In this document: positions 1-64,000 of the stretch, piece after piece
Layout of the letters: each line of letters starts with the position of its first letter
Numbering within the stretch: the first letter of the stretch is position 1
NCBI GenBank assembly: GCA_025999215.1
Contig: AP024679.1
Location: 229,645 to 293,644 of the forward strand
Direction of reading: 5' to 3'
DNA length: 64,000 nucleotides
Source: Candidatus Dojkabacteria bacterium
GTDB taxonomy: Bacteria; Patescibacteriota; Dojkabacteria; J137
Program-made: the position numbers and the translations under genes
The notes under the pieces: model-generated
What the model saw: only the letters and a program-made list of their open reading frames with translations
The model's database searches: none
Told to the model about the DNA's origin: nothing

Positions 1-90
1 GTTCATTCCATTTTCAATCATTTGTCTCATTACTTCTGGATCCCACGATGATGGGCCGATGGTACATACAATTTTGGTTTTTTTAGTCAT
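1..90 (-). CDS. pyk: pyruvate kinase, N-terminal end; gene continues beyond the window start
   Basis: Minus-strand translation from ATG (revcomp of 88-90) reads MTKKTKIVCTIGPSSWDPEVMRQMIENGMN, the canonical pyruvate kinase N-terminus (KIVCTIGP). It is not in the ORF track because the window edge truncates it. Confidence 0.6.
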   Translation of the reverse strand, partial: MTKKTKIVCTIGPSSWDPEVMRQMIENGMN

Positions 91-208
91 AGATTTATTT
101 TAAAAAATTACAAGTAAGTATACACTATAAATTGATTGAGTTGAAATATTAATCTATGAATTATAAAATTGGCAAATCATCTAAAAGCATTCAAATTATG
201 TAGCTAAA

Positions 209-607
209 ATGTTAGATAAAGAAAGAAATAATTTTCCTGACCATTTGGTTATTTCTGCAAGAATTTCTTATGATTCTCTAAAAAACGCAATTTTAAGTAC
301 CATAACCAAATTTTTTTTGAATTTTACAATATTAGATATAGATTTGAATATTAGTGAAGAAGATAGCTATGTAAAATTTACTCCTCATAGAAATATTTTA
401 GAAGATTTAATAGAAGAATTACTTAAAGAAAAAACACCTGGAGGAAACTATGTTGTTAGCAAAACTTCTATAAGAAACGCTTTAGAAAAGTACATTAGGC
501 TTACAAGCAATCAGTATATAGAAAGTCTTTTTATGCGTCAAGAATGGGTGATTTCAAAGCTGACAGATGCTATCTTTATCGCTTTATACAAATTAAAAAA
601 TAGTTAA
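209..607 (+). CDS. hypothetical protein (132 aa)
   Basis: ORF only; no recognisable motif. Confidence 0.3.
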   Translation: MLDKERNNFPDHLVISARISYDSLKNAILSTITKFFLNFTILDIDLNISEEDSYVKFTPHRNILEDLIEELLKEKTPGGNYVVSKTSIRNALEKYIRLTSNQYIESLFMRQEWVISKLTDAIFIALYKLKNS

Positions 608-1112
608 TAGACTTAGGAATCATATTTTGTTTATGGTGCTGGGCAGGTATTTTAGAAAATGTATCCGATATAAACTATTAGAAAGGTACAAGTAAGCCAA
701 GAATGTAAAAAGTAACTTTAATTTGTAATTAAAAGAAAATAGAGTACATTGCGATAAACCAAATTCCTGCTAAACCAAAAGGTATGATTGCCATAGCTGT
801 TATGTGTCCGTTATCTTTAGCTCCATAAGTATAAATCCATAACCTTTTGAAAAAAGTAGTAAAAATACCAAAAATAAGGGTGCAGAATCTAGCGTGTAAT
901 TAAAAGTATTAAATTTAGAAAATTCATCGCAAACTTTTTCAAAGTTAAGTTATAAATTAATTTGAGTAAAACAATTAAAAATGAACCTACTACAAAGATT
1001 AAAGAGTTAGCTGTAGAAATATTTAAGAATTTGTTATTAATGTAAAGATTGGTTATATTCGCAAATAGCGATCCTTCTGAAGGATCAGTTATACCCAGAA
1101 ATAATAATCCTC

Positions 1113-1475
1113 CTACTCCCCAAGGAACGAAGTTAAGGAGGCTAGAGCAAGACTTAAAAAATTGTTGATACTTGGTAAATCCAAATTTTTTTTGGAATAT
1201 ATTATCTTAAAAAATAGAAAAAATTGTTCACCTATGATTCCAGTAATCATAAAAACCAGAAAAATTTTTATAATCTCGCTATCTTTTTGGATTATACTCC
1301 ATATTATCAATGGAATTACAAAAATGGAGATAAATACGTGATAGTTAAAAATGGAAAATTCAAATCTATAAAGCTTTGGTTTCTTTTTCTTTAATAATCT
1401 TATAAAGTTTACAATTATGAGTATTGCTAAACCACATATCAAACATCCAGTCAAATAAAAAATATAAAAATTCAT
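1113..1475 (-). CDS. hypothetical integral membrane protein; the reading frame probably continues with frameshifts toward about 700
   Basis: Hydrophobic ORF. The minus strand of 700-1112 also translates to membrane-like segments in other frames. Confidence 0.3.
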   Translation of the reverse strand: MNFYIFYLTGCLICGLAILIIVNFIRLLKKKKPKLYRFEFSIFNYHVFISIFVIPLIIWSIIQKDSEIIKIFLVFMITGIIGEQFFLFFKIIYSKKNLDLPSINNFLSLALASLTSFLGE

Positions 1476-1735
1476 AAATGATTTTTTCTCAGAATGGTTT
1501 AAATGTAAAGTTTGTAAGTTAGTTTAGAATCACTAAAACACAAAAAATATTTTTGTAAACATGCTAAGTAAAAACTTAACGTATACTTGAAAGTGTAGAG
1601 AGTTTATCTATTGGTTGCAAAAATTGAAGAAGGTATTTCAAACAATAACTAATGGAAATTATGATTACATATGCTTGACGTATTAGTGTTGTAATCTTTT
1701 GTTAAATGCATTGAGTTCTATTGAAATAAGAATTC

Positions 1736-1764
1736 TTGAAATTTTTTGAGTTCTTTGGTATAAT
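1736..1764 (+). promoter_or_regulatory. sigma-70-like promoter (TTGAAA-17nt-TATAAT) upstream of ORF 1798..2355
   Basis: TTGAAA at 1736-1741, 17-nt spacer, TATAAT at 1759-1764, and the gene start 34 nt downstream. Confidence 0.45.
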
Positions 1765-1797
1765 CCAGCCATTCTTTTATCTTTATTTATTAGCTAT

Positions 1798-2355
1798 ATG
1801 AGTATGGAATATAAGGATATGCAAACAAATCCCGCGGAAAATTATCTTATAAATAATCAACTAGAAATTAGTTTGGAAGATTTTGAAAAATGTTTACTTT
1901 TACCTTTTATTGTCGAAATTTTAAGAAAAGAGAAAGGGCAATCAGACATAGATTTGTTAAAAAATTTTATTAGTAAAAAAGGAGGGATGACATTACCCCC
2001 TCTTTTATCTAAACCTATTCTTTTTCTTTTAAGACAAAGAGGTTTGGAAATAGATTATATGCACGACGAATCTTTAAGTATTTTTACTCCTAATAATATA
2101 GAAAATAATATAGAAAGAGATACCGCAGTACTTAAGGAGCTTATATACTTAGGAAATAAAATTAAAGGTTTTTTAGAAAAAATCTTTTTATATGATAAAC
2201 TTGTGGAAGAATCTTTTAATAACACAATACTTAATATTTGCATTGAATTGTTTTTTGATCGCCCTGAAGAGTACACTCAGGAAACTTCAGGTGCAGAAAG
2301 TATTTTATCAAATTCACGACACGACAGCTCTGTATTGAGTTTTTTACTCAAATAA
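1798..2355 (+). CDS. hypothetical protein (185 aa)
   Basis: ORF with a good upstream promoter; no recognisable domain. Confidence 0.35.
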   Translation: MSMEYKDMQTNPAENYLINNQLEISLEDFEKCLLLPFIVEILRKEKGQSDIDLLKNFISKKGGMTLPPLLSKPILFLLRQRGLEIDYMHDESLSIFTPNNIENNIERDTAVLKELIYLGNKIKGFLEKIFLYDKLVEESFNNTILNICIELFFDRPEEYTQETSGAESILSNSRHDSSVLSFLLK

Positions 2356-2541
2356 GCAGGTTGTTAACAGATTCACCTATAGAAATAAAAACTGATAAGG
2401 AGGGTGTAACAGTAACTATTAATTGGGGAAAGTTAAACAATTTTCCTGGCAATTTGAGGAGAAAACCAAGTGAATCATAAGAACTAAAGATTTGTTTTAA
2501 TTTAACTTTTAAGGTGCCCGGTAAAACAGTGTCCAGTTATT

Positions 2542-2802
2542 GTGATATCTATACTCTCAATATCAAAATTCTTTGTTTTTACAGATTTAATTAAATTTGT
2601 AGGCAGAAGACATCGCAAAATCGGTCTTGCTAATGCAATAATCAAAGCACTTGAAGCAAAAGTAGTAGAGAAGAACTACGAGAAAGTTTATATACACACC
2701 GATTTATCAAAGCCAGATGTTTTGAGGTTTTGGAAAAATAGAAGTTACTCCACTTTTGAAACGGAGAGATATGTGGTTCATATGATTAAAGATCTTGCAT
2801 AG
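2542..2802 (+). CDS. GNAT-family acetyltransferase, C-terminal fragment (possibly truncated or frameshifted)
   Basis: RRHRKIGLANAII resembles the GNAT motif A (R/Q-x-x-G-x-G/A). At 86 aa it is too short for a full GNAT domain. Upstream sequence in other frames could hold the N-terminal part. Confidence 0.35.
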   Translation: MISILSISKFFVFTDLIKFVGRRHRKIGLANAIIKALEAKVVEKNYEKVYIHTDLSKPDVLRFWKNRSYSTFETERYVVHMIKDLA

Positions 2803-3820
2803 AACAAAAATTTTCAATTGTTTTTTTAGTTTTTGGCCAAAAATTAGTAATGCCGGCGTTTCTGCCGTAAAGTTTGTATCCAGCATTTACTGGTCTCCCA
2901 CCAATTTTATTGCCTGGTTCAGGTACTATAAAGCGTGTATTTCCTTTTAAATAGCTCACTAGAGCTAACACTATTCCATGTAAAAGCTCGTGAAATGTTA
3001 CAACTTGCCTGGTTGTATGAACGTAGACCTCTTGATATAAAAATTCTTTAACATTTTCAATTGTATATGATATCGCTTGTATGTTTTTTGTGTTTTTTGA
3101 ATTAAAATTGTGATGTTTAAAAGTTTCAAATACTACTTTATCCAAATAACCTCTGTATGGCTCTATTAGATCATATACAAGTGAAGGGTATTCTGTAGGT
3201 GTATGAATGAAGCCATGATATGGGCTTAAATTATGGTAATGAATCCATCTTAATATTATGCTAGATACAAACTTTGATACAGCATCAAGCGTTGCTCCGA
3301 TTAAATTTTCGGAATCTTTTTTTCTTCTAGTAGTATTGTAAAAACCAAGTGTTTTGTAGTATTTTTCCCAGTAATTTTTGGAGTGCCACGCTTCAACATT
3401 TACAATATCTTTAATATCAGTTAATCCTTTAAGGCTATAGGCAGGTTCATTAATTAGCCACTTCATAGAATTAAATTTTGCTTTGATTAGTTTTCTTGCA
3501 ATGTATGCTTTCTTTTTTTTATTTATTCTAAAAGTGATTTGTTTAGTCAAGATATCTTCCTTTCCTGTGGTAACATTTGGTGTTATAACTACAGCTCTAT
3601 GCATGTTTCTTCTGTGAATTACGATTGATACTTTTCTTTTTACACAGTTTTCTAAAAACCCTTGTTCTAGTGGGCATACACTTCCATAAAACATTATAGA
3701 GTGAATGTTATCATAGTTAATTTTTAAATCTCCTCCTTTATAGTGAAAGTGTACAGAATTTTTATTTGTAGCAATTTTATTTGTGTAAGGTAGCCATAAA
3801 TAATCTTTATTTTTTTTCAT
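2786..3820 (-). CDS. cas1: CRISPR-associated endonuclease Cas1 (belongs to the type V-D-like locus)
   Basis: 344 aa with a Cas1-like layout: a basic helix ARKLIKAKF, then NLIGATLDAVSK, then HGFIHT...SLVYDLIEPYR, which resembles the conserved Cas1 GF(L)H...DLMEPFR catalytic region. It sits directly next to the CRISPR array. Confidence 0.85.
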   Translation of the reverse strand: MKKNKDYLWLPYTNKIATNKNSVHFHYKGGDLKINYDNIHSIMFYGSVCPLEQGFLENCVKRKVSIVIHRRNMHRAVVITPNVTTGKEDILTKQITFRINKKKKAYIARKLIKAKFNSMKWLINEPAYSLKGLTDIKDIVNVEAWHSKNYWEKYYKTLGFYNTTRRKKDSENLIGATLDAVSKFVSSIILRWIHYHNLSPYHGFIHTPTEYPSLVYDLIEPYRGYLDKVVFETFKHHNFNSKNTKNIQAISYTIENVKEFLYQEVYVHTTRQVVTFHELLHGIVLALVSYLKGNTRFIVPEPGNKIGGRPVNAGYKLYGRNAGITNFWPKTKKTIENFCSMQDL

Positions 3821-3922
3821 GTTTAGTTTAAAATATCTACAAATAATTCTTTAATTAAGTATAGATTTTGCATATATATTATTGCACTTTAACATTAAAC
3901 ACAAATTAATTTCGGATAAAGT

Positions 3923-4468
3923 CACCGAAATTATTGGTGATGAAGGCAGTAAAAAGTCTTTCAGTTCACCGAAATTATTGGTGATGAAGGCGGCGATAAA
4001 GTAAGGTGGACACCGAAATTATTGGTGATGAAGGCCCTGATACTTCATCTTTCGCACCGAAATTATTGGTGATGAAGGCAAAAGGGTGTTAGATTTGAAC
4101 ACCGAAATTATTGGTGATGAAGGCAAAGTTGTAAAACTCATTCACCGAAATTATTGGTGATGAAGGCGAAAAATTCATACATTAGCACCGAAATTATTGG
4201 TGATGAAGGCAATTCCCGTAATTGTGTTCACCGAAATTATTGGTGATGAAGGCATAAAGCTGTTGCCGTTACACCGAAATTATTGGTGATGAAGGCGTAA
4301 AAGAAGGTATTTTGCACCGAAATTATTGGTGATGAAGGCTTGTCTGTCTCCGAAAGCGCACCGAAATTATTGGTGATGAAGGCACGCCGAGATGTGATTT
4401 CACCGAAATTATTGGTGATGAAGGCAAGGGCTTTCTTCAACATCACCAAAATTAAAAGGGTTTCCGGT
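3923..4468. CRISPR. CRISPR array: 12 x 25-nt repeats CACCGAAATTATTGGTGATGAAGGC plus one degenerate terminal repeat (4444-4468); 12 spacers of 17-20 nt
   Basis: I located every repeat by hand. Repeat starts are 3923, 3967, 4011, 4055, 4100, 4143, 4186, 4229, 4272, 4315, 4359 and 4401. Spacer lengths are 19, 19, 19, 20, 18, 18, 18, 18, 18, 19, 17 and 18 nt. The terminal copy CACCAAAATTAAAAGGGTTTCCGGT is degenerate. The repeat can form a CACC/GGTG mini-hairpin. Confidence 0.92.
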
Positions 4469-4531
4469 ATGTTAGAGATAACATACATTAGCCTTACCCA
4501 TTTCGAAATTATTTGTGTTTTTTGTTAAAAT

Positions 4532-7500
4532 TTGTTAATGAAGAAAAAATATAAAAAACATAAGGGAATAACTGGATATACCCTTCACAATAAAAGACTT
4601 GTATACACTGGTAACCCAAGTATTCGATCAGTTAAATTACCTCTACTTTACAATGGTGATTCTCAGATTATTCAAAATTTCTATGAATCAATGATTCATG
4701 ATTACGAAAAGCTTAATGGCGCTATTAATATTTCAACTTTTATCAAAGATAAAAATATCTATAGCCTTATAGATTTTTGGTTAGATAGCCTGAGACTTGG
4801 AGTAATATTTGGAAGTTCTTTCAAAAGTTTACAAGGTACCATAAATGAAATTTTTGGTACACGCGGTCCTTATGATGAAATACTCAGTAAGATTCCTCAA
4901 GAATTTAGAAATGAAATAAACTTTGATATTTTTGTTAAAGAAATTTTGCAAAAACAAGGAATGAGAAGCACTTCAAGCAAGAACAGTTTTATAAAAAAAT
5001 TAAAAAGATCGTTTGGTATAGATGAAAATTCACCAGATGATCAAATCCCTACACAAAAAAAATTTGTGATGGATAAAATTAATAAAATTGCCGACAGAAT
5101 GTTCCCAGTTGATAACAATTATAAGGTAGTAGATATTCAAACTCAAAGATTAATATGGAAGGAAGAGTTAAATATAGAATTTTCTGATTCAGACAAATCT
5201 GACTATAAACCAACTTTTTACATCATTCCCAGTTTGGTTGATAAAAATACTAAAGATTTTTCTAAAATCTCGCCGATTGAGGTTTTAAATAAACTTAGAA
5301 ATTTTGTAAAAGAAACATGGAATTATTCCGAAAATGATGAAAAAGAAATAACTTCTCAAGTAAAAAGCCTTGCTGGATTGTCCGAAAACTTTAATGCATT
5401 TTCAAATTATTTCAACAATATTTTTAATTTGTTGTTTGATGGGAATATAGAAGCGGTAAAAGATAATTTAAATGCCGTTTTTGAACTTGAAAAAGCTTGG
5501 GGCGATAATATTGCTGATTTAGATGAAAGATTAAATTATTTGGCAAATCAGGCTCAAAAATTAGGAAAACCCAAAATGCAAAATAATTGGGATACATATA
5601 GATCAACTTTTGGAGGTAAACTTCAAAGCTGGTTTTCAAATCTTTTAAACCAAGAAAATGAAATTAGAAACCAGTTAGAAAAACATAAAAAAGAAATAGA
5701 AGTAGCTATAAAGTTTATAGAAAAGCATGATGAAAATTCTCCAATTCTTCAAGATTTGGATCAGTTAAAACGAATTGTTCAAGAAACTATAAACTCAGGA
5801 AATATATTCGAGGCAGAAACAAAAATTAACCTATACAGACAACTCCTTGCGAAGTTTCGCTCGGATTTTAATCAATTTTACCAACGGCACAACAAAGACG
5901 ATGATGACAATAAAGACTTAAAAATTAACAAGGCTTATCCTAATTTATTTAAAAATCTTAGAGTAACTCCAGAATTTTTTGGTGGCTCTAAATACAAAGA
6001 ATACTCAAAGTACGTAGATAAAACTTTTGATATCATCACACAAGGAATTAATATGGTATTGCAAATAGAAGAATCTTTGATTAATAAAATAGATAAAAAA
6101 AATCTCGAAATAGAAAAAGAATATTTTTGTAAACAATTACAATCTTTAAAAAATAAAATAACTACAGAATCTTTATTAGACAAAGATATCAGAATAGAAG
6201 TAGAATCAATTATCAAAAAATATTATGAGTCCAAAGATAAGTTGCCAGATAAATTTGAAGCTTTCTACATCAGTCCTTACTCCAGAGACAAAAGGCTTAA
6301 ATTGATACCGATTTCAGATGATTTGAATTTCGCTTCACAACTACTTGACATACATACCGGGTTAAACAAATTTGATGTTACTAAATTTGGTTTGGATTTT
6401 AAAAAATATTTATCTTACATTGAAATTTTAAAAATTAGATTTGGTTGGATTTTAAAAATGAGCCAAAATCCTACTATAGATGTTTCAGATCTTAAATATG
6501 ATTTATCGAACTTTGAAAATGCTCAAACTTATGTAGATTACTTCGGTAGCAAAATTGAAGATATTGGAAAATTTGTAAATAGCTTCATATTTAGCGAAAT
6601 AAAAGGTGCAATATCAAAAGCAACAAGAAAAGAATTTGTTGAAAGATATGTTATCCAATTTATGGACAGCGAACAAAGGGGCTTAAAATTAACTTATGTG
6701 CCTAAAATAATAAATTCAAAGCCTGTTTCACTACCTAAGACAGTAAGCTTACCTTCAAATGCTGATGAATTATTACAAGATCCCAAAAATGACAAATTGT
6801 TTTTTTATCCTCATAGATGGAAAGTTTTGTTTGACTTTGCATCAATTAAAACAGAATCAACAGAAAATAAACCTAATGCTTTGGTATTTACTTCAAAAAA
6901 CGATTTTAAAAATCCAAAAAAAGTCTATGTTGATGATGAAAATTCCTTTGATATTACTACATCAAAATACCAAATTCACTTTTTAGACAGGCTTCTTTAT
7001 CAAACAAAAAAATGGCGGCAAACTAAAGTGGAGTTTAGCTCGCCTTTTTTAATTTTGGAAGTTACAAGCAAAGTAACTTGGGATTCTCAAACAAAAAAAC
7101 CAATACTCAAACCCAAATCTAACTCAGCAAAACAAGGTGTTCGACTTTTTATAAATTACCCGATCAATTTAAAAACTTTACCAAAAAGCAAAGAAAACAA
7201 ACAAAGTAATATTTATTTGGGAATTGATACTGGAGAATACGGACTAGCTTGGGTAGCTGTTGATTTTTCAGAAAGATTAGCACCTAAAATTTTAGATAAA
7301 GGCTTTATTTATGACGATTCACTAAGAAAAATACAAGATAGAGTAGATGAGATTAAAGATGCTCAAGTTAAAGGAACATTTGGTATTCCTAGTACCAAAC
7401 TTGCCAGAATTAGACAACACACAATTACTACTTTGCGAAATAAAGTTCATGATTTACTATTAAAATACAATGCTAAAGTAATCTACGAGTACTCAATTTC

Positions 7501-8170
7501 CAATTTTGAAACAGGTAGCAATAGAGTTGCTAAAATTTATAGGAGTATTAAGGTCTCAGACGTTTATGCCGAAACAGAGGCTGACAAATTAGTTAAAAAA
7601 CTTGTTTGGGGTAATGCCAATTTGTTACTTGGTAATCATATTTCAGCTTATGCCACTAGCTACACTTGTAGCAAATGTAGAAGATCAATATATTTTGAAA
7701 AAGGTGATAAAAATATTGTAGAAGAAAAACAAGGTTCTTTGATTAAAGTAAAAATAAACGAAAATCTGTATGTTTGGGGATATTCAGCAGATAAAAATAT
7801 TCATAAAGGGAGTATTATAAACAGTAGAGAGCTAATTAATATTGTTAAAAAATATGCTAGACCACCACAAAACTCAGAAGCTTTAAAAAAATTTAATATA
7901 CAAGCCGAACAGTTTTATGAAAATAGAGGAGCCAGCGCAATATTCATTTGCCCTTATGATGACTGTAATCATTTATCGGATGCCGATATTCAGGCTGCGC
8001 TCAACATTGCTATAAAGGGTTATGTATCTGACCAAATAGGGAAGAAAAATACTGAAAAAGATGATGATAAAAAATTAAAGTTTTATTTAGAATATTTAGA
8101 TGAAATTAAAGAAAAACATCCGGTAATCTCATTAGAAGATGTAACAGAAAATCGGGGAGACAGGACTTGA
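4532..8170 (+). CDS. cas12d: Cas12-family type V effector, most consistent with Cas12d (CasY); 1212 aa (the ATG at 4538 is the likely true start)
   Basis: C-terminal third carries a split RuvC nuclease: RuvC-I LGIDTGEYGLAWVAV (D codon 7226-7228), RuvC-II KVIYEYSISNF (E codon 7487-7489), RuvC-III SDADIQAALNIAIKG (7979-8020). A roughly 150-aa insert lies between RuvC-II and RuvC-III and contains a CSKC (7667-7678) ... CPYDDC (7949-7966) zinc finger, which is the Cas12 Nuc/TNB arrangement. There is a large N-terminal region of about 880 aa with no recognisable motif. The neighbours are Cas1 and a short-spacer array, and there is no Cas2 or Cas4. Confidence 0.75.
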   Translation: MLMKKKYKKHKGITGYTLHNKRLVYTGNPSIRSVKLPLLYNGDSQIIQNFYESMIHDYEKLNGAINISTFIKDKNIYSLIDFWLDSLRLGVIFGSSFKSLQGTINEIFGTRGPYDEILSKIPQEFRNEINFDIFVKEILQKQGMRSTSSKNSFIKKLKRSFGIDENSPDDQIPTQKKFVMDKINKIADRMFPVDNNYKVVDIQTQRLIWKEELNIEFSDSDKSDYKPTFYIIPSLVDKNTKDFSKISPIEVLNKLRNFVKETWNYSENDEKEITSQVKSLAGLSENFNAFSNYFNNIFNLLFDGNIEAVKDNLNAVFELEKAWGDNIADLDERLNYLANQAQKLGKPKMQNNWDTYRSTFGGKLQSWFSNLLNQENEIRNQLEKHKKEIEVAIKFIEKHDENSPILQDLDQLKRIVQETINSGNIFEAETKINLYRQLLAKFRSDFNQFYQRHNKDDDDNKDLKINKAYPNLFKNLRVTPEFFGGSKYKEYSKYVDKTFDIITQGINMVLQIEESLINKIDKKNLEIEKEYFCKQLQSLKNKITTESLLDKDIRIEVESIIKKYYESKDKLPDKFEAFYISPYSRDKRLKLIPISDDLNFASQLLDIHTGLNKFDVTKFGLDFKKYLSYIEILKIRFGWILKMSQNPTIDVSDLKYDLSNFENAQTYVDYFGSKIEDIGKFVNSFIFSEIKGAISKATRKEFVERYVIQFMDSEQRGLKLTYVPKIINSKPVSLPKTVSLPSNADELLQDPKNDKLFFYPHRWKVLFDFASIKTESTENKPNALVFTSKNDFKNPKKVYVDDENSFDITTSKYQIHFLDRLLYQTKKWRQTKVEFSSPFLILEVTSKVTWDSQTKKPILKPKSNSAKQGVRLFINYPINLKTLPKSKENKQSNIYLGIDTGEYGLAWVAVDFSERLAPKILDKGFIYDDSLRKIQDRVDEIKDAQVKGTFGIPSTKLARIRQHTITTLRNKVHDLLLKYNAKVIYEYSISNFETGSNRVAKIYRSIKVSDVYAETEADKLVKKLVWGNANLLLGNHISAYATSYTCSKCRRSIYFEKGDKNIVEEKQGSLIKVKINENLYVWGYSADKNIHKGSIINSRELINIVKKYARPPQNSEALKKFNIQAEQFYENRGASAIFICPYDDCNHLSDADIQAALNIAIKGYVSDQIGKKNTEKDDDKKLKFYLEYLDEIKEKHPVISLEDVTENRGDRT

Positions 8171-8225
8171 ACCTGCAACCTCACGGTCCCAAACCGTGCG
8201 TTCTAGCCAATTGAACTACTCCCCG
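8152..8225 (-). tRNA. tRNA-Pro (anticodon UGG)
   Basis: The minus strand folds as a cloverleaf: acceptor CGGGGAG/CTCCCCG with the bacterial tRNA-Pro-specific C1:G72 pair and A73, D-stem GTTC/GAAC, anticodon stem CACGG/CCGTG, loop TTTGGGA (anticodon TGG), T-arm GCAGG-TTCAAGT-CCTGT. CCA is not encoded. The 3' part overlaps the last 19 nt of cas12d. Confidence 0.8.
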
Positions 8226-8278
8226 TAGAGTAGTTACTAGCTAATTCTAACATTTTCTGAAAATTTTTGCTACTAAAT

Positions 8279-8656
8279 TTATTCCAGCAACTCTAACCCT
8301 CCGATATCACTATAAGTTTCTTTTCTGTTGGTTAGTAGTGGAGTAGAAGAGTTAATAGCTGTTGCCGCAACCAATGCATGGGCAAGAGTGATTTTTTCTT
8401 TTTTTTGGCGGATTATCCTTGCTGCAAGCAAAGCAATCTCTTCATTTATAACTTGGGTAACAAAATACTCTTTGAGAAAATTCATTACTTCTTTTTCTAA
8501 ATAATCTTCCGAAAAAGTCGTGCTCGCTAATATCTCGGTATATGTTGAAGGAGCAATCACCATGTCATATTTTTCGTAGGCATCAACCAGCTTACCTTCA
8601 CCAGTTTTCAAATATTCAATTATTACATCCGAATCTACTGTAATTGTATTTTTCAT
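8279..8656 (-). CDS. vapC: PIN-domain toxin (VapC-like)
   Basis: 125 aa. It has the N-terminal acidic motif ITVDSDVIIEYL and internal D/E residues typical of PIN nucleases, and it lies immediately downstream of a small antitoxin-like gene. Confidence 0.65.
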   Translation of the reverse strand: MKNTITVDSDVIIEYLKTGEGKLVDAYEKYDMVIAPSTYTEILASTTFSEDYLEKEVMNFLKEYFVTQVINEEIALLAARIIRQKKEKITLAHALVAATAINSSTPLLTNRKETYSDIGGLELLE

Positions 8657-8676
8657 AATTTTTTAATTTAAAAATA

Positions 8677-9039
8677 TTACTGAATTGGTTTTAAAATTTC
8701 TTTTATAAATTCTTTTTCAATTTCACTTTCAGAATTCCAAGCAACAATCTGACTCAAAGTAAACTCGCTAGAATTATTACTTTTACGTTTTTTGACTGTT
8801 TCAGCTTTTTGCTCGGGCTGAGATTTTTTAGGTTTGTTTTGTGATTTAGATTTTTTTTGAGATTCTTCCTCTAGCTCTAAATTTTTTTCTAAGTCAATCT
8901 TTTGAATTATGTACCTAGGCTTGTTGTAAGAAGTGAGAATAATTTCACCGTATTGATCAACAATAGCAAAAATATCTCCAGTTTTATTTTTAACTTCAGT
9001 AAGCGATGCAACAATTTGTCCTTTTTTGTTTTTCTTCAT
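8677..9039 (-). CDS. Phd/YefM-like antitoxin with a lysine-rich C-terminal tail
   Basis: N-terminus IVASLTEVKNKTGDIFAIVDQYGEIILTSYNKPRYII resembles the YefM/Phd fold signature. It overlaps the PIN gene in operon arrangement. The basic, low-complexity tail is unusual. Confidence 0.45.
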   Translation of the reverse strand: MKKNKKGQIVASLTEVKNKTGDIFAIVDQYGEIILTSYNKPRYIIQKIDLEKNLELEEESQKKSKSQNKPKKSQPEQKAETVKKRKSNNSSEFTLSQIVAWNSESEIEKEFIKEILKPIQ

Positions 9040-9093
9040 TTGAAAAATTATAATCTAGCATATTATAGCTAATTTAGCTAACATGTCAATGCT

Positions 9094-10149
9094 TTAGTAT
9101 CGTTTCTTTCGCTTTTCTATTTTTTCGTAAAAATTTGTAAAAAAATATAGAGAGCTTGTGGGAATGTCCTTGGCGGGAATCCATTGCATAAGTTGACCTG
9201 GAAATTTTTGTTTAAATTGGCTTAGGCCTTGCCATGGATGCGTTGATTTAGAATTTTTGGGTGCCAAACCCCAAAAATTAAAATGGGTGCTATTGTGCTT
9301 GAAAGCTTCAAGGTAGGCATGCCAAATAATTCCGTATGGGGCGCTTAAGTTTTTAAATTCGGCCAATGATCCAGAATGGTGATAACAAGTTTGTTGGGCG
9401 TAGTGAATAAACATTGCTCCCGCAACGTATTTTTCCTTATATTTCGCTAAAATTAAAGAAGCCTTGCCTGCTTTTGAAAAAACATCTAACTCCTCCTTTA
9501 TGAAATCTTTGGGAAAAGGCTTCCAGTTGTTTCTTTGTGCTGTGGATTGTAAAATTTCATAAAACTCTTCAAATTTTTGAGAATCTTCATGAATTTCGAA
9601 GGTACAATTTTTGAGAGCTTTTTTGACTTCATAACGAGTTTTTTTCTTGAATGAAGAGAGTAGTAAATCAGGGTTTAGCTTGCCAATGCTACTAACCCAT
9701 GTATCTAACCCTTCGAGAGATGCAATTGGAGTATTAACTGCTTTAATTTTTTTGTAAACTTTTGCTTCAAGAGTTCCATCTTCAATCAGTGGGCTTATTC
9801 TTACAAACCATAAACCTTTTTGTTTGGATAATTGTTTGAGAAAACCAATTGTTTGTTGCGCCAAAATTTCGTTTGACCAATCAATCAATGGCCCATTTCT
9901 AAAATACAAATATTTGCCTCTTTTGGCGTATACTTCAATTCCTATACCCCCCCCAATAATCTCTCCGGTACTGTCTTTTACCACGAAACTTATTGAAGGA
10001 ATGTTGAGGTTATCATGAATTTGTTTCCAATAACTAGATTGTATAAAAGTGGTGCGCGGGATACCAGCCTTTGATCTTGGATAGTCGTTTACAAATCTAT
10101 CCCAAGAAGTTGTAGCTATGTTGTCTACTAATTCAAATGAATATTTCAT
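9094..10149 (-). CDS. FemAB-family protein (peptidoglycan branch aminoacyltransferase-like)
   Basis: 351 aa. The call rests on overall resemblance to Fem/MurM-type GNAT-fold transferases and the position directly upstream of a Mur ligase gene. No single diagnostic motif was verified. Confidence 0.5.
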   Translation of the reverse strand: MKYSFELVDNIATTSWDRFVNDYPRSKAGIPRTTFIQSSYWKQIHDNLNIPSISFVVKDSTGEIIGGGIGIEVYAKRGKYLYFRNGPLIDWSNEILAQQTIGFLKQLSKQKGLWFVRISPLIEDGTLEAKVYKKIKAVNTPIASLEGLDTWVSSIGKLNPDLLLSSFKKKTRYEVKKALKNCTFEIHEDSQKFEEFYEILQSTAQRNNWKPFPKDFIKEELDVFSKAGKASLILAKYKEKYVAGAMFIHYAQQTCYHHSGSLAEFKNLSAPYGIIWHAYLEAFKHNSTHFNFWGLAPKNSKSTHPWQGLSQFKQKFPGQLMQWIPAKDIPTSSLYFFTNFYEKIEKRKKRY

Positions 10150-11909
10150 TCGTTTTCTTTAACAATTTCTTGAATGATGGATGGATGAATGCGCCCTTCC
10201 AATAAAACCACATCTCCAAAATTTACATTTTCCCAAAACAGTTTGAGGGCCTCGTCAGGTTTGGAATACTTGAAAATTAAAGCGTTAGTGTTATTCTTTT
10301 TAGCTATTTCTGCAAGCAAACTATCTTCGGAAATTAAAATATCAAAATTTTTGCCAATTTTTTTAATTAACTCTGCGTAGGTTGCTTTTTTATACCTTCC
10401 TAGCTCATATATGCCTTTACAAATTATGATTCTTTGAGCTTTACTTTTTCTAATTTTGTTCATCATGTTTACTCCTGCTATGAAGCCATTGAATGAAGAA
10501 TTGTATGTATCGTTTATTATTGTGGTTTCATTGTCTCCTTTTAAAATTTCTTGTCTTGGTAATTTAATATTAAGGTCCTTCAAAGTATCTGCAATATCTT
10601 TTAAGGAAATATTTAATTCCATTGCTGTTGCAATACTTAACGCAAAATTCATAACTAAATGATCGGTATTGTGTTTTATGGTGAAGGTAACTTTTTCGTT
10701 TATTGTTTTAATGCTAAATCTGAGAGCTGTCTTGTTAGAGCTAACATTTTCAATTAACATTGCTGTTAATTCGGGGTCATTTTTCTTTATTGTGTTTTCA
10801 AAAATTTTGGCGCTTGTAGTTATGAAAATTGATTTTCCAGAAAAAAGTTCATGCATGTCTCTAATTAGCTCGTTGTCGGCGTTCAGTATTGCAACACCAT
10901 CTTTTTGTAGTCCTTGAACAATTTCAGATTTTGCTTCGAAAAGTTTTTGTTTTGATCCAAAAATTCCAATGTGTTGTCTGTCTAAGCTTGTTACGATTGA
11001 AATCTCAGGTGGAAAATGCTTGGTTACAGCTTTAATTTCTCCTTTTCTATATGCTCCCATTTCGGCTATGAAGATCTGAGTGTCTTTTTTGACTGATTGC
11101 AAAATTCCTTTTGCAATACCAACATCCGAGTTGAAATTGTATGGTGTTTTGGCAACTTTGTACTTTGAACTGAGTATTTCATAAAGAATTTCTTTGGTGG
11201 TTGTTTTGCCCTCGCTTCCAGTAATGCCAATTATTACAAGATTTGGGTTTGTTTTTCTTAGATACCTTTTTGCTTTATAAATTAATAATTGTCTCTTAAA
11301 TCGCGCAAAAGGGTAAGTTAAAGCTACACCTAAAGCAACCAAAAAAGGAGTAAACAAATCAATTAAAATACCAATAAGTGTTGCTAATCCCAAAAAAATA
11401 TATACGTCAGGGTAAATATAGTAACCAGATTCATTTTTGAAAGGTGTTACTTCCGATACAAAAGATTCATAAGAATCTAAATTTCTATCTAACACAGCAA
11501 AAGGTGCCGTAAAAACAAATGCGATAGTGATATAAAAAATACAAAGTATTCCAATAATCAATAAGTTTCTAGTATTTTTAAAACTAGGTCTCCTTGTTTT
11601 TTTGCTAAATAGCTGGTACACAAAATTTACTGATTGATCAAACCATATGGCGAAAGTCAAAGTGATACCAAGCATTGCTAGTAGGTCAAATTCAAAAAGC
11701 AAACTAACCATTGTGAACAACAAAAATTTAATTGCAATCATTCCAGCAGCTCTATTGTGTTCTTGTTGATCCCATCTGATGTACACCCAAAATCTATCCC
11801 AGCGATACTCTTTGAGTTGCCAGAGGTATAGATCCCACAAAACATTTTTAATGAAAACTATAAAAGCCGGCATCCAAAACAAAAAAGCTAATACTATAAA
11901 CTCTTTCAT
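10146..11909 (-). CDS. murF: Mur ligase family protein (MurF-like) with an N-terminal 5-TM membrane domain of about 220 aa
   Basis: P-loop GITGSEGKTTTKE and SLDRQHIGIFGS (compare the MurF AHLEGFGS motif). The N-terminal 220 residues are strongly hydrophobic with several predicted TM helices. The total is 587 aa against roughly 450 aa for a typical MurF. Confidence 0.6.
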   Translation of the reverse strand: MKEFIVLAFLFWMPAFIVFIKNVLWDLYLWQLKEYRWDRFWVYIRWDQQEHNRAAGMIAIKFLLFTMVSLLFEFDLLAMLGITLTFAIWFDQSVNFVYQLFSKKTRRPSFKNTRNLLIIGILCIFYITIAFVFTAPFAVLDRNLDSYESFVSEVTPFKNESGYYIYPDVYIFLGLATLIGILIDLFTPFLVALGVALTYPFARFKRQLLIYKAKRYLRKTNPNLVIIGITGSEGKTTTKEILYEILSSKYKVAKTPYNFNSDVGIAKGILQSVKKDTQIFIAEMGAYRKGEIKAVTKHFPPEISIVTSLDRQHIGIFGSKQKLFEAKSEIVQGLQKDGVAILNADNELIRDMHELFSGKSIFITTSAKIFENTIKKNDPELTAMLIENVSSNKTALRFSIKTINEKVTFTIKHNTDHLVMNFALSIATAMELNISLKDIADTLKDLNIKLPRQEILKGDNETTIINDTYNSSFNGFIAGVNMMNKIRKSKAQRIIICKGIYELGRYKKATYAELIKKIGKNFDILISEDSLLAEIAKKNNTNALIFKYSKPDEALKLFWENVNFGDVVLLEGRIHPSIIQEIVKENE

Positions 11910-11912
11910 AAG

Positions 11913-12611
11913 TTAATTTTTCAAAAAATTATCTATAATTTCGGCGATTTGCTCATACTTTACCAACGGCAAATTATGACCGCCTTTGATTACAACTAGT
12001 TTAGAGTTTAATATGTTTTCTTGCAAGTATTCTCCCATCCAAAGTGGAGTAGCTTTGTCTTCATCTCCCCAAATGATTAAAGTTGGTAAATTAATCTTAC
12101 TTACTTCATTATCATAAAAAGATTCATTGATAATTTTAAAAGTTTCTTTTAAATTACCTTGAGCTTTTAAGTAATCGCGTTCGTTTATGATTTTAGTATA
12201 GATAACTTTACGAACAAAATTGTAGAAAGGGAATTTTTCAAATTTTTTAGCAACTTTTGAAACATTTTTCCAAAACTTTTTTTTAAGAGTATTTTTGGGC
12301 TTTATGCCCGAAATATCTATCAACACAATTTTTTGGGGTTTTAATTGTTTATTGATTACAGAATGTATTATTATTCTTCCGCCAAAAGAATGTCCAACCA
12401 AAACAAATTTATCAAGGTGTGATGTTTTTTCTTTAAGCCACTTACTAAAATCGTTCATGTTCCAAGGTTTATTCATTTCTGGAGTGCTTCCAAATCCTGG
12501 AATTTCAAGTCTTAGTGTTGAGTAACCTTTTTTTTGTAGTGAAATATCAAGATTTTCTAAACTTTTTATACTTCCCCCCCAGCCGTGTATTAATACAATT
12601 GTTGGTTTCAT
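11913..12611 (-). CDS. alpha/beta-hydrolase fold esterase/lipase
   Basis: LIHGWGGS oxyanion region and GHSFGG nucleophile elbow. Confidence 0.65.
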   Translation of the reverse strand: MKPTIVLIHGWGGSIKSLENLDISLQKKGYSTLRLEIPGFGSTPEMNKPWNMNDFSKWLKEKTSHLDKFVLVGHSFGGRIIIHSVINKQLKPQKIVLIDISGIKPKNTLKKKFWKNVSKVAKKFEKFPFYNFVRKVIYTKIINERDYLKAQGNLKETFKIINESFYDNEVSKINLPTLIIWGDEDKATPLWMGEYLQENILNSKLVVIKGGHNLPLVKYEQIAEIIDNFLKN

Positions 12612-12685
12612 AATTAATTATAGCTAATTTTACCTTTTTATTAAATTTACTTGCTTAATTGTTACTTTGAGAATATACTTTAATT

Positions 12686-13018
12686 ATGAGTGAGTTTGAA
12701 ATTGCAAGAATAATTTTGTTTGTATCTATAAGTATTTCGGTACTAATTTTGGCTATTCAGTTTGCAAGATTGATTGGAGAATTTATCGGTATCGTAAAGG
12801 AATCAAAAAAAACTATAAGCAAGTTTGATGGCTTTTTTGAAAATGTAGAAAAAGATTATCAGGAATTAAGAGACAAAGTTTTTGACATAGTTAATTTTTT
12901 AGAAATAATGGTTTCAACAATGACAGGCGTGATTGGCGTTAGTAAAATTGTTAATGCGCTACAAACTTGGTTTAATTCAAAAGATAAAAATTCAAAAACA
13001 AAAGAAAACGATAATTAA
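12686..13018 (+). CDS. small hypothetical membrane protein
   Basis: 110 aa with an N-terminal TM segment. Confidence 0.3.
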   Translation: MSEFEIARIILFVSISISVLILAIQFARLIGEFIGIVKESKKTISKFDGFFENVEKDYQELRDKVFDIVNFLEIMVSTMTGVIGVSKIVNALQTWFNSKDKNSKTKENDN

Positions 13019-13073
13019 TGTGTTGATTTGTTGGTTTTTTTGTTGTAAAATTAATTGTTATTAGTGATTAAAT

Positions 13074-13364
13074 ATGGCAAGTAAAAAGAGTTTATTTCAA
13101 AAAAATAAAGAGAAAAAGCAAGAAATTATTAAAAAGTATGGATTGCATGAAAATGATGACGGTTCACCAAAGGTGCAAATTGCTTTGTTGACAGAAAAAA
13201 TTAATTACATTGCAAACCATCTAAAAAAACACAAAAAAGATAACCACACTCGCAGAGGTCTTCTTAAAGCTGTAGGCGCAAGAAGAAGGCTTATTAAATA
13301 CTTGCAACGAACTTCTACAAACAAAGAGGAAGTTGATAGTTTTTTGAAAGAAATGGGGCTTTAG
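13074..13364 (+). CDS. rpsO: 30S ribosomal protein S15
   Basis: [29 protein letters not shown] matches the S15 signature. Confidence 0.85.
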
Positions 13365-13411
13365 TTTGAGTAATAGTTCCATAATTTAGCGTTGCAAGCT
13401 AGAATGTATTC

Positions 13412-14557
13412 ATGAAGTTTTTAAAGTTTTTCAAGAAGAAAAGTGCTGATTCTACGATAAAGAAAAGAATTTATGTTGATAATCCTCGTTACTACACTCA
13501 GCTTTACGCATCAAGCGAACTCAAACTTCCAACTTATTCAAAAAAAGATTTGAAAAAGATTAAAAAGCGTCGTAGAAAAGGAAAATTAAGGGAATTTTTT
13601 GAAAAAATAAAACTTTCAGTTTTAAAGTTTCTAAGTTTTAAATTTGTTTTAGTAATTCTTCCTGTTTTTGTGTTGCTTTTTTCGTCATACATTTTTAAAA
13701 ATATAAATTTTTTCAATGTATCGGAGATAAGTGTTGTTGGGAATAAACAAATTTCTAACGAAGAAATCTACAACATACTTTCAAAATATCAAAACAAAAA
13801 TTTGTTTAACTTTAGCGCTCGCGATATAGAACAAGAAATCAAAGAAAATTTAAGTTTAGTGAAGGAAGTTTACGTATGGAAATATTTGCCTAACAAACTG
13901 AGTGTTGAAGTAGTTGAACGAAAACCTAGTTTTGTAATAACAACTTTAGATGCATCGCACATTGTTGATATTGATAATACTGTGATTCTTCAAATTCCTA
14001 ATGAACGTTTTGATTTAATAAAATTTGAGCGAGAAGTGTTGAGAGGTGAGGCAAGTATTGATGATACTTATGTAAAAGAGCAGTTTTTCATAAATCTTGA
14101 ACTTAAAGAAGGTGAAGAAGCACCAAAGTGGGAAGAAGTTCCGATTGAGGAAAAGCAAAAACTTTTTGAGCAACTCAAAGAAAATACATTAAACAAAGTC
14201 CGTACCTTTTTAGAATCACAGCGAGATATTCTTCCAGAGCAATTCAAAGACCTTCCATTAATGATTTTGTATACTGACCAAGTTTTTCCTGTTCGCCAAA
14301 AGGTAAATGACGAGCAAGTTGCATTTAGTAATGAAGCTTTAATTAAATTATCAAAAATTTCATTCAAAATAGATAGGGTGGTGTGGACTAGCCAGTTTAC
14401 TGCCGAGTTCATTTTGACTGATGGGAAAGTTTTACTTTTATCAAGGTTGAGACCTCTTGATGACCAAGTTCAAGATCTTAATCTACTTCTTCAAAATATT
14501 TCGTTTGAAAAATTTACTCGTTTTGATGTGAGGGTGCCCACTATCGCTGTAGAGTAA
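13412..14557 (+). CDS. ftsQ: cell division protein FtsQ/DivIB-like (POTRA domain)
   Basis: N-terminal TM segment, POTRA-like VSEISVVGNKQISNEEIYNIL, and a position immediately upstream of ftsA-ftsZ. Confidence 0.6.
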   Translation: MKFLKFFKKKSADSTIKKRIYVDNPRYYTQLYASSELKLPTYSKKDLKKIKKRRRKGKLREFFEKIKLSVLKFLSFKFVLVILPVFVLLFSSYIFKNINFFNVSEISVVGNKQISNEEIYNILSKYQNKNLFNFSARDIEQEIKENLSLVKEVYVWKYLPNKLSVEVVERKPSFVITTLDASHIVDIDNTVILQIPNERFDLIKFEREVLRGEASIDDTYVKEQFFINLELKEGEEAPKWEEVPIEEKQKLFEQLKENTLNKVRTFLESQRDILPEQFKDLPLMILYTDQVFPVRQKVNDEQVAFSNEALIKLSKISFKIDRVVWTSQFTAEFILTDGKVLLLSRLRPLDDQVQDLNLLLQNISFEKFTRFDVRVPTIAVE

Positions 14558-14699
14558 ATTTATTTGCTTAAAATAAATAAAAAACTTGTGTTCAAATAAA
14601 ATCTGCAGTATCCTTAAAAAGTAAGAAAATTTTTGTACAAATACTTGTCAAGTAGTTTGCTTCGTTGTAAACTAAGGTATACATTTTAATTAATACAAG

Positions 14700-16049
14700 A
14701 TGTCTAATATAGTTACAGCAATTGATATAGGTTCAAGCAAGGTTGTTGCGATTATTGCTGTTTTAGATGATGATAAGATCAAGGTGATTGGAGAAGCTAC
14801 ATATCCTTCATATGGAATCAGAAAAGGAGAAATTACGAGTATTGATGAAGCAATTAATTCAATAGCTTCTGCGCTTAATGGAGCGGAAAGAATGGCTGGT
14901 CTTACGGTTTCCTCTGCGTACGTTTCAATCAATGGAAAAAATATTATTTCAAATAATAATAAAGGTGTGGTAGCAGTTTCTGATGCAGAGATTGCTGAGG
15001 ATGATGTGCTAAGAGCGCTAGGCCAAGCGCGCACTGTTGCGATTCCCCCTGGAAGAGACATTATTCATTTGTTGCCAAGAGAATTTATTATTGATCAACA
15101 GTCTGGAATTAAAGTTCCTATTGGTATGACGGGTACGAGACTAGAAGTAGATGCTCATATAATTTCTGCGCCTACAACTGCAATTCATAATTTAGAAAAA
15201 TGTATTCAAAGAATTGGATTGAGAATTGACGGTATTGTTTTTACTGGTTGGGCAAGTGCTCAATCTGTTTTAACTAGTACAGAAAAAGAGTTAGGAGTAC
15301 TGCTTCTTGATTTTGGGGGCGGAACTGTAAGTGTTACCACTTTTGTAGAGGATGCAGTTACTTACAGTACTTCGATACCATTTGGCGGAAGTAATGTAAC
15401 TCGTGACTTGGCGGCGGGCTTGAGATTATCACAATTGGAGGATGCTGAAAAAATCAAAATTCATGCCGAAGAATTATTTAAAAAGGCTGATTCTAGAAAC
15501 TCTCTTGACGATGCAGATAACAAAACGGCATTGGAGCGAAAGAAATCTTCAAACAACGAAAAAGACTCTAAAGAAAAAAAGGAGAAGAAAGAACCTGTAA
15601 AATCAGATGTGCTTGATGTTACAGATTTAAATATTGAAGGAGTTAAAACAATATCGCGAAAACTTTTTACAGAGATTATTGAGGCAAGGGTAACTGAGAT
15701 TTTTGAGTTAGTGAAAGAAGATATTGAACAATCTGGAAACGAGTATAAATTGCCTGCCGGAATAATCATTACCGGTGGATCCGCAAATTTACCAAATATT
15801 ACACAATTAGCAAAAGATGTGTTTGGTGTACCTGCAAGAGTAGGTGTACCTAGAGGGTTAGAAGGTTTGACTGATGGAATTTCTGGCAGCGCGTATGCGG
15901 CTGCTCAGGGTTTGATTTTGTACGGAGTAAAAGATGAAGGGTTTAATGATGCATCGCCGCGGAAGCCCAAAGCAGGCAATAGTTACAAACAAGGAGGATT
16001 ATTTGGCAAGGTGGTAGATTTTTTCAAAGGATTGGTACCTAATGGGTAA
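14700..16049 (+). CDS. ftsA: cell division protein FtsA
   Basis: Actin-like ATPase motifs IDIGSSKVVAII and DFGGGTVSV; gene order ftsQ-ftsA-ftsZ. Confidence 0.85.
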   Translation: MSNIVTAIDIGSSKVVAIIAVLDDDKIKVIGEATYPSYGIRKGEITSIDEAINSIASALNGAERMAGLTVSSAYVSINGKNIISNNNKGVVAVSDAEIAEDDVLRALGQARTVAIPPGRDIIHLLPREFIIDQQSGIKVPIGMTGTRLEVDAHIISAPTTAIHNLEKCIQRIGLRIDGIVFTGWASAQSVLTSTEKELGVLLLDFGGGTVSVTTFVEDAVTYSTSIPFGGSNVTRDLAAGLRLSQLEDAEKIKIHAEELFKKADSRNSLDDADNKTALERKKSSNNEKDSKEKKEKKEPVKSDVLDVTDLNIEGVKTISRKLFTEIIEARVTEIFELVKEDIEQSGNEYKLPAGIIITGGSANLPNITQLAKDVFGVPARVGVPRGLEGLTDGISGSAYAAAQGLILYGVKDEGFNDASPRKPKAGNSYKQGGLFGKVVDFFKGLVPNG

Positions 16050-16153
16050 TTAATTTGTTCGATATTTAAAATTTATGAGTAGAAATTTTTAACAAACAGT
16101 TGCTTTTTAAAGGCATCAGGTTTAGTATATATTTAGTAATTATTTAAAAGATT

Positions 16154-17302
16154 ATGTTAGTAAAACCACAGGCACCCCTATCTGCAAAAATTAAAGTAGT
16201 CGGCGTTGGAGGTGGCGGAGGAAATGCCCTCAATACAATGATTACTGATTACAATATTCAGGATGTTGAATTCATAGCAGTAAACACTGATGCTCAAGCA
16301 TTAATGAATTCAAAAGCAGACATTAAGCTTAGAATAGGTGAGCAAATTACTAGAGGTTTAGGTAGTGGAGGTAACCCAGTAATTGGAAGAAAAGCAGCGG
16401 AAGAGAGTGTAGATATGCTTCATGAACATTTGGCCGGAGCGGATATGGTTTTTGTGACTGCTGGAATGGGTGGAGGTACAGGAACTGGCGCTGCTCCCGT
16501 TATTGCTGGTATTGCCAAAAATCTTGGAGCTTTGACAGTTGGTGTAGTTACTAAACCTTTTCACTTTGAAATGAAAAGGCGAATGGATTTAGCACTCAAA
16601 GGTATAGACGAACTAAAAGAGAAAGTGGATACTTTGATTGTTGTTCCTAATCAAAGGCTTTTGGAGATTATGGATAAAAAAGCAACATTTTCTGAAGCAA
16701 TGAAAAAGGCTGATGATGTTCTAGCGCAAGCTGTGAGAAGTATTTCTAATTTAATTAATCAACCTGGAATGATCAATGTTGACTTTGCCGATGTGCGATC
16801 CGTCATGGATGATGGAGGTACTGCTTTGATGGGAATTGGTTATGCCGAAGATGGAGATGATAGAGCACTTAAGGCTGCAGAAATGGCAATAGAAAGTCCT
16901 TTGTTGGAGATTAGTGTGGATGGGGCGAAGGGAGTTTTATTTAACATCATTGGAGGTAAAGATATGGCGCTTGGAGAAATCCATGAAGCGGCTGAAATTT
17001 TGCAGAGTAGGATAGCTCCTGATGCCACATTTATTTTTGGAGCTCAAATTGATCCAGAGAAAACTGGAATTGAGGTAACAGTTTTGGCAACTGGTTTTAG
17101 TGAAAATTATAGAAAATCAGAGGATACAGATTTGGAGCTTCTTGCTGCTCAAAGAGGCGCTGGAATTGATGCAAAACAAAAACCTAAGCAGACTGGTGTG
17201 ATTGGCAATGTTAATCCAGAGAGTGATAAAAAATATCAAGATGATGAACTAGATAATACCCCTAGTTTCCTTAGAAGAAAGAAGCAACAAGACGATGAAT
17301 AA
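16154..17302 (+). CDS. ftsZ: cell division GTPase FtsZ
   Basis: Tubulin signature [13 protein letters not shown] and the T1 loop [11 protein letters not shown]. Confidence 0.95.
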
Positions 17303-17360
17303 TTTTCTTGGTTATTGACTGAAATTATGGGTCTTGTTGAAATTTAGGTTTAGGTAGTTG

Positions 17361-18233
17361 TTATACTTCTCTTGCTACAGCTACGAATCTTTTGGAGTTA
17401 CTTCCGTTTGGAAAGCAGGTAAATAGTGTTAGTGTTCTTTTGCCAGGTGTTCCCGTAATTATCTCAATATCAGTTGGATCTACAATTTTACTTCTCTGCA
17501 TTTTAAATTGAAAAGTTTTTCCATCTATTTCAATAAATATATCATCACCAACTGAAATTTCTTGAAGATATGAAAAAGCAACCATAGGATCACTTCTTTT
17601 TGGATTATAACTAGGTGAAGCGCTATGACCATAAATGACTATGTTGTTTGGAATATCAGAAATAGGTAGTCCAGTATATTTAAAGTGAGCAAGTGAATCT
17701 TCAAGTGCAGGTAAATAAGATTCTTTTGATGATGAATCAACATTTGCTTCAACTGGAAGTCTTTCCATACCTAATGATGGGATTGATAAATAAAAGACGC
17801 CACTATACGATAAACTCACAGTATCTTCTTTTAGGACATTTTCAGACAGAGCTTTTTCGGTCAACTCCTCTAAACCTTGAGGAATTGAGACATATTCGGA
17901 CATTTCTATAAACTCTTCAGGAACTAATGCTATGGTGCCTTGTGCCAATTGGCCTGATTGCTCTTTTAATTTTTGCTGAATATCTGGTTTGAATTGTTGA
18001 AATATAAAATAAATCCCAGATACAAATAATATCAATGGCAACAAAAAATTAGCAATAGGTGAAACCCTTGTAAAATTATCTACATCTTTATAAACCTCCT
18101 TTGAGTAATCCCAGAATTTTTTTTTGTTGGGATAGTCATACTCAGTAAGAGGATTTAACTCAAACTCATCGTTTTTGTTTTCTTTAGAGTTAATTACCAT
18201 TTTAATAGTGAAAATTACTATTTTATGATACAA
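17361..18233 (-). CDS. sortase-family transpeptidase
   Basis: TLTLFTCFP (TLxTC catalytic Cys), the IVIYGH His, a conserved Arg in VAVAREV, and an N-terminal membrane anchor. Confidence 0.6.
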
Positions 18234-18289
18234 TTAACCTGTGTATTTTACAAATTTCAAATTTATTTAATTTTATTAAAAATTTTGCC

Positions 18290-19561
18290 ATGGCTATATC
18301 ACCATCCGACAAGCAAAAAGTTAAAGATCTTGTAATTTTGGGAAAAAAACAAGGATATGTGACAGAAGATGATATTTTATCTGTTTTTCCTGATATTGAG
18401 GATGATTTGAAACTACTAGAGTATATTGTTTCTAAACTTCAAGATTCTGATATAGAGATAATACACCTTGGCGATGAAAAGGATCAAGGTTTTAGCAGTG
18501 ATCCTTCTAAAATGAGTTTTGAAGAAAAAGTTAAAATTTTAAAACAAATAAGATCTCACAACAGTACTGATCCGATAAGAGCATACTTACAAGAAATAGG
18601 TAGAATACCTCTGCTTAATGCTGAGGAAGAAATTTTACTTGCCAAGAAAATAGAAGCTGGAGAAAAAGAAATTCAAAAACTTTTTGAAAAACTAGCTAAA
18701 GAAAAATATCATCAAGTTTATATTGATGCCTACAATGATTATAAACAAGGTGTTAATAAATCTGAAGCTATTGAAAAAGCGAAAAAAAGACTAACTACCA
18801 AAGACAGAAAACTAATGAATAAAACTATCAAAGAGGGGCTAGAGGCAAAAGATTTGTTGAGTACGGCAAATTTAAGGTTGGTAGTTTCAATTGCAAAAAA
18901 TTACTCCAAAAGAGGTTTGGATTTATTAGATTTGATACAGGAAGGAAATTTGGGGTTGATGAGAGCTGTTGAAAAATTTGAATACAGAAAAGGTTTTAAA
19001 TTTTCAACTTATGCAACTTGGTGGATTAGGCAAGCAATAACTAGAGCAATCGCTGATCAGGCAAGAACGATCAGAATTCCAGTTCATATGATTGAGACAA
19101 TCAATAAATTAAGCAAAGTCTCTGCTCAATTAGCAACAAAATTAGGTAGAAAACCAAAGCCAAGTGAAATTGCAAAAGAAATGGGGATCACTGTAGATAA
19201 AGTTGAAGAGATTATTAAAATTGCACAAAAACCACAATCTTTAGAAACTAAAATAGGTGAAGATGGTGAAAACGGGTTGATTGAAATAATTCCTGATGAG
19301 TATTCAGCTTCTCCTGCAGAACTTGCAAACTGGTCTTTTTTGAAAAAACAAATTGGTGAAGTATTAAAAAATTTGTCAGATCGAGAAAGAAAAGTTTTAG
19401 AACTAAGGTTTGGTTTAGTTGATGGCGTTCCAAGAACTCTTGAGGAAGTAGGGCATGAATTTAACGTTACGAGAGAAAGAATTAGACAAATAGAAGCTAA
19501 GGCTTTGAAAAAAATGAAAAATGATAAAATAGCCAAAGCTTTAAGAGATTACTTGATTTAA
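18290..19561 (+). CDS. rpoD: RNA polymerase sigma-70 factor RpoD
   Basis: Regions 2-4 are recognisable: region 2 [17 protein letters not shown] and region 2.4 [18 protein letters not shown]. Confidence 0.9.
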
Positions 19562-19568
19562 TTTTATT

Positions 19569-20369
19569 ATGTCAAAAAAAAGGTTTTCTGTTTGGTTAGC
19601 TCAAGCAAAGTATGATCTTCAAGCGGCAAAAAATTCTTTTGAAAATGGTTACCATGAGTGGGCTTGTTACCAATCAACGCAATGTATTGAAAAGGCAATA
19701 AAAGCTGTTGTTGTGCATGCCGGATGGAGACCGCCTAAGGTTCATAAACTTGGAATTCTTATGGGTATTGCAAATAAGGCAAATAGATTGTTTGAAAGCG
19801 TAACTTTTGATTTTCGGAAAGTTGAGGCATACACTTATATTTCGAGATATCCCTTTTTAAACCCTGGACAAATGTTGCCACCTCATGAATTTATTTCGAA
19901 ACATGACTCTGAAACATGCATTAAAATAGCAGAGGATGTAATTAACAAAGTTGACGAGTTTATTAAAATCGGGAAAATTGAGCGTGGAGGTGTTGAAAGT
20001 AGTGTCAGAGAGATTGAGTCTTATTATTTTACAAAACAAGAAATTGAACAAAGATTAGAACAAGTTGTTCAGCAAATTTTGAGCTGTCCAAAATTAGATC
20101 CTCAAAAAATTTATCTCTATGGTAGTTTTGCAAGGGAACACACAAGACCTCGAACATCAACCATGGATATTTTGGTTATTGCTAATACACAGCTTGGTTT
20201 TATTGAAAGATTACAGTGTGTGAGAGAGGTAACCAAAGGTAGAGAGCCGATAATTGAGCCTTTGGTATACACACCAGAAGAATTTGATGTTTTATTAAAA
20301 GAAGAAGGGGAAGGTTACCTTGAGAGTGCCCTTGAAGAGGCAAAACTCCTTTGGAAAAAAGAAAATTAG
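19569..20369 (+). CDS. fused HEPN-domain / minimal nucleotidyltransferase (MNT) protein
   Basis: The N-terminal helical part resembles HEPN (AQAKYDLQAAKNS...HKLGIL). The C-terminal part has the MNT signature LYGSFAREHTRPRTSTMDILVIAN (G-S ... D-x-D). Confidence 0.5.
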   Translation: MSKKRFSVWLAQAKYDLQAAKNSFENGYHEWACYQSTQCIEKAIKAVVVHAGWRPPKVHKLGILMGIANKANRLFESVTFDFRKVEAYTYISRYPFLNPGQMLPPHEFISKHDSETCIKIAEDVINKVDEFIKIGKIERGGVESSVREIESYYFTKQEIEQRLEQVVQQILSCPKLDPQKIYLYGSFAREHTRPRTSTMDILVIANTQLGFIERLQCVREVTKGREPIIEPLVYTPEEFDVLLKEEGEGYLESALEEAKLLWKKEN

Positions 20370-20418
20370 AAATCTTCCCGTTTTTTAAAGTTTAAAATTT
20401 TATCTATCTAATCTAGTT

Positions 20419-21975
20419 TTATTTTGCTTCTGTTGTTACGCGTAATTCCCTAATAACATTCACTTTTACTACACCAGGATAACTTTGAGTTTCTTCTATT
20501 TCTTTGGCAATTTCATAAGCTAATAATTCTGTATCTTTGTCATTTAGCTCTTCAGGTTTTACTATAACTCTAACTTCTCTACCTGCGTGAATAGCGAATG
20601 CTTCTGCTACACCTTTGTGCTTTAGCGCTATATCTTCAAGTGCTCTTACTCTTTTTACATATTCTTCATAACTATCTCTTCTAGCGCCAGGTCTAGCGCC
20701 TGAGATAGCGTCCGCTATTCTAACTATTTCAGCTTCAATGCTTTTAGCTTCAATATCAAAGTGGTGAGCCTCAATAGCATTGATAAGTTTTTCATCATTT
20801 TTAAAGTACTTCCTTGCTATCTCTCCAGAAATATGATGGTGTTGTTTTCCTTCCTCAGGAGCGACTTTTCCAATGTCATGCAAGAGACATGCTAGCTTAA
20901 CTGTTCGCACATCTGCATTTAATTCGTTTGCTAGGGCTTCTCCAATTTTTACCATTTCAAGAGTGTGTTTAACCAAATTTTGACCATAACTAAATCTGTA
21001 CTTAAACCTTCCCAAAAGCATAATTATCTCGTTTGGAAGATTATTAAATCCAGTTTCGTATGCCATTTCTTCACCCGTTTTTTTGATTTCTTTGAGAACT
21101 TCTTTTTTAACTTTGTTTACAGTTTCTTCAATTGTGCCTGGATGAACTCTACCGTCTTTAAGAAGTTTTTGCATTGCGAGTGATGCGACTTCTCGTCTGA
21201 TTGGATCAAAACTTGATAATGTTACTTGATTTGGAGCTTCGTCAATTATTACGTCAACTCCAGTTAATTTTTCAAATGCCCTTACATTTCTTCCGTCTTT
21301 TCCTATGATTTTACCTTTGAGATTTTCATCTTCAATCGTTAGAGTAGTTGTGGTAGTTTCAGCTACGTAATCTGTAGCGCTGTTGAGCATAACATCAACA
21401 AGAATGTTTTTTGCTGTTTCGTCGGATTCTCTTTCTATCAAATCTTTTGTTTCTTTGATTTTTTTTGCTTTCCAGTCACTTAATTCTTGCTCAATTTGAT
21501 TTTTCAATTGTTTTTCAGCTTCACTTTTAGTTAACTTAGCTATTTCTTCAAGTTCAGTTTGAAGTTTGGATCTCAAAGCTTTTACATCTTTTTTCGCTTG
21601 CTCTAGAGATTTTTCTTTTCGTTCAAGTTCATCAAATCTTTGATCTATTGATTTTAATCTTTCTAAAAGTTTTCTTTCTCGTTTATTTAATTCTTCCTCT
21701 TGTACTCTAAGTTCATCTTTTATTTTTCTAGCTTCATTTTGAGCTTTGGAGGTAATTTCTAAAGCTTTGTTTTCAGCCTCTAAAAGTTTATTTTTGGCGA
21801 TCTGATTTGCTTTTAATAATGCTTCTTCATCAGATACAGGTTTTATTCCTGATTTTTTGAGTTGTAGAAGTAGAAAGGTTATAAGAATAACCATTAAAAT
21901 GATTAAAATTGTTAGTCCAGCGACCAATATATATAGACCGTTCATAATTTTTATAGTAATAAACAAAAACTCCAA
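20419..21975 (-). CDS. rny: ribonuclease Y
   Basis: N-terminal TM segment, long coiled coil, KH-like region and HD domain (LLHDIGK). Confidence 0.85.
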   Translation of the reverse strand: MEFLFITIKIMNGLYILVAGLTILIILMVILITFLLLQLKKSGIKPVSDEEALLKANQIAKNKLLEAENKALEITSKAQNEARKIKDELRVQEEELNKRERKLLERLKSIDQRFDELERKEKSLEQAKKDVKALRSKLQTELEEIAKLTKSEAEKQLKNQIEQELSDWKAKKIKETKDLIERESDETAKNILVDVMLNSATDYVAETTTTTLTIEDENLKGKIIGKDGRNVRAFEKLTGVDVIIDEAPNQVTLSSFDPIRREVASLAMQKLLKDGRVHPGTIEETVNKVKKEVLKEIKKTGEEMAYETGFNNLPNEIIMLLGRFKYRFSYGQNLVKHTLEMVKIGEALANELNADVRTVKLACLLHDIGKVAPEEGKQHHHISGEIARKYFKNDEKLINAIEAHHFDIEAKSIEAEIVRIADAISGARPGARRDSYEEYVKRVRALEDIALKHKGVAEAFAIHAGREVRVIVKPEELNDKDTELLAYEIAKEIEETQSYPGVVKVNVIRELRVTTEAK

Positions 21976-22141
21976 GAGAAGTTTGTCTTAGGAATTTAAC
22001 TCAAAATTTCCCCTTATTAAACCAAAGGGGAGTAAGAAGAATTTTCTTTTTAGTTAAATAATTTGGTTTCAAAGACATAAACTTCATCTTGTTTAACATA
22101 AAATTATAGCACAACATTTAAAAATTTTTGACTTTGGAAGT

Positions 22142-22573
22142 TTAAGAATTTTTTGTAAAATGAGGATTTTGTTGATCGGTTGGTAAATTTTGGGGTGGAG
22201 TATTGTAATCTAAAAATTCGCCTGGCAATGTGATGCTTCTAGCAGTAAGTTCATATCTTAATCTTGTTATTAAAGCTCTCTTGTGTTTTAGAAGTTTTGT
22301 CAAATTTTCAAGCATTCGTTCTGTATCTCTTAATTTTTGATTTAGATTTTTGATTTCGATCTCATTTTGCTTAGATTTATCTTCATTTTGTTTAAAATTT
22401 TGATATTCTTCTAGCATTTTTTTATATTCTTCAGAATCTAAAATTTTCTTCATTAATTCTTCTTCATTTACTCCCTGATTTGTATATGTGTTTACAAGCG
22501 TTTCTTGAGGTTCTTTACCAAAAAATTTTTTGTAAACATCTTTTATCATTTGCTTTCTCTCATCACGATCCAT
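22142..22573 (-). CDS. hypothetical coiled-coil protein
   Basis: ORF only. Confidence 0.3.
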   Translation of the reverse strand: MDRDERKQMIKDVYKKFFGKEPQETLVNTYTNQGVNEEELMKKILDSEEYKKMLEEYQNFKQNEDKSKQNEIEIKNLNQKLRDTERMLENLTKLLKHKRALITRLRYELTARSITLPGEFLDYNTPPQNLPTDQQNPHFTKNS

Positions 22574-22709
22574 AATTTTGGTTGAAGAACTGCTTGTGTT
22601 TGATGAGTTTGTAGAGCTGGATAAAGTGCTCGTATTTGAATTATTGTTAGAATTTTGAAAACTTGATGAACTTTTTAAATTGGGTGGAGTGAAAGAGTTA
22701 AATAATAAA

Positions 22710-23353
22710 TCATCCTCGAAAGTCAGTTAATGGTATTGCTGGTTTTATTTCTCTGGCTTCTTGTTTACTGCTTAATTTTTCTAGCTCTTCATCAGTTAAC
22801 TGTACATAGGCATAGATTGATTCAACTAAATCTTTAGCTATTCCATCAAGCTTAGAATCATCTTTTAATATTTCGGCATCCTGAGGATTATCAATGTATA
22901 AAATTTCTAAAGCTGTACTTATAGGTTTCGTTTGGTTTAGGATAATTAGTTGTCCAAAGCTATGCTCATATTCACTATGAGCTTTTTGGTTTACAAATTT
23001 TGTTCTGTTGCAAAAATCGTTTAATAAAAATTCAGCCAAAGTTTGAGATTTATTTTTAGGCCCTGGATTACCACTATACCACGCTTCCACACCAGTTTTT
23101 CCACCGTCATTAATATGTATTTCAACGAAAATACGTCTCCCTCACTCTCACTGTATCCTGTTTTATTGATCCAATCAATCCGATCAAGCAAATTCATGTC
23201 AAGTGGTACAGTTTTGAATTCTATTTGCTTTTTTTCAAGATATGGAATACAAAATTTTAAAATTTTCCTAGTTAGCTCAGCTTCTTTAAGATCACCCTTA
23301 ACTTGCCCTGGAGCATCTAGAGTGTGAGCAGCTGACAACAAAACTCTTTTCAT
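22710..23353 (-). CDS. N-acetylmuramoyl-L-alanine amidase (Amidase_3), split by an apparent frameshift near 23050-23110
   Basis: ORF 23021..23353 begins MKRVLLSAAHTLDAPG, resembling the Amidase_3 N-terminal AGHGG.DPGA motif. ORF 22710..23090 continues the domain in another frame (LEILYIDNPQDAEIL). Confidence 0.5.
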
Positions 23354-23380
23354 AATTTTATTTTAACACAAAACGAAGTT

Positions 23381-24232
23381 TTACAGAAGTTTGTTGGTGA
23401 GTTCTTTAAGTTCTTCGTCGGATTTGAAAGGTATGACAATTTTTCCACCTCGAATTGATTTAGACAAGCTAACTCTTGGCCCGAACTTGTCTTTTAATTT
23501 CATTTCCAGTTGAGTAGTGTAGGAGTCATGTACCTCAATTGTTTTTTTCTTCGCTAGCTTTTTGCCGCTGTTAAGTCTACGAACCAACTCTTCAACGGCT
23601 CGTACGGATAAATGGTCTTTTAAAATTGCCTTGTATGTTGGAATCATTAAATCTTTCTTTTTGAGACCGAGCAAAGCTCTTGCATGTCCTTCAGATATTT
23701 TATCTTCCAATAACCCTCTCTTGATATCATCGGGCAGAGCAAGAAGTCTAATTTTGTTTGCAATTGCTGATCTTGATAAACCAACTTTTTTGGCAATCTC
23801 TTCGTAAGACAAACCAAATTCTTTAACCAATTGATCAAAAGCTAGAGCTTCTTCAAGCGCATTTAAATCTTCTCTTTGAATATTTTCAATTACTGCAATC
23901 TCAAGCATATCTTGAGGGGTGGCTTCTTTCACCACAACAGGAACAGTTTTTAATCCAGCCAATTTTCCAGCTTGGAGTCTTCTTTCTCCTGCAATTAACT
24001 CAAAGTGTGTTTCGCTTTTTTTGGTAACAAGCAATGGCTCTATAATGCCATGTTCACGAATTGAATCAGCTAACTCAACAAGAGATTCAGGCTTTATTTC
24101 TGATCTGGGTTGATAAGGGTTGGGAGTAATATACTCTATGGGTAAGTTTGGAATAAACCCTCCCGAGAGTCCAGTTAGTTTATTTTCGTCTATGAGCGCC
24201 GATAGTCCTTTGCCTAATCCAGTTTTTTTCAT
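23381..24232 (-). CDS. parB: chromosome partitioning protein ParB/Spo0J
   Basis: ParB box GERRLQAGKLAGL plus an HTH region. Confidence 0.85.
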   Translation of the reverse strand: MKKTGLGKGLSALIDENKLTGLSGGFIPNLPIEYITPNPYQPRSEIKPESLVELADSIREHGIIEPLLVTKKSETHFELIAGERRLQAGKLAGLKTVPVVVKEATPQDMLEIAVIENIQREDLNALEEALAFDQLVKEFGLSYEEIAKKVGLSRSAIANKIRLLALPDDIKRGLLEDKISEGHARALLGLKKKDLMIPTYKAILKDHLSVRAVEELVRRLNSGKKLAKKKTIEVHDSYTTQLEMKLKDKFGPRVSLSKSIRGGKIVIPFKSDEELKELTNKLL

Positions 24233-24271
24233 ATAAATAATACTAAAATATTTTTATTTAAAAATCTACAA

Positions 24272-25048
24272 TCAGATTTTTTTTATTTCAAATTTTTTTA
24301 TCAATTCTTTAGCTAATTTTTTGTAACTTTCTGCGCCTGTTGAGTTGGGATCGTATTCTTGAATAGATAAACCATGTGATGGAGCTTCAGAAAGTTTAAT
24401 GTTTCTGGGAATTACAGTTTTAAACATTTTTTTATCAAAAAAACTTTCAATTTCTTGTTTAACATCTTTACTTAGGTTAGTTCTATTATCAAACATTGTT
24501 ATTATCACGCCACCTATTTCAAGGTTTGGGTTTAGATTAGTTTTAACTAAATTTATTGTGTTGATCAATTGCCCGAGTCCTTCGAGTGCAAAATATTCTG
24601 CCTGTACAGGTATCAATACTTTTTGAGCCGCAACCAAACCATTTATTGTTAGGAGGCCTAGAGATGGAGGACAGTCTATAAAAATCAAATCGTATTGATC
24701 TACAACGCTATCTATTGCTTTTTTTAAAATATTTTCTCTTGAAAAAGCTCCCACCATTTCTATTTCTGCGCCTGCCAGCTCTATTTCTGAGGGTAATAAA
24801 TCTAAGTTAGGAATTCTTGTTTTTATGACTGCGCTTAAAATATCTGTATTTTTAATCAAAACATCATAAACGGTAGGTTTTTCTTTGACCTCTCTTAAAT
24901 TTATACCTAATCCTGAGGTTAAGTTTGCTTGAGGATCAATGTCAATTAATAAAACTCTGTAACCTAAACTTGCTAAATAGCTTCCTAAATTTAGCACTGT
25001 TGTTGTTTTTCCTACTCCTCCTTTTTGGTTTGTTGTTGCAAAAATCAT
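24272..25048 (-). CDS. parA: chromosome partitioning ATPase ParA/Soj
   Basis: Deviant Walker A NQKGGVGKTTT. Confidence 0.9.
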   Translation of the reverse strand: MIFATTNQKGGVGKTTTVLNLGSYLASLGYRVLLIDIDPQANLTSGLGINLREVKEKPTVYDVLIKNTDILSAVIKTRIPNLDLLPSEIELAGAEIEMVGAFSRENILKKAIDSVVDQYDLIFIDCPPSLGLLTINGLVAAQKVLIPVQAEYFALEGLGQLINTINLVKTNLNPNLEIGGVIITMFDNRTNLSKDVKQEIESFFDKKMFKTVIPRNIKLSEAPSHGLSIQEYDPNSTGAESYKKLAKELIKKFEIKKI

Positions 25049-25074
25049 ATTAGAAAAGATTATATTTTGGATGT

Positions 25075-25612
25075 TTAAAAATAGTTAATGGTGGCCAATA
25101 TCTTATTACTCACTTCACCTCTGATCCATTCTTTTTTAACAAATCCAACTTCATAAAAACGTGAATCCTGACTATTGTTTCTATTATCACCCATTACAAA
25201 AAAACTTCCCTCTGGAACAATCAAAGGTTTGTTTTCTCTCAAAAAAGTTCCCTGCTTCAGTTCTTGTGCCTTCAGGTAAATATTCACTTTCATCTAACAA
25301 GGTATCGTTTATAAAAACTCTACCATCAGATATTTCAATTTTATCACCAGGCTCTGCAATTATCCTTTTTATAAAATCACTAAGACCTGGTTTTCGAAAA
25401 ACAATGATATCCCCTCTTGAATAGTTAAGTCCCAATTTGTGTCCTATCTCTGTATCTCCAAGCCAGTTGGTAATTTTGTTTGTAAGTATAATTTCACCTT
25501 GGTGGACCGTGGGTTCCATGGAACTTCCTTGTACTTGATTAGGCATTGCTACCAGAATATAGATTATAGCGCAAAGTATCAAAGATATTGACAATGACTG
25601 AATCAAGATCAA
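25075..25612 (-). CDS. lepB: signal peptidase I, split by an apparent frameshift near 25190-25290
   Basis: GSSMEPT (catalytic Ser) lies in ORF 25187..25612. [11 protein letters not shown] (the C-terminal SPase I box) lies in ORF 25075..25293, in another frame. Confidence 0.75.
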
Positions 25613-25653
25613 GAATAGAATCAGACATTCCTTTTTTTTTATTTTCTTTTAAC

Positions 25654-28600
25654 TCATTCATCTAACTTAATTAACTTAACTAATATTTTGGTTGCAGTAT
25701 CTATGGTCACTTCGTGAGCAGAATCATCATATGCTAGTTTAGTATCTTCCCTCAAAATTTCTGCATTAACTGCCTCTTTGAGCTCTTTTTGTTTAGTTTC
25801 AAAAAGTTTCTTTAAAGTTTCACCATTAAATTGCTGCTATTGTACAATACTCTAAAATTATCTTCTCTTTCATTTCAAAATTCAAATTTTTTCTAACCGA
25901 TTGAATATGTCTTATTATTTCTCGCAATAATCCTTCATTTCTCAATTCTTCAGTTACAAAAGTATCAAGAGCTATAGCTATCTGATTTGTTGCATCTCTG
26001 TTTACGAGTAAATTTTCTTGTTCTTGCAAGTTGAAAAGTTTCTTCAAACATTTTTACATTTAATTCATCCATTATGATTTCTTTCATCCAATCTGAAAAA
26101 ACTGGAATGTTTTGGTTTTTATTTTCTATGACAATTTTGCTTAATGGTTGTCTAAGTTTTAAATTGTTTTCTGTTCTTAATGAGTGTCCTATTTCCACTA
26201 TTCGTCTAACAAAGAGCATTTCATTATCGTATGCTATGTGTTGATTAATAAAATTTAAATCAGCTTCAGGATAATTACATAAATGTATTGATTCTGGAAC
26301 AGTATCAAGTATTCTCACGACAAGTTGCTGATAAATTTCTTCGGTAATGAACGGAGTGAAAGGAGCTAATAATTTTAATGTTTCAACAAAAACATAATAC
26401 AGAGTTTCAAGAGCGCGTTCATCACCGTTTACAAATCTATCTCTTGATCGTCTTATATACCACTTAGAAATTTCACTTACAAATTCTTTGATTGCTCTGG
26501 TGGCTTTTGGAATTTTATAATTTTCTAGTTCATCATTTACGGTTTTAATTGTTTGCTGCAGTTTGAGTAAAATCCATGCATCTAGGGCATTTGTAATATC
26601 ATCGAATGGTATATGATCCCAAGGATGATCATCGTCTGTTACCATTCTTTCGTTGTATGCAAGGTATTCTTTTGGTTGCCAATCATGAATTTCTGCATAG
26701 GTTACAATGTATTTATAAATATTCCAAAGAGGAAGTATTGTTTCTTGAGCTTGTATTTTTAGGGTTTTGGCGCTAATTGTTGTATCCTCACCTGATGCAA
26801 TTGGTGTTGAGAAAAAATTCAATCTGATTGTGTCAGCGCCAAATTGTTCAAGCATGGTTTCTGGAGCGGTATAGTTCCCTTTGCTTTTGCTAAGTTTTGC
26901 ACCGTTGTCGTCCAATACCAAACCACTCATTACAACATTTTTGAATGCATTTGAGTTGAATAGAGCAGTTCCTATTGCATGCAAAGAATAAAACCAACCT
27001 CTAGTTTGATCAACGCTTTCAGAAATATAATCAGCAGGGAATTTTTGTTCAAATTTATTTTTATTTTCAAATGGATAATGAAATCTTGCAAATGGCATTG
27101 CGCCTGAATCATACCAAACATCAAGCACATCAGGGATTCTTTTGTAAACTTCACCTTCAAATTCAAACTCGAATTCATCAATAAATGGTCGGTGAGGATC
27201 CTCTACTTTTTTATTAGTGAGTTTTTCCAATTCGCTAAAGCTTTCAAAAATTTTTACTTTGCCTGATTCACTTTTCCATATGGGTAGCGGAGTACCCCAG
27301 TATCTTAATCTAGAAATTCCCCAATCTTTAATTTCAGCAAGCCAGTTGCCGAACCTTCCTTCTTTTACGTGATCTGGTTCCCAATTAATTTTTTCGTTGT
27401 TATCTAGCAATTCCTTTCTTAACTTACTCATTGCTATGTACCAGGATGTTATTGGTTTGTAAATTAGTGGAGTATTAGTTCTCCAACACATTGGCATATC
27501 GTGCTCGTAATCTTCCTTTTTGAAAAGTAAATTTTTTTCTGTTAGTTTTTGAATTATTTTTTCGTTTGCATCTTTGTAAAATAGTCCTTCAAGATCAGGA
27601 CAGTCCGATGTAAAATCTCCTTGTTCGTCGAGCACATCTATTGATTCAATTCCTACATTTTGGAAAATTTCATTATCTTCAGCTCCGTACGGTGCCAAGT
27701 GAACTACACCTGTTCCTGATTCTGTGGTTACATGAAATCCTTCATAAATTTGAAAAGCATTTTGTTTGTCTTTGAAATAGTCAAAAAGTGGTAAATATTT
27801 CTTACCTACCAAATCACTTCCTTTGAAAGTTTGTACAACTTCAAAATCAATTCCTTCAAAAACTTGCTTTGCTAAATCTTGTGCAACTATGTAATTTTCA
27901 TTATTTGCTTTAACTTTAACATAAGTTATATCTTTACCTACAGCTAAAGCAAAATTTGTCGGCAGTGTCCATGGAGTAGTTGTCCAAGCTAAAACAAAAG
28001 TGTTTGAATCTTCAAGCAGCCTAAATTTAACCGTTACTGCAGGATCAACTACAGGCTTGTAGCCTCCTAGTGCAACTTCAGCGTTAGAAAGTGTAGTTCC
28101 AGCTCTGGTTGAGTAGGGTACAACTTTAAAACCCTCATACAAAAGTCCTCTTTTGTATAACTCGCTTAGTGACCACCAAATTGATTCAATGTAATCTTTG
28201 TCCATGGTTGCGTATTCTTCTTCTGAGTTTGTGAGACGACCCATTTTTTCTTCCAATTCTATAATTTTACCTTTGTGTTCTAAAACTGAATTTCTACAAA
28301 GCTCGTTAAATTTTGCTATGCCAAACTTTTCGATGTCTTTTTTCTCTTTAAAACCTAATTTCTTTTCAATCTCATACTCCACAGGAATTCCTTGGCAGTC
28401 CCAACCTAAACTTCTGGTAACTCTGTAACCTTTCATGGTCCAATACCTAGGAATTATATCTTTCATTGCAAAGGTTAACATGTGTCCGTGATGAGGAGCT
28501 CCGTTTGCGGTTATTGGTCCATCATAAAAAGTTTTGATATTGTCTTCTGGTCTTAGTTCGATAGATTTTTCCAAAATCTTGTTTTCTTTCCACCAGTTTA

Positions 28601-28718
28601 GAATTTTTTGTTCTATTTCGTAGAAATTGGGTTTGTTTTCAGGTTTTTGAAACATAGAGATCCCTGTAACATTTATTATTTCAAAAGAGGACTCTTTGAT
28701 AGAGCGGTACCACCTCAA
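25654..28718 (-). CDS. ileS: isoleucyl-tRNA synthetase; the C-terminal 130 aa are spread over three frames by two apparent frameshifts (about 26030 and about 25830)
   Basis: Class I motifs PHHGHML (HIGH) and KLSKSKGN (KMSKS). The C-terminal tRNA-binding region continues in ORF 25826..26047, and again in a third frame down to a stop at 25654-25656. Confidence 0.9.
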
Positions 28719-28888
28719 TTCCTTGTTATTGCAAGGCTCTCATTTAAAGCTATAACGGGCAAACCCGGATCGTTCTACTAGAATAAATCGTTCTTCGATC
28801 TGCTCCAGAGTGATAGCTCTTTCATAGCATTTACTTATTATATCACAACGAATTTTAAACTTTAAATGTTTTGTTGCTATAATTTTTT

Positions 28889-29830
28889 ATGAAAATTAAC
28901 AAAATTAAAACTATTTTTTTTGGTACATCAGAATTTGCTGTTGCTTGTTTTGAGGCTCTACTTGATATTGAACAAATTGATTTGGTAGCTGTTGTTACTC
29001 AACCAGATAAGCCAGCGGGAAGAAAAATGGAGTTGAAGCCTCCTCTTTTGAAGCAATTTATACTCGAAAATAAAATTAATGTTGACATTCTTCAACCATT
29101 AAGCATCAAAAAAGAAGGTCAAAACATATTAGAAAAATATACACCAGAGCTAATAGTAGTTGCGCAGTATGGGCAGATCATTCCAAAAAATATTTTGAAT
29201 TATCCAAAATTTAAGTGTCTAAATGTGCATGGTTCTATCCTTCCAAAGCTTCGTGGCGCAGTGCCTATTCAAATGGCAATTTTGCAAGGTTTAGATGAAA
29301 CGGGTATTACAATTCAAAGAATGGTTTATGAAATGGATAAAGGGCCAATAATTTTTGTAAAAAAATGTGCTATTGAAAAAAATGAAACTTATGAAAGTTT
29401 GTTAGCTAAGTTATCTATATTAGCTAATTTATCACTTAAAGAATCTTTACCAAAATGGCTAAATGGAGAATTGCGTGAGGTTGAGCAAGATGATAAAAAA
29501 GCAACTTATTGTTATGTTTCAGATGTATCAAAAGACAAGGCGCAGATATTTTTTGAAACTCCTGTTATTCAAGCAGAAAGGATGGTTAGAGCTTTTTATC
29601 CTCAACCTGCTGCATGGGTAAATTTAGACGGAAAAAGAATGAAAATTTTTAAAGCAAGCTTGTCTGATGGTTTTAATCAAAAATTTAATCAGATTCAACT
29701 AGTTAATTTTAAAAAAGAATTATACATTACATTAATTGATGGAAATTTAAAACTTATAGAAATTCAATTTGAAGGGAAAAACAAGGCAAGCACGAAAAAT
29801 TATCTAAATATTGCAAAACTTATTCAGTGA
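28889..29830 (+). CDS. fmt: methionyl-tRNA formyltransferase
   Basis: IFFGTSEFAV...VVTQPDKPAGRK and the characteristic Fmt C-terminal domain. Confidence 0.85.
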   Translation: MKINKIKTIFFGTSEFAVACFEALLDIEQIDLVAVVTQPDKPAGRKMELKPPLLKQFILENKINVDILQPLSIKKEGQNILEKYTPELIVVAQYGQIIPKNILNYPKFKCLNVHGSILPKLRGAVPIQMAILQGLDETGITIQRMVYEMDKGPIIFVKKCAIEKNETYESLLAKLSILANLSLKESLPKWLNGELREVEQDDKKATYCYVSDVSKDKAQIFFETPVIQAERMVRAFYPQPAAWVNLDGKRMKIFKASLSDGFNQKFNQIQLVNFKKELYITLIDGNLKLIEIQFEGKNKASTKNYLNIAKLIQ

Positions 29831-30074
29831 TTTCTAATAACTTTTGTTTAATGTAATTTTCTTCCCAGTATTTAAGCGCAGTGCTTAGGTAGGTTATGGC
29901 TTCATCTCTAGCTCCAAATTCAATGGCAATGATTGCCTTGTTATAATAATTTCTTGCTTGAGTTTTGGGTATTCCTATAAATATTAAATATATGCAAAAT
30001 GCAAAAAAAGTAACTATGCTAACGGTTATAGCTAATAAAAAATTTTTTATTTTGTAATTAAGTTTATGAATCAT
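29820..30074 (-). CDS. small membrane protein
   Basis: 84 aa with a TM segment. Confidence 0.3.
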   Translation of the reverse strand: MIHKLNYKIKNFLLAITVSIVTFFAFCIYLIFIGIPKTQARNYYNKAIIAIEFGARDEAITYLSTALKYWEENYIKQKLLEITE

Positions 30075-30079
30075 GATTT

Positions 30080-32111
30080 TTAATAAATTACAAGACCTAC
30101 GCGACCAAGTCTAGACCAATAATAATCAAATAGCGAGGCTTGTATCCAAATTTTCCCGTACCATGGATCATTGAGAAAAATATGTGTTGGATTGTCGCTT
30201 GATCCTCTAAAACCAGTTACTACGCCTCCATGTTGACCATTGATTCCTACTACATAAGTTCCATCTTGAGCAACCCAATTCTTGTCATAATTTGCGCTTT
30301 CACCATTGTATCTCCAAATAATTACTGGATGCCCTTGTTCTACAGCTTTTGCAAGTCCACTCAAATTCCAACCCTTGTAAAGTTCTGTTTGAATTCCTCT
30401 GTTTGTAAACAGCTTTTGGATTGGATCCCAATAAACTCCATAACCCCATGAACCATCATAATTACCTACATATTCTTTATACGGATTTCCTAACCAATGG
30501 CCATTTTGATAACCATCGTTATAACCCATTTCGGCAATTAGGCTTATAATTCCCACATTGTAACCTTTCCACGCTAATGCCATTCTTGCAGCATAAACAT
30601 TACATGAAAAGGATGGTGGTGATTGAGGCTGAAAATATTGAGGCATTTGTATAATGATTTGATTAGATCTTACAGTAAATGTAGAAGAAAATTCCTCCGT
30701 ATTTGGAAGTCCGTAAATTGATTCAATTCCAGTATTGATTTTTACAGTGTATGTGGTGCTAAAATTTAATTTGTTAGGCCTAAAAATCATTGTGAAATCA
30801 TTTTCCCATTCAAATGATCCACTAACATTTGGTGTAATTGAAAATTTACTCTGGGCAGATTCTCTAGATACAGCTTGATCAAAAGTAACTTTAATTATTG
30901 AATTTTCATTAACATTGGATGAGTTATTTTGGGGTTCTACGGATTTAACAATTATCGGACCAATGGTTTTAAACTCATAAGTTATATCTTTTGTAGAAAT
31001 TCCACCACTTTTGCTTAAAACTCCTTGCTTCAAGGTAACTTTAAAAGATGTATCTTTGGGTAGAGGATCCGTTGGCGTAATTTTTAGTAGATCAAGACGC
31101 TCGTTCCATTCGTAATCAAAGTTTATTGTAGGAGTTATATCTAATTTTTCTAAAACAGATTCAGAGTTCATGGGCACTTCAAATCGAATTAAGATATCAG
31201 TATCTTGAAGTGCTCCTGTACCTGTTGGACTAAAGCTTTTAATTAGAGGTTCTCTTTTTGTATAAAAAGCTATACGAGCAGCATCTTCAAAATTGGTGGT
31301 TTCCAAAATTTCTCCAGTTTTAAAGTTTTTCTTTAAACTTCTTACCTGCATTTTGAAAACATACTTTTGGCTTTGTTGTAAATCCTCTTCAAAATTGACT
31401 AAAATTTGGGTTGGTGATGTTTCTTGAATTGTAAATTTAATTTCAGGTTCAATGGAATATGAAAACTCGGCATAACCTGTGTTTGGTTTATTGAAATTTA
31501 ACTCTAAGTCTGTATCAATCGGCACTTCAATATCTCCATTAAATGGTGTAGAGTAAGTAAGCATAGGTAAATTAGGAGAATCAAAAACGAAACCATACTC
31601 ATGATTTTCATTTTTTAGAGGTCTTGAGATACCTGTAATGTAGATAACTATTCTTTGATCATTAAAAGTAGACTGTTCTGGATAGAAATATCCAATCTTG
31701 GTCAATGAAGGAATCCCCAAAAAATCCTTCCATACCCAATAACCTTGTATATTTGGATTAATGCTAGGGTCTAGTTTATCTTTTTTGTACAGGTGTATTA
31801 AATTCAACTACAATTGGTTGATCATAATTATCCCATTTTGTTTCGGTATCAGGGTATGTATAAATTATTTTCGGCGGAGTTTTTTCTAAACTCCAAAAAA
31901 TAGAAAAAGCGATTAAAGTTAATATTAGCAAGTTTAAACCTAGGGATATGAAAATTATTTTTTTGAAATTTTTTTGGTTACGTTTAATTATAAAAAAAAC
32001 TAAACCTACCAGATCAACGGTAAATAAAAAAAACACAAAAAAAATACTTATTTTAAAAACATTTTCAAAATTATTCATTAATCTCCATTGTAAAAAGTAT
32101 CTCGTGGCCAC
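30080..32111 (-). CDS. large secreted/cell-surface protein with Ig-like repeats and a C-terminal papain/C39-like cysteine-peptidase-like domain; the N-terminus is split off by an apparent frameshift near 31790
   Basis: ORF 31776..32111 encodes a signal/TM segment and the start of an Ig-like domain, and 30080..31807 continues it. The C-terminal region (CNVYAARMALAWKGYNV ... HGGVVTGF) looks like a Cys/His peptidase core. Confidence 0.4.
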
Positions 32112-32124
32112 TGAGCATAGATTT

Positions 32125-33236
32125 CTTCAAGAGTTGCAAAAACTACTGGGCCGTTATCATCATCAAACTTAAACTGACTAATGTATGAAAACAAACCTCT
32201 AATTTTTGGCTCGTCCACTTGCTGATACCAGTGTGGGTGAGTTAGGTAAGTTACCACTTGAGGACGACTTAGAGTAAGAGTTTTTACTTGGGTAATTTAA
32301 ATCAAACCTTCTTCTGAGCTCTGCTTCTCCATACCAGTAACTATCAGCTCCGTTGTTTGGAAATTCCCAAATTTGCTAACCTTTCTCCTTCCCAAGAGTT
32401 GATATCATTTACGCTCGGTAGATAAGGATATGTAGTTTCAGTCAAGTTCCATGGAGAAATTAAATAATTAGGGTTGGTTTGACTAATTGATCCGCCAGTT
32501 CGCCCAGTGGTATCAATTAAAAATCCCGCATTTTGAGCGGCTTTCAAAACATTTACTCCAGACATCCAAGCACCTGTTCTGTAACTAATAGGTAATCCCA
32601 AACCATTACCAGATAATTTTTCTCTTCCCCAACGGAAAACTTTTGTTAATTCTTCTTCTGTGTAAATATATGTGAACGCATCACCATACATTGCGGCTTT
32701 TGCCTGCTTGATATCTAGGTTGAACACCTGCTTCTTGTACCATGTCAGGAAACATATGGATGTGCATCCCTATCTCTTCATATTTATTTTTTTGTCTCTC
32801 TCTTACCCATGAAGTCAGAGTATTGAGCTCTATCTTGTGAAATAGGTTTGTATGAATATTGGTTTTGTACATAAATTCTTGGGTTAAACAAATGCACCAT
32901 TGGCATACCATAACTATCAGCAGTATTTGCCATAGCATTTAGATTATTTTCACTTACATCAAACCCTTCCCAGTCTTGCGTCCAAGTTACGTATAGTGGG
33001 TAGGTGATGTAAAATTCCACAGCTTTGCTTCTTACTACTTTAAGGTTTTCGCCTGGTTCCGTGATATTAGCTTGAATAGTATAAACTCCTGGATCAAGGT
33101 CAGAGACAACAACTTTGGCAGAATATTTTTTATCTGAAACCTTGTCCATTCTTCCAAATTTATCTGTGCCTAGGATTGAGTAGGTAACGATAGGACTAGC
33201 GCTTATCGTGTCCGATATAGTTTCTGCTTCAAACAC
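32125..33236 (-). pseudogene. fragmented gene of unknown function (secreted hydrolase-like), spread over at least three frames
   Basis: ORFs 32784..33236, 32681..32938 and 32344..32727, plus the region below them, overlap in different frames and look like one continuous protein. It is either decayed or hit by several homopolymer errors. Confidence 0.35.
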
Positions 33237-33301
33237 TAGCGATGCTGCCTGAAAAGCGGTTTCTTTTTTCCTTAAGTACCATTTTTTGTTTGTTCTGCCA
33301 G

Positions 33302-35068
33302 TTACGCTGTGAGTTCTTTCATCTGAGTACAGCTAATTCCTTGTGATAGGGTTGAATTTGGTCTTAGCTCTGGTTGTGGGTGATCTTCGTGTTTTTTCCC
33401 ATAGTAGATGAAATATGTATCAACTTCTTCATTGCTTGTAATGAGTTTTTCTGTTTGAAAAATTAGCTTTGTATTTTCTGAATTTGGGTTTTCAATAAAA
33501 AATGGCAGTTCTTTAAAAGCTCCTAAATTTTCATCGTAAAACACAACTCTAATGTCCTTTCCATTGCTATCTAAAGATTTCCCTTCTCTTACAGCTCTTG
33601 CGTGATCGAAACTTACCTCAATCCAAGTTTTTTCTGGAATTGTATTTTGAGGTTTGATTATTATTTGCCTGAAAGCGTTGTACTGATGATCCCACCAAAA
33701 TGGCCATTCTTCTTCTCTGATTAACCTTTTCTTGAACTGAACATTGCTTGTAGTTTCTGCCGAGCCACTTGCGAGTACATCTTTGTAAAAGTTGGCTCCA
33801 GCAATTACAAGTACAGTGATAATCGCAAATGAGGATAAAGCTCTCTCTGTTAATCCCCACCAAATTACTTCTGTTTCGGTATTTTCTAGGCTCCAAGCTT
33901 TAAATTGATTTTTGCTGTTTGTAAAAATTATGCACAAAAGTAAAACAAAAAGGTAAAACAAAATGATTGAAAAAGTCCCATCAAATTGCATGCCCACATC
34001 GCCGCTTACTGAGTCATCCATTGTTAAATAGCGAAATCCGAAAATTATAGTAAGATGTAGAAAAAACATTTCTAATGGATTGGATCCCATAAAGTGAATT
34101 GCAGCTTTAATTAGCCCTGGTAAAAAGTTTTTAAATAGAATTAAAAACAATAGCGAAGCAAAAGCTATGAACATACTCAAACTCAAAAATCCAAAAGATG
34201 GAGGAAATCTTCCGGGCAAGCTGGAATCGAATCCTACTTCAAAAAGTTTTATTTCTGTTTGTTCAAAAGTTATGAAAGAAAGAGTAGTTAGTATACTAAA
34301 TATAATTGTCCAGGTTATTACAATTTTATATTTTTGAAAATCTGTTTCTAATGATAACCACAATCGTGCAAATAGCATTCCTAGTAAATAAATACTTAGG
34401 TATTGAAAAATAGGAAAAGTGTGTAGGTAAGTATCTGGGTTAGAAGGATTGATGCTTCCTGCAATTAGAGCTTTAATAGCAACTAAACCTAAACTGTCAA
34501 AATTTACTCCGCTAAGTAAATATCCCAAAACAAAAAGTGCACAGCTAACAACCAAACCAAAAAAAGATTTTTCTACCAAAAATTTAAATACTGGCCGCAA
34601 AAATACAACTAACAAACCAAATATCACAAATGCCAATAGAAATTCTGTGTATTCAGGAACGGTTATAAAAAAAATTATTCTTGGCAATCCGTTGGTGATA
34701 TTTTCCAAATCTAGCGTATTGGGAATTGATGTCCCAGTGTTTCCCAAAACCAAAACAGAAGCTATGGCTAGTATGTAATAAATGCCAAGAAGTTGAATAT
34801 TTCTAACAAAAAATCTCAATTTTCTCTCAGGAAGCACAGGGTCATCATTGGTATATTTAATTAAACCAAAGTATGCTCCAAATCCAGAAATAAAAAGAAA
34901 CATAGTGAATGAAGCAATGCCACCTATAATTGATATGTTATTGATAAAGTTATTTCTACCAACATAGGTAAGCCCAACCACATGAGTAAAAATCATTAAC
35001 GCAACGGCTAAACCTCTGAAGTAATCTATTAATACTTCGCGTTTTGTGGTCTTTGGTGTTAAATTCAT
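33302..35068 (-). CDS. acyltransferase-3 family membrane protein (OatA-like O-acyltransferase) with a C-terminal extracytoplasmic domain
   Basis: N-terminus IDYFRGLAVALMIFTHV and about 10 TM helices, then a soluble C-terminal region of about 200 aa. Confidence 0.5.
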   Translation of the reverse strand: MNLTPKTTKREVLIDYFRGLAVALMIFTHVVGLTYVGRNNFINNISIIGGIASFTMFLFISGFGAYFGLIKYTNDDPVLPERKLRFFVRNIQLLGIYYILAIASVLVLGNTGTSIPNTLDLENITNGLPRIIFFITVPEYTEFLLAFVIFGLLVVFLRPVFKFLVEKSFFGLVVSCALFVLGYLLSGVNFDSLGLVAIKALIAGSINPSNPDTYLHTFPIFQYLSIYLLGMLFARLWLSLETDFQKYKIVITWTIIFSILTTLSFITFEQTEIKLFEVGFDSSLPGRFPPSFGFLSLSMFIAFASLLFLILFKNFLPGLIKAAIHFMGSNPLEMFFLHLTIIFGFRYLTMDDSVSGDVGMQFDGTFSIILFYLFVLLLCIIFTNSKNQFKAWSLENTETEVIWWGLTERALSSFAIITVLVIAGANFYKDVLASGSAETTSNVQFKKRLIREEEWPFWWDHQYNAFRQIIIKPQNTIPEKTWIEVSFDHARAVREGKSLDSNGKDIRVVFYDENLGAFKELPFFIENPNSENTKLIFQTEKLITSNEEVDTYFIYYGKKHEDHPQPELRPNSTLSQGISCTQMKELTA

Positions 35069-35298
35069 TTGAGTGATGTTAATTTTAGCTAAATTTTATC
35101 AAAAACTAAATAATTATAACATTTTAGTTTTAATTAAAATTTTTCACAAGCACAAAAATTATTATGGATTAATAAAATAACTGTTAAAAATATAACAGAA
35201 AGCAAAAATAATGAACAAAATATTGAAAAATTTTTAAAAAGCGACTTCATAGTGTAAAATCAAAACAATTTTCATTTTGAAATTTTAATTATTAAGAA

Positions 35299-36234
35299 TT
35301 GTTTATGCCTAATTTTGATAATGTCTCACCAATGTCTTCAGAAAGTGAAACTAAAAGTGAGATAGAACAAATACTAATTAGTGAAGAGCTGTTAATAAAA
35401 CATGCTGTAAGGTGTGAAAATGAGGACGGCCAAGTCGTGTATTATGCTTATGGAAAAAACTTAAAAAGGTTGCTTTCAGAAGCAGGCCTAATTGACAACG
35501 TTGCTTCGACTGTTGCGCGATTGACGGGTGGCAGCGATTTTGACGGAAATATTTTTCAACCAAGTTTGCCAAATTTGCTTCCTCAAAATGCGCAAAATAT
35601 CAAAGATCAAATAAATAAAAATTTATCTATTATGACTTTTGTGCCTAGTGAAGATGAAGAGTATTACTTTTGTAGACACTTTGCAACACTTTATGAATAT
35701 GAATTGCCTGAAAATCCAGCAACATCAATGGCTGAACTTGGAACAGTTGTAACCTTATATGGCGATTATTCTAGAGATGTAGCAGGCAGGTCACAAACAA
35801 AATACCCAAAAGCTGCCCATTTGTTGTATCAGGGAGCTGTTAACATGGCTACAGAACAACGTATAGTCTTAGTAGAAACAACCACTGCTCTTGTGCCCAT
35901 CTTTCTTGCTGCAAAAGCTGGGTTTAAATTTGTTACAAGAGAACAGTTAGCCGAAATAATGGAGGGCATGGATATTGTTTTAAGAGAAGTATGTGTGTGC
36001 CCGAAAAGCAAAACTGGTAGTAATAAAGATAACAATGATTGCAGATGTGCGGAAGTGTATAATAACATACTAAAAGGTCATACAATAAGTAATGGATACC
36101 CACCTTGCGCGATTAGAGTATATGTACCTGAAGAGCATCATCTAAGACCATGGTTTAATAATATTATATCGCCTAGTATTACAGCAGAGCGTTACCCTAG
36201 TATATACCAGAAAGTAGTTACTCAAGAGCATTAA
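35299..36234 (+). CDS. hypothetical protein with a Cys-rich C-terminus and atypical (GC-richer) composition
   Basis: 311 aa. It contains CVCPKS...DCRCAEV...PPCAIRV. Its local GC content and codon usage are visibly higher than in the neighbouring genes. Confidence 0.4.
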   Translation: MFMPNFDNVSPMSSESETKSEIEQILISEELLIKHAVRCENEDGQVVYYAYGKNLKRLLSEAGLIDNVASTVARLTGGSDFDGNIFQPSLPNLLPQNAQNIKDQINKNLSIMTFVPSEDEEYYFCRHFATLYEYELPENPATSMAELGTVVTLYGDYSRDVAGRSQTKYPKAAHLLYQGAVNMATEQRIVLVETTTALVPIFLAAKAGFKFVTREQLAEIMEGMDIVLREVCVCPKSKTGSNKDNNDCRCAEVYNNILKGHTISNGYPPCAIRVYVPEEHHLRPWFNNIISPSITAERYPSIYQKVVTQEH

Positions 36235-36250
36235 ATATTTTAAATTTTAA

Positions 36251-37327
36251 ATGTGTAATATGGAGTTAATTGAGTTATTTAAAAAACTTGCGGAGATTGA
36301 TTCAGTCTCAGGTGAAGAAAAAGAACTTTCAAATTTTGTTTTAAATCATTTAAAAAAACTAGGTTTGAATCCCGTACAAGATGAAAATTTTATGATTTAT
36401 TGCCGTACTGGTGAGTCATCATTCCCTAAACTTTTTTGCGCACATCTTGACACTGTTGAGCCAGGTAGAGGAGTTAAAATTATTGAAAAGGATGGTTATT
36501 TAGTATCTCAAGGTAAAACAATTATTGGTGGAGACAATAAAGTAAGTTTGGCGGCAGTTCTTTACACAGTTGAAAAATTATTAAAAGAAGGCAAGAGCTT
36601 TGATGTGGAGCTAGTATTTAGTGTAAGAGAAGAAACAGATTCAGGAATTAAAGACATTGATAAATCGTTAATACAATCTAAGGTAGGTTTTATATTTGAT
36701 TTGGGCGGGGTTGATAACTTTCAAGATGTAGTAACTCAAGCACCTACAATTTGGGATTTTAAAATTGAAATTATTGGTAAATCATCTCACGGATCTCGAC
36801 CTGAAGATGGAGTGAATGCCTTAAATGGGCTTATAGAATTTAAAGATAGAATAAAATTTGGAAGATTGGATGAAAAGAGTACCTTTAATGTTGGGCTCAT
36901 AAATGGAGGAGATGCAACAAACACTGTTCCAGGGCATATTAGCTTAGCAGGAGACTTAAGAAGCACTGATCATGAGACTTTTGAAATGCATAAAGAAAGT
37001 TTAGAAAATAGTTTGAAACAAATTGAAAAAGAAACGGGTTTACATATTAAACTAGAATGGATACCTTATGCTTTTGGCTATAATTTAGATACTTCTTCAC
37101 ATAATTTCAAAAAACTATCACAAATTTATTTGGATGAATTTGATATTAAGCTTGAACATAAGGCTGTTACGTCTGGTAGTGATGCAGGATTTTTAAACTA
37201 CATGGGTGTAGAAACATTTTGCTTAGGGTATTGCGTTGAAAACTCTCACTCTGTTAACGAAAGAATAAAGATTGATAATTTTTATAAACTTCAAAAAATT
37301 GTTAATACTTTGATGGTTAAGTTTTGA
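36251..37327 (+). CDS. M20-family metallopeptidase (PepT/DapE-like)
   Basis: CAHLDTV and GGDNK metal-binding motifs. Confidence 0.7.
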   Translation: MCNMELIELFKKLAEIDSVSGEEKELSNFVLNHLKKLGLNPVQDENFMIYCRTGESSFPKLFCAHLDTVEPGRGVKIIEKDGYLVSQGKTIIGGDNKVSLAAVLYTVEKLLKEGKSFDVELVFSVREETDSGIKDIDKSLIQSKVGFIFDLGGVDNFQDVVTQAPTIWDFKIEIIGKSSHGSRPEDGVNALNGLIEFKDRIKFGRLDEKSTFNVGLINGGDATNTVPGHISLAGDLRSTDHETFEMHKESLENSLKQIEKETGLHIKLEWIPYAFGYNLDTSSHNFKKLSQIYLDEFDIKLEHKAVTSGSDAGFLNYMGVETFCLGYCVENSHSVNERIKIDNFYKLQKIVNTLMVKF

Positions 37328-37352
37328 TACTTTTTTGTGGTAAAATTTCACT

Positions 37353-38243
37353 GTGGAGTTATTTTTAGATTTCAAAACTATAACGCTAGGAATAGTGGTA
37401 GAAGCCTTGCCTTTCTTGTTGATTGGTGTATTGGTTTCGGTTGCGGTTGATCTTTTTTTAAAACCTGAATGGATTTTTAAATTAATTCCCAAAAACCGCT
37501 ATATTTCTCATTTTTTTGTATCCACGCTAGGAATTTTTATGCCGGTATGTGAATGTGGTAATGTGCCTGTTGCTAGAAGGTTACTTATGTATAACTTAAA
37601 TGTATCTCACGTGATTACCTTTTTGCTTGCAGCGCCAATCATAAATCCAATTACTTTGTGGTCAACTTTGGAAGCTTTTGGTTTTGATCAAAATGTGGCA
37701 ATTTTTAGGTTAATTGGTGCTTTGGTAATAGCGTGTACCGTTGGAATAATTTTGAGTTTTTATAGTAATCAGGAAAATTTTTTAACTAAAAAAATGAAGG
37801 AAGACATTGAAAATTGCCACATACATTCTCATGATGAAAATCGAATTAATAGAGCATTAGATGTATTTGAAAAAGAATTTTTGAGTACTTTCAAATTGTT
37901 GATAATTGGTTCAGCAATTGCTGGTTTTACTCAAACGGTTGTACCTCGAGAAATATTAGAAAATTTAGGTTCTTCGCCTGTTTTGTCTGTGGTTGCTATG
38001 ATGTTACTTGCTTTTGTGGTTTCTATTTGCGCTAATATTGACGCATTTTTTGCGCTTGCTTATGCCAACACTTTTACTTTGGGATCACTTTTGAGTTTTA
38101 TGATATTTGGACCAATGATTGATATGAAAATGCTTGCCATGCTCAAAAATACTTTTAATTTTAAATTACTTTTGATGGTAACAATTTTTGTTGCAACTTA
38201 TAGTTTTTTAATTGGTTTATTAATTAATAATTTTTATGTATAA
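37353..38243 (+). CDS. membrane permease (two-component membrane permease family, first partner)
   Basis: Polytopic membrane protein; the next gene overlaps it and is a DUF1980-like partner. Confidence 0.45.
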   Translation: MELFLDFKTITLGIVVEALPFLLIGVLVSVAVDLFLKPEWIFKLIPKNRYISHFFVSTLGIFMPVCECGNVPVARRLLMYNLNVSHVITFLLAAPIINPITLWSTLEAFGFDQNVAIFRLIGALVIACTVGIILSFYSNQENFLTKKMKEDIENCHIHSHDENRINRALDVFEKEFLSTFKLLIIGSAIAGFTQTVVPREILENLGSSPVLSVVAMMLLAFVVSICANIDAFFALAYANTFTLGSLLSFMIFGPMIDMKMLAMLKNTFNFKLLLMVTIFVATYSFLIGLLINNFYV

Positions 38244-38943
38244 GTTAGCTAACTTTTTAATTATTTTTTTGATCGGAGTTTATTCAAGCTTTTTGATTAA
38301 TTCTGGAAACATCGGGTTGTATATTAATCCTAGATATTTTCAACTCTCTGAGTTTGCAAGCATTGTTTGTTTATTTGTTGGTGCACTTGGTTTAATTTAT
38401 CATTTGAAAAATTTTCAATTTAGAATTAGGTTTAGTTTGAAAGAATTTAAAAACATTTTTAACAGCTATTTTTTCGTTATAATTTTTTTCGTATTTGCAT
38501 TTGGATTTGCGCCTAAAACACTTTCATCTAATATTGCTTCTAGCAGATCAACTGAAAATGGATTTTTTCAAGAAAATTTCGATAGCATATTCGATACATT
38601 CAAAAAAACTGATGAGTCTTTTAATATAAACGATTGGGTAAGTGAAATAGCAAAATCAGGAGACATTTATTCTTTTGAGGGTAGAAAAGTTGATGTAGTG
38701 GGTTTTGTATTTCGAGACAACACTAAAAGCGATGAATTTAGAGTTGGAAGATTTATAATTAGGTGTTGTATTGTGGATGCCACACCAATTAGTTTGCTTG
38801 TGAAATCTGATAAAGCTCAAAACTTTGAAGATAATTCATGGGTGAGAGTTAGGGGGACTTTTATAGTTGAAGATGAAATTTTAAAGGTACAAGCAGGTGA
38901 GATAGAAAAAGTAGAGAAGCCAGATTCACCTTATTATTATTAA
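38236..38943 (+). CDS. DUF1980/TIGR03943-like membrane protein (permease partner)
   Basis: N-terminal TM helices and a C-terminal RCCIVDATPISLLV-type domain. Confidence 0.4.
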   Translation: MYKLANFLIIFLIGVYSSFLINSGNIGLYINPRYFQLSEFASIVCLFVGALGLIYHLKNFQFRIRFSLKEFKNIFNSYFFVIIFFVFAFGFAPKTLSSNIASSRSTENGFFQENFDSIFDTFKKTDESFNINDWVSEIAKSGDIYSFEGRKVDVVGFVFRDNTKSDEFRVGRFIIRCCIVDATPISLLVKSDKAQNFEDNSWVRVRGTFIVEDEILKVQAGEIEKVEKPDSPYYY

Positions 38944-38946
38944 AAT

Positions 38947-40353
38947 ATGTATAACATATCTAACTTAGCTAAAAAACACAAATTCAATCTAATTTATGGG
39001 GTAAGCCTGTTTATTGCTTTTTCTGCAAGTATCTTGTTAGGTGTAAATATTGAAAATCAAACTCCAAAAGTTTTGGAGCTTTTTCAAATTAATGGCGATA
39101 TTGACAATGCGGAAATAGAAAATCAAAAATTAGTTTTTAAAACCAATAGATTAATTGATAAAAATACTCTTAACGCAATCAAGGTTGAACCAGCAGCAAA
39201 GTTTGGAGTAACATCATACGAAAACAAATTAAACATTAATTTTACAGAGCCATTAAAATCTAATCAGGTTTATGCCATAACTTTTGGCGAAGGTTTGCTT
39301 GATGTTTATGGAAATAGCTTTGAAGAAAAATCATTTGAGTTTAAAACTAAAAAACTTCAGCTTGCATTTATGGACCTTGATAGAAAGAAAATCAAAAAAA
39401 CAGATGTAGAGCTTACTAATTTTGAAACTTTGTTTGAAAGCGAGTATGAAATTAAGCGATTTATTGCGCGTGATGCAGGTTTAATTGTTCAAGCAGAAAG
39501 TGGTATTGGAAGTAGTATTTTCTTAGTTTCAGAGAATAATAAAATCAAAGTCGAGTTAAATCAAAAATTAGTGAACGCAATCACTGCTTCAGATAATTTT
39601 GAAAAAGTTTTTTTTGTGGCTGGAGATGCGAACTTCATTGATGGCCAAATTTATCCGACAGGTCTAAACTCCCTTTATGAGCTTGACTTTAAAACTGGAA
39701 TTTATAGAGAAGTACCGCTAGAAAAAAGTGTTTTTTGGGAAGTAGTTGATGCGCAAATTGTGCCTGATGGGTCAGCTATTTTAATTAAAAATTTTGAATC
39801 TAATTTTTTTCTTGTTAGTACTTCAAATTACAGTGATTACATTAACCTTGGTAAATATTTGGATGTAACTGATTTTAACCAGGTAGCCAAAAAATATCTT
39901 GCTGTAGAATCACCATTTGGGGCGAGCTTTGCAAATTTTCCTTACATAACCATAATTGACTCTAATTCTAACAAAACGGCAATAACCGATGGTGATGTGT
40001 ATGTTTTGGATCCTAAGTTTTGGGGAGCTGATTCTATAGTTTATTCAAGTAGAGTTGCTGAAACGGATTATTCGAGAGGGCTTTTTGGTATAAGTATTTT
40101 AAATTTGCAAAATAATGAAATAAAAGAGTTAATTAAAATTAACGATAAAAGTGTGGAATTGCCAATAGTAAGCCCTGATTTAAGATATATCGCAGTAGAA
40201 ATTTATAATAAGGATGATTTAAATAGCTTTGAAGGACTAAGAAATAAAGGCTTTCAGTCAAAGCCGGGAATAGCAGAAATTGGAATAATTGATATGGAAA
40301 ATAATCTTTTGATAAGTAAAGGGGTAGAGGGTATTGAAGCTCAATGGATGTAA
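38947..40353 (+). CDS. hypothetical membrane-anchored extracytoplasmic protein (Ig-like plus beta-propeller-like)
   Basis: N-terminal TM segment; no catalytic motif. Confidence 0.35.
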   Translation: MYNISNLAKKHKFNLIYGVSLFIAFSASILLGVNIENQTPKVLELFQINGDIDNAEIENQKLVFKTNRLIDKNTLNAIKVEPAAKFGVTSYENKLNINFTEPLKSNQVYAITFGEGLLDVYGNSFEEKSFEFKTKKLQLAFMDLDRKKIKKTDVELTNFETLFESEYEIKRFIARDAGLIVQAESGIGSSIFLVSENNKIKVELNQKLVNAITASDNFEKVFFVAGDANFIDGQIYPTGLNSLYELDFKTGIYREVPLEKSVFWEVVDAQIVPDGSAILIKNFESNFFLVSTSNYSDYINLGKYLDVTDFNQVAKKYLAVESPFGASFANFPYITIIDSNSNKTAITDGDVYVLDPKFWGADSIVYSSRVAETDYSRGLFGISILNLQNNEIKELIKINDKSVELPIVSPDLRYIAVEIYNKDDLNSFEGLRNKGFQSKPGIAEIGIIDMENNLLISKGVEGIEAQWM

Positions 40354-40579
40354 ATTTTTCAAAAAATATTTACTTAGCTAATCATATTTGGTATAAAGCA
40401 CTAGTTAAAAGGTTTACGTAAAGTGCAATTAGATTGTAGCATCAAAACATACATTAGCTATACTATACAAACTTTTACACACTTCTCTCTAAAATTTATA
40501 CTTAAAAAATATCTCAGAAAATTCCTTTGTAAGGTAATAAACTTCAAAGTATTTATTTATTATGAAAAATTAGTAAATT

Positions 40580-41035
40580 TTGAAACCTGAAAATGTATAC
40601 AACGTAACTAAATGGATAGTGTCGATTGCTGGAATAGTTATTTTGGGTTCGTTTGCTTTCTCTAAAGCCTCTAGGAAAGCTATTTGGGAAAGAGCGAAGG
40701 GAGTTTCAGAATTATCTGGAGAAAGAACTAGAAGAATGGAGTGCGCTCATTTAGATCATGATCAAACAAAAAATTATTATGACGACCCAAACAATGGATT
40801 GTTAGTTACAATTTTTGAACACCACGCTCATCATCTGTTTTTTGAAGGTCGAGCTTTTTTGATAGGTTTGAGTGAAGAAGCAAATGAAGTGGCAATACAA
40901 AAAACTTGGGACAGAATTTTTGAATTTGAAAAAAATATTTCCGAAGAAGAAGCTGAAATGAAAGTTCAAGAAGCGATAATAAGATGGGCTAATTATTACA
41001 GAGTCCGTTTTGTTAGGAGTTGCGAAGAAGCATAA
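40580..41035 (+). CDS. small membrane-anchored protein with a His-rich, HNH-like motif
   Basis: ECAHLDHD...N...HHAHH. It lies directly upstream of the type II array. Confidence 0.3.
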   Translation: MKPENVYNVTKWIVSIAGIVILGSFAFSKASRKAIWERAKGVSELSGERTRRMECAHLDHDQTKNYYDDPNNGLLVTIFEHHAHHLFFEGRAFLIGLSEEANEVAIQKTWDRIFEFEKNISEEEAEMKVQEAIIRWANYYRVRFVRSCEEA

Positions 41036-41104
41036 ATATTTGTAGTTGGAGTTTAGTTTTTTGGGATTAAGGATTAAATTTGAAAAACGGTAAAAACGGT
41101 AAGA

Positions 41105-41273
41105 GTCTTTATTCCCTTCTAATTCCCGATAGTGTATAATAGCGATAGCGATGCCATTATACACAAAACAGTCTTTATTCCCTTCTAATTCCCGATAGTG
41201 TATAATAAACGGAAAAACTAGAAAACTTTACGTTCTGTCTTTATTCCCTTCTAATTCCCGATAGTGTATAATA
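41105..41273. CRISPR. CRISPR array: 3 x 37-nt repeats GTCTTTATTCCCTTCTAATTCCCGATAGTGTATAATA, 2 spacers of 29 nt
   Basis: Repeats at 41105-41141, 41171-41207 and 41237-41273. Spacers at 41142-41170 and 41208-41236. Each repeat ends in TGTATAAT. Confidence 0.85.
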
Positions 41274-41276
41274 ACC

Positions 41277-41390
41277 AAAGGGAATAAAGCCTAATGATAA
41301 AGCAAAATAGAGCTTTTGGCTAAGTAAAAAATTAGAACAAAGTTAGTTGATCGGCCGAGTTTTTGGTTTCTTTTTGAGCAGGTTTGCCAA
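41277..41390 (+). ncRNA. candidate tracrRNA (model A): the anti-repeat AAAGGGAATAAAGCC lies 4 nt after the last repeat; extent unknown
   Basis: 41277-41291 is the reverse complement of repeat positions 3-14, with 12 of 13 matching. The TATAAT of the last repeat (41267-41272) would place a transcription start at about 41279-41281. Confidence 0.3.
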
Positions 41391-41658
41391 GCAAAATGTA
41401 CATTTTTTCGTATTGTCTTTCGGTGATGATGAGCGCTCGGATTGCGCCTTTTTGAGGTACATTTTTTTGCAGTCTGTCTATGTGTTTTTTTGTGCCGTCC
41501 AATCCTTTACATATGCGTGAATATACAGAATACTGAAGCATAAAGTAACCGTCATTCAGTAAAAACTTTCGAAATTTTGTATATTTTTTCCGCAATCCCG
41601 GATTATTTACCGGTAAATCAAAAAATACAAGTATGCGCATATATTTTTGATTATTCAT
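41332..41658 (-). CDS. cas2: CRISPR-associated endoribonuclease Cas2
   Basis: MRILVFFDLP...LQYSVYSR matches the Cas2 signature. Confidence 0.85.
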   Translation of the reverse strand: MNNQKYMRILVFFDLPVNNPGLRKKYTKFRKFLLNDGYFMLQYSVYSRICKGLDGTKKHIDRLQKNVPQKGAIRALIITERQYEKMYILLGKPAQKETKNSADQLTLF

Positions 41659-42562
41659 AACAAATACGCTTTATCCTATTAAAACTTGGTAGTTCCAACA
41701 TTTTGGAATTTTTATTTTGAATACACGAAACTAGGCTTTTGACTACATGCTCGGTGGCAGTCATCAATTGCGTTTTTTGATTTTTAATAATTACTTCAAT
41801 TTCAAAAATTTGCATTAAATGAGCTTTAGTTTGTGGCGTTAGATTAGAATCTTCTTGTTTGAGGTTGAGAGTGCGTATCAAAAAATAATCGGCAATTGGT
41901 CTAAAAGGTTCAATTAAGTCATCAGCCAAATTAAAGTTGTTGTATTCGTTGCAGTGTTTGATGCCTATACTAGGAATAAAACCATAAGCGCTACAATGCC
42001 TTGCTAGATTGGATCTGATTAGGGCGTAGGTAAAATTAAGGGCAGAATTTATAAAAATATCTTTATCTCGTGTAAAATTTTTCCCAAAAATAGTAGTGAA
42101 ATATATGCCAGATGCTCTTCCTTCTATGTTTGATTTGTCTGATGATTTTACTTGTTTGCTTAGGGTCAATAGAGTGTTACTCTCTAGAGTAAAATTAAGC
42201 AATTTGAGCACTTTGGCTTGATTGCGAATTTTTTGAGAGACTATCTGTTGCCACAATTGATTTTTGAATGGTTGAGTTAGAGAAACTTGCTCCATTATTC
42301 TTTTGCTTTGTCGTGTATGGTTTTGATAAGGTAAAATTATAGCTTCGGGTAAGTGTTTGCCATTGCATACAATTGCGCATACTTTGTTTTGAGTAAGTGA
42401 AACTATCAGGTTAGAGGTTAGAAGTGATTGGCTATCTATCACTAAAGTGTCTATATCTTCTATTGGAATTTCAAATTTTTCTCCATCTTTTTCAATCACT
42501 ATTTGAGAATTTTTTTGGCTTAGTTTGGTGTTGCTTGAGATTAGAATATTTCTAAATCCCAT
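41651..42562 (-). CDS. cas1: CRISPR-associated Cas1 (type II)
   Basis: 303 aa with Cas1 motifs including YGFIPS...DLIEPFRP; it overlaps cas2. Confidence 0.85.
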   Translation of the reverse strand: MGFRNILISSNTKLSQKNSQIVIEKDGEKFEIPIEDIDTLVIDSQSLLTSNLIVSLTQNKVCAIVCNGKHLPEAIILPYQNHTRQSKRIMEQVSLTQPFKNQLWQQIVSQKIRNQAKVLKLLNFTLESNTLLTLSKQVKSSDKSNIEGRASGIYFTTIFGKNFTRDKDIFINSALNFTYALIRSNLARHCSAYGFIPSIGIKHCNEYNNFNLADDLIEPFRPIADYFLIRTLNLKQEDSNLTPQTKAHLMQIFEIEVIIKNQKTQLMTATEHVVKSLVSCIQNKNSKMLELPSFNRIKRICYE

Positions 42563-42567
42563 TGATT

Positions 42568-45500
42568 TTACTTTAATATAATTGGTTGCCTTGTTTCTTT
42601 ATGTACTTTGTATAGCCTTCCTAGTACATCTACTTGATATTTTTCAATCAAATATAAATTTTTGGATCCTTTCCTAATGTATCCTTTGGAGCCCACATTG
42701 TCGTGCTTTACAAAACTTATTCTTGCATTTGAGGAGTCTACACCAATGAAATATCCACTCAGGTAATAATCATCATCTTTCTTAACTTTTATTTTGATAA
42801 AATCATTTTTGTAAAGGCTAAATTGAAACTCATATGTATCATCAAGTTCTTGCCAGTCGCTCTTTGGAGTATTGATAGTAATGACCTTATTTGGGAGTTC
42901 TCCTGACATAATTTCTGGAAGATAAATTGGCACAAGATAGTATTTTCCATCTTTTTTGAAAACATCCGTTCTCACAATGCGAGAGTTAAGTACATATCCA
43001 TATCCATTTCCTCTTTTTAATTTAACGGTATTGTTTTCAACAGTTTCGCTAATGTACGAAAAAATAGGGCTTTTTTTGTTGGGATCTTTCCAGGTTAATG
43101 GTTCATCTGGTTCTAATTTTCGTTTTTCATTTATAGCTTTGTTTACTGCTTTGTAATATGCTGGATCAGTGTTTTTATAAATTTTTTCAAGAGAATTATT
43201 TAAATCTTTAGATTCTTTTGATAGGTCAATTTGCTTTCTAGTACCTAGTATACTTAAACCTTTCTCGGTTACTCCTCTTTGACTATAAACTGTTTCAAGG
43301 TGCGCTGCGCCTCTAATTTTTCTTTTTGGCTCACGAGATACAATCAAAGGTTTAATTTTGTTTTTAATATCTTTATACAGTTTAAGAAAATCATCAGATT
43401 TTTTATATTTCCAAAACTCTGAGTTTATTTCGCCATTTTGCTCTTTAGAATCCATCTTTTGCGGTTTTTGTGTACCAAAAACTCTTATCAACACATCGTT
43501 TCTAAAGTTAGGCCAAGGATTGGGGAAAGATTTTTTTCGTTTATAAAAATTTTCTTTGTCGTTTTTGTGCCATTCATTCATTTTTTGAATCATCCATGGA
43601 GTGGTAATGCCTACTAGTGTGGCATCAACTGCATGGTGCCTTGCATTTAAATCACGATTTTTTGGTAATCCATACATTTTGAGCAAGTAGTTAGTCATTG
43701 CACCGGTTATCACGTAGACTTTTCGTTTTTTTCCAGGCGTTTCTCTAAATTTTAAATTGTTTTCTACGTAATTTTTGATAGTTCTTGCCGCAAATTGAGT
43801 ATCATTTAAATTTCTATTCAAGAACTCTTCCGGAGGAACATCTTTTGGTAGAGTAGTGTTTAATATTTTATTTTTTTTGGATGTATTAATGTTAAGGCTA
43901 TTTACAAAATTTACAAAGTTTTGCCATTGTTCAGAATTTTCATCTCCTCCAAAATATTCAAAAGGGGTACTGTTTCCTTTTTTTCTATTTACACTGGTTA
44001 ATACCAAAATTTTATTGTTTCTTGAATCATCAAATGATCTGCTGTAAGGTAAAGCGTGATCAATTTCAACGTAGTTATCTTCAAAGAGTTTTTCTGCAGG
44101 AATTTCTTTACCAGACAATAAACATTTGCCTAGCTGTTCTTCTCGTAATTCGTATTTAAGTATATCGTGAGGAGTTACTTCTTTAGTTTTGAAATAGTCA
44201 AAGTTTTCTTCTAAAAATTTCTTTATTTTTTCTTTTCCTTTGGTTATTTCTTCTAAATTTTTTGTTATTTTTCTTTTTTCATCTTCACTTTTTGCCAAAT
44301 CTCTAGCAAGCTCAATATTAACAAAACTTGGGCTTCCATATTTATCTACTATGGCGTTAATAACTTTTCTTGTTTGCGATATTACTTTTTTGACTACAGG
44401 ATTGGTAACTGATGAACTCGTAAATGGCGGGAGTTTTGTAAAATTTCTTTTAAGTTTTAAGGTTTCATTAGGATACTTACTGCGCAAAATTTCTTCTGCA
44501 TGGGTGTAGTTTTCTCCTTCTTTTCGAATTATTTGAGCTAATTCTTTGTAAGCTTTGACTGAAAGATTTGCAAAGCCTGATAAGTTCGGTCCGTAATTTA
44601 CCAAAGTTTCAACTTCTTGAGGACTTAGTTGTGAAATTCCCTCAAAATAATCTTTCAAATCTTCATCAGTTTTTCTAACGGTTAAGCCATACACAATTTG
44701 TTCATAAAGATTAAAATCATTTGTGATTTTTTCCCAAAGATCACCATTTCTGTCTTTAATAGCTTTTCGAAGTTTGTGATATCCACTTAAAGGTTTTAAA
44801 CCTTTGATCTTTTCTTTTTCTTTGCTTGCATCAACATCTCTAAAAGAGTACTCTTCGGGAATTTCTGCCCACTTTCTAATGTGATAATAACTTATGTTTG
44901 AAGAGTGGGAAAATATATGATCATAAATCTTATCAAGTTCGCTTTGATTCAAAGGTCTTAACTCTCCTGTTTTTGTGTTAAAAACTTTAATGTTATTTTG
45001 CAGAAAGTTAAAAAATCTAAATATTTCAAAATTTATTGAGTGTACAGGTGCTCTGCTTTCATTTGGGAAAATACCACACTTTCCAACCATTTTTTCAATG
45101 TCATCTGTTTGTGCAAAAGGCCTTTGATAATTAAAAATCTCCAAAATTTTATTTTCAAAATCTTCAGTGATCTTTTTGTTTCCAAACTTTTTTTGTTTTT
45201 TTTAAATTTCTTTGAGTTCATCTTCAAGCATTTTTCGAGTTACCAGTCTTTTGTAGTTTCCTCTTCTATTTCTCTTTTGAAACTTAAACTCTTCATCTTT
45301 ATAAAACATTTCTCCAACTGTTCTGTAATTTTTTAAAAGTTCTTGGTTTTTTGATATATTCTCTGCTAGTTTTCCGCCTTCTTCTCCTTCTAATGCAATA
45401 TTTTTACGGTTTGATTTAAACCCTCTCCTTTTGACTATGTGTATCAAAACTCGAGCTAATTCTTCATCAGTTAAGCGCTCATCTAACGCCTTGCAACGAA

Positions 45501-45813
45501 GGAACCATGGATCATGTTTTTTGATATCAAAATTGTCAAATTCCGTGGGGAAACCAAAGCTATCTAGAGCTTTTTTAAGTTTTTTTATTCTGTATTTTCT
45601 TCTTCTTACTACTCGCCTTGATGATCGGGCTTCTCTTCTCACTTGATTTGGGTGTTTATCTCCTGCATTTACTCCAGCTTCAAAAACTCTTACTCCAGTA
45701 TCAATCAACCTCACTGGACGATAATATTCATTTTCTTTCTGTATTTCTATTACAGCCCAACCAATTGTCGCAGACCCTATATCAAGGCCAAGCGTATACT
45801 GTAAATCTTTCAT
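42568..45813 (-). CDS. cas9: Cas9 (type II-C-like, about 1078 aa), reading frame interrupted by one in-frame TAA at 45202-45204
   Basis: N-terminal fragment (45202..45813) has RuvC-I LGLDIGSATIGWAVIE and the Arg-rich bridge helix. C-terminal fragment (42568..45144) has the HNH motif (DHALPYSRSFDDSRNNKILV), RuvC-II (KVYVITGAMTNYL) and RuvC-III (HHAVDATLVG). Both fragments are in the same frame. Confidence 0.85.
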
Positions 45814-45909
45814 TTTTTTTATTTTTTAATTCTCTACAAAAGTAGAGATGAGTTTTCTAAAGGATCTCAAACCTTTCGGCTTATTGCCTTATCTTTATAA
45901 CCTTAATAA

Positions 45910-45930
45910 CTTTATTCCCGATAGTGTATA
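45910..45930 (+). repeat. solitary degenerate type II repeat, missing the internal 11 nt TTCTAATTCCC
   Basis: CTTTATTCCC-GATAGTGTATA equals repeat positions 3-12 joined to 24-34. It lies 97 bp upstream of the cas9 start. Confidence 0.6.
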
Positions 45931-45978
45931 TTCAAGCTATAAAGATTCAGTTTAATTCTACAAAACTTATGAAAATAT

Positions 45979-46075
45979 TTCAAGGAAAATATTTCTAAGA
46001 TCTTCCTAAAATTTCATCCAAGCTGTTGGGATCGGGTTCAGAAAATTTTAAATGCAAAGTATTGTTTACTCTATA
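45979..46075 (+). repeat. direct repeat copy A (duplicate of the 3' end of ORF 47229..48725), downstream of pyrD
   Basis: About 75 nt are near-identical to 47213-47291 (AAATATTTCTAAGATCTTCC[T/C]AAAATTTCATCCAAGCTGTTGGGATC[G/A]GGTTCAGAAAATTT), with weaker similarity for another 20 nt or so. Confidence 0.75.
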
Positions 46076-46086
46076 TTTCCTATATT

Positions 46087-47127
46087 TCAAGAATTAAATT
46101 TTTTTAGCAATAATTTATTTATTTTCTTCACCAAAGCTGGCCCTTCGTAAACAAATCCTGTATAAATTTGTACTAAATCGGCCCCTGCATTTATTTTTTC
46201 TAAAGCATCTTGTGGAGATGTTATACCTCCCACTCCAATTACTGGAAATGCGTTTTTTGATTTTCGCTTCAAGTATTTTATTACTTCTGTTGAGTTTTTA
46301 AATATAGGTTTACCACTCAATCCACCTCCACCAATTTTATTAACGACTTTGTGGTGTGTGATCAATCTATACCGGTTTGTGGTTGTATTGGTGGCAATTA
46401 CACCATCAATTTTTGTTTCTTTGACAATCTCAATAATATCGTCTAACTGTTGATGATTTAAATCTAGTGAAATTTTCAATAATATAGGTTTTCGTTTAGA
46501 TTTTTGGTTGTTTTCTTGTTGTAGCCGATTTAACAGATCTGTGAGAGGTTTTTTATTTTGCAATTTGCGGAGGTTTGGAGTATTGGGTGAACTTACATTT
46601 ACCACAAAGTAATCAACATACATGAAAAGCTCGTTAAAGCATTTCAAATAATCTTCGGCAGCTTTTTCGTTTGGAGTAAATTTATTTTTTCCAATATTTC
46701 CGCCTATTACAATGTCTGTTTTTCTCTTTTTTAAATTCTCCACAACTTTTAATACTCCATCGTTATTGAAACCCATTCGATTAATCAGCGCTTTGTCTTT
46801 TGGTAAAAAGAAAAGTCGTGGCTTAGGATTTCCTGGTTGAGGTTTTGGTGTAACAGTACCGATTTCTATAAAACCGAATCCAAAGTTTGAAAATTCATTG
46901 TAAAAGCAAGCATTTTTATCAAATCCAGCTGCCAAACCTATTGGATTTTTAAAATGTAATCCGAAGAGTTGTCTCTCAAGGGCAGGAGAATTAACTGTAT
47001 AGATTTGTTGTGTTACTTTTTTAAATAATGGGATTTTGAATAAAGTTTTTATTATAACTACAAAAACATAAATTGCCTTTTCAGGTGGTAGTAATGATAA
47101 ACTTAATCTTATGATTATTTTATGCAT
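46087..47127 (-). CDS. pyrD: dihydroorotate dehydrogenase (quinone-type, membrane-anchored)
   Basis: N-terminal hydrophobic anchor, [10 protein letters not shown], and NIGKNKFTP...GGLSG motifs. Confidence 0.85.
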
Positions 47128-47212
47128 TTAGTTTATTCTATCAAAAATCAAAACTTAATATAAAAATATAAATGATAGTTTGATTAATATACTTTTGGTA
47201 AACTTTTGATGT

Positions 47213-47300
47213 TTTTCAAAAAATATTTCTAAGATCTTCCCAAAATTTCATCCAAGCTGTTGGGATCAGGTTCAGAAAATTTAGAGTGTAAATTTGCAAA
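47213..47300 (+). repeat. direct repeat copy B (the coding 3' end of ORF 47229..48725)
   Basis: See copy A. Confidence 0.75.
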
Positions 47301-48898
47301 AAAAGAATTATCTTTTCGTAGCTCTTCAAGCATCAAATAAACCCAATATTTGTAACCAAAATCAGCACCATGCCCCAATCTTAGCGAAGTTAAATAAACC
47401 CATTGTGTTGGTGGAGCGCTCATGTGCATTTTGGCCGAATGCGCAAGAGGTAGAATGTTGTAGATAAATGTTCTATCAGCTTTTGGTTCAAGGAAGGTAT
47501 CAATTTTACTGTAAAATTCCCAGACTTTTTTGTAATAAGTTTCAAAAGTTTCTATCCATTTTGGAACTAAATCAGAAAGCGCGCGAGTTTTGACTAACTG
47601 AAAATTAATATGGAAACCTTCTTTTAAAATGCTTTCAACATCAGAGCTTTCAATCATATGAATTAACCTACCTGTAGCTCTTTGTCTATTCAAATCTCTA
47701 ATGTATGCAACTGAAGTTTTTGATACTAGTATTAGTTGCCCTCTCACATCACCAATTCTTTGCATTAGGTTGTGATGATTGTGATCTTTGAGAATTATTT
47801 CACCTATTTTGCTTTTTGTTTTTTTGTCTAACTTAGATATAAATTTTAAAATTTCATTTTCATTAACACTCGGATACAAAACAGAAATGTAGCTTAGCGC
47901 CAAAGCTTCCCCAGCATCAAAATTACTGATTTTGTAAACTAACGTTTCTGATCCTTGGATTTGATCTTTAGGTTTTAGAATTTTTTTAATATTAGTGTTT
48001 TTTTCAAGAAAATCTTTGAGTTCTTGTAAGTTTTTAGGTACTGTTTTGGTACCTTCCGCATACTTTGTCAAACCTTCAAAGTTTAATTGAATTTTTTCTC
48101 CCTCAGCATATCGTCTAATATTAAGCAATGTTTCAATTTGTGTTGCTAGAGCTTGCATTCGAACATCATTTTGATGATCTCTTAATTGAGCAATATTTGT
48201 AATGTGTTGTCTTACTGTTGTGTTTATAACCATCGCCGTGCGAGCGCCTATAGGAATAAACCCTCTTGATATATCAAGCACTCTCGCGTTTAATGTTGAT
48301 TGAGTAAGTTTTTGAGGATGGTTTTGTTTTTGAATTTCATCGTTTATAAATTTTTTTAATTTATCAGTTAATAGTTTGGTCCAAATTTCATAGTTTTCAG
48401 CCAAGAATTTTTGTAAATCATCCCATTCAGCTTCTAATTCTTCTAACTTTTCAGCATCAAACAACTCAGAGTTTATTAGAGATCTTAACTTAGGAATTTT
48501 AAACTCTCCAATTTTAACGTACCTGGTAGACAATTCTTGTCCGGATTGTCTTGAATCAATGTTAAATATGGTTAGAGCTTCTTCCATGGTAATGCCTTCA
48601 ATCGATAAGAGTAGTGGGGTAGCAAGGTCAGCCACACTTGCATGCCCGTAATTCACAAATACTTTCGCTAATTTTTGAGCAGCAAAGTCAGGATCATTTT
48701 TGGAGTGTTCGTTTATTTCTCGCATGATTTCAAGCAGTCCACCGCCATTTCGAGAATATCTGGCGCCGGCCCATGCGGTGATGTTGTAAAAATCTTTTGT
48801 GTTCGTTTGGTATCGGGAGTCCTAAGTGTAATGTTTGTTTCGGTGTCAGTTAAACTTAAGATGGTAAAATTAAATTTATCTGGATCGCCAATTTCCAA
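47229..48898 (-). CDS. ThyX-like (flavin-dependent thymidylate synthase fold) protein, unusually long and possibly two tandem domains; the N-terminus probably continues in ORF 48713..48898 across a frameshift
   Basis: FNIDSRQSGQELSTRYVKIGEFKIPK parallels the ThyX block [25 protein letters not shown], but the RHR motif is not conserved. Confidence 0.3.
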
Positions 48899-49043
48899 TT
48901 TGTAGTGACTTGGTAAGATTCATTATTGGTAGTTAAATAATTAATCTCTAAGCACTATTGGCTCAAGCAAATTTTACTTCAAATTAAATTTCTTATCAAA
49001 TATTTGATTGTGACAAAATTAGTGTTATAATTAATCCAGCTGT

Positions 49044-49118
49044 TCCGCAGTAGCTCAATGGTAGAGCGTCCGGCTGTTAACCGGTAGGTTGCTGGTTCGA
49101 GTCCAGCCTGCGGAGCCA
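49044..49118 (+). tRNA. tRNA-Asn (anticodon GUU), CCA encoded
   Basis: Acceptor TCCGCAG/CTGCGGA with U1:A72, D-arm GCTC-AATGGTA-GAGC, anticodon loop CTGTTAA, T-arm GCTGG-TTCGAGT-CCAGC, discriminator G, then CCA. Confidence 0.85.
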
Positions 49119-49213
49119 TGTTTTCTTACTCGTAAAGTTTTCTCCTGAATTTTTGAATTTTGCTTGTTATATTTTTGTTTTAAGTATAAAATTTTTAAGT
49201 TAAACTTCTCGTT

Positions 49214-50051
49214 ATGTTTACAAAAGTAGGCGTGATATTAAAACCTTCATCTCCTGAATTAAAAACATTGTATAGTAAAGTAAAAAGTATTTTTAACAGA
49301 GAAGGTTTTGAGGTTGTGTTGGAATCTGCAAGCGCGGATATGATAAGTGAACCAAACGGAATTGATTTTGATGATATGGCCCAATTTGCAGATTTATTAA
49401 TCTCGATAGGTGGTGATGGAACATTAATATCAGTTGCAAGGAAAAGTTTTAAATTCAATAAACCAATTGTTGGCATACATGCGGGTAACCTTGGTTTTTT
49501 GGTTGATTTTTTACCCGAAGATATTTACGACTTAGTTAAAGAATTGAAGGTTGGTAATTACAAAATAGAGGAGAGGATTATGCTTGAGGTTTTCTTAAAC
49601 AGTCAACCGATAAGTCTATTTGCTTTCAATGAGATAGTTTTATCTACGAGACAATATTGCAAAAATGAATTTCGTTAAAACTTTTGTTAATGATAAATTG
49701 TTTAATTCATATTATGCTGATGGTTTAATAGTTTCAACACCTACAGGTTCTACAGCATACAACCTTTCGGCAGGTGGTCCAATTGTTCATCCTTGTTTGG
49801 ATGGTTTTATTTTGACTCCTATTTGCCCCCATTCACTTACCCAGAAACCAATAGTTATTCCAAATAATTTGGATTTGTCGATTACTGTGGATCGTAACTC
49901 TGTTTTGGTGTTAGATGGGCAAGAAAGTTATAATTTTAACCCAGAAGATAAATTAACCATAAAAAAAGCTAAAGAAACTGTAAAACTATTATTTAAAAAA
50001 GATAGGGATTATTTTCAAACCTTGAAAGAAAAATTGAAATGGGGAAATTAG
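49214..50051 (+). CDS. nadK: NAD kinase, split by an apparent frameshift near 49660
   Basis: The GGDGT motif is in ORF 49214..49678. The C-terminal DGLIVSTPTGSTAYNLSAGGPIV is in ORF 49665..50051. Confidence 0.8.
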
Positions 50052-50131
50052 TTTTCTAAAAATTTAATTTGACAAACCTCCTGAAATTTTTTAGTATAAC
50101 TTAGCTAACTTATGTTTTTTATTAAGTACCT

Positions 50132-50942
50132 ATGAAAAAACCTATGCTAGATTCCAATCAAAACTCAGAAAGCGAGTTTGATAGATTAAGAATTTTTAAT
50201 TTTATCATGGGTATTTTTCATTTTGCACAAGGGGTTTTGATGGTTCTGTTGAGCAAGGATTATACTGAGACCTTAACCACATCATTTATAAATATCGTAG
50301 GTACTTCTGAAAATTTTAGGTTTGTTAGCCAGACTCAAGAATTTGTAACTTTTAAATTAGGACCTGCTGTTGCTTTGTTTTTGTTTATTTCTGCTATGGC
50401 GCACTTTTTGTTAACTTTGCCAGGAATTTTTGAATGGTATGTAAAAAATTTAAAAAAGGGAGCGAATTATGCAAGGTGGTATGAATACTCAATTAGCTCA
50501 TCTGTAATGATTGTTATAATTGCAATATTGGTTGGAATGTACGATGCACCTAGCTTATTGCTGCTTGTTTGGTTTAAATGCTTGTATGATTTTCTTTGGC
50601 TTGATGATGGAACTTCACAATCAAACAACTTCTAAGGTTGACTGGACAGCATTTATTTATGGATGTTTTGCTGGAATCATTCCGTGGATAGCTATTGCTT
50701 GGTATTTCTTTGGCGCATTCACAAATGCTAGAGATAATGGTTGGGAAGTACCTGATTTTGTGGTTGGAATCTTGATATCACTATTTATTTTCTTCAATGT
50801 TTTTGCTGTAAACATGTACTTGCAGTACAAAAAGATTGGACCATGGAAAAACTACTTATTCGGCGAGAAGATGTATATTGTTTTGAGTTTGCTAGCAAAA
50901 TCGGCTTTGGCATGGCAAGTATTTAGTGGAACGTTGAGGTAG
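50132..50942 (+). CDS. heliorhodopsin, split by a one-base homopolymer indel near 50553
   Basis: FNFIMGIFHFAQ, RWYEYSISSSVMIVIIAIL, GCFAGIIPWIAIAWYF and YIVLSLLAKSALAWQVFSGTL closely parallel heliorhodopsin 48C12 as I recall it, including the Schiff-base lysine in AKSALAW. A putative promoter, TTGACA at 50069-50074 with TAGTAT 17 nt downstream, lies upstream. Confidence 0.75.
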
Positions 50943-50968
50943 TGATTAGAACTTTTATCGTGTAAGTA

Positions 50969-51430
50969 ATGACATTAATAAAAATCATTTATGCCTCTAC
51001 TTCTGGCAACACCGAGTTAGTTTGTGAATTTATAGCAGATATTTTGCAAAAAGAAAATTTTTCAGTGCAACTTTTTAGATCGGAATTGTGTGATGTTCAA
51101 GTATTTGATGATTCTAAGTTTTTTATTCTAGCTACCTCTACCTGGGAACATGGTGAAGTTAATCCTTATTTTACAAATTTGCTTAATTCAATGATGCAAT
51201 ATGATTTTTCAAATAAATTTGCGGGTTTTATAGGCTTGGGTGATGTACGTTACGAGCCCGTTTTTTTTACTAGAGGTATAGATGAGATAGAAAAAGTTTT
51301 CACAGCGAATTCTGGCACTAAGCTCTGTGAAACTTTAAGAATTAACGGTGAACCTCATGATCAGCTTGAAGAACTAGTTATCCCTTGGGTTAAAATTTTT
51401 AAAAATCAAATTTTGCAAAATGAAAAATAG
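50969..51430 (+). CDS. flavodoxin
   Basis: IIYASTSGNTE FMN-binding loop; 153 aa. Confidence 0.7.
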   Translation: MTLIKIIYASTSGNTELVCEFIADILQKENFSVQLFRSELCDVQVFDDSKFFILATSTWEHGEVNPYFTNLLNSMMQYDFSNKFAGFIGLGDVRYEPVFFTRGIDEIEKVFTANSGTKLCETLRINGEPHDQLEELVIPWVKIFKNQILQNEK

Positions 51431-53141
51431 GTTTTCAGTTAAAATTGTAGGTGAATCGGGACAAGGTATTAATTTAATGGGAGAAGTTTTGAGTAAAGCT
51501 TTTTTAGAGCTTGGTTATTATGTTTTTGGTTATAGAGAATACCCTTCTTTGATAAAAGGAGGAAGCGCTTCATATCAGTTAGATATTTCAGCTCAAAATA
51601 TAAATTCTTCTTTTAAATCTTCCAACGTGATTATCGGTTTGAGCAGGATTGCATTAAGCCAATATTTAAGTGATATATCAGATGGTGGGTTAATAGTTCA
51701 TAATGTTGTTAAATTTCAAAAGAGTGAAGCTGAGAATCATATTTTAAAATCTAAAAATGCAAGCGAAGAATTTATTGATACTAATTCTTTGCTAGACAAA
51801 TTAAATTTAAATTACAGATACGCCAATACATTTTTGGTAAGTTTAATCTGGGCTAGGCTAGGTTTTGATGTTGAAATTCTGCAAGAAATTTTTAAAGAAT
51901 ACTTTAAAGAACGAGATGATATTTTAGAAAATAACTTGACATGCATTAACTTGGGTTTTGAGGAGGGATCTAATCAAAGTTTAGTTGAGCATGGATTAGA
52001 TAAGCCAGAAAAAAAAGCAAATTTAGAAATAATGACGGGAAATGAAGCGATTGCGCGAAGCGCAATCGCTTGTGGTGTAAGAGCTTTTTATGCTTATCCA
52101 ATGACTCCTGCATCAAGTATTTTAGAATATCTGGCAAACAATGCCATTAATACCGGGATGATAGTAAAACAAGCAGAAGATGAAATAACCGCAGCGCAAA
52201 TGACTTTGGGGAGTATGTTTATGGGAACACGAGCCATGACAGCTACATCTGGAGGAGGTTTTGATTTAATGACTGAAACCATATCTCTCGCAGGCATGAC
52301 GGAAACACCTTTTGTATGCGTTTTAGCACAAAGGCCGGGACCTGCCACTGGTTTACCAACCTGGACCCAAGCAGGTGACTTGAATTTAGCTATTTTTGCA
52401 GGGCATGGTGAATTTCCTAGATGCGTTTTAGCATGTAGCGACTTGGAGTCTTGTCATAGGCTTACTCAACAGGCGTTTAATATTGCTGAGTATTTTCAGA
52501 TTCCAGTTATAGTTTTGACGGAAAAACATATTGCAGAATCGTACTTTACCAAAGATACAAATTTTGAAAATTTGCCAATTATACGTAACTTGGTGGAAGG
52601 TAAGGCGCTTGAGAAGCTTTCACCAAATGATAGATATCAGTTTACAGATTCTGGAGTTTCTAAAAGATGGGTGATTGGAGCGAGTAAAGCAACTTTTTTA
52701 GCTAATAGTGATGAACACTCTGAAGATGGTTCTGTAACTGAAGATGCAAGTTTGGCGCAACAAATGTATGAAAAAAGAATGAAAAAGTACACTGGACTAC
52801 TGAAAGTCATTCCAGAACCAACTCTTTTTGGAAAAACTTCGGGAGAATTTTTGCTGATTGGTTGGGGAAGCGTTAAGTTATCTGTTTTAGATGCAATAAA
52901 TTTTGCTGATAAAAATGTTTCTTATCTTCACCTTGAGGTGCTTCACCCATTAGATATAGCTAAGTTATCTAATATTATGGGTAGATTCAAAAAGTATATT
53001 GCAATTGAACAAAATTATCTAGGTCAAATGTCTAAAATTTTAGAAATGGAATTAAAGATAAGTTTCACTGATAAATGGTTGAAGTATGATGGTAGACCTT
53101 TTTTTGTAGATGAAGTTATTAAATATATTAATAAATTATAA
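51420..53141 (+). CDS. porA: 2-oxoacid (pyruvate):ferredoxin oxidoreductase, fused gamma-alpha subunit
   Basis: The N-terminal gamma-like domain is followed by the alpha domain (NEAIARSAIACGVRAFYAYPMTPAS). Confidence 0.8.
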   Translation: MKNRFSVKIVGESGQGINLMGEVLSKAFLELGYYVFGYREYPSLIKGGSASYQLDISAQNINSSFKSSNVIIGLSRIALSQYLSDISDGGLIVHNVVKFQKSEAENHILKSKNASEEFIDTNSLLDKLNLNYRYANTFLVSLIWARLGFDVEILQEIFKEYFKERDDILENNLTCINLGFEEGSNQSLVEHGLDKPEKKANLEIMTGNEAIARSAIACGVRAFYAYPMTPASSILEYLANNAINTGMIVKQAEDEITAAQMTLGSMFMGTRAMTATSGGGFDLMTETISLAGMTETPFVCVLAQRPGPATGLPTWTQAGDLNLAIFAGHGEFPRCVLACSDLESCHRLTQQAFNIAEYFQIPVIVLTEKHIAESYFTKDTNFENLPIIRNLVEGKALEKLSPNDRYQFTDSGVSKRWVIGASKATFLANSDEHSEDGSVTEDASLAQQMYEKRMKKYTGLLKVIPEPTLFGKTSGEFLLIGWGSVKLSVLDAINFADKNVSYLHLEVLHPLDIAKLSNIMGRFKKYIAIEQNYLGQMSKILEMELKISFTDKWLKYDGRPFFVDEVIKYINKL

Positions 53142-53994
53142 AATGTGTAATGGATGCAAAGTGAAATACAGCGATTATTACAGCGATAATATTTATACAT
53201 GGTGCACGAATTGTGGTAACTACGCTATTCATCAAGCGTTAAAGAGATCTTTAGTAAAATTAAAAATACCACCTTATCAAGTTTTATTATGTTTTGATAT
53301 AGGATGTCATGGAAATGGAGCAGATAAAATCGGCGGTTATAGATTTCATGGGTTGCATGGAAGAGTTATACCTTTTGCTGTAGGAGCTCACTTAGCTAAT
53401 CACAAAATGCCAGTTATCGCTTTTGGAGGAGATGGCGGCACTTTAGATGAAGGAATTAATCATTTAATTCATGCTGTAAGGTCTAATTATAATATAACTT
53501 TCATTCTTCATAACAATGGAAACTTTGGTTTGACCAAGGGGCAAGTGACTCCGACATCACCCAAAGGTCTAGCGATGAATTCAAATCCTTTTGGGCTCAT
53601 TGAAGATCAGATAAATGTTTGTAAATTTTTATTAAATTTGGAGCCTAGTTTTGTTGCGCGTACTTTTTCCGGTAATATTCATCAAATGGAGCGAGTGTTT
53701 GTAGATGCTATTACACACAAAGGATTTAGTTTTGTGGAAATTTTGCAAGCATGCCCAACGTATAACAAAGTAAACACTCATGAAAAAATATATTCAAAAG
53801 TCTACGATGTAGATGAACTGGATGATTACGATCCTCAAAATTTGTCGCAAGCCTTAAAAGTATCTAGCGATTTGGATAATAAAATAGCTACAGGTGTTTT
53901 GTATTTTAACAAGACAAAGAAAGATTTTTATTCTAGACTACCTCAAAGACTAAATCGAAATAAAGCTTTAATCGATGAGGTAAAAAATTATTAG
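53110..53994 (+). CDS. porB: 2-oxoacid:ferredoxin oxidoreductase beta subunit (TPP-binding)
   Basis: CxxC...GCHGNG and the GDGG TPP motif; it overlaps porA. Confidence 0.8.
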   Translation: MKLLNILINYKMCNGCKVKYSDYYSDNIYTWCTNCGNYAIHQALKRSLVKLKIPPYQVLLCFDIGCHGNGADKIGGYRFHGLHGRVIPFAVGAHLANHKMPVIAFGGDGGTLDEGINHLIHAVRSNYNITFILHNNGNFGLTKGQVTPTSPKGLAMNSNPFGLIEDQINVCKFLLNLEPSFVARTFSGNIHQMERVFVDAITHKGFSFVEILQACPTYNKVNTHEKIYSKVYDVDELDDYDPQNLSQALKVSSDLDNKIATGVLYFNKTKKDFYSRLPQRLNRNKALIDEVKNY

Positions 53995-56100
53995 TTATTT
54001 TTTCACAAAAATTTTGAGATCTACGCAGTAACATTTGTCAGGAGTGAGCATCATTGGGTTGATGTCTATAGATTCAATTTCCGGATAAGTTTGTACAATT
54101 TTTTGCAATTTTTGTAATGTTTCAAGTATCAAATTTAGATCATATTTGATACCACCCCGATAGCCGTTAAGAATTTTATAAACATCTGTTGATTTTATAG
54201 ATTTTTCTATTATTTCTTTTGTAGCTGGTACTATGAATGAAGAAGTATCTTTGAAAACTTCCGCATAAATACCACCATGTCCGAATAAAATCAAATGTCC
54301 GAAACCGTGTCCGAAATTTGTATACACATTGCTGTCACCATCTCGTATCGCACCAGACATCAATTCTATTTTAGAATTTACAAATTCTTGTATTAATAAC
54401 TCTTCGCTTTTGCCATATTTTTGACAAAGTGACATTAGTTTGTTGAAGGAGTGTTTGAGTGCTTCTTTTGAGTTGATGTCCAAATAAATGGCTTTGTATT
54501 CTGTTTTGTGGGGAAGCGACTCAGTAGTTACTTTTAATACAACAGGAAAACCTAATTTATTCACAAAATCTATGGCTTCATCAAAAGTATGAATTATTTC
54601 TTCTTGCGGTAGCGTCAATCCAAACTCTCTAGCAATACTTTTTGATAGCATTTCCGGTAGAGGTTCTGTTTGAACGGTCGCAATTTTAGACAAAATATTT
54701 TTATATTTCCCTATTTTTAGGTTAAGTTTTGGTATTTTATAAGAGTTCTTATTGTAAAAATTAAAATTTATTCCATGTTTGATGGCTTTGACAGCAAGAC
54801 TTGCAAATTTATAACCTGCGATTTTTCTATCATCTAAGCGCTCAAGCGCATCATCCATATATTTATCACCTAGTAAAATTGGAACTATACATTTTTTAGA
54901 TTTGAAAGATATTTCTGAAATTATTTTGACAGTTTCCTCTATTTGAGTTACATATTGCGGACTGATTAAAACAAATATAATATCAACTTTTTTTGATTTT
55001 TCTAAAATATTTAGAGCTTGTGCATACCGTGAAGCATCAGCATCACCTAGGATATCAATAGGATTGTGCACACTTGCGTTTGAAGGGAGAATTTTTTGCA
55101 ATTCTTTTTCAATTTCAGACTCTAGTTTCGCAGTAACTATGTTTTCATTCGATAGTAGGTCTAGTAGCATTACAGCGGGACCACCAGCATTTGTTAAAAT
55201 TGCCGTCTTACTTCCTTTCGGTATTTTACTTCTTTCAAAAAATAAAAGAGTAGCAAAAAGTTCTTCAATGCTATCTACCAAATTTACTCCAGCTTGAGTT
55301 AATGCTGTGGATGTTATTACATTGTTTGTAGCGAGCGATCCTGTGTGAGAATGTATAGCTTTTTGGGAAGCTTCTCCCTTTCCGGTATTTAGTATTACAA
55401 TTGGCTTGTTTGCTTTGCTTGCTATTTTTACAAAGTCATTTCCGTCATAAAAATCTTCAAGATAACCACCTATCACTGATACTTCGGGATCGTTTATCCA
55501 TGCGTTTAAAATTTCATTCTCGTTAATATCTATTTTGTTTCCAAGAGAGACAAAATATTTAAATCCCAAGTTTCGTGACTGCGCCATATCAAGAAGTGCG
55601 GTATTTATAGCGCCCGATTGTGAGAAAAATGCAATTTTGCCTGAAATTGCATTCACAGCAGAAAAGGAAGCATTCATTTTATTGTGTGTGGAAGTAATTC
55701 CCAAACAATTTGGTCCAAGTATTCTTATTCCATACTTTTGAGCAATTTCTTTAAGTTCTAATTCTCTCTTCAAACCGTCTTGTCCGCTTTCTCTAAAACC
55801 TGCTGTAATGATTATCGCCAAGCTTACTTTTTTTTCTCCCGCTTCAATTAAAACATCTTTAACATAATCTGTAGGTATTGCTATGACTACCGCATCAATT
55901 TTTTCAGGAATATCAAGTATGCTCTTGTAAACTTTTTTTCCAAACAAATTTTTGTATTTTGGATTAACAAAGTAAATGCTTCCTTTAAATTCGGAATTTA
56001 TTAAGTTATTGTAAATTACCGTACTAAGTTTATGAGGGCTTGATGAAATTCCAATTATAGCTATGTTTTTGGGAGAAAATACTTTGTTTAGATCACTCAT
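53995..56100 (-). CDS. acd: acetyl-CoA synthetase (ADP-forming), fused alpha-beta
   Basis: N-terminal CoA-binding domain (NIAIIGIS), succinyl-CoA-synthetase-like domains and a C-terminal ATP-grasp. Confidence 0.8.
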   Translation of the reverse strand: MSDLNKVFSPKNIAIIGISSSPHKLSTVIYNNLINSEFKGSIYFVNPKYKNLFGKKVYKSILDIPEKIDAVVIAIPTDYVKDVLIEAGEKKVSLAIIITAGFRESGQDGLKRELELKEIAQKYGIRILGPNCLGITSTHNKMNASFSAVNAISGKIAFFSQSGAINTALLDMAQSRNLGFKYFVSLGNKIDINENEILNAWINDPEVSVIGGYLEDFYDGNDFVKIASKANKPIVILNTGKGEASQKAIHSHTGSLATNNVITSTALTQAGVNLVDSIEELFATLLFFERSKIPKGSKTAILTNAGGPAVMLLDLLSNENIVTAKLESEIEKELQKILPSNASVHNPIDILGDADASRYAQALNILEKSKKVDIIFVLISPQYVTQIEETVKIISEISFKSKKCIVPILLGDKYMDDALERLDDRKIAGYKFASLAVKAIKHGINFNFYNKNSYKIPKLNLKIGKYKNILSKIATVQTEPLPEMLSKSIAREFGLTLPQEEIIHTFDEAIDFVNKLGFPVVLKVTTESLPHKTEYKAIYLDINSKEALKHSFNKLMSLCQKYGKSEELLIQEFVNSKIELMSGAIRDGDSNVYTNFGHGFGHLILFGHGGIYAEVFKDTSSFIVPATKEIIEKSIKSTDVYKILNGYRGGIKYDLNLILETLQKLQKIVQTYPEIESIDINPMMLTPDKCYCVDLKIFVKK

Positions 56101-56194
56101 AAATTCATTTTACATTTTTTTCTAAAATTACTCAAAAAAGTTGTCTAACATAACTAAAATTGAATTTATATTTAAATAATTGTAAAATTGAGTC

Positions 56195-57247
56195 ATGAAT
56201 TTAGAAATTGTACAAATTAGTAAAGATAGTTTATATGATTTAGCTTTGGTATTTGCTATTGTTTTTCTAGTAGCCATGGGTCTTTATTTGGCAAAAGTAA
56301 CTATAAAATTAGTGCTTGAAAAAATCCAAATTACGAATGAATCGAAATTATTTTTCTTCCAAAAATTTTTTCAAAGGATAAATATTTGGCTTTTTATTGC
56401 TGTTGGATTCTTTGTTGCAAGTAGGATGGTTGAAGTAAAAAAAGAACTTGAAACTTTATTCTTTGTAATTGTTGTGGTGTTGCTTGGCTATCATGCAATA
56501 TATTTTCTGAATTATGTTTTGAGTGAAGCGTTGATTAAAACTTTGAGCAGGGATAACGATGATTATTCCGATTTTCAAGAAGATAAAACTGTTGTTAGGT
56601 TTATAAGCGTTGTGTTTAGAAGTTTGATGTGGGGGTTGCTTGTAATAATAATTTTACAAAACATTGGTTACAACGTCTCAGCATTACTTGGAGGACTTGG
56701 AATTGTAGGTTTGGCTGTGGCTTTTGCGGTGCAAAACATACTTGAAGATATATTTTCCTTCTTGTCTATTTATTTTGATAAGCCTTTTAGGGTCGGCGAC
56801 TTTATAACTATAAATCAAGATTCTGGAACAATTCAGAAAATTGGAATCAAAACTACCAGAATAAAAACTTTAGAAGGGCAAGAATTAATTGTTTCTAATA
56901 AAGAGTTAACCTCCATAAGAATTAATAATTATAAAAGAATGGATGAGAGGCGAGTTCAGTTTCAAATAGGTGTAGAGTATTCAACTAGCAATTCGAAACT
57001 AAAACAAGTTAATAAAATAATAGAAGGTATTTTTGATGAGTTGAAAATTGCTTATCTTGATAGAGTGCATTTCAAAGAATTTGGAGATTTTGCGTTAATT
57101 TTTGAAGTTGTTTACTATGTTAAGTCTCCAGATTACAAAGTTTACATGGATGTTCAACAAAAAATAAATTTTGAAATAAAAGAAAGATTTGAAAAAGAGC
57201 AGATTGAAATGGCTTTCCCTACTCAAAAAATTATTCTACAAAAATAA
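56195..57247 (+). CDS. mscS: mechanosensitive channel, MscS family
   Basis: TM helices plus the MscS beta-domain (FRVGDFITI...GTIQKIGIKTTRIKTLEGQELIVSNKEL). Confidence 0.7.
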   Translation: MNLEIVQISKDSLYDLALVFAIVFLVAMGLYLAKVTIKLVLEKIQITNESKLFFFQKFFQRINIWLFIAVGFFVASRMVEVKKELETLFFVIVVVLLGYHAIYFLNYVLSEALIKTLSRDNDDYSDFQEDKTVVRFISVVFRSLMWGLLVIIILQNIGYNVSALLGGLGIVGLAVAFAVQNILEDIFSFLSIYFDKPFRVGDFITINQDSGTIQKIGIKTTRIKTLEGQELIVSNKELTSIRINNYKRMDERRVQFQIGVEYSTSNSKLKQVNKIIEGIFDELKIAYLDRVHFKEFGDFALIFEVVYYVKSPDYKVYMDVQQKINFEIKERFEKEQIEMAFPTQKIILQK

Positions 57248-57248
57248 G

Positions 57249-57737
57249 TTAATTTCGTTTGTTTAGTTTTGCAACATATTCCACAAAAGTAATTAACAAA
57301 ACTATACCTAAAATTGCTAATATCAAGTAATTTATAGTATCTTGCGGTTGAAAGATTCTGTATAGATCAAGAATAAGATCTCGCATAACGCAAAGCCATC
57401 CTGAATGATCTTTGGGTAAAATTTTTAAAATCACTAAAGCAAAAACTTTAAACATTGATAAAGGAAATATCGCATTTGTGATAGAGCGTTGATAAAGAAG
57501 TTTGATAGAGTATTTTTCATCAAAATACTCACCGAGTTCTAAAACAAACGAATAAATTAAAAGTGTTCCTAACATCAAAAGAACTAGAGTTAAGAGTGCC
57601 AAAATTACTTCTGCTAGTGTAGAATTTTCAATAAAAAGAACACTAACGGGAAGATAAATTGCGCTGAATATGAAAAAAGCTCTTTCAGCATCATTTAGTT
57701 TGAAGATGTTTTTGCGGCTTTTTTTGAATATTTTCAA
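57249..57737 (-). CDS. hypothetical membrane protein
   Basis: Hydrophobic 162-aa ORF. Confidence 0.3.
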   Translation of the reverse strand: MKIFKKSRKNIFKLNDAERAFFIFSAIYLPVSVLFIENSTLAEVILALLTLVLLMLGTLLIYSFVLELGEYFDEKYSIKLLYQRSITNAIFPLSMFKVFALVILKILPKDHSGWLCVMRDLILDLYRIFQPQDTINYLILAILGIVLLITFVEYVAKLNKRN

Positions 57738-57781
57738 TTTGTTTTAAACTTAAAAACTTAAATTTTCTAATTATATCAATT

Positions 57782-58543
57782 TTAGTTGTTTTCCCAAAGA
57801 TTTTCAAAAAATTTTTTCTCGAGATATGTAATACTTTCAAGTGACAACTCAATAGTGTTTTCTTTGCTTAGTATCAGCGTTTCACCGCCACATAAGAGTA
57901 TTGTTTGGGTTAGATTAAAGTCTTCTGTGTTTACCATTTTTGTTTGAAAATTTCCTCTAAATTCTAGGTAAAATTTTTTAATTTCTGAGTTAATAGCTAA
58001 TTTGGTAAGTAGCTTTGGAGTGTAGATTTCCTTGATTACAGATTTTGTTTGCACAATTGATTCAAAAAAAACGACTGTTTGATCTACCCCTAAAATTTCT
58101 TCCCAAGTCTGAGCCAAAAATACCAAAATTTCTTTGTTTTTTATTAACTTTTGCGCTATTAATTTTGAAAAATTATTTACCGGATAGGTTTTACAAAAAT
58201 CAATACTTTGATTTGATTGAGACATGTAGACTTTAATGTCGGGTAAAAGAGTTTGCAGTGTTTTGGCTTTGTAAAGCTTGTTTGAAACAAGTTGTTTTAG
58301 ATTTTCAAAGCTTGCAATTTTGGCTTTAATTGCTTTGTTTTCTTTGTAAATTTCTACAATTCCTTGATTTTTTAATTTTTCACATATTCTGTAGGTGGTG
58401 GTTCTGTTTATGCCTGATCTTTTTGATAAGTTAAGCATTGTCTGTGGGCCTTCTTGAATTAAGACAAAGCATATTTTAGATTCTTCTTCGTCAAGATCAA
58501 GATTGTTGAGAAAATCTATTAATTGCAGGTTTGTAGTGTTCAT
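57782..58543 (-). CDS. TrmB-like winged-helix transcriptional regulator
   Basis: N-terminal wHTH (TMLNLSKRSGINRTTTYRICEKLKNQGIVE). Confidence 0.45.
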   Translation of the reverse strand: MNTTNLQLIDFLNNLDLDEEESKICFVLIQEGPQTMLNLSKRSGINRTTTYRICEKLKNQGIVEIYKENKAIKAKIASFENLKQLVSNKLYKAKTLQTLLPDIKVYMSQSNQSIDFCKTYPVNNFSKLIAQKLIKNKEILVFLAQTWEEILGVDQTVVFFESIVQTKSVIKEIYTPKLLTKLAINSEIKKFYLEFRGNFQTKMVNTEDFNLTQTILLCGGETLILSKENTIELSLESITYLEKKFFENLWENN

Positions 58544-58650
58544 GTTTTAAACAAGTTGTGGTAATTTATAATTATTACTATTGTATACAATATTTTAAAA
58601 TGTTGCAATAGTGAACAATTTTTTTGTTTAAGGTATGTTAAAATATTTAT

Positions 58651-59703
58651 ATGAAAAATTTCTTAATATTTTTTGGGTTTTTAATTGGATTCGTTGGAGG
58701 GTATGTAGGTATAAATTTTTTGAACTCAAATACCTCACAAGTTAATTTAGAAAATCAAGATTTAAACGTAGTTAGTTTTGAAAAAATAGAGACTTTAAAA
58801 AATAAGGAAGAAACATCTAATCAAAATGTTAATTTGCCGCAACCTGAAGATCAAACTGTAAGGTTAGCGATAGTAGGAGATATAAGTTTTGTTGGGCTTA
58901 CAGGCGAGTATATGCTTGAGTCTGGAGCAACACCTTTCCAGTTCGTTTGGGAGGAATTTGATAAATATGATTTGGTTATAGGAAATTTGGAAACTAACAT
59001 TTCGGAGCCTGGAATTGGTTCTCCTCAGCCTGGTAAAAATTATACTTTCAATTCTCCGATTGAATCGCTTGATAAAATGAAGGGCAATTTAGATGTTGTG
59101 TCCCTAGCAAATAATCATACTAACGATTACGGTAGCCAAGCTCTTTTGAGGCAAATTGAATTGTTAAATGAAAATGGCATTGTAAGTTTTGGAGCTGGCA
59201 AAGACATAGATGAAGCTTTTGAGATTAAGATTGTTGAAGTAAAGGGTTTGAGGATAGGTTTTATGGGAGTTAATTCAATTGAAGGTTATTATCAAGATGT
59301 TCGATCTGGTAGAGCTGGAAGTGCATATTTTGATGAGAATTTAATTAAATCTAGTATCGAGAAGTATAAAGATAGGTATGATTTTTTGATTGTGATGCCA
59401 CATTGGGGAGTAGAGCATCAAGAGGTTGCAAATTCATGGCAAAGGTCTTGGGCGCGAAAATTTGTGGAGTGGGGAGCTGATTTGATAGTTGGCGCGCATC
59501 CTCATGTGGTGCAAGATGAGGAAGTTATAGATGGTGTTCCAGTTTATTATTCACTAGGCAACTTTATTTTTAGCGGGTTTGGATGGAACCCTAAGGCTAT
59601 TGAGAGTTTTATACTTGGAATTGAAATTAAGGATGGAAAAATAGTAAACACTTCAAAAACAAATGTAAAACTTACTTACCACGGCTTCCCTGAAATTATT
59701 TAA
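58651..59703 (+). CDS. capA: CapA/PgsA-family metallophosphatase (poly-gamma-glutamate capsule synthesis protein-like)
   Basis: RLAIVGDISF, GNLETNIS, LANNHTNDYG and MPHWGVE motifs. Confidence 0.7.
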   Translation: MKNFLIFFGFLIGFVGGYVGINFLNSNTSQVNLENQDLNVVSFEKIETLKNKEETSNQNVNLPQPEDQTVRLAIVGDISFVGLTGEYMLESGATPFQFVWEEFDKYDLVIGNLETNISEPGIGSPQPGKNYTFNSPIESLDKMKGNLDVVSLANNHTNDYGSQALLRQIELLNENGIVSFGAGKDIDEAFEIKIVEVKGLRIGFMGVNSIEGYYQDVRSGRAGSAYFDENLIKSSIEKYKDRYDFLIVMPHWGVEHQEVANSWQRSWARKFVEWGADLIVGAHPHVVQDEEVIDGVPVYYSLGNFIFSGFGWNPKAIESFILGIEIKDGKIVNTSKTNVKLTYHGFPEII

Positions 59704-59705
59704 AG

Positions 59706-59734
59706 TTGACATTTTAAAGTGACAGTGGTATAAT
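59706..59734 (+). promoter_or_regulatory. consensus sigma-70 promoter TTGACA-17nt-TATAAT upstream of the tandem paralogs
   Basis: TTGACA at 59706-59711, 17-nt spacer, TATAAT at 59729-59734; the ORF starts at 59745. Confidence 0.5.
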
Positions 59735-59744
59735 TGGTCGCTTA

Positions 59745-60914
59745 TTGTTTTTTTTTATGGGAGAATGTCCTCATCATGAACCACAATTTAAAAGAGGTGG
59801 TAGTTTTTTCGATGCAGAAGTAGTAGGAAATGGATTAAATAAGATAAAGTCTTGTGTTGATAGTTTCGAATCTTATGAAACTTTGAAAGAGAGTACAAAT
59901 GAATATAGGGAATTTAAAAATACAGTTCAAAGTATTTTAGAGTCAAAAAGGACAAAACTTTTGATAAGGTTTTTTGAATTACCTAGCATAAGTGAAGCTT
60001 ACTTAACGAGTGGAATAAATTATAAAGAAATTAAAATACCTCCAGAATTACAACCATACGAAGGGCTTGTTTTGGCAAGAATTCATATCGTTCTTGATAA
60101 TTATTTTAGTCAAGTCAATCAACAACTTGCCAATGTGCTTGGTGATGTTGATGGATCTCGTGATAATTTACTAACTACACCAGATTATATCCTCGAACAA
60201 ATATTCAGTTTCTTTAAAACAAAAGGTGATGAAGTTAATCAACAAAATTTTACAGAATTTTTAAATAATTTAGCCAGAACAGAGGAAAATGATTTACAAT
60301 TTTTAACTAGTGCATTTTCAATGTTGGTTTTTGCAGATGAAAATTATGAGGTGATTAATGATGATAATATACTGACTTTTGTTGAAGTATTTACAGTGAT
60401 TTATTTAAGTTTGTTTTTTGCCAAAAATAAATATGGAAAAATAGATAAACCGCAAGATTTAAATAACCTAGATTTATGGAATATTATTTTACAAGAAAAA
60501 AATTTATCTAAAATTATTAGTTTAATTTCTGAAGTTTTGATATATAACATCAACGGAGTTTGGGCTAGCATGATGAGAGAATTGGGGCTTAAGAATGGTG
60601 TTTATAAAGATTTTTATGGTGGTATTAATTTTGCAAATGATCTTGATTTAAATAGATTTTTAGGTGCGTTAGATTCTGTTTATCCTGGTCTTAGATTATC
60701 TTGGGATGAAAATGGTAATTTTGATTATGAATTTTCAGAAAAAAATATGAGTAATCATAAGTCTAATGTTGTTAGTGCTCAAGGTGGTATTTGTCCTGCT
60801 TTAATTGCATCTGAAGGTCCAGAGTTTTTAAAAGCGATATTTAGTTATCTTCTTCAGCGTGGAGTGATTGATTATATCTTAAATCCTTATACTAGAAGCT
60901 ATTTCGAACAATAA
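59745..60914 (+). CDS. hypothetical protein, paralog A (389 aa)
   Basis: It shares blocks with the next gene (NGVWASMMRELGL vs NGSWAEMVRILNL; GGICPALIAS vs GGRCPANVTI; LSWDENGNFDYEFSEKN vs ISWQLTNGKWELSFSYKD). Confidence 0.4.
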   Translation: MFFFMGECPHHEPQFKRGGSFFDAEVVGNGLNKIKSCVDSFESYETLKESTNEYREFKNTVQSILESKRTKLLIRFFELPSISEAYLTSGINYKEIKIPPELQPYEGLVLARIHIVLDNYFSQVNQQLANVLGDVDGSRDNLLTTPDYILEQIFSFFKTKGDEVNQQNFTEFLNNLARTEENDLQFLTSAFSMLVFADENYEVINDDNILTFVEVFTVIYLSLFFAKNKYGKIDKPQDLNNLDLWNIILQEKNLSKIISLISEVLIYNINGVWASMMRELGLKNGVYKDFYGGINFANDLDLNRFLGALDSVYPGLRLSWDENGNFDYEFSEKNMSNHKSNVVSAQGGICPALIASEGPEFLKAIFSYLLQRGVIDYILNPYTRSYFEQ

Positions 60915-60956
60915 ATAAATTTTTTAGTTATATAACATTTCATTCTTTTTTAATCT

Positions 60957-62126
60957 ATGGGCAACAATCAGAATTATCCAAATCCTGATCAACGGCCAAG
61001 GGTTTTTATTGAAGTAACAGAGTGGATTGCGGAGCTTTTATATAACGCTTTGCGTAATAATCTCGATATAAGACAGTTATCTGACATAATTAAAAAGATT
61101 TTGCTAGATAATCGACTCAAACTCCTAAATTATTTTTTTTCTCGAGAACATCTTATTAATTGTTATATGCTTACCGATAAAGAAAAAAGTGATTTAGAGG
61201 AGGATTTTAAAAGAGAATTATCAACGATTGGCCCATCTACAATTTTAAGACGAATTGAGATAGCATTACGTTTGTATTTTAAGGTAGTAGATGAAAAAAT
61301 GAAACAAAACCTGGCATTGGCGGATCTTTTTTCACCAGTAGATAGTACCACTGGACATGTTACATATGATCCTAGGTTTGGTTCTGAAGACTTTAATAGT
61401 TTTATTTCTAGGTTAAAAGACTTGGCTAATCAGCATGACTATAACGATATTGAATCTTTCAGAGTAGCAGTACAAGAATTATTTAATGATATGTATGGCA
61501 ATGAAGCGACTAGGGACGAACTTTCAAAAATTTCGTTTATTTTACTCACTTTTTTTCATGGGAGTTTTGAAAAAATAAATAATGATAATATCAACACATT
61601 TATACAATTTTTTGAATTAGTTTATAGTTTGTTATATTTAGAAAATATTATTACAAACAATGGCGAAGATAATGAACAGGATGATTTATCCAATACTTAT
61701 TTTCAGATAAATCCGAGTAATGAGAGCCTATGGGAAGCTATTTTTGAAAATTTAGGTGTTTGTTTTCAACTCATTTGCAGAGCTTTTGTTTACAATAAAA
61801 ATGGGAGTTGGGCTGAAATGGTAAGAATTTTAAATTTAGATCAAATTTATAATAAGGGTTCGCTTGTAAAATCGAAAGCTGACTTTGAATGCATTATATC
61901 TCAATATTATCCGGGCTTAGATATCTCTTGGCAACTTACAAATGGAAAATGGGAATTAAGCTTTTCTTATAAGGATTTTGAAGAATGGAGGAAACATTTA
62001 TTAAAAAATGTAAGCTCTTCTGGTGGAAGGTGTCCTGCAAATGTAACAATTTTTAGGGAAATTTTTGACATTATACGAATATTAGCACCTTTAATTTTGT
62101 ACGATGGTCTTGCTCCAGAACAATAA
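60957..62126 (+). CDS. hypothetical protein, paralog B (389 aa)
   Basis: See paralog A. Confidence 0.4.
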   Translation: MGNNQNYPNPDQRPRVFIEVTEWIAELLYNALRNNLDIRQLSDIIKKILLDNRLKLLNYFFSREHLINCYMLTDKEKSDLEEDFKRELSTIGPSTILRRIEIALRLYFKVVDEKMKQNLALADLFSPVDSTTGHVTYDPRFGSEDFNSFISRLKDLANQHDYNDIESFRVAVQELFNDMYGNEATRDELSKISFILLTFFHGSFEKINNDNINTFIQFFELVYSLLYLENIITNNGEDNEQDDLSNTYFQINPSNESLWEAIFENLGVCFQLICRAFVYNKNGSWAEMVRILNLDQIYNKGSLVKSKADFECIISQYYPGLDISWQLTNGKWELSFSYKDFEEWRKHLLKNVSSSGGRCPANVTIFREIFDIIRILAPLILYDGLAPEQ

Positions 62127-62156
62127 AATTTTAGCAATTAATCATAATAGTAAAAT

Positions 62157-62717
62157 CTAATCTCCTTTGAGCATGTCTTTTTCTATTAAATCTCTAATGT
62201 AATCAGATTTAGATATATTGTGCTTTTTGGATTGACAATTAAGATATGTTTCGTGAGTTTGTGATAAAAACATATTAAACCTGATATTTAGTGGCAGAGG
62301 TTCGCTTTTGATTAAAAATTCTTTCAAGATTGTTTTTAAATTATTTTTATTATAAATTTTACTTTCAAAATGATCATTGTTAATTTTTTTGTTAATGTTA
62401 GTTTTTAAAGATAAACCTAAAGTATTCTTTTTGAGGTTGAGGGCATTGTTTAAGTGATAACCAAGGAGTAAATCTTGAGCAGTAAGTTCAAATATCAAAA
62501 TATCAGCCCAAAGTATGCCTTTTTCAATTGTTTCGTAGTGAATGTCTTCATCGTCTCTAAGACTATTCATTTCGATTGGTTTAAGAAGTTTTTTGCTACC
62601 TTCAAAATTTGAAACGAGTACTTTGCAAGAGAATTTTTTTAATTCTTGCTCAATTAAATCATAATAGATTTGCAAAGTTTCTCTAAAATTATGTGGTGTT
62701 GCAACAAAAATTTTCAT
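62157..62717 (-). CDS. hypothetical protein with a C-terminal ribbon-helix-helix-like motif
   Basis: ISKSDYIRDLIEKDMLK at the C-terminus resembles RHH (CopG/ParD) strands and helices. It is convergent with the paralog pair. Confidence 0.3.
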   Translation of the reverse strand: MKIFVATPHNFRETLQIYYDLIEQELKKFSCKVLVSNFEGSKKLLKPIEMNSLRDDEDIHYETIEKGILWADILIFELTAQDLLLGYHLNNALNLKKNTLGLSLKTNINKKINNDHFESKIYNKNNLKTILKEFLIKSEPLPLNIRFNMFLSQTHETYLNCQSKKHNISKSDYIRDLIEKDMLKGD

Positions 62718-62852
62718 ATGTATATAACTTCACAATAATGTTATATTATATTTAATAAAAAGTCAAATAAATGTATGTATAAACGTTGCTAAATACCTTA
62801 TAAGCCTCGAAATTTAAGATAATTCATTACTCTTTTTGTGAGAGTTATGTTT

Positions 62853-63200
62853 TTATGAAGTTTTACGTCTTTGTTGATCAAGGATTAAGAAGAGTAGAAC
62901 TATCAAAGCAATCCCGATGAGGATAGTTCCTGCAACAATGAACACTTGGGGTTGAATGGAGTTGATATCTATGCTTCCGATTGGAAGGTTTGTATTGTTT
63001 GAAACATTTGTGCTTTCAGCGGTAGTAATACCTGCTACCTGCCCTTGCGTTTGTTGGTTAAGTGGTTGAGGCGCGATGTACGTTTCTATTAACCAGGCAG
63101 GCAACGCAAAAAACAAAGTTATGGTTAATAATATAGTTACCACCTTTGCAAAGGTGATCTCTGGTTTTAGTTGTGGTAGTAAATCTGGATCCATATGCAA
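62853..63200 (-). CDS. small membrane protein
   Basis: 115 aa with two TM segments. Confidence 0.3.
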   Translation of the reverse strand: MHMDPDLLPQLKPEITFAKVVTILLTITLFFALPAWLIETYIAPQPLNQQTQGQVAGITTAESTNVSNNTNLPIGSIDINSIQPQVFIVAGTILIGIALIVLLFLILDQQRRKTS

Positions 63201-63235
63201 ATTTTAATTTTAAATTGGAAAACTTGCAAGTTTTA

Positions 63236-64000
63236 TTAATTACAACCTCTTATTGCGCAAACTTTTTGCGTATGTTCATAATCTGTTTCTGAATAGTATG
63301 TGTTACCTTCATCATCATGAAAAAAGAAAAAATAATTGGAATCCTTGGGTTTGATGGCAGCGACAATAGAATCAATTTGCGGATTGTTGATTGGTGTAGG
63401 TGGAAGCCCTAAATTTTTGTAGGTGTTATATTCCGAATCAATTTGAGTATTAAGGTTTTTAGAAGTTTGACCGGTTATAAAATTAATTGTAGAATCAGCA
63501 CCTAGTACGTAGCCAAACTTTAATCTGTTATGAAAAACACTGGAAATGAGAGCTTTATCGTCTTTGTATGAAGCTTCTTTTTCAATGATTGATGCCAAAA
63601 TCTAGCGCATTGTAAAAATTGGTAATCTCTTCAGTTTGGTAAGAACTTTCTGTGATATTGGCATTTTTTATCTTTAGTATTAAGTTATCAATTAAAAATT
63701 CAACTACCTCAATAGTTTGCATTTTAGTATCTAAAAAGTAAGTGTCCGGATACAAAAAACCTCGCAATGGTTTGCCTATGGGCTTATTTTCATCTAAAAA
63801 TTCTTGAATTGATGATTTAAATTGATATTGATCTGGGTTTAAAACTATGTCCATAAACTGATCTTTATCAAAATTGTAATCATTTCCAGTGGACTGCATT
63901 TTTAAGTCTATAATTTCTGCAATGTCTTCACTTTTACTACCTTCAATAATTGTTACTTTGGCAGTTGAAGTGTAAACTCCGTTTTCGAGCAATTCAATTA
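63236..64000 (-). CDS. mltG: MltG/YceG-like endolytic transglycosylase, frameshifted near 63590 and continuing beyond the window end
   Basis: C-terminal YceG block (GLPPTPINNPQ...YFFFHDDEGNTYYSETDYEHTQKV) in ORF 63236..63598; the upstream part lies in 63582..63992, in another frame. Confidence 0.6.

Follow-up and report, generated by a model that had tools for sequence, protein, structure and literature searches.

The short repeat-like sequence found immediately upstream of cas9 in the genome of an uncultured Candidatus Dojkabacteria bacterium (CPR; a metagenome-assembled genome, or MAG) is, with high probability, the 5′ half of a type II-C tracrRNA anti-repeat, the corresponding gene lying on the minus strand between pyrD and cas9. 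This tracrRNA has the ordinary layout of the GeoCas9 and CcCas9 systems, here in a CPR genome, and its mechanism holds nothing new. CRISPR-Cas9 systems are rare among CPR bacteria. Throughout, “the window” means the whole stretch of DNA that was analysed, which is 64,000 nt long with a G+C content of 31.9%, and all positions and strands quoted for it are those of that stretch.

The type II-C locus

The gene pyrD (dihydroorotate dehydrogenase) lies 5′ of cas9 on the same strand, the gap between the two being 273 nt. The cas9 gene itself (type II-C; 42568–45813, minus strand) spans 1081 codons starting from an ATG at 45813, and on the same strand are cas1 (41651–42562; Pfam Cas_Cas1, 1.5e-30) and cas2 (41332–41658; Pfam CRISPR_Cas2, 1.9e-16). 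Downstream of cas2 there is a CRISPR array (41105–41272) made up of three identical 36-nt repeats (41105–41140, 41171–41206 and 41237–41272) and two spacers of 30 nt; on the plus strand, which is the probable crRNA sense, the repeat reads GTCTTTATTCCCTTCTAATTCCCGATAGTGTATAAT. When the two spacers were searched against a phage collection, both gave chance-level matches alone (E about 0.6). A plus-strand open reading frame of 151 aa (40580–41035) adjoins the array on the flank away from cas2; it contains the His-rich motifs ECAHLDHD and HHAHH and had zero matches in Pfam.

The nearest relatives of this Cas9 are just 36–38% identical to it, while the larger of the two cas9 reading frames is 100% identical to KatS3mg085_268. 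The gene is interrupted by an in-frame TAA (45202–45204, codon 204) situated within an A-rich stretch, GAAATTTAAAAAAAAC; the remaining 1081-codon frame is open, so that cas9 as a whole has one stop and zero frameshifts. This TAA could be a recent nonsense mutation or an error of the MAG consensus or assembly. Its presence makes present-day activity of the system doubtful, and the system may be inactive.

A separate type V-D CRISPR system is found elsewhere in the window (2786–8170). It comprises a cas1 gene (2786–3820, minus strand), an array (3923–4427) of 12 repeats of 25 nt (CACCGAAATTATTGGTGATGAAGGC) with spacers of 18–20 nt, and a gene for Cas12d/CasY (4532–8170, plus strand; NCBIfam NF033951, 1132 bits), and appears intact.

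The repeat-like element

Read on the plus strand, positions 45910–45930 have the sequence CTTTATTCCCGATAGTGTATA, which corresponds to repeat positions 3–12 joined directly to positions 24–34, the 11 internal bases 13–23 being absent; the element begins 97 nt from the cas9 ATG. All this was described in the earlier note, together with the double occurrence of ATTCCC in the repeat, and as a description of the sequence it is confirmed. The match is far beyond what chance would produce: when 2 mismatches are allowed, the 17-mer ATTCCCGATAGTGTATA has four matches in the 64-kb window (the three repeats and the element), as against an expected 0.01.

On the minus strand the likeness to the repeat extends past 45910 as far as 45891 (...TTATTAAGGTTATAAAGAT), and alignment to the covariance model R1 (see below) together with cofolding defines a tracrRNA anti-repeat of 40 nt, TATACACTATCGGGAATAAAGTTATTAAGGTTATAAAGAT (45891–45930, minus strand), within which the 21-mer at 45910–45930 is included. 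The difference between this true anti-repeat and the repeat is a small insertion, of 5–6 nt. The inserted AAAGU (45913–45909) produces the sequence GGGAATAAAG, a mimic of the 5′ end of the repeat, and it is because of this that the 21-mer resembled a repeat with an 11-nt deletion. The “deletion” is thus an alignment by-product: it fits the 21-mer, but the alignment that it implies is not a homologous one. The proposals that it arose by slippage and that it provides the tracrRNA with a built-in 11-nt bulge are consequently not supported, as the full 40-nt anti-repeat, with its 5–6-nt insertion, forms the lower stem that is usual in this family.

Orientation of the array and the crRNA strand

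For comparison, 80 loci encoding relatives of this Cas9 (30–37% identity) were each oriented so as to place cas9 on the plus strand. In all 67 of these that carry an array, Neisseria and Geobacillus included, the repeat has the same orientation relative to cas9 as it does in the window; in all 67, too, the order is cas9-cas1-cas2-array and the repeat as read on the cas9 strand has the form ATTATA/ATTGTA...GGGAACTATAAC. Published RNA-seq data for such arrays show that their transcription runs counter to that of the cas genes; the species concerned are N. meningitidis and C. jejuni (PMC3737331), G. stearothermophilus (PMC5681539) and C. cellulolyticum (PMC7038990), and in the last of these the repeat terminates in a sequence similar to an extended −10 box. 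Given this unanimity of repeat orientation, and given the RNA-seq results for relatives, the crRNAs should be read from the plus strand, antisense to cas9; judged by homology, then, the crRNA sense is the plus strand of the window.

In this orientation the repeat begins with GTC and each copy terminates in TATAAT. The start points of the crRNAs would probably be set by these TATAAT sequences, although as a −10 box the end of the window repeat lacks the extended TGn present in relatives, which counts against it. If the crRNAs do come from the plus strand, the element upstream of cas9 can pair with them solely as a minus-strand RNA, that is to say one co-directional with cas9.

Homology to the tracrRNAs of related loci

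The location of the tracrRNA was assessed in 25 relatives by masking the arrays and taking the site that most resembled the repeat. In 19 (L001–L007, L011, L013, L016, L018, L026, L028, L041, L049, L064–L066 and L080) this site starts 130–260 nt 5′ of the estimated beginning of cas9 and has the strand of that gene and the anti-repeat sense, a layout seen in Firmicutes, Patescibacteria and others, and it is this arrangement that is found in the window, where the element is likewise on the cas9 strand (TATACACTATCGGGAATAAAG...). In the Neisseria-type loci (L010, L017 and L029) the element is also upstream of cas9 but is inverted, i.e. divergent, while in L076 it lies beyond the array. The tracrRNAs of GeoCas9 and CcCas9 were found experimentally, in the former case upstream of cas9 (PMC5681539) and in the latter upstream of the cas genes (PMC7038990).

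The plan of the RNA in these relatives runs, from its 5′ side, through a promoter, an anti-repeat ending in ...GGTTACTATAA(T/C), the segment (A/T)AAGG-loop-CCG and a G+C-rich hairpin set within the outer stem GNAAAG...CTTT, to a final U-tract. In L036, L015, L021, L069 and L009 the tracrRNA terminator abuts the ribosome-binding site of cas9. A metagenome scan using a degenerate repeat pattern retrieved only arrays of the L001 type (L081–L083), and no closer relative. Two of these, L082 (921–1018) and L083 (4460–4558), are short metagenome contigs with L001-type repeats; downstream of the repeats, in crRNA orientation, both carry one and the same non-cas flank (CCAAACCCTTTACTACTCAATG...). Their arrays may be detached from cas genes, or may belong to some other locus layout.

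A covariance model, R1, was made for the tracrRNA core of 13 relatives (anti-repeat, nexus stem and GNAAAG), the window being left out. No consensus structure emerged from RNAalifold when whole tracrRNAs were aligned with MAFFT, the hairpins being misaligned, and R1 was instead derived from a shorter core alignment in which the nexus stem was specified by hand. When the whole window was searched on both strands with filters off, the top match was at 45930–45869 on the minus strand, with a score of 35 bits (E = 4.8e-7), and covered the full length of the model, the anti-repeat containing 6 inserted nt; after it came the CRISPR repeats, at no more than 12.6 bits. The same whole-window search gave zero matches at the site of the element on the plus strand, and zero near 41277. 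An Rfam scan of 40500–46500 (E ≤ 10) yielded chance-level matches and no tracrRNA family, with no family of any kind at 45800–46100.

Within the R1 match, and adjoining the 3′ end of the anti-repeat, is the nexus (45878–45890, minus strand), a predicted hairpin consisting of AA and the stem-loop GGC-AATAA-GCC, with a G following at 45877. The nexus 14-mer, AAGGCAATAAGCCG, is identical in the Clostridium locus L016; in the relatives the nexus stem is GGC/GCC, GAC/GUC or GGU/ACC. The suggestion made in the earlier note that the element is a tracrRNA anti-repeat, as opposed to a decayed orphan repeat, is borne out by the 35-bit match and by the nexus, the latter of which excludes a pure orphan repeat.

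Pairing of the anti-repeat with the repeat

Cofolding of the plus-strand repeat with the minus-strand RNA 45935–45886 gave −36.2 kcal/mol, with 31 of the 36 repeat bases paired (for the 21-mer alone the value is −27.2 kcal/mol). Starting from a G1–U pair, the duplex has 8 bp, a 2 × 2 loop at repeat positions 9–10, 4 + 2 bp, a 5-nt bulge on the tracrRNA side and finally 17 perfect bp. The 8-bp lower stem and the 2 × 2 loop are common to 18 of 20 relatives, for which the energies lie between −37.7 and −50.1 kcal/mol; the window duplex is the weakest of the compared set, which counts against it.

Cofolding does yield the duplex proposed previously (17 bp, a bulge and 4 bp), at −27.9 kcal/mol, and to that extent the proposal stands, but this duplex is not the homologous pairing, which is that of the full anti-repeat described above. 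Duplex energy is in any case uninformative as to strand, because the mirror model (minus-strand crRNA with plus-strand RNA) gives −36.3 kcal/mol, as against −36.2; it is the homology and the tail that decide.

Promoter, tail and predicted course of events

A sigma-70-like promoter, TTGAAA-17-TAGAAT, is predicted on the minus strand at 45955–45983, with a start at about 45948. It agrees with the consensus at 10 of 12 positions, making it the joint best in 40900–46200, a figure that reflects a match to the consensus only, CPR promoters being uncharacterised; the relatives have boxes of the TTGACA/TATAAT type at the equivalent position.

The minus-strand transcript 45948–45814 has a predicted fold of −30.4 kcal/mol (z = −4.18), and its tail has three predicted hairpins (the GGC/GCC nexus, AAAGG/CCUUU and UCUCUAC/GUAGAGA) that together give −17.1 kcal/mol (z = −3.07). 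The second of these hairpins (45859–45876, minus strand; AAAGG-TTTGAGAT-CCTTT), identified from the fold prediction and from the tails of the relatives, is the counterpart of their outer AAAG...CTTT stem without the inner G+C-rich hairpin. The third (45831–45848, minus strand; TCTCTAC-TTTT-GTAGAGA) is followed by an A-rich stretch and then by the cas9 ATG. In the part of the tail that lies between the tracrRNA hairpins and the ATG (45814–45858) there is no U-tract, and the G+C-rich hairpin of the relatives (CCCC/GGGG, after which comes a U-rich sequence) is absent; both absences count against the present interpretation. For a tracrRNA, then, the tail in the window is unusually short and A+U-rich. 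The hairpin at 45831–45848 is terminator-like solely when read on the plus strand, where TGAGTTTTCT follows it.

On the basis of the sequence match, the homology to minus-strand tracrRNAs of relatives, the pairing geometry and the locus layout, some predictions can be made as to transcription start, read-through, processing and activity. Transcription would proceed from the promoter at 45983–45955, starting near 45948, and would give an RNA composed of the 40-nt anti-repeat (45930–45891), the nexus stem-loop AAGGCAATAAGCC and two more hairpins. It would probably continue into cas9, read-through being likely because a U-tract terminator is absent. The repeat part of the crRNA would pair with the anti-repeat so as to form the lower stem, the 2 × 2 loop, an irregular middle section and the 17-bp upper stem; RNase III would then cleave the upper stem, with the lower stem, nexus and hairpins held by Cas9.

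Alternative explanations

The reading that has to be taken most seriously as a rival, although on balance it seems unlikely, is that the element is a non-functional relic, i.e. that the tracrRNA gene is decaying along with a pseudogenised cas9 and is neither expressed nor used. The in-frame TAA of cas9, the possession of just three repeats by the array, a degenerate tail without a terminator hairpin, the 5–6-nt insertion in the anti-repeat and the presence elsewhere in the window of an intact-looking type V-D (Cas12d) system would all be in keeping with such decay. However, the 17-bp upper stem is perfect, the lower stem, 2 × 2 loop and nexus are intact, and the three repeats are mutually identical, while a single stop in cas9 unaccompanied by frameshifts may represent either a very recent mutation or an error of MAG assembly.

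Further possibilities arise from the sequence immediately 5′ of the anti-repeat. Here there is a leader pseudo-repeat, ATCTTTATAGCTT (45934–45946, minus strand), that resembles repeat positions 1–14 and can form 13 bp with that half of the anti-repeat which makes the lower stem (45904–45891). The energy of this pairing is −13.9 kcal/mol, compared with −5.8 ± 1.75 kcal/mol for shuffled sequences (mononucleotide shuffles only), none of 2000 being as good, and the pairing forms part of the minimum free energy (MFE) fold of the minus-strand transcript. In S. pyogenes (type II-A) the tracr-L form similarly has a repeat-like segment 5′ of the anti-repeat and folds back upon itself (10.1101/2023.03.03.530964, citing Workman et al. 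2021); tracr-L is known from type II-A alone.

It is conceivable, but improbable, that the window tracrRNA doubles in the same way as a tracr-L-like natural single guide, with the fold-back hairpin regulating cas9 or occupying guide-less Cas9. Apart from the pairing itself, the location of the tracrRNA within the cas9 5′ leader, without a terminator, would suit such a role. Set against this, transcription from the predicted start would place no more than about 2 nt in front of the pseudo-repeat and hence no guide, and the fold-back hairpin does not have the 2 × 2 loop. The 10–12-mers upstream of the pseudo-repeat have no second copy in the window, so that no spacer-like segment with a promoter target of the tracr-L type was found there. 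Nor is the feature conserved: in 13 scored relatives the pairing never reaches the 0/2000 seen in the window, the lowest shuffle fractions being 0.02–0.08 (L011, L004, L007, L016 and L041) and the others 0.13–0.82.

A related idea, to which we would give slightly less credence still, is that the cas9 mRNA has the tracrRNA as its 5′ leader, and that the primary transcript would fold by way of the pseudo-repeat into a guide-less hairpin resembling an sgRNA; needing no crRNA, this hairpin could be loaded into Cas9 or could serve as a substrate for RNase III. Were this so, the fate of the cas9 mRNA, or the occupancy of Cas9, would be coupled to the supply of crRNA, and tracr-L autoregulation would have a counterpart in type II-C and in the CPR, though one without a promoter target.

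Two remaining readings are both very improbable. In the first, put forward in the earlier note, the minus strand is the source of the crRNAs, which are transcribed along with the cas operon, and the element is a plus-strand, S. pyogenes-like tracrRNA, divergent from cas9, that pairs through 17 bp, an 11-nt bulge and 4 bp. On paper the pairing can be drawn (the 21-mer gives −27.9 kcal/mol, its extended form −36.3 kcal/mol), and the Neisseria-type II-C loci L010, L017 and L029 do carry a divergent tracrRNA upstream of cas9. Even in those Neisseria loci, however, crRNA and cas9 are antisense to each other, and the element found upstream has the reverse orientation to that of the window. Plus-strand crRNAs had themselves been named as the observation that would refute the model, and it is to the plus strand that the 67/67 repeat orientations and the published RNA-seq of relatives point. 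The plus strand, moreover, is without a tracrRNA tail: R1 finds no match on it at this site, and the fold of a plus-strand transcript 45905–46040 is unremarkable (z = −0.63). There is no promoter-like site on the plus strand upstream of the element, and the sole such site nearby has its −10 box within the element, so that a transcript starting from it would be without the anti-repeat.

The second concerns an inverted partial repeat, AAGGGAATAAAG, at 41278–41289 on the plus strand. This is the exact reverse complement of repeat positions 3–14 and is located in the interval that separates the array from the cas2 stop codon, 5 nt past the last repeat; a 12-bp hairpin with the last repeat is possible. 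It might be argued that this is the real anti-repeat and that the element upstream of cas9 is a relic, since its complementarity to the repeat is perfect over 12–13 bp, it is on the correct strand for pairing with a plus-strand crRNA, and L076 provides a case of an anti-repeat kept beside the array and not upstream of cas9. Cofolding with the repeat, however, gives only −16.0 kcal/mol; the G1/U2 end of the lower stem is missed and there is no upper stem for RNase III; and there is no nexus or tail (zero R1 match; fold z = −0.28). The sequence has no counterpart in 25 related loci, and it falls within about 10 nt of the start point that would be set by the −10 box of the last repeat. It had been supposed that this candidate, referred to as the 41277 model, and the one upstream of cas9 are mutually exclusive with respect to the crRNA strand, such that one RNA-seq experiment would decide between them; in fact both would pair with a plus-strand crRNA, and since the two candidates need the same crRNA strand the experiment would not discriminate between them as stated.

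Comparison with known systems

The type II-C tracrRNA proposed here, read from the minus strand upstream of cas9, may be set beside several systems. In the GeoCas9 system of Geobacillus stearothermophilus (type II-C; Harrington et al. 2017, PMC5681539; the Geobacillus locus used in our comparison is L004, from Geobacillus jurassicus) the tracrRNA is likewise upstream of cas9 and the array runs opposite to the cas genes. The repeats belong to the same 36-nt family, GTCATAGTTCCCC...GGTATAAT in GeoCas9 as against GTCTTTATTCCC...GTGTATAAT in the window; the anti-repeat ends similarly, in ...GGTTAC/TATnAT followed by AAGG, and the 8-bp lower stem and 2 × 2 loop are shared. The window differs in that its Cas9 is only about 36% identical, its anti-repeat has the 5–6-nt insertion, its host belongs to the CPR and its cas9 has a stop codon, while its tail is far shorter, A+U-rich, and without the G+C-rich hairpins and terminator.

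The type II-C systems of Clostridia, exemplified by CcCas9 (Fedorova et al. 2020, PMC7038990), have in common with the window an upstream tracrRNA, antisense crRNAs and a repeat end resembling a −10 box; here the comparison was made with Clostridium loci from the related-locus set (L016, L021 and L036) and not with the CcCas9 locus itself. In these loci the nexus AAGGCAATAAGCCG (in L016) is followed, as in the window, by the outer AAAG...CTTT stem, but the inner CCCC...GGGG hairpin and the U-tract have no equivalent in the window, where an extra A+U hairpin comes after the stem.

The closest repeat, GTTTTTATTCCCTGTGATTTCCCGATATGCTATAAT, is that of the Patescibacteria loci L001 and L081 (JAGPKW010000056.1; Ga0208197_1002278), where the anti-repeat, ...CAGGTTATAAAAATAAGG, shares its strand with cas9, precedes the start of that gene by about 90 nt and is itself preceded by a −10 box, TAGAAT. 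Unlike that of the window, however, this anti-repeat has no insertion, the nexus stem is longer, the terminator is canonical and there is no leader pseudo-repeat; the Cas9 is 37% identical.

With the type II-A tracrRNA of S. pyogenes the window shares the presence, upstream of cas9, of a sequence that resembles the repeat and pairs with it in the crRNA; in both, a G1–U pair closes the lower stem, with AAGG following. In S. pyogenes, though, tracrRNA and cas9 are divergent and the array runs in the direction of the cas operon, both of which are reversed in the window, and the Cas9 subtype and the repeat family are different.

Implications

One consequence of these results is the removal of a false lead, namely an S. 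pyogenes-like divergent tracrRNA with an 11-nt bulge. The short, A+U-rich tail could attract those searching for compact guides, but the cas9 gene is interrupted. For the design of guides for this Dojkabacteria Cas9, the crRNA would be taken from the plus strand, as a spacer followed by GUCUUUAUUCCC..., and the tracrRNA from the minus strand, from 45930 to about 45831; for a Cas9 cleavage assay, the plus-sense crRNA would consist of a spacer of about 22 nt followed by GUCUUUAUUCCCUUCUAAUUCCCG.

Follow-up and report, generated by a model that had tools for sequence, protein, structure and literature searches.

A heliorhodopsin gene of a hot spring Dojkabacteria genome, split by a probable consensus artefact of the assembly

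The 64-kb stretch of the metagenome-assembled genome (MAG) KatS3mg085 analysed here (hereafter the window, to which all coordinates refer unless stated otherwise) carries on its plus strand, at 50132-50942, a heliorhodopsin gene whose reading frame is interrupted in the deposited sequence at 50567. Deleting the G at this position restores exactly the 269-aa heliorhodopsin GIW58907.1 of a co-occurring sister strain, and we consider the frameshift to be very probably a consensus artefact rather than the mark of a pseudogene. The encoded protein is an ordinary member of its family in a lineage where heliorhodopsins are already known, and it is mis-annotated through a probable assembly error.

The window belongs to the class Dojkabacteria, order J137 (GTDB c__Dojkabacteria; o__J137), and thus to a CPR bacterium as the initial annotation had supposed. 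The MAG originates from Katase hot-spring sediment (52 °C, pH 7.2) and was assembled with metaFlye 2.8.3 from PacBio Sequel II HiFi reads above Q20 (Kato et al. 2022, PMC9671151). According to Supplementary Table S3 of that study KatS3mg085 (AP024679) is a circular genome of 862,240 bp with a coverage of 10.8x, 852 CDSs and a GC content of 31.4%, and the co-occurring sister bin KatS3mg086 (BPIZ01000001-6), assigned to the same order, comprises 226 kb in six contigs at 5.9x. The main text of PMC9671151 mentions neither rhodopsins nor frameshifts nor a polishing step.

According to the list of open reading frames the region 50132-50942 is covered by two overlapping ORFs on the plus strand, 50132..50635 (167 aa) and 50520..50942 (140 aa), the second of which lies in the +1 frame relative to the first. 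Each of them matches the Pfam family Heliorhodopsin (PF18761) on its own, the first over profile positions 1-127 (E 5e-39) and the second over positions 122-242 (E 3e-53), and the joined protein covers the profile completely (1-242 of 242, E 1.6e-94, 316 bits with a cut-off of 26.7). Since both parts as well as the joined protein match the family, the split heliorhodopsin gene is real, far beyond what chance would produce. The joined protein also reached 328.8 bits against the NCBIfam HeR equivalog NF038020 (cut-off 100, positions 1-244 of 244), and a sequence search against the PDB retrieved the heliorhodopsins TaHeR (6is6, 3e-74) and 48C12 (6su3, 2e-59), both of which align to the 269-aa form without a gap across the junction. 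The assignment to the heliorhodopsins made in the initial annotation is hence confirmed by two profile collections as well as by sequence and fold matches in the PDB.

The 5' part of the gene, 50132..50566 on the plus strand, comprises codons 1-145 (helices A-C and the start of helix D) and includes the codons of His30 (50219-50221), His91 (50402-50404) and the putative counterion Glu118 (50483-50485). The 3' part, 50568..50942, also on the plus strand and delimited by profile, alignment and frame repair, comprises codons 146-269 and the stop codon (helices D-G) and includes Ser252 (50886-50888) and the predicted Schiff-base lysine Lys256 (50898-50900), both within the motif SLLAK. In the source record the two parts appear as hypothetical proteins, the first as BCX13742.1 and the second, covered only as 50586-50942, as BCX13743.1.

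An alignment to 48C12, proposed as a check in the initial annotation, places H30, H91, E118, S252 and K256 opposite H23, H80, E107, S237 and K241 of that protein. The Schiff-base lysine on helix 7 is thus conserved, and the block LLAKSALAWQ, in which the initial annotation had recognised the retinal-binding lysine, is indeed present, its lysine aligning to K241. On helix 7 the SxxxK motif takes the form SLLAK, with S252 and K256 corresponding to S237 and K241. An alignment of the present protein with 36 homologues (58-76% identity) has 50 invariant columns, and E118, H30 and H91 are invariant in all 37 sequences. The roles of Glu118 as counterion and of His30 and His91 as histidine pair are presumed here from the literature on 48C12 and TaHeR. 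For Glu107 of 48C12 the counterion function is stated in PMC10434121, and the SxxxK motif has been used as the criterion for a heliorhodopsin helix 7 (PMC9166423).

The AlphaFold2 model of the repaired protein (pLDDT 90.4, pTM 0.86) contains seven long helices and a beta hairpin between helices A and B (strands 45-57 and 62-75), in agreement with the seven-transmembrane protein of roughly 270 aa that had been anticipated. A Kyte-Doolittle scan resolved only six hydrophobic segments, helices C and D being merged, and the AlphaFold helices were used instead. In a Foldseek search against the PDB the best ten matches were all heliorhodopsins (E 4e-19 to 2e-14, 44-52% identity); their TM-scores range from 0.76 to 0.84 when normalised by query and from 0.80 to 0.90 when normalised by target. 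Type-1 rhodopsins followed with a best E-value of 1e-3, TM-scores of about 0.5-0.55 and 8-14% identity, which is a likeness at the level of the fold only. Membership in the type-1 family is not indicated, as no match to Bac_rhodopsin was obtained at E <= 0.01 and the motif on helix 7 is SxxxK and not DxxxK. By homology with the characterised members we infer a seven-helix membrane protein with the N-terminus on the cytoplasmic side; a crude count of lysine and arginine residues in the loops between the AlphaFold helices gives 8-12 for the would-be cytoplasmic and 4-5 for the outer loops, a distribution that would fit such an N-in orientation.

The position of the frame break was located by means of a contig of KatS3mg086 (L082), which carries the intact gene of GIW58907.1, a protein found in the 90% identity cluster of the N-terminal fragment. 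Over 11.3 kb (window 49635-60940) this contig is 99.87% identical to the window, with 15 mismatches and two indels. In both indels the window has the extra base, and each of them breaks a gene, namely those encoding the heliorhodopsin and NAD kinase. The strain-variable part of the overlap, 49647-51696, contains the two indels as well as 14 of the 15 SNPs. Three of the SNPs fall within the heliorhodopsin gene, and all three are synonymous, as follows from the identity of the repaired and the sister protein. The protein is 100% identical to its sister counterpart on both sides of the break, so that no second lesion is present.

The frame can be repaired either by removing one base, which gives 269 aa, or by adding two, which gives 270 aa. 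The comparison with the sister contig shows that the frame-breaking base is the G at 50567 (plus strand; window CTGCTTGTTTGG, sister CTGCTTTTTGG), which sits within a run of five T in the sister sequence, CTGCTT[G]TTTGG. The insertion of two T would leave a one-residue gap at the junction relative to the solved structures; the deletion of one base is preferred on account of the gapless alignment, in which apsllllfglnacmiffg faces ivallaifgvnasmilfg of 48C12, and of the identity to GIW58907.1. Judged from the sequences, the true junction reads ...SLLLLFGLNAC... and not ...LLLLVFGLNAC.... The initial annotation had attributed the break to a homopolymer indel and proposed to insert a single T at CTTGTTTGG. 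This repair fails, as it leads to ...LLLLVLV* followed by many further stop codons, and since the added base is not a T according to the sister comparison, an error in homopolymer length does not account for the break either.

The second indel affects the gene directly upstream. In the NAD kinase gene (49214..50051, plus strand) an additional C at 49647 interrupts the reading frame (sister TCTAGAGAC, window TCTACGAGAC), and the N- and C-terminal domains are therefore found on separate ORFs, which are entered in the source record as BCX13740.1 and BCX13741.1. Deleting this C yields an uninterrupted NAD kinase of 278 aa. The sister contig ends only 12 nt before 49647, and its version shows the NE-x10-M spacing typical of the family. 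We had also considered a homopolymer error (A4 to A5) at 49661-49665 as the cause of this break, but the sister contig shows the extra base to be the C at 49647. NAD kinase is normally essential.

Similar insertions were detected elsewhere in the window. The same metagenome yielded two further contigs, L083 and L084, which stem from related strains, are each 10.3 kb in length and cover the window at 24512-34810 with identities of 96.6% and 98.8%, respectively. In the three-way alignment of this segment the window has 12 specific single-base insertions and no deletion; L083 has five insertions of its own, which split its IleRS gene, and L084 has none. Wherever strain contigs overlap the window, the total thus amounts to 14 single-base insertions and no deletions. 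The genes broken in this way encode an S26 signal peptidase, IleRS (999 aa in L084, a 917-aa ORF in the window) and a 665-aa Big_5/Peptidase_C39_2 protein and include ORFs at 32.2-33.4 kb, all of which are intact in L084.

At all 12 testable sites the removal of one base produced the L083 allele and the removal of another base the L084 allele, whereas two or more differences between L083 and L084 fall within 3 nt at only about 7% of positions in the background. As two different deletions give the two strain alleles, the window combines at these sites the two alleles of one multi-nucleotide polymorphism, which points to a systematic consensus artefact of the metaFlye HiFi assembly at strain-polymorphic positions.

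The base at 50567 presumably arose in the same way. The metaFlye consensus, built from HiFi reads of closely related strains at about 11x, would have kept both alleles of a polymorphic codon and so generated the G. The two alleles would be CTT and CTG, both encoding Leu145, merged to CTT+G; with a single other haplotype available for this site, CTG is the presumed one of the two. The strains would accordingly carry CTTTTTGG or CTGTTTGG where the window reads CTTGTTTGG or, in longer context, CTGCTTTTTGG or CTGCTGTTTGG (or CTGCTTGTTGG) in place of CTGCTTGTTTGG. At 49647 the alleles would be AGA and CGA, both encoding arginine, merged to A+CGA, so that TCTAGAGAC or TCTCGAGAC would stand in place of TCTACGAGAC; here, too, the second allele is a deduced one. 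HiFi consensus sequences are usually accurate, and a G inserted into a run of T is an atypical HiFi error, which counts against an artefact. However, changes that consist of insertions only, lie at strain-polymorphic sites, affect essential genes and occur in a mixed-strain consensus of 11x are unlike gene decay and argue for it.

Two more genes of the window look split. One encodes an Amidase_3 protein (22713-23362, minus strand), of which one ORF covers profile positions 69-172 and the overlapping upstream ORF has no match, and the other YceG/MltG (63239-63992, minus strand), whose profile is divided between two overlapping ORFs (positions 61-140 and 158-273).

The extra base might alternatively reflect a real and recent event, by which a one-base insertion inactivated the gene in KatS3mg085, leaving a young pseudogene, while it was kept in KatS3mg086. 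The base is present in the deposited circular HiFi assembly, accessory genes do get lost in reduced genomes, and SNPs separate the two strains in the very segment concerned. However, a real frameshift here would require others in NAD kinase, IleRS, signal peptidase, MltG/YceG and further genes, which is implausible for a genome of 862 kb. Taking furthermore into account that all 14 indels are insertions, that each of the 12 testable sites is the union of two observed alleles and that the protein matches its sister completely on either side of the break with no second lesion, a young pseudogene seems unlikely.

A +1 shift near the T run, through programmed ribosomal frameshifting or through slippage during transcription at CTT-G-TTT, would also restore the protein. 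The intact gene of the sister strain effectively refutes this reading, all the more so as the 36 aligned homologues are likewise encoded in a single frame. No recognised +1 motif is visible at the site, where the zero frame has neither a slow codon nor a stop and a Shine-Dalgarno-like stimulator is absent upstream, and extra bases of the same kind occur in many unrelated genes.

With the consensus artefact as the preferred reading, the practical value of the finding lies in a correction, since owing to a spurious base the heliorhodopsin of AP024679 is annotated as two hypothetical proteins. Analyses of pseudogenes or gene content that take KatS3mg085 as a “finished” MAG would overcount gene loss, and so, probably, would analyses of other MAGs that metaFlye assembled from mixed strains at low HiFi coverage.

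The biological weight of the heliorhodopsin itself is small. The initial annotation implied that such a gene is a novelty in this type of organism, which does not hold, as CPR heliorhodopsins in genomes lacking retinal synthesis, including those of Dojkabacteria, have already been published. Chiriac et al. (2022, PMC9166423) described 115 rhodopsins in 86 CPR genomes, 98 of them inferred heliorhodopsins and seven of these in Dojkabacteria, and discussed them in the context of fermentative, reduced genomes. Bulzu et al. (2021, PMC8612252) listed the Patescibacteria among the monoderm phyla bearing heliorhodopsin. Dojkabacteria proteins named “heliorhodopsin HeR” by NCBI are 62-64% identical to the present protein. 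In a scan of the GTDB species representatives the best match was 65% identical, the source genome not being among the matches; relatives were found in many MAGs of Saccharibacteria, Dojkabacteria, Paceibacterota, Berkelbacteria and Woykebacteria and furthermore in Dehalococcoidia, Anaerolineales and Thermoplasmatales.

The heliorhodopsins described from CPR bacteria (PMC9166423, PMC8612252) belong to the same family and the same radiation, including Dojkabacteria, occur in fermentative hosts with small genomes and have the S-x-x-A-K motif on helix 7 in common with the present protein. However, their commonest motifs are SLVAK, SLIAK and SFVAK, whereas SLLAK is found here, and they were reported from freshwater lakes, whereas the present protein derives from hot-spring sediment of 52 °C.

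Among the structurally solved members the closest one is TaHeR of the Thermoplasmatales archaeon SG8-52-1 (PDB 6is6, 7u55, 7clj), with 52% identity over the full length and no gap through the repaired junction. Both proteins share the lysine motif SxxxK, the counterion glutamate and the histidine pair, and the model of the present protein superposes on TaHeR at a TM-score of 0.83 when normalised by query and of 0.89 when normalised by target. The host of TaHeR likewise lacks a retinal pathway, and external retinal is taken up (PMC9296517). The present protein differs from it in its host, a CPR bacterium instead of an archaeon, in an E-F loop that is longer by eight residues (...FFGAFTNARDNGWE...) and in a slightly longer A-B hairpin. 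The founding member 48C12 (PDB 6su3, 6uh3) shares 44% identity, with H23, H80, E107, S237 and K241 all conserved. It differs in the phylum of its host and in Gln213, to which Met228 corresponds here, a position also occupied by methionine in TaHeR.

To our knowledge no heliorhodopsin of a CPR bacterium has been characterised, and what we infer about function is drawn from homology with characterised heliorhodopsins. In the present protein all-trans retinal would be bound to Lys256 through a protonated Schiff base, for which Glu118 would serve as counterion. The chromophore would have to be taken up from outside: no carotenoid or retinal synthesis families were found among the scanned ORFs of the 64-kb window (nearly all of those with at least 90 aa), in line with the earlier remark that no retinal genes are visible nearby. 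Heliorhodopsin apoproteins are known to take up external retinal quickly, and CPR bacteria that have rhodopsins are devoid of blh (PMC9296517). The retinal is hence presumably scavenged. Visible light would then drive a slow photocycle, and the protein may act as a sensor or regulator via protein-protein contact and not as an ion pump. Prokaryotic heliorhodopsins are generally viewed as sensors or regulators, for which a link to oxidative stress has been proposed (PMC8612252, PMC9166423), and direct regulation has been shown for glutamine synthetase, a photolyase and the ABC transporter OmrDE (PMC11109279).

Candidate partners may be sought in the gene neighbourhood, in which the order is tRNA-Asn, NAD kinase, heliorhodopsin, a gap of 26 nt, flavodoxin and the α- and β-subunits of a 2-oxoacid:ferredoxin oxidoreductase (OFOR). 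A promoter-like sequence, TTGACA-17-TAGTAT, is located at 50069..50097 on the plus strand, 35 nt upstream of the heliorhodopsin start, and agrees with the consensus at 10 of 12 positions; as such sites are not enriched in the window (29 found, 22.6 expected in shuffled sequence), it is to be read as a consensus match only. Flavodoxin is encoded at 50969..51430 on the plus strand, 26 nt downstream of the heliorhodopsin stop codon, and the OFOR at 51420..53994 on the same strand (α-subunit 51420-53141, β-subunit 53110-53994). An ADP-forming acetyl-CoA synthetase, representing an ATP-yielding step of fermentation, follows on the minus strand (53995..56100). Flavodoxin, OFOR and this synthetase fit the fermentative host assumed in the initial annotation. 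Farther downstream, 5 kb 3' of the heliorhodopsin gene, an MscS channel is encoded at 56195-57247. An MscS-like gene was also observed about 1.5-2.5 kb 3' of the heliorhodopsin in six Anaerolineales loci (L017, L018, L021, L032, L049, L051).

As the starts of the OFOR genes overlap the preceding genes, a common transcript with heliorhodopsin and flavodoxin is possible. Going one step further, the heliorhodopsin could be functionally coupled to flavodoxin and OFOR, with light as a proxy of oxidative stress gating an oxygen-sensitive fermentative step. The gap of only 26 nt on the same strand and the overlaps among flavodoxin and the two OFOR genes are in favour of such a coupling, as is the preservation of the order heliorhodopsin-flavodoxin-OFOR in the sister contig and, more loosely, in the contig L081 of the nearest other relative, whose heliorhodopsin is 74% identical. 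In the systems of PMC11109279 heliorhodopsins bind the products of neighbouring genes (glutamine synthetase, photolyase, ABC transporter), and as in the present genome their genes lie head-to-tail with metabolic genes, the candidate partners. NAD kinase, flavodoxin and OFOR, however, fall outside the ten neighbour groups published there, so that flavodoxin and OFOR would make a new type of partner.

Among the 82 heliorhodopsin loci compared OFOR was found nearby in only three and flavodoxin in only two, and flavodoxin, OFOR or NAD kinase beside a heliorhodopsin gene were restricted to the closest relatives and one Dehalococcoidia locus. In L081 two small genes intervene, one of them on the opposite strand, so that no single operon exists there, and in the locus L067 the OFOR genes lie on the opposite strand. 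Over so short an evolutionary distance the synteny can, furthermore, simply be inherited. Because OFOR is nearby in just three of the 82 loci, the functional link is a lead of low probability, and the more specific scenario for J137, in which the heliorhodopsin is co-transcribed with flavodoxin and OFOR and regulates them by direct contact, appears just as improbable. If it were true, it would add a new class of heliorhodopsin partners in an ultra-small symbiont and let the core of fermentation, which is sensitive to oxygen, respond to light as an oxidative-stress warning. For searches of heliorhodopsin partners the adjoining flavodoxin and OFOR genes offer a cheap lead, which is the only, if mildly, new point in this respect.

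Apart from the heliorhodopsin region the window contains two CRISPR-Cas loci. The first is a type V-D locus in a Dojkabacteria genome: it encodes a Cas12d/CasY protein of 1212 aa (4532-8167, plus strand), which matches the NCBIfam equivalog NF033951 over its full length with 1132 bits (cut-off 250), and an adjoining Cas1 (2789-3820, minus strand). The second locus is of type II (41105-45813, minus strand) and consists of an array at 41105-41283 with at least three repeats of about 36 nt and a period of 66, Cas2 (41335-41670), Cas1 (41654-42562, minus strand) and Cas9. The latter falls into two pieces, 45205-45813 (profile positions 1-216) and 42571-45144 (240-1070), owing to an in-frame TAA within ...KEI*KKQKK..., beside long runs of A and without a frameshift.

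A block comprising an ArsP_1 permease, a DUF1980 protein, a Big_5 protein and a Thy1-like protein at 37353-40353 and 47229-48725 is syntenic with positions 1808-6561 of L081, which indicates that this contig stems from a related Dojkabacteria lineage. The type II CRISPR-Cas locus is missing from the syntenic region of L081. Two further genes resemble toxin-antitoxin or defence functions, one encoding a fusion of a HEPN and a Polbeta-type nucleotidyltransferase domain (19569-20366, plus strand) and the other a PIN-domain protein (8282-8656, minus strand).
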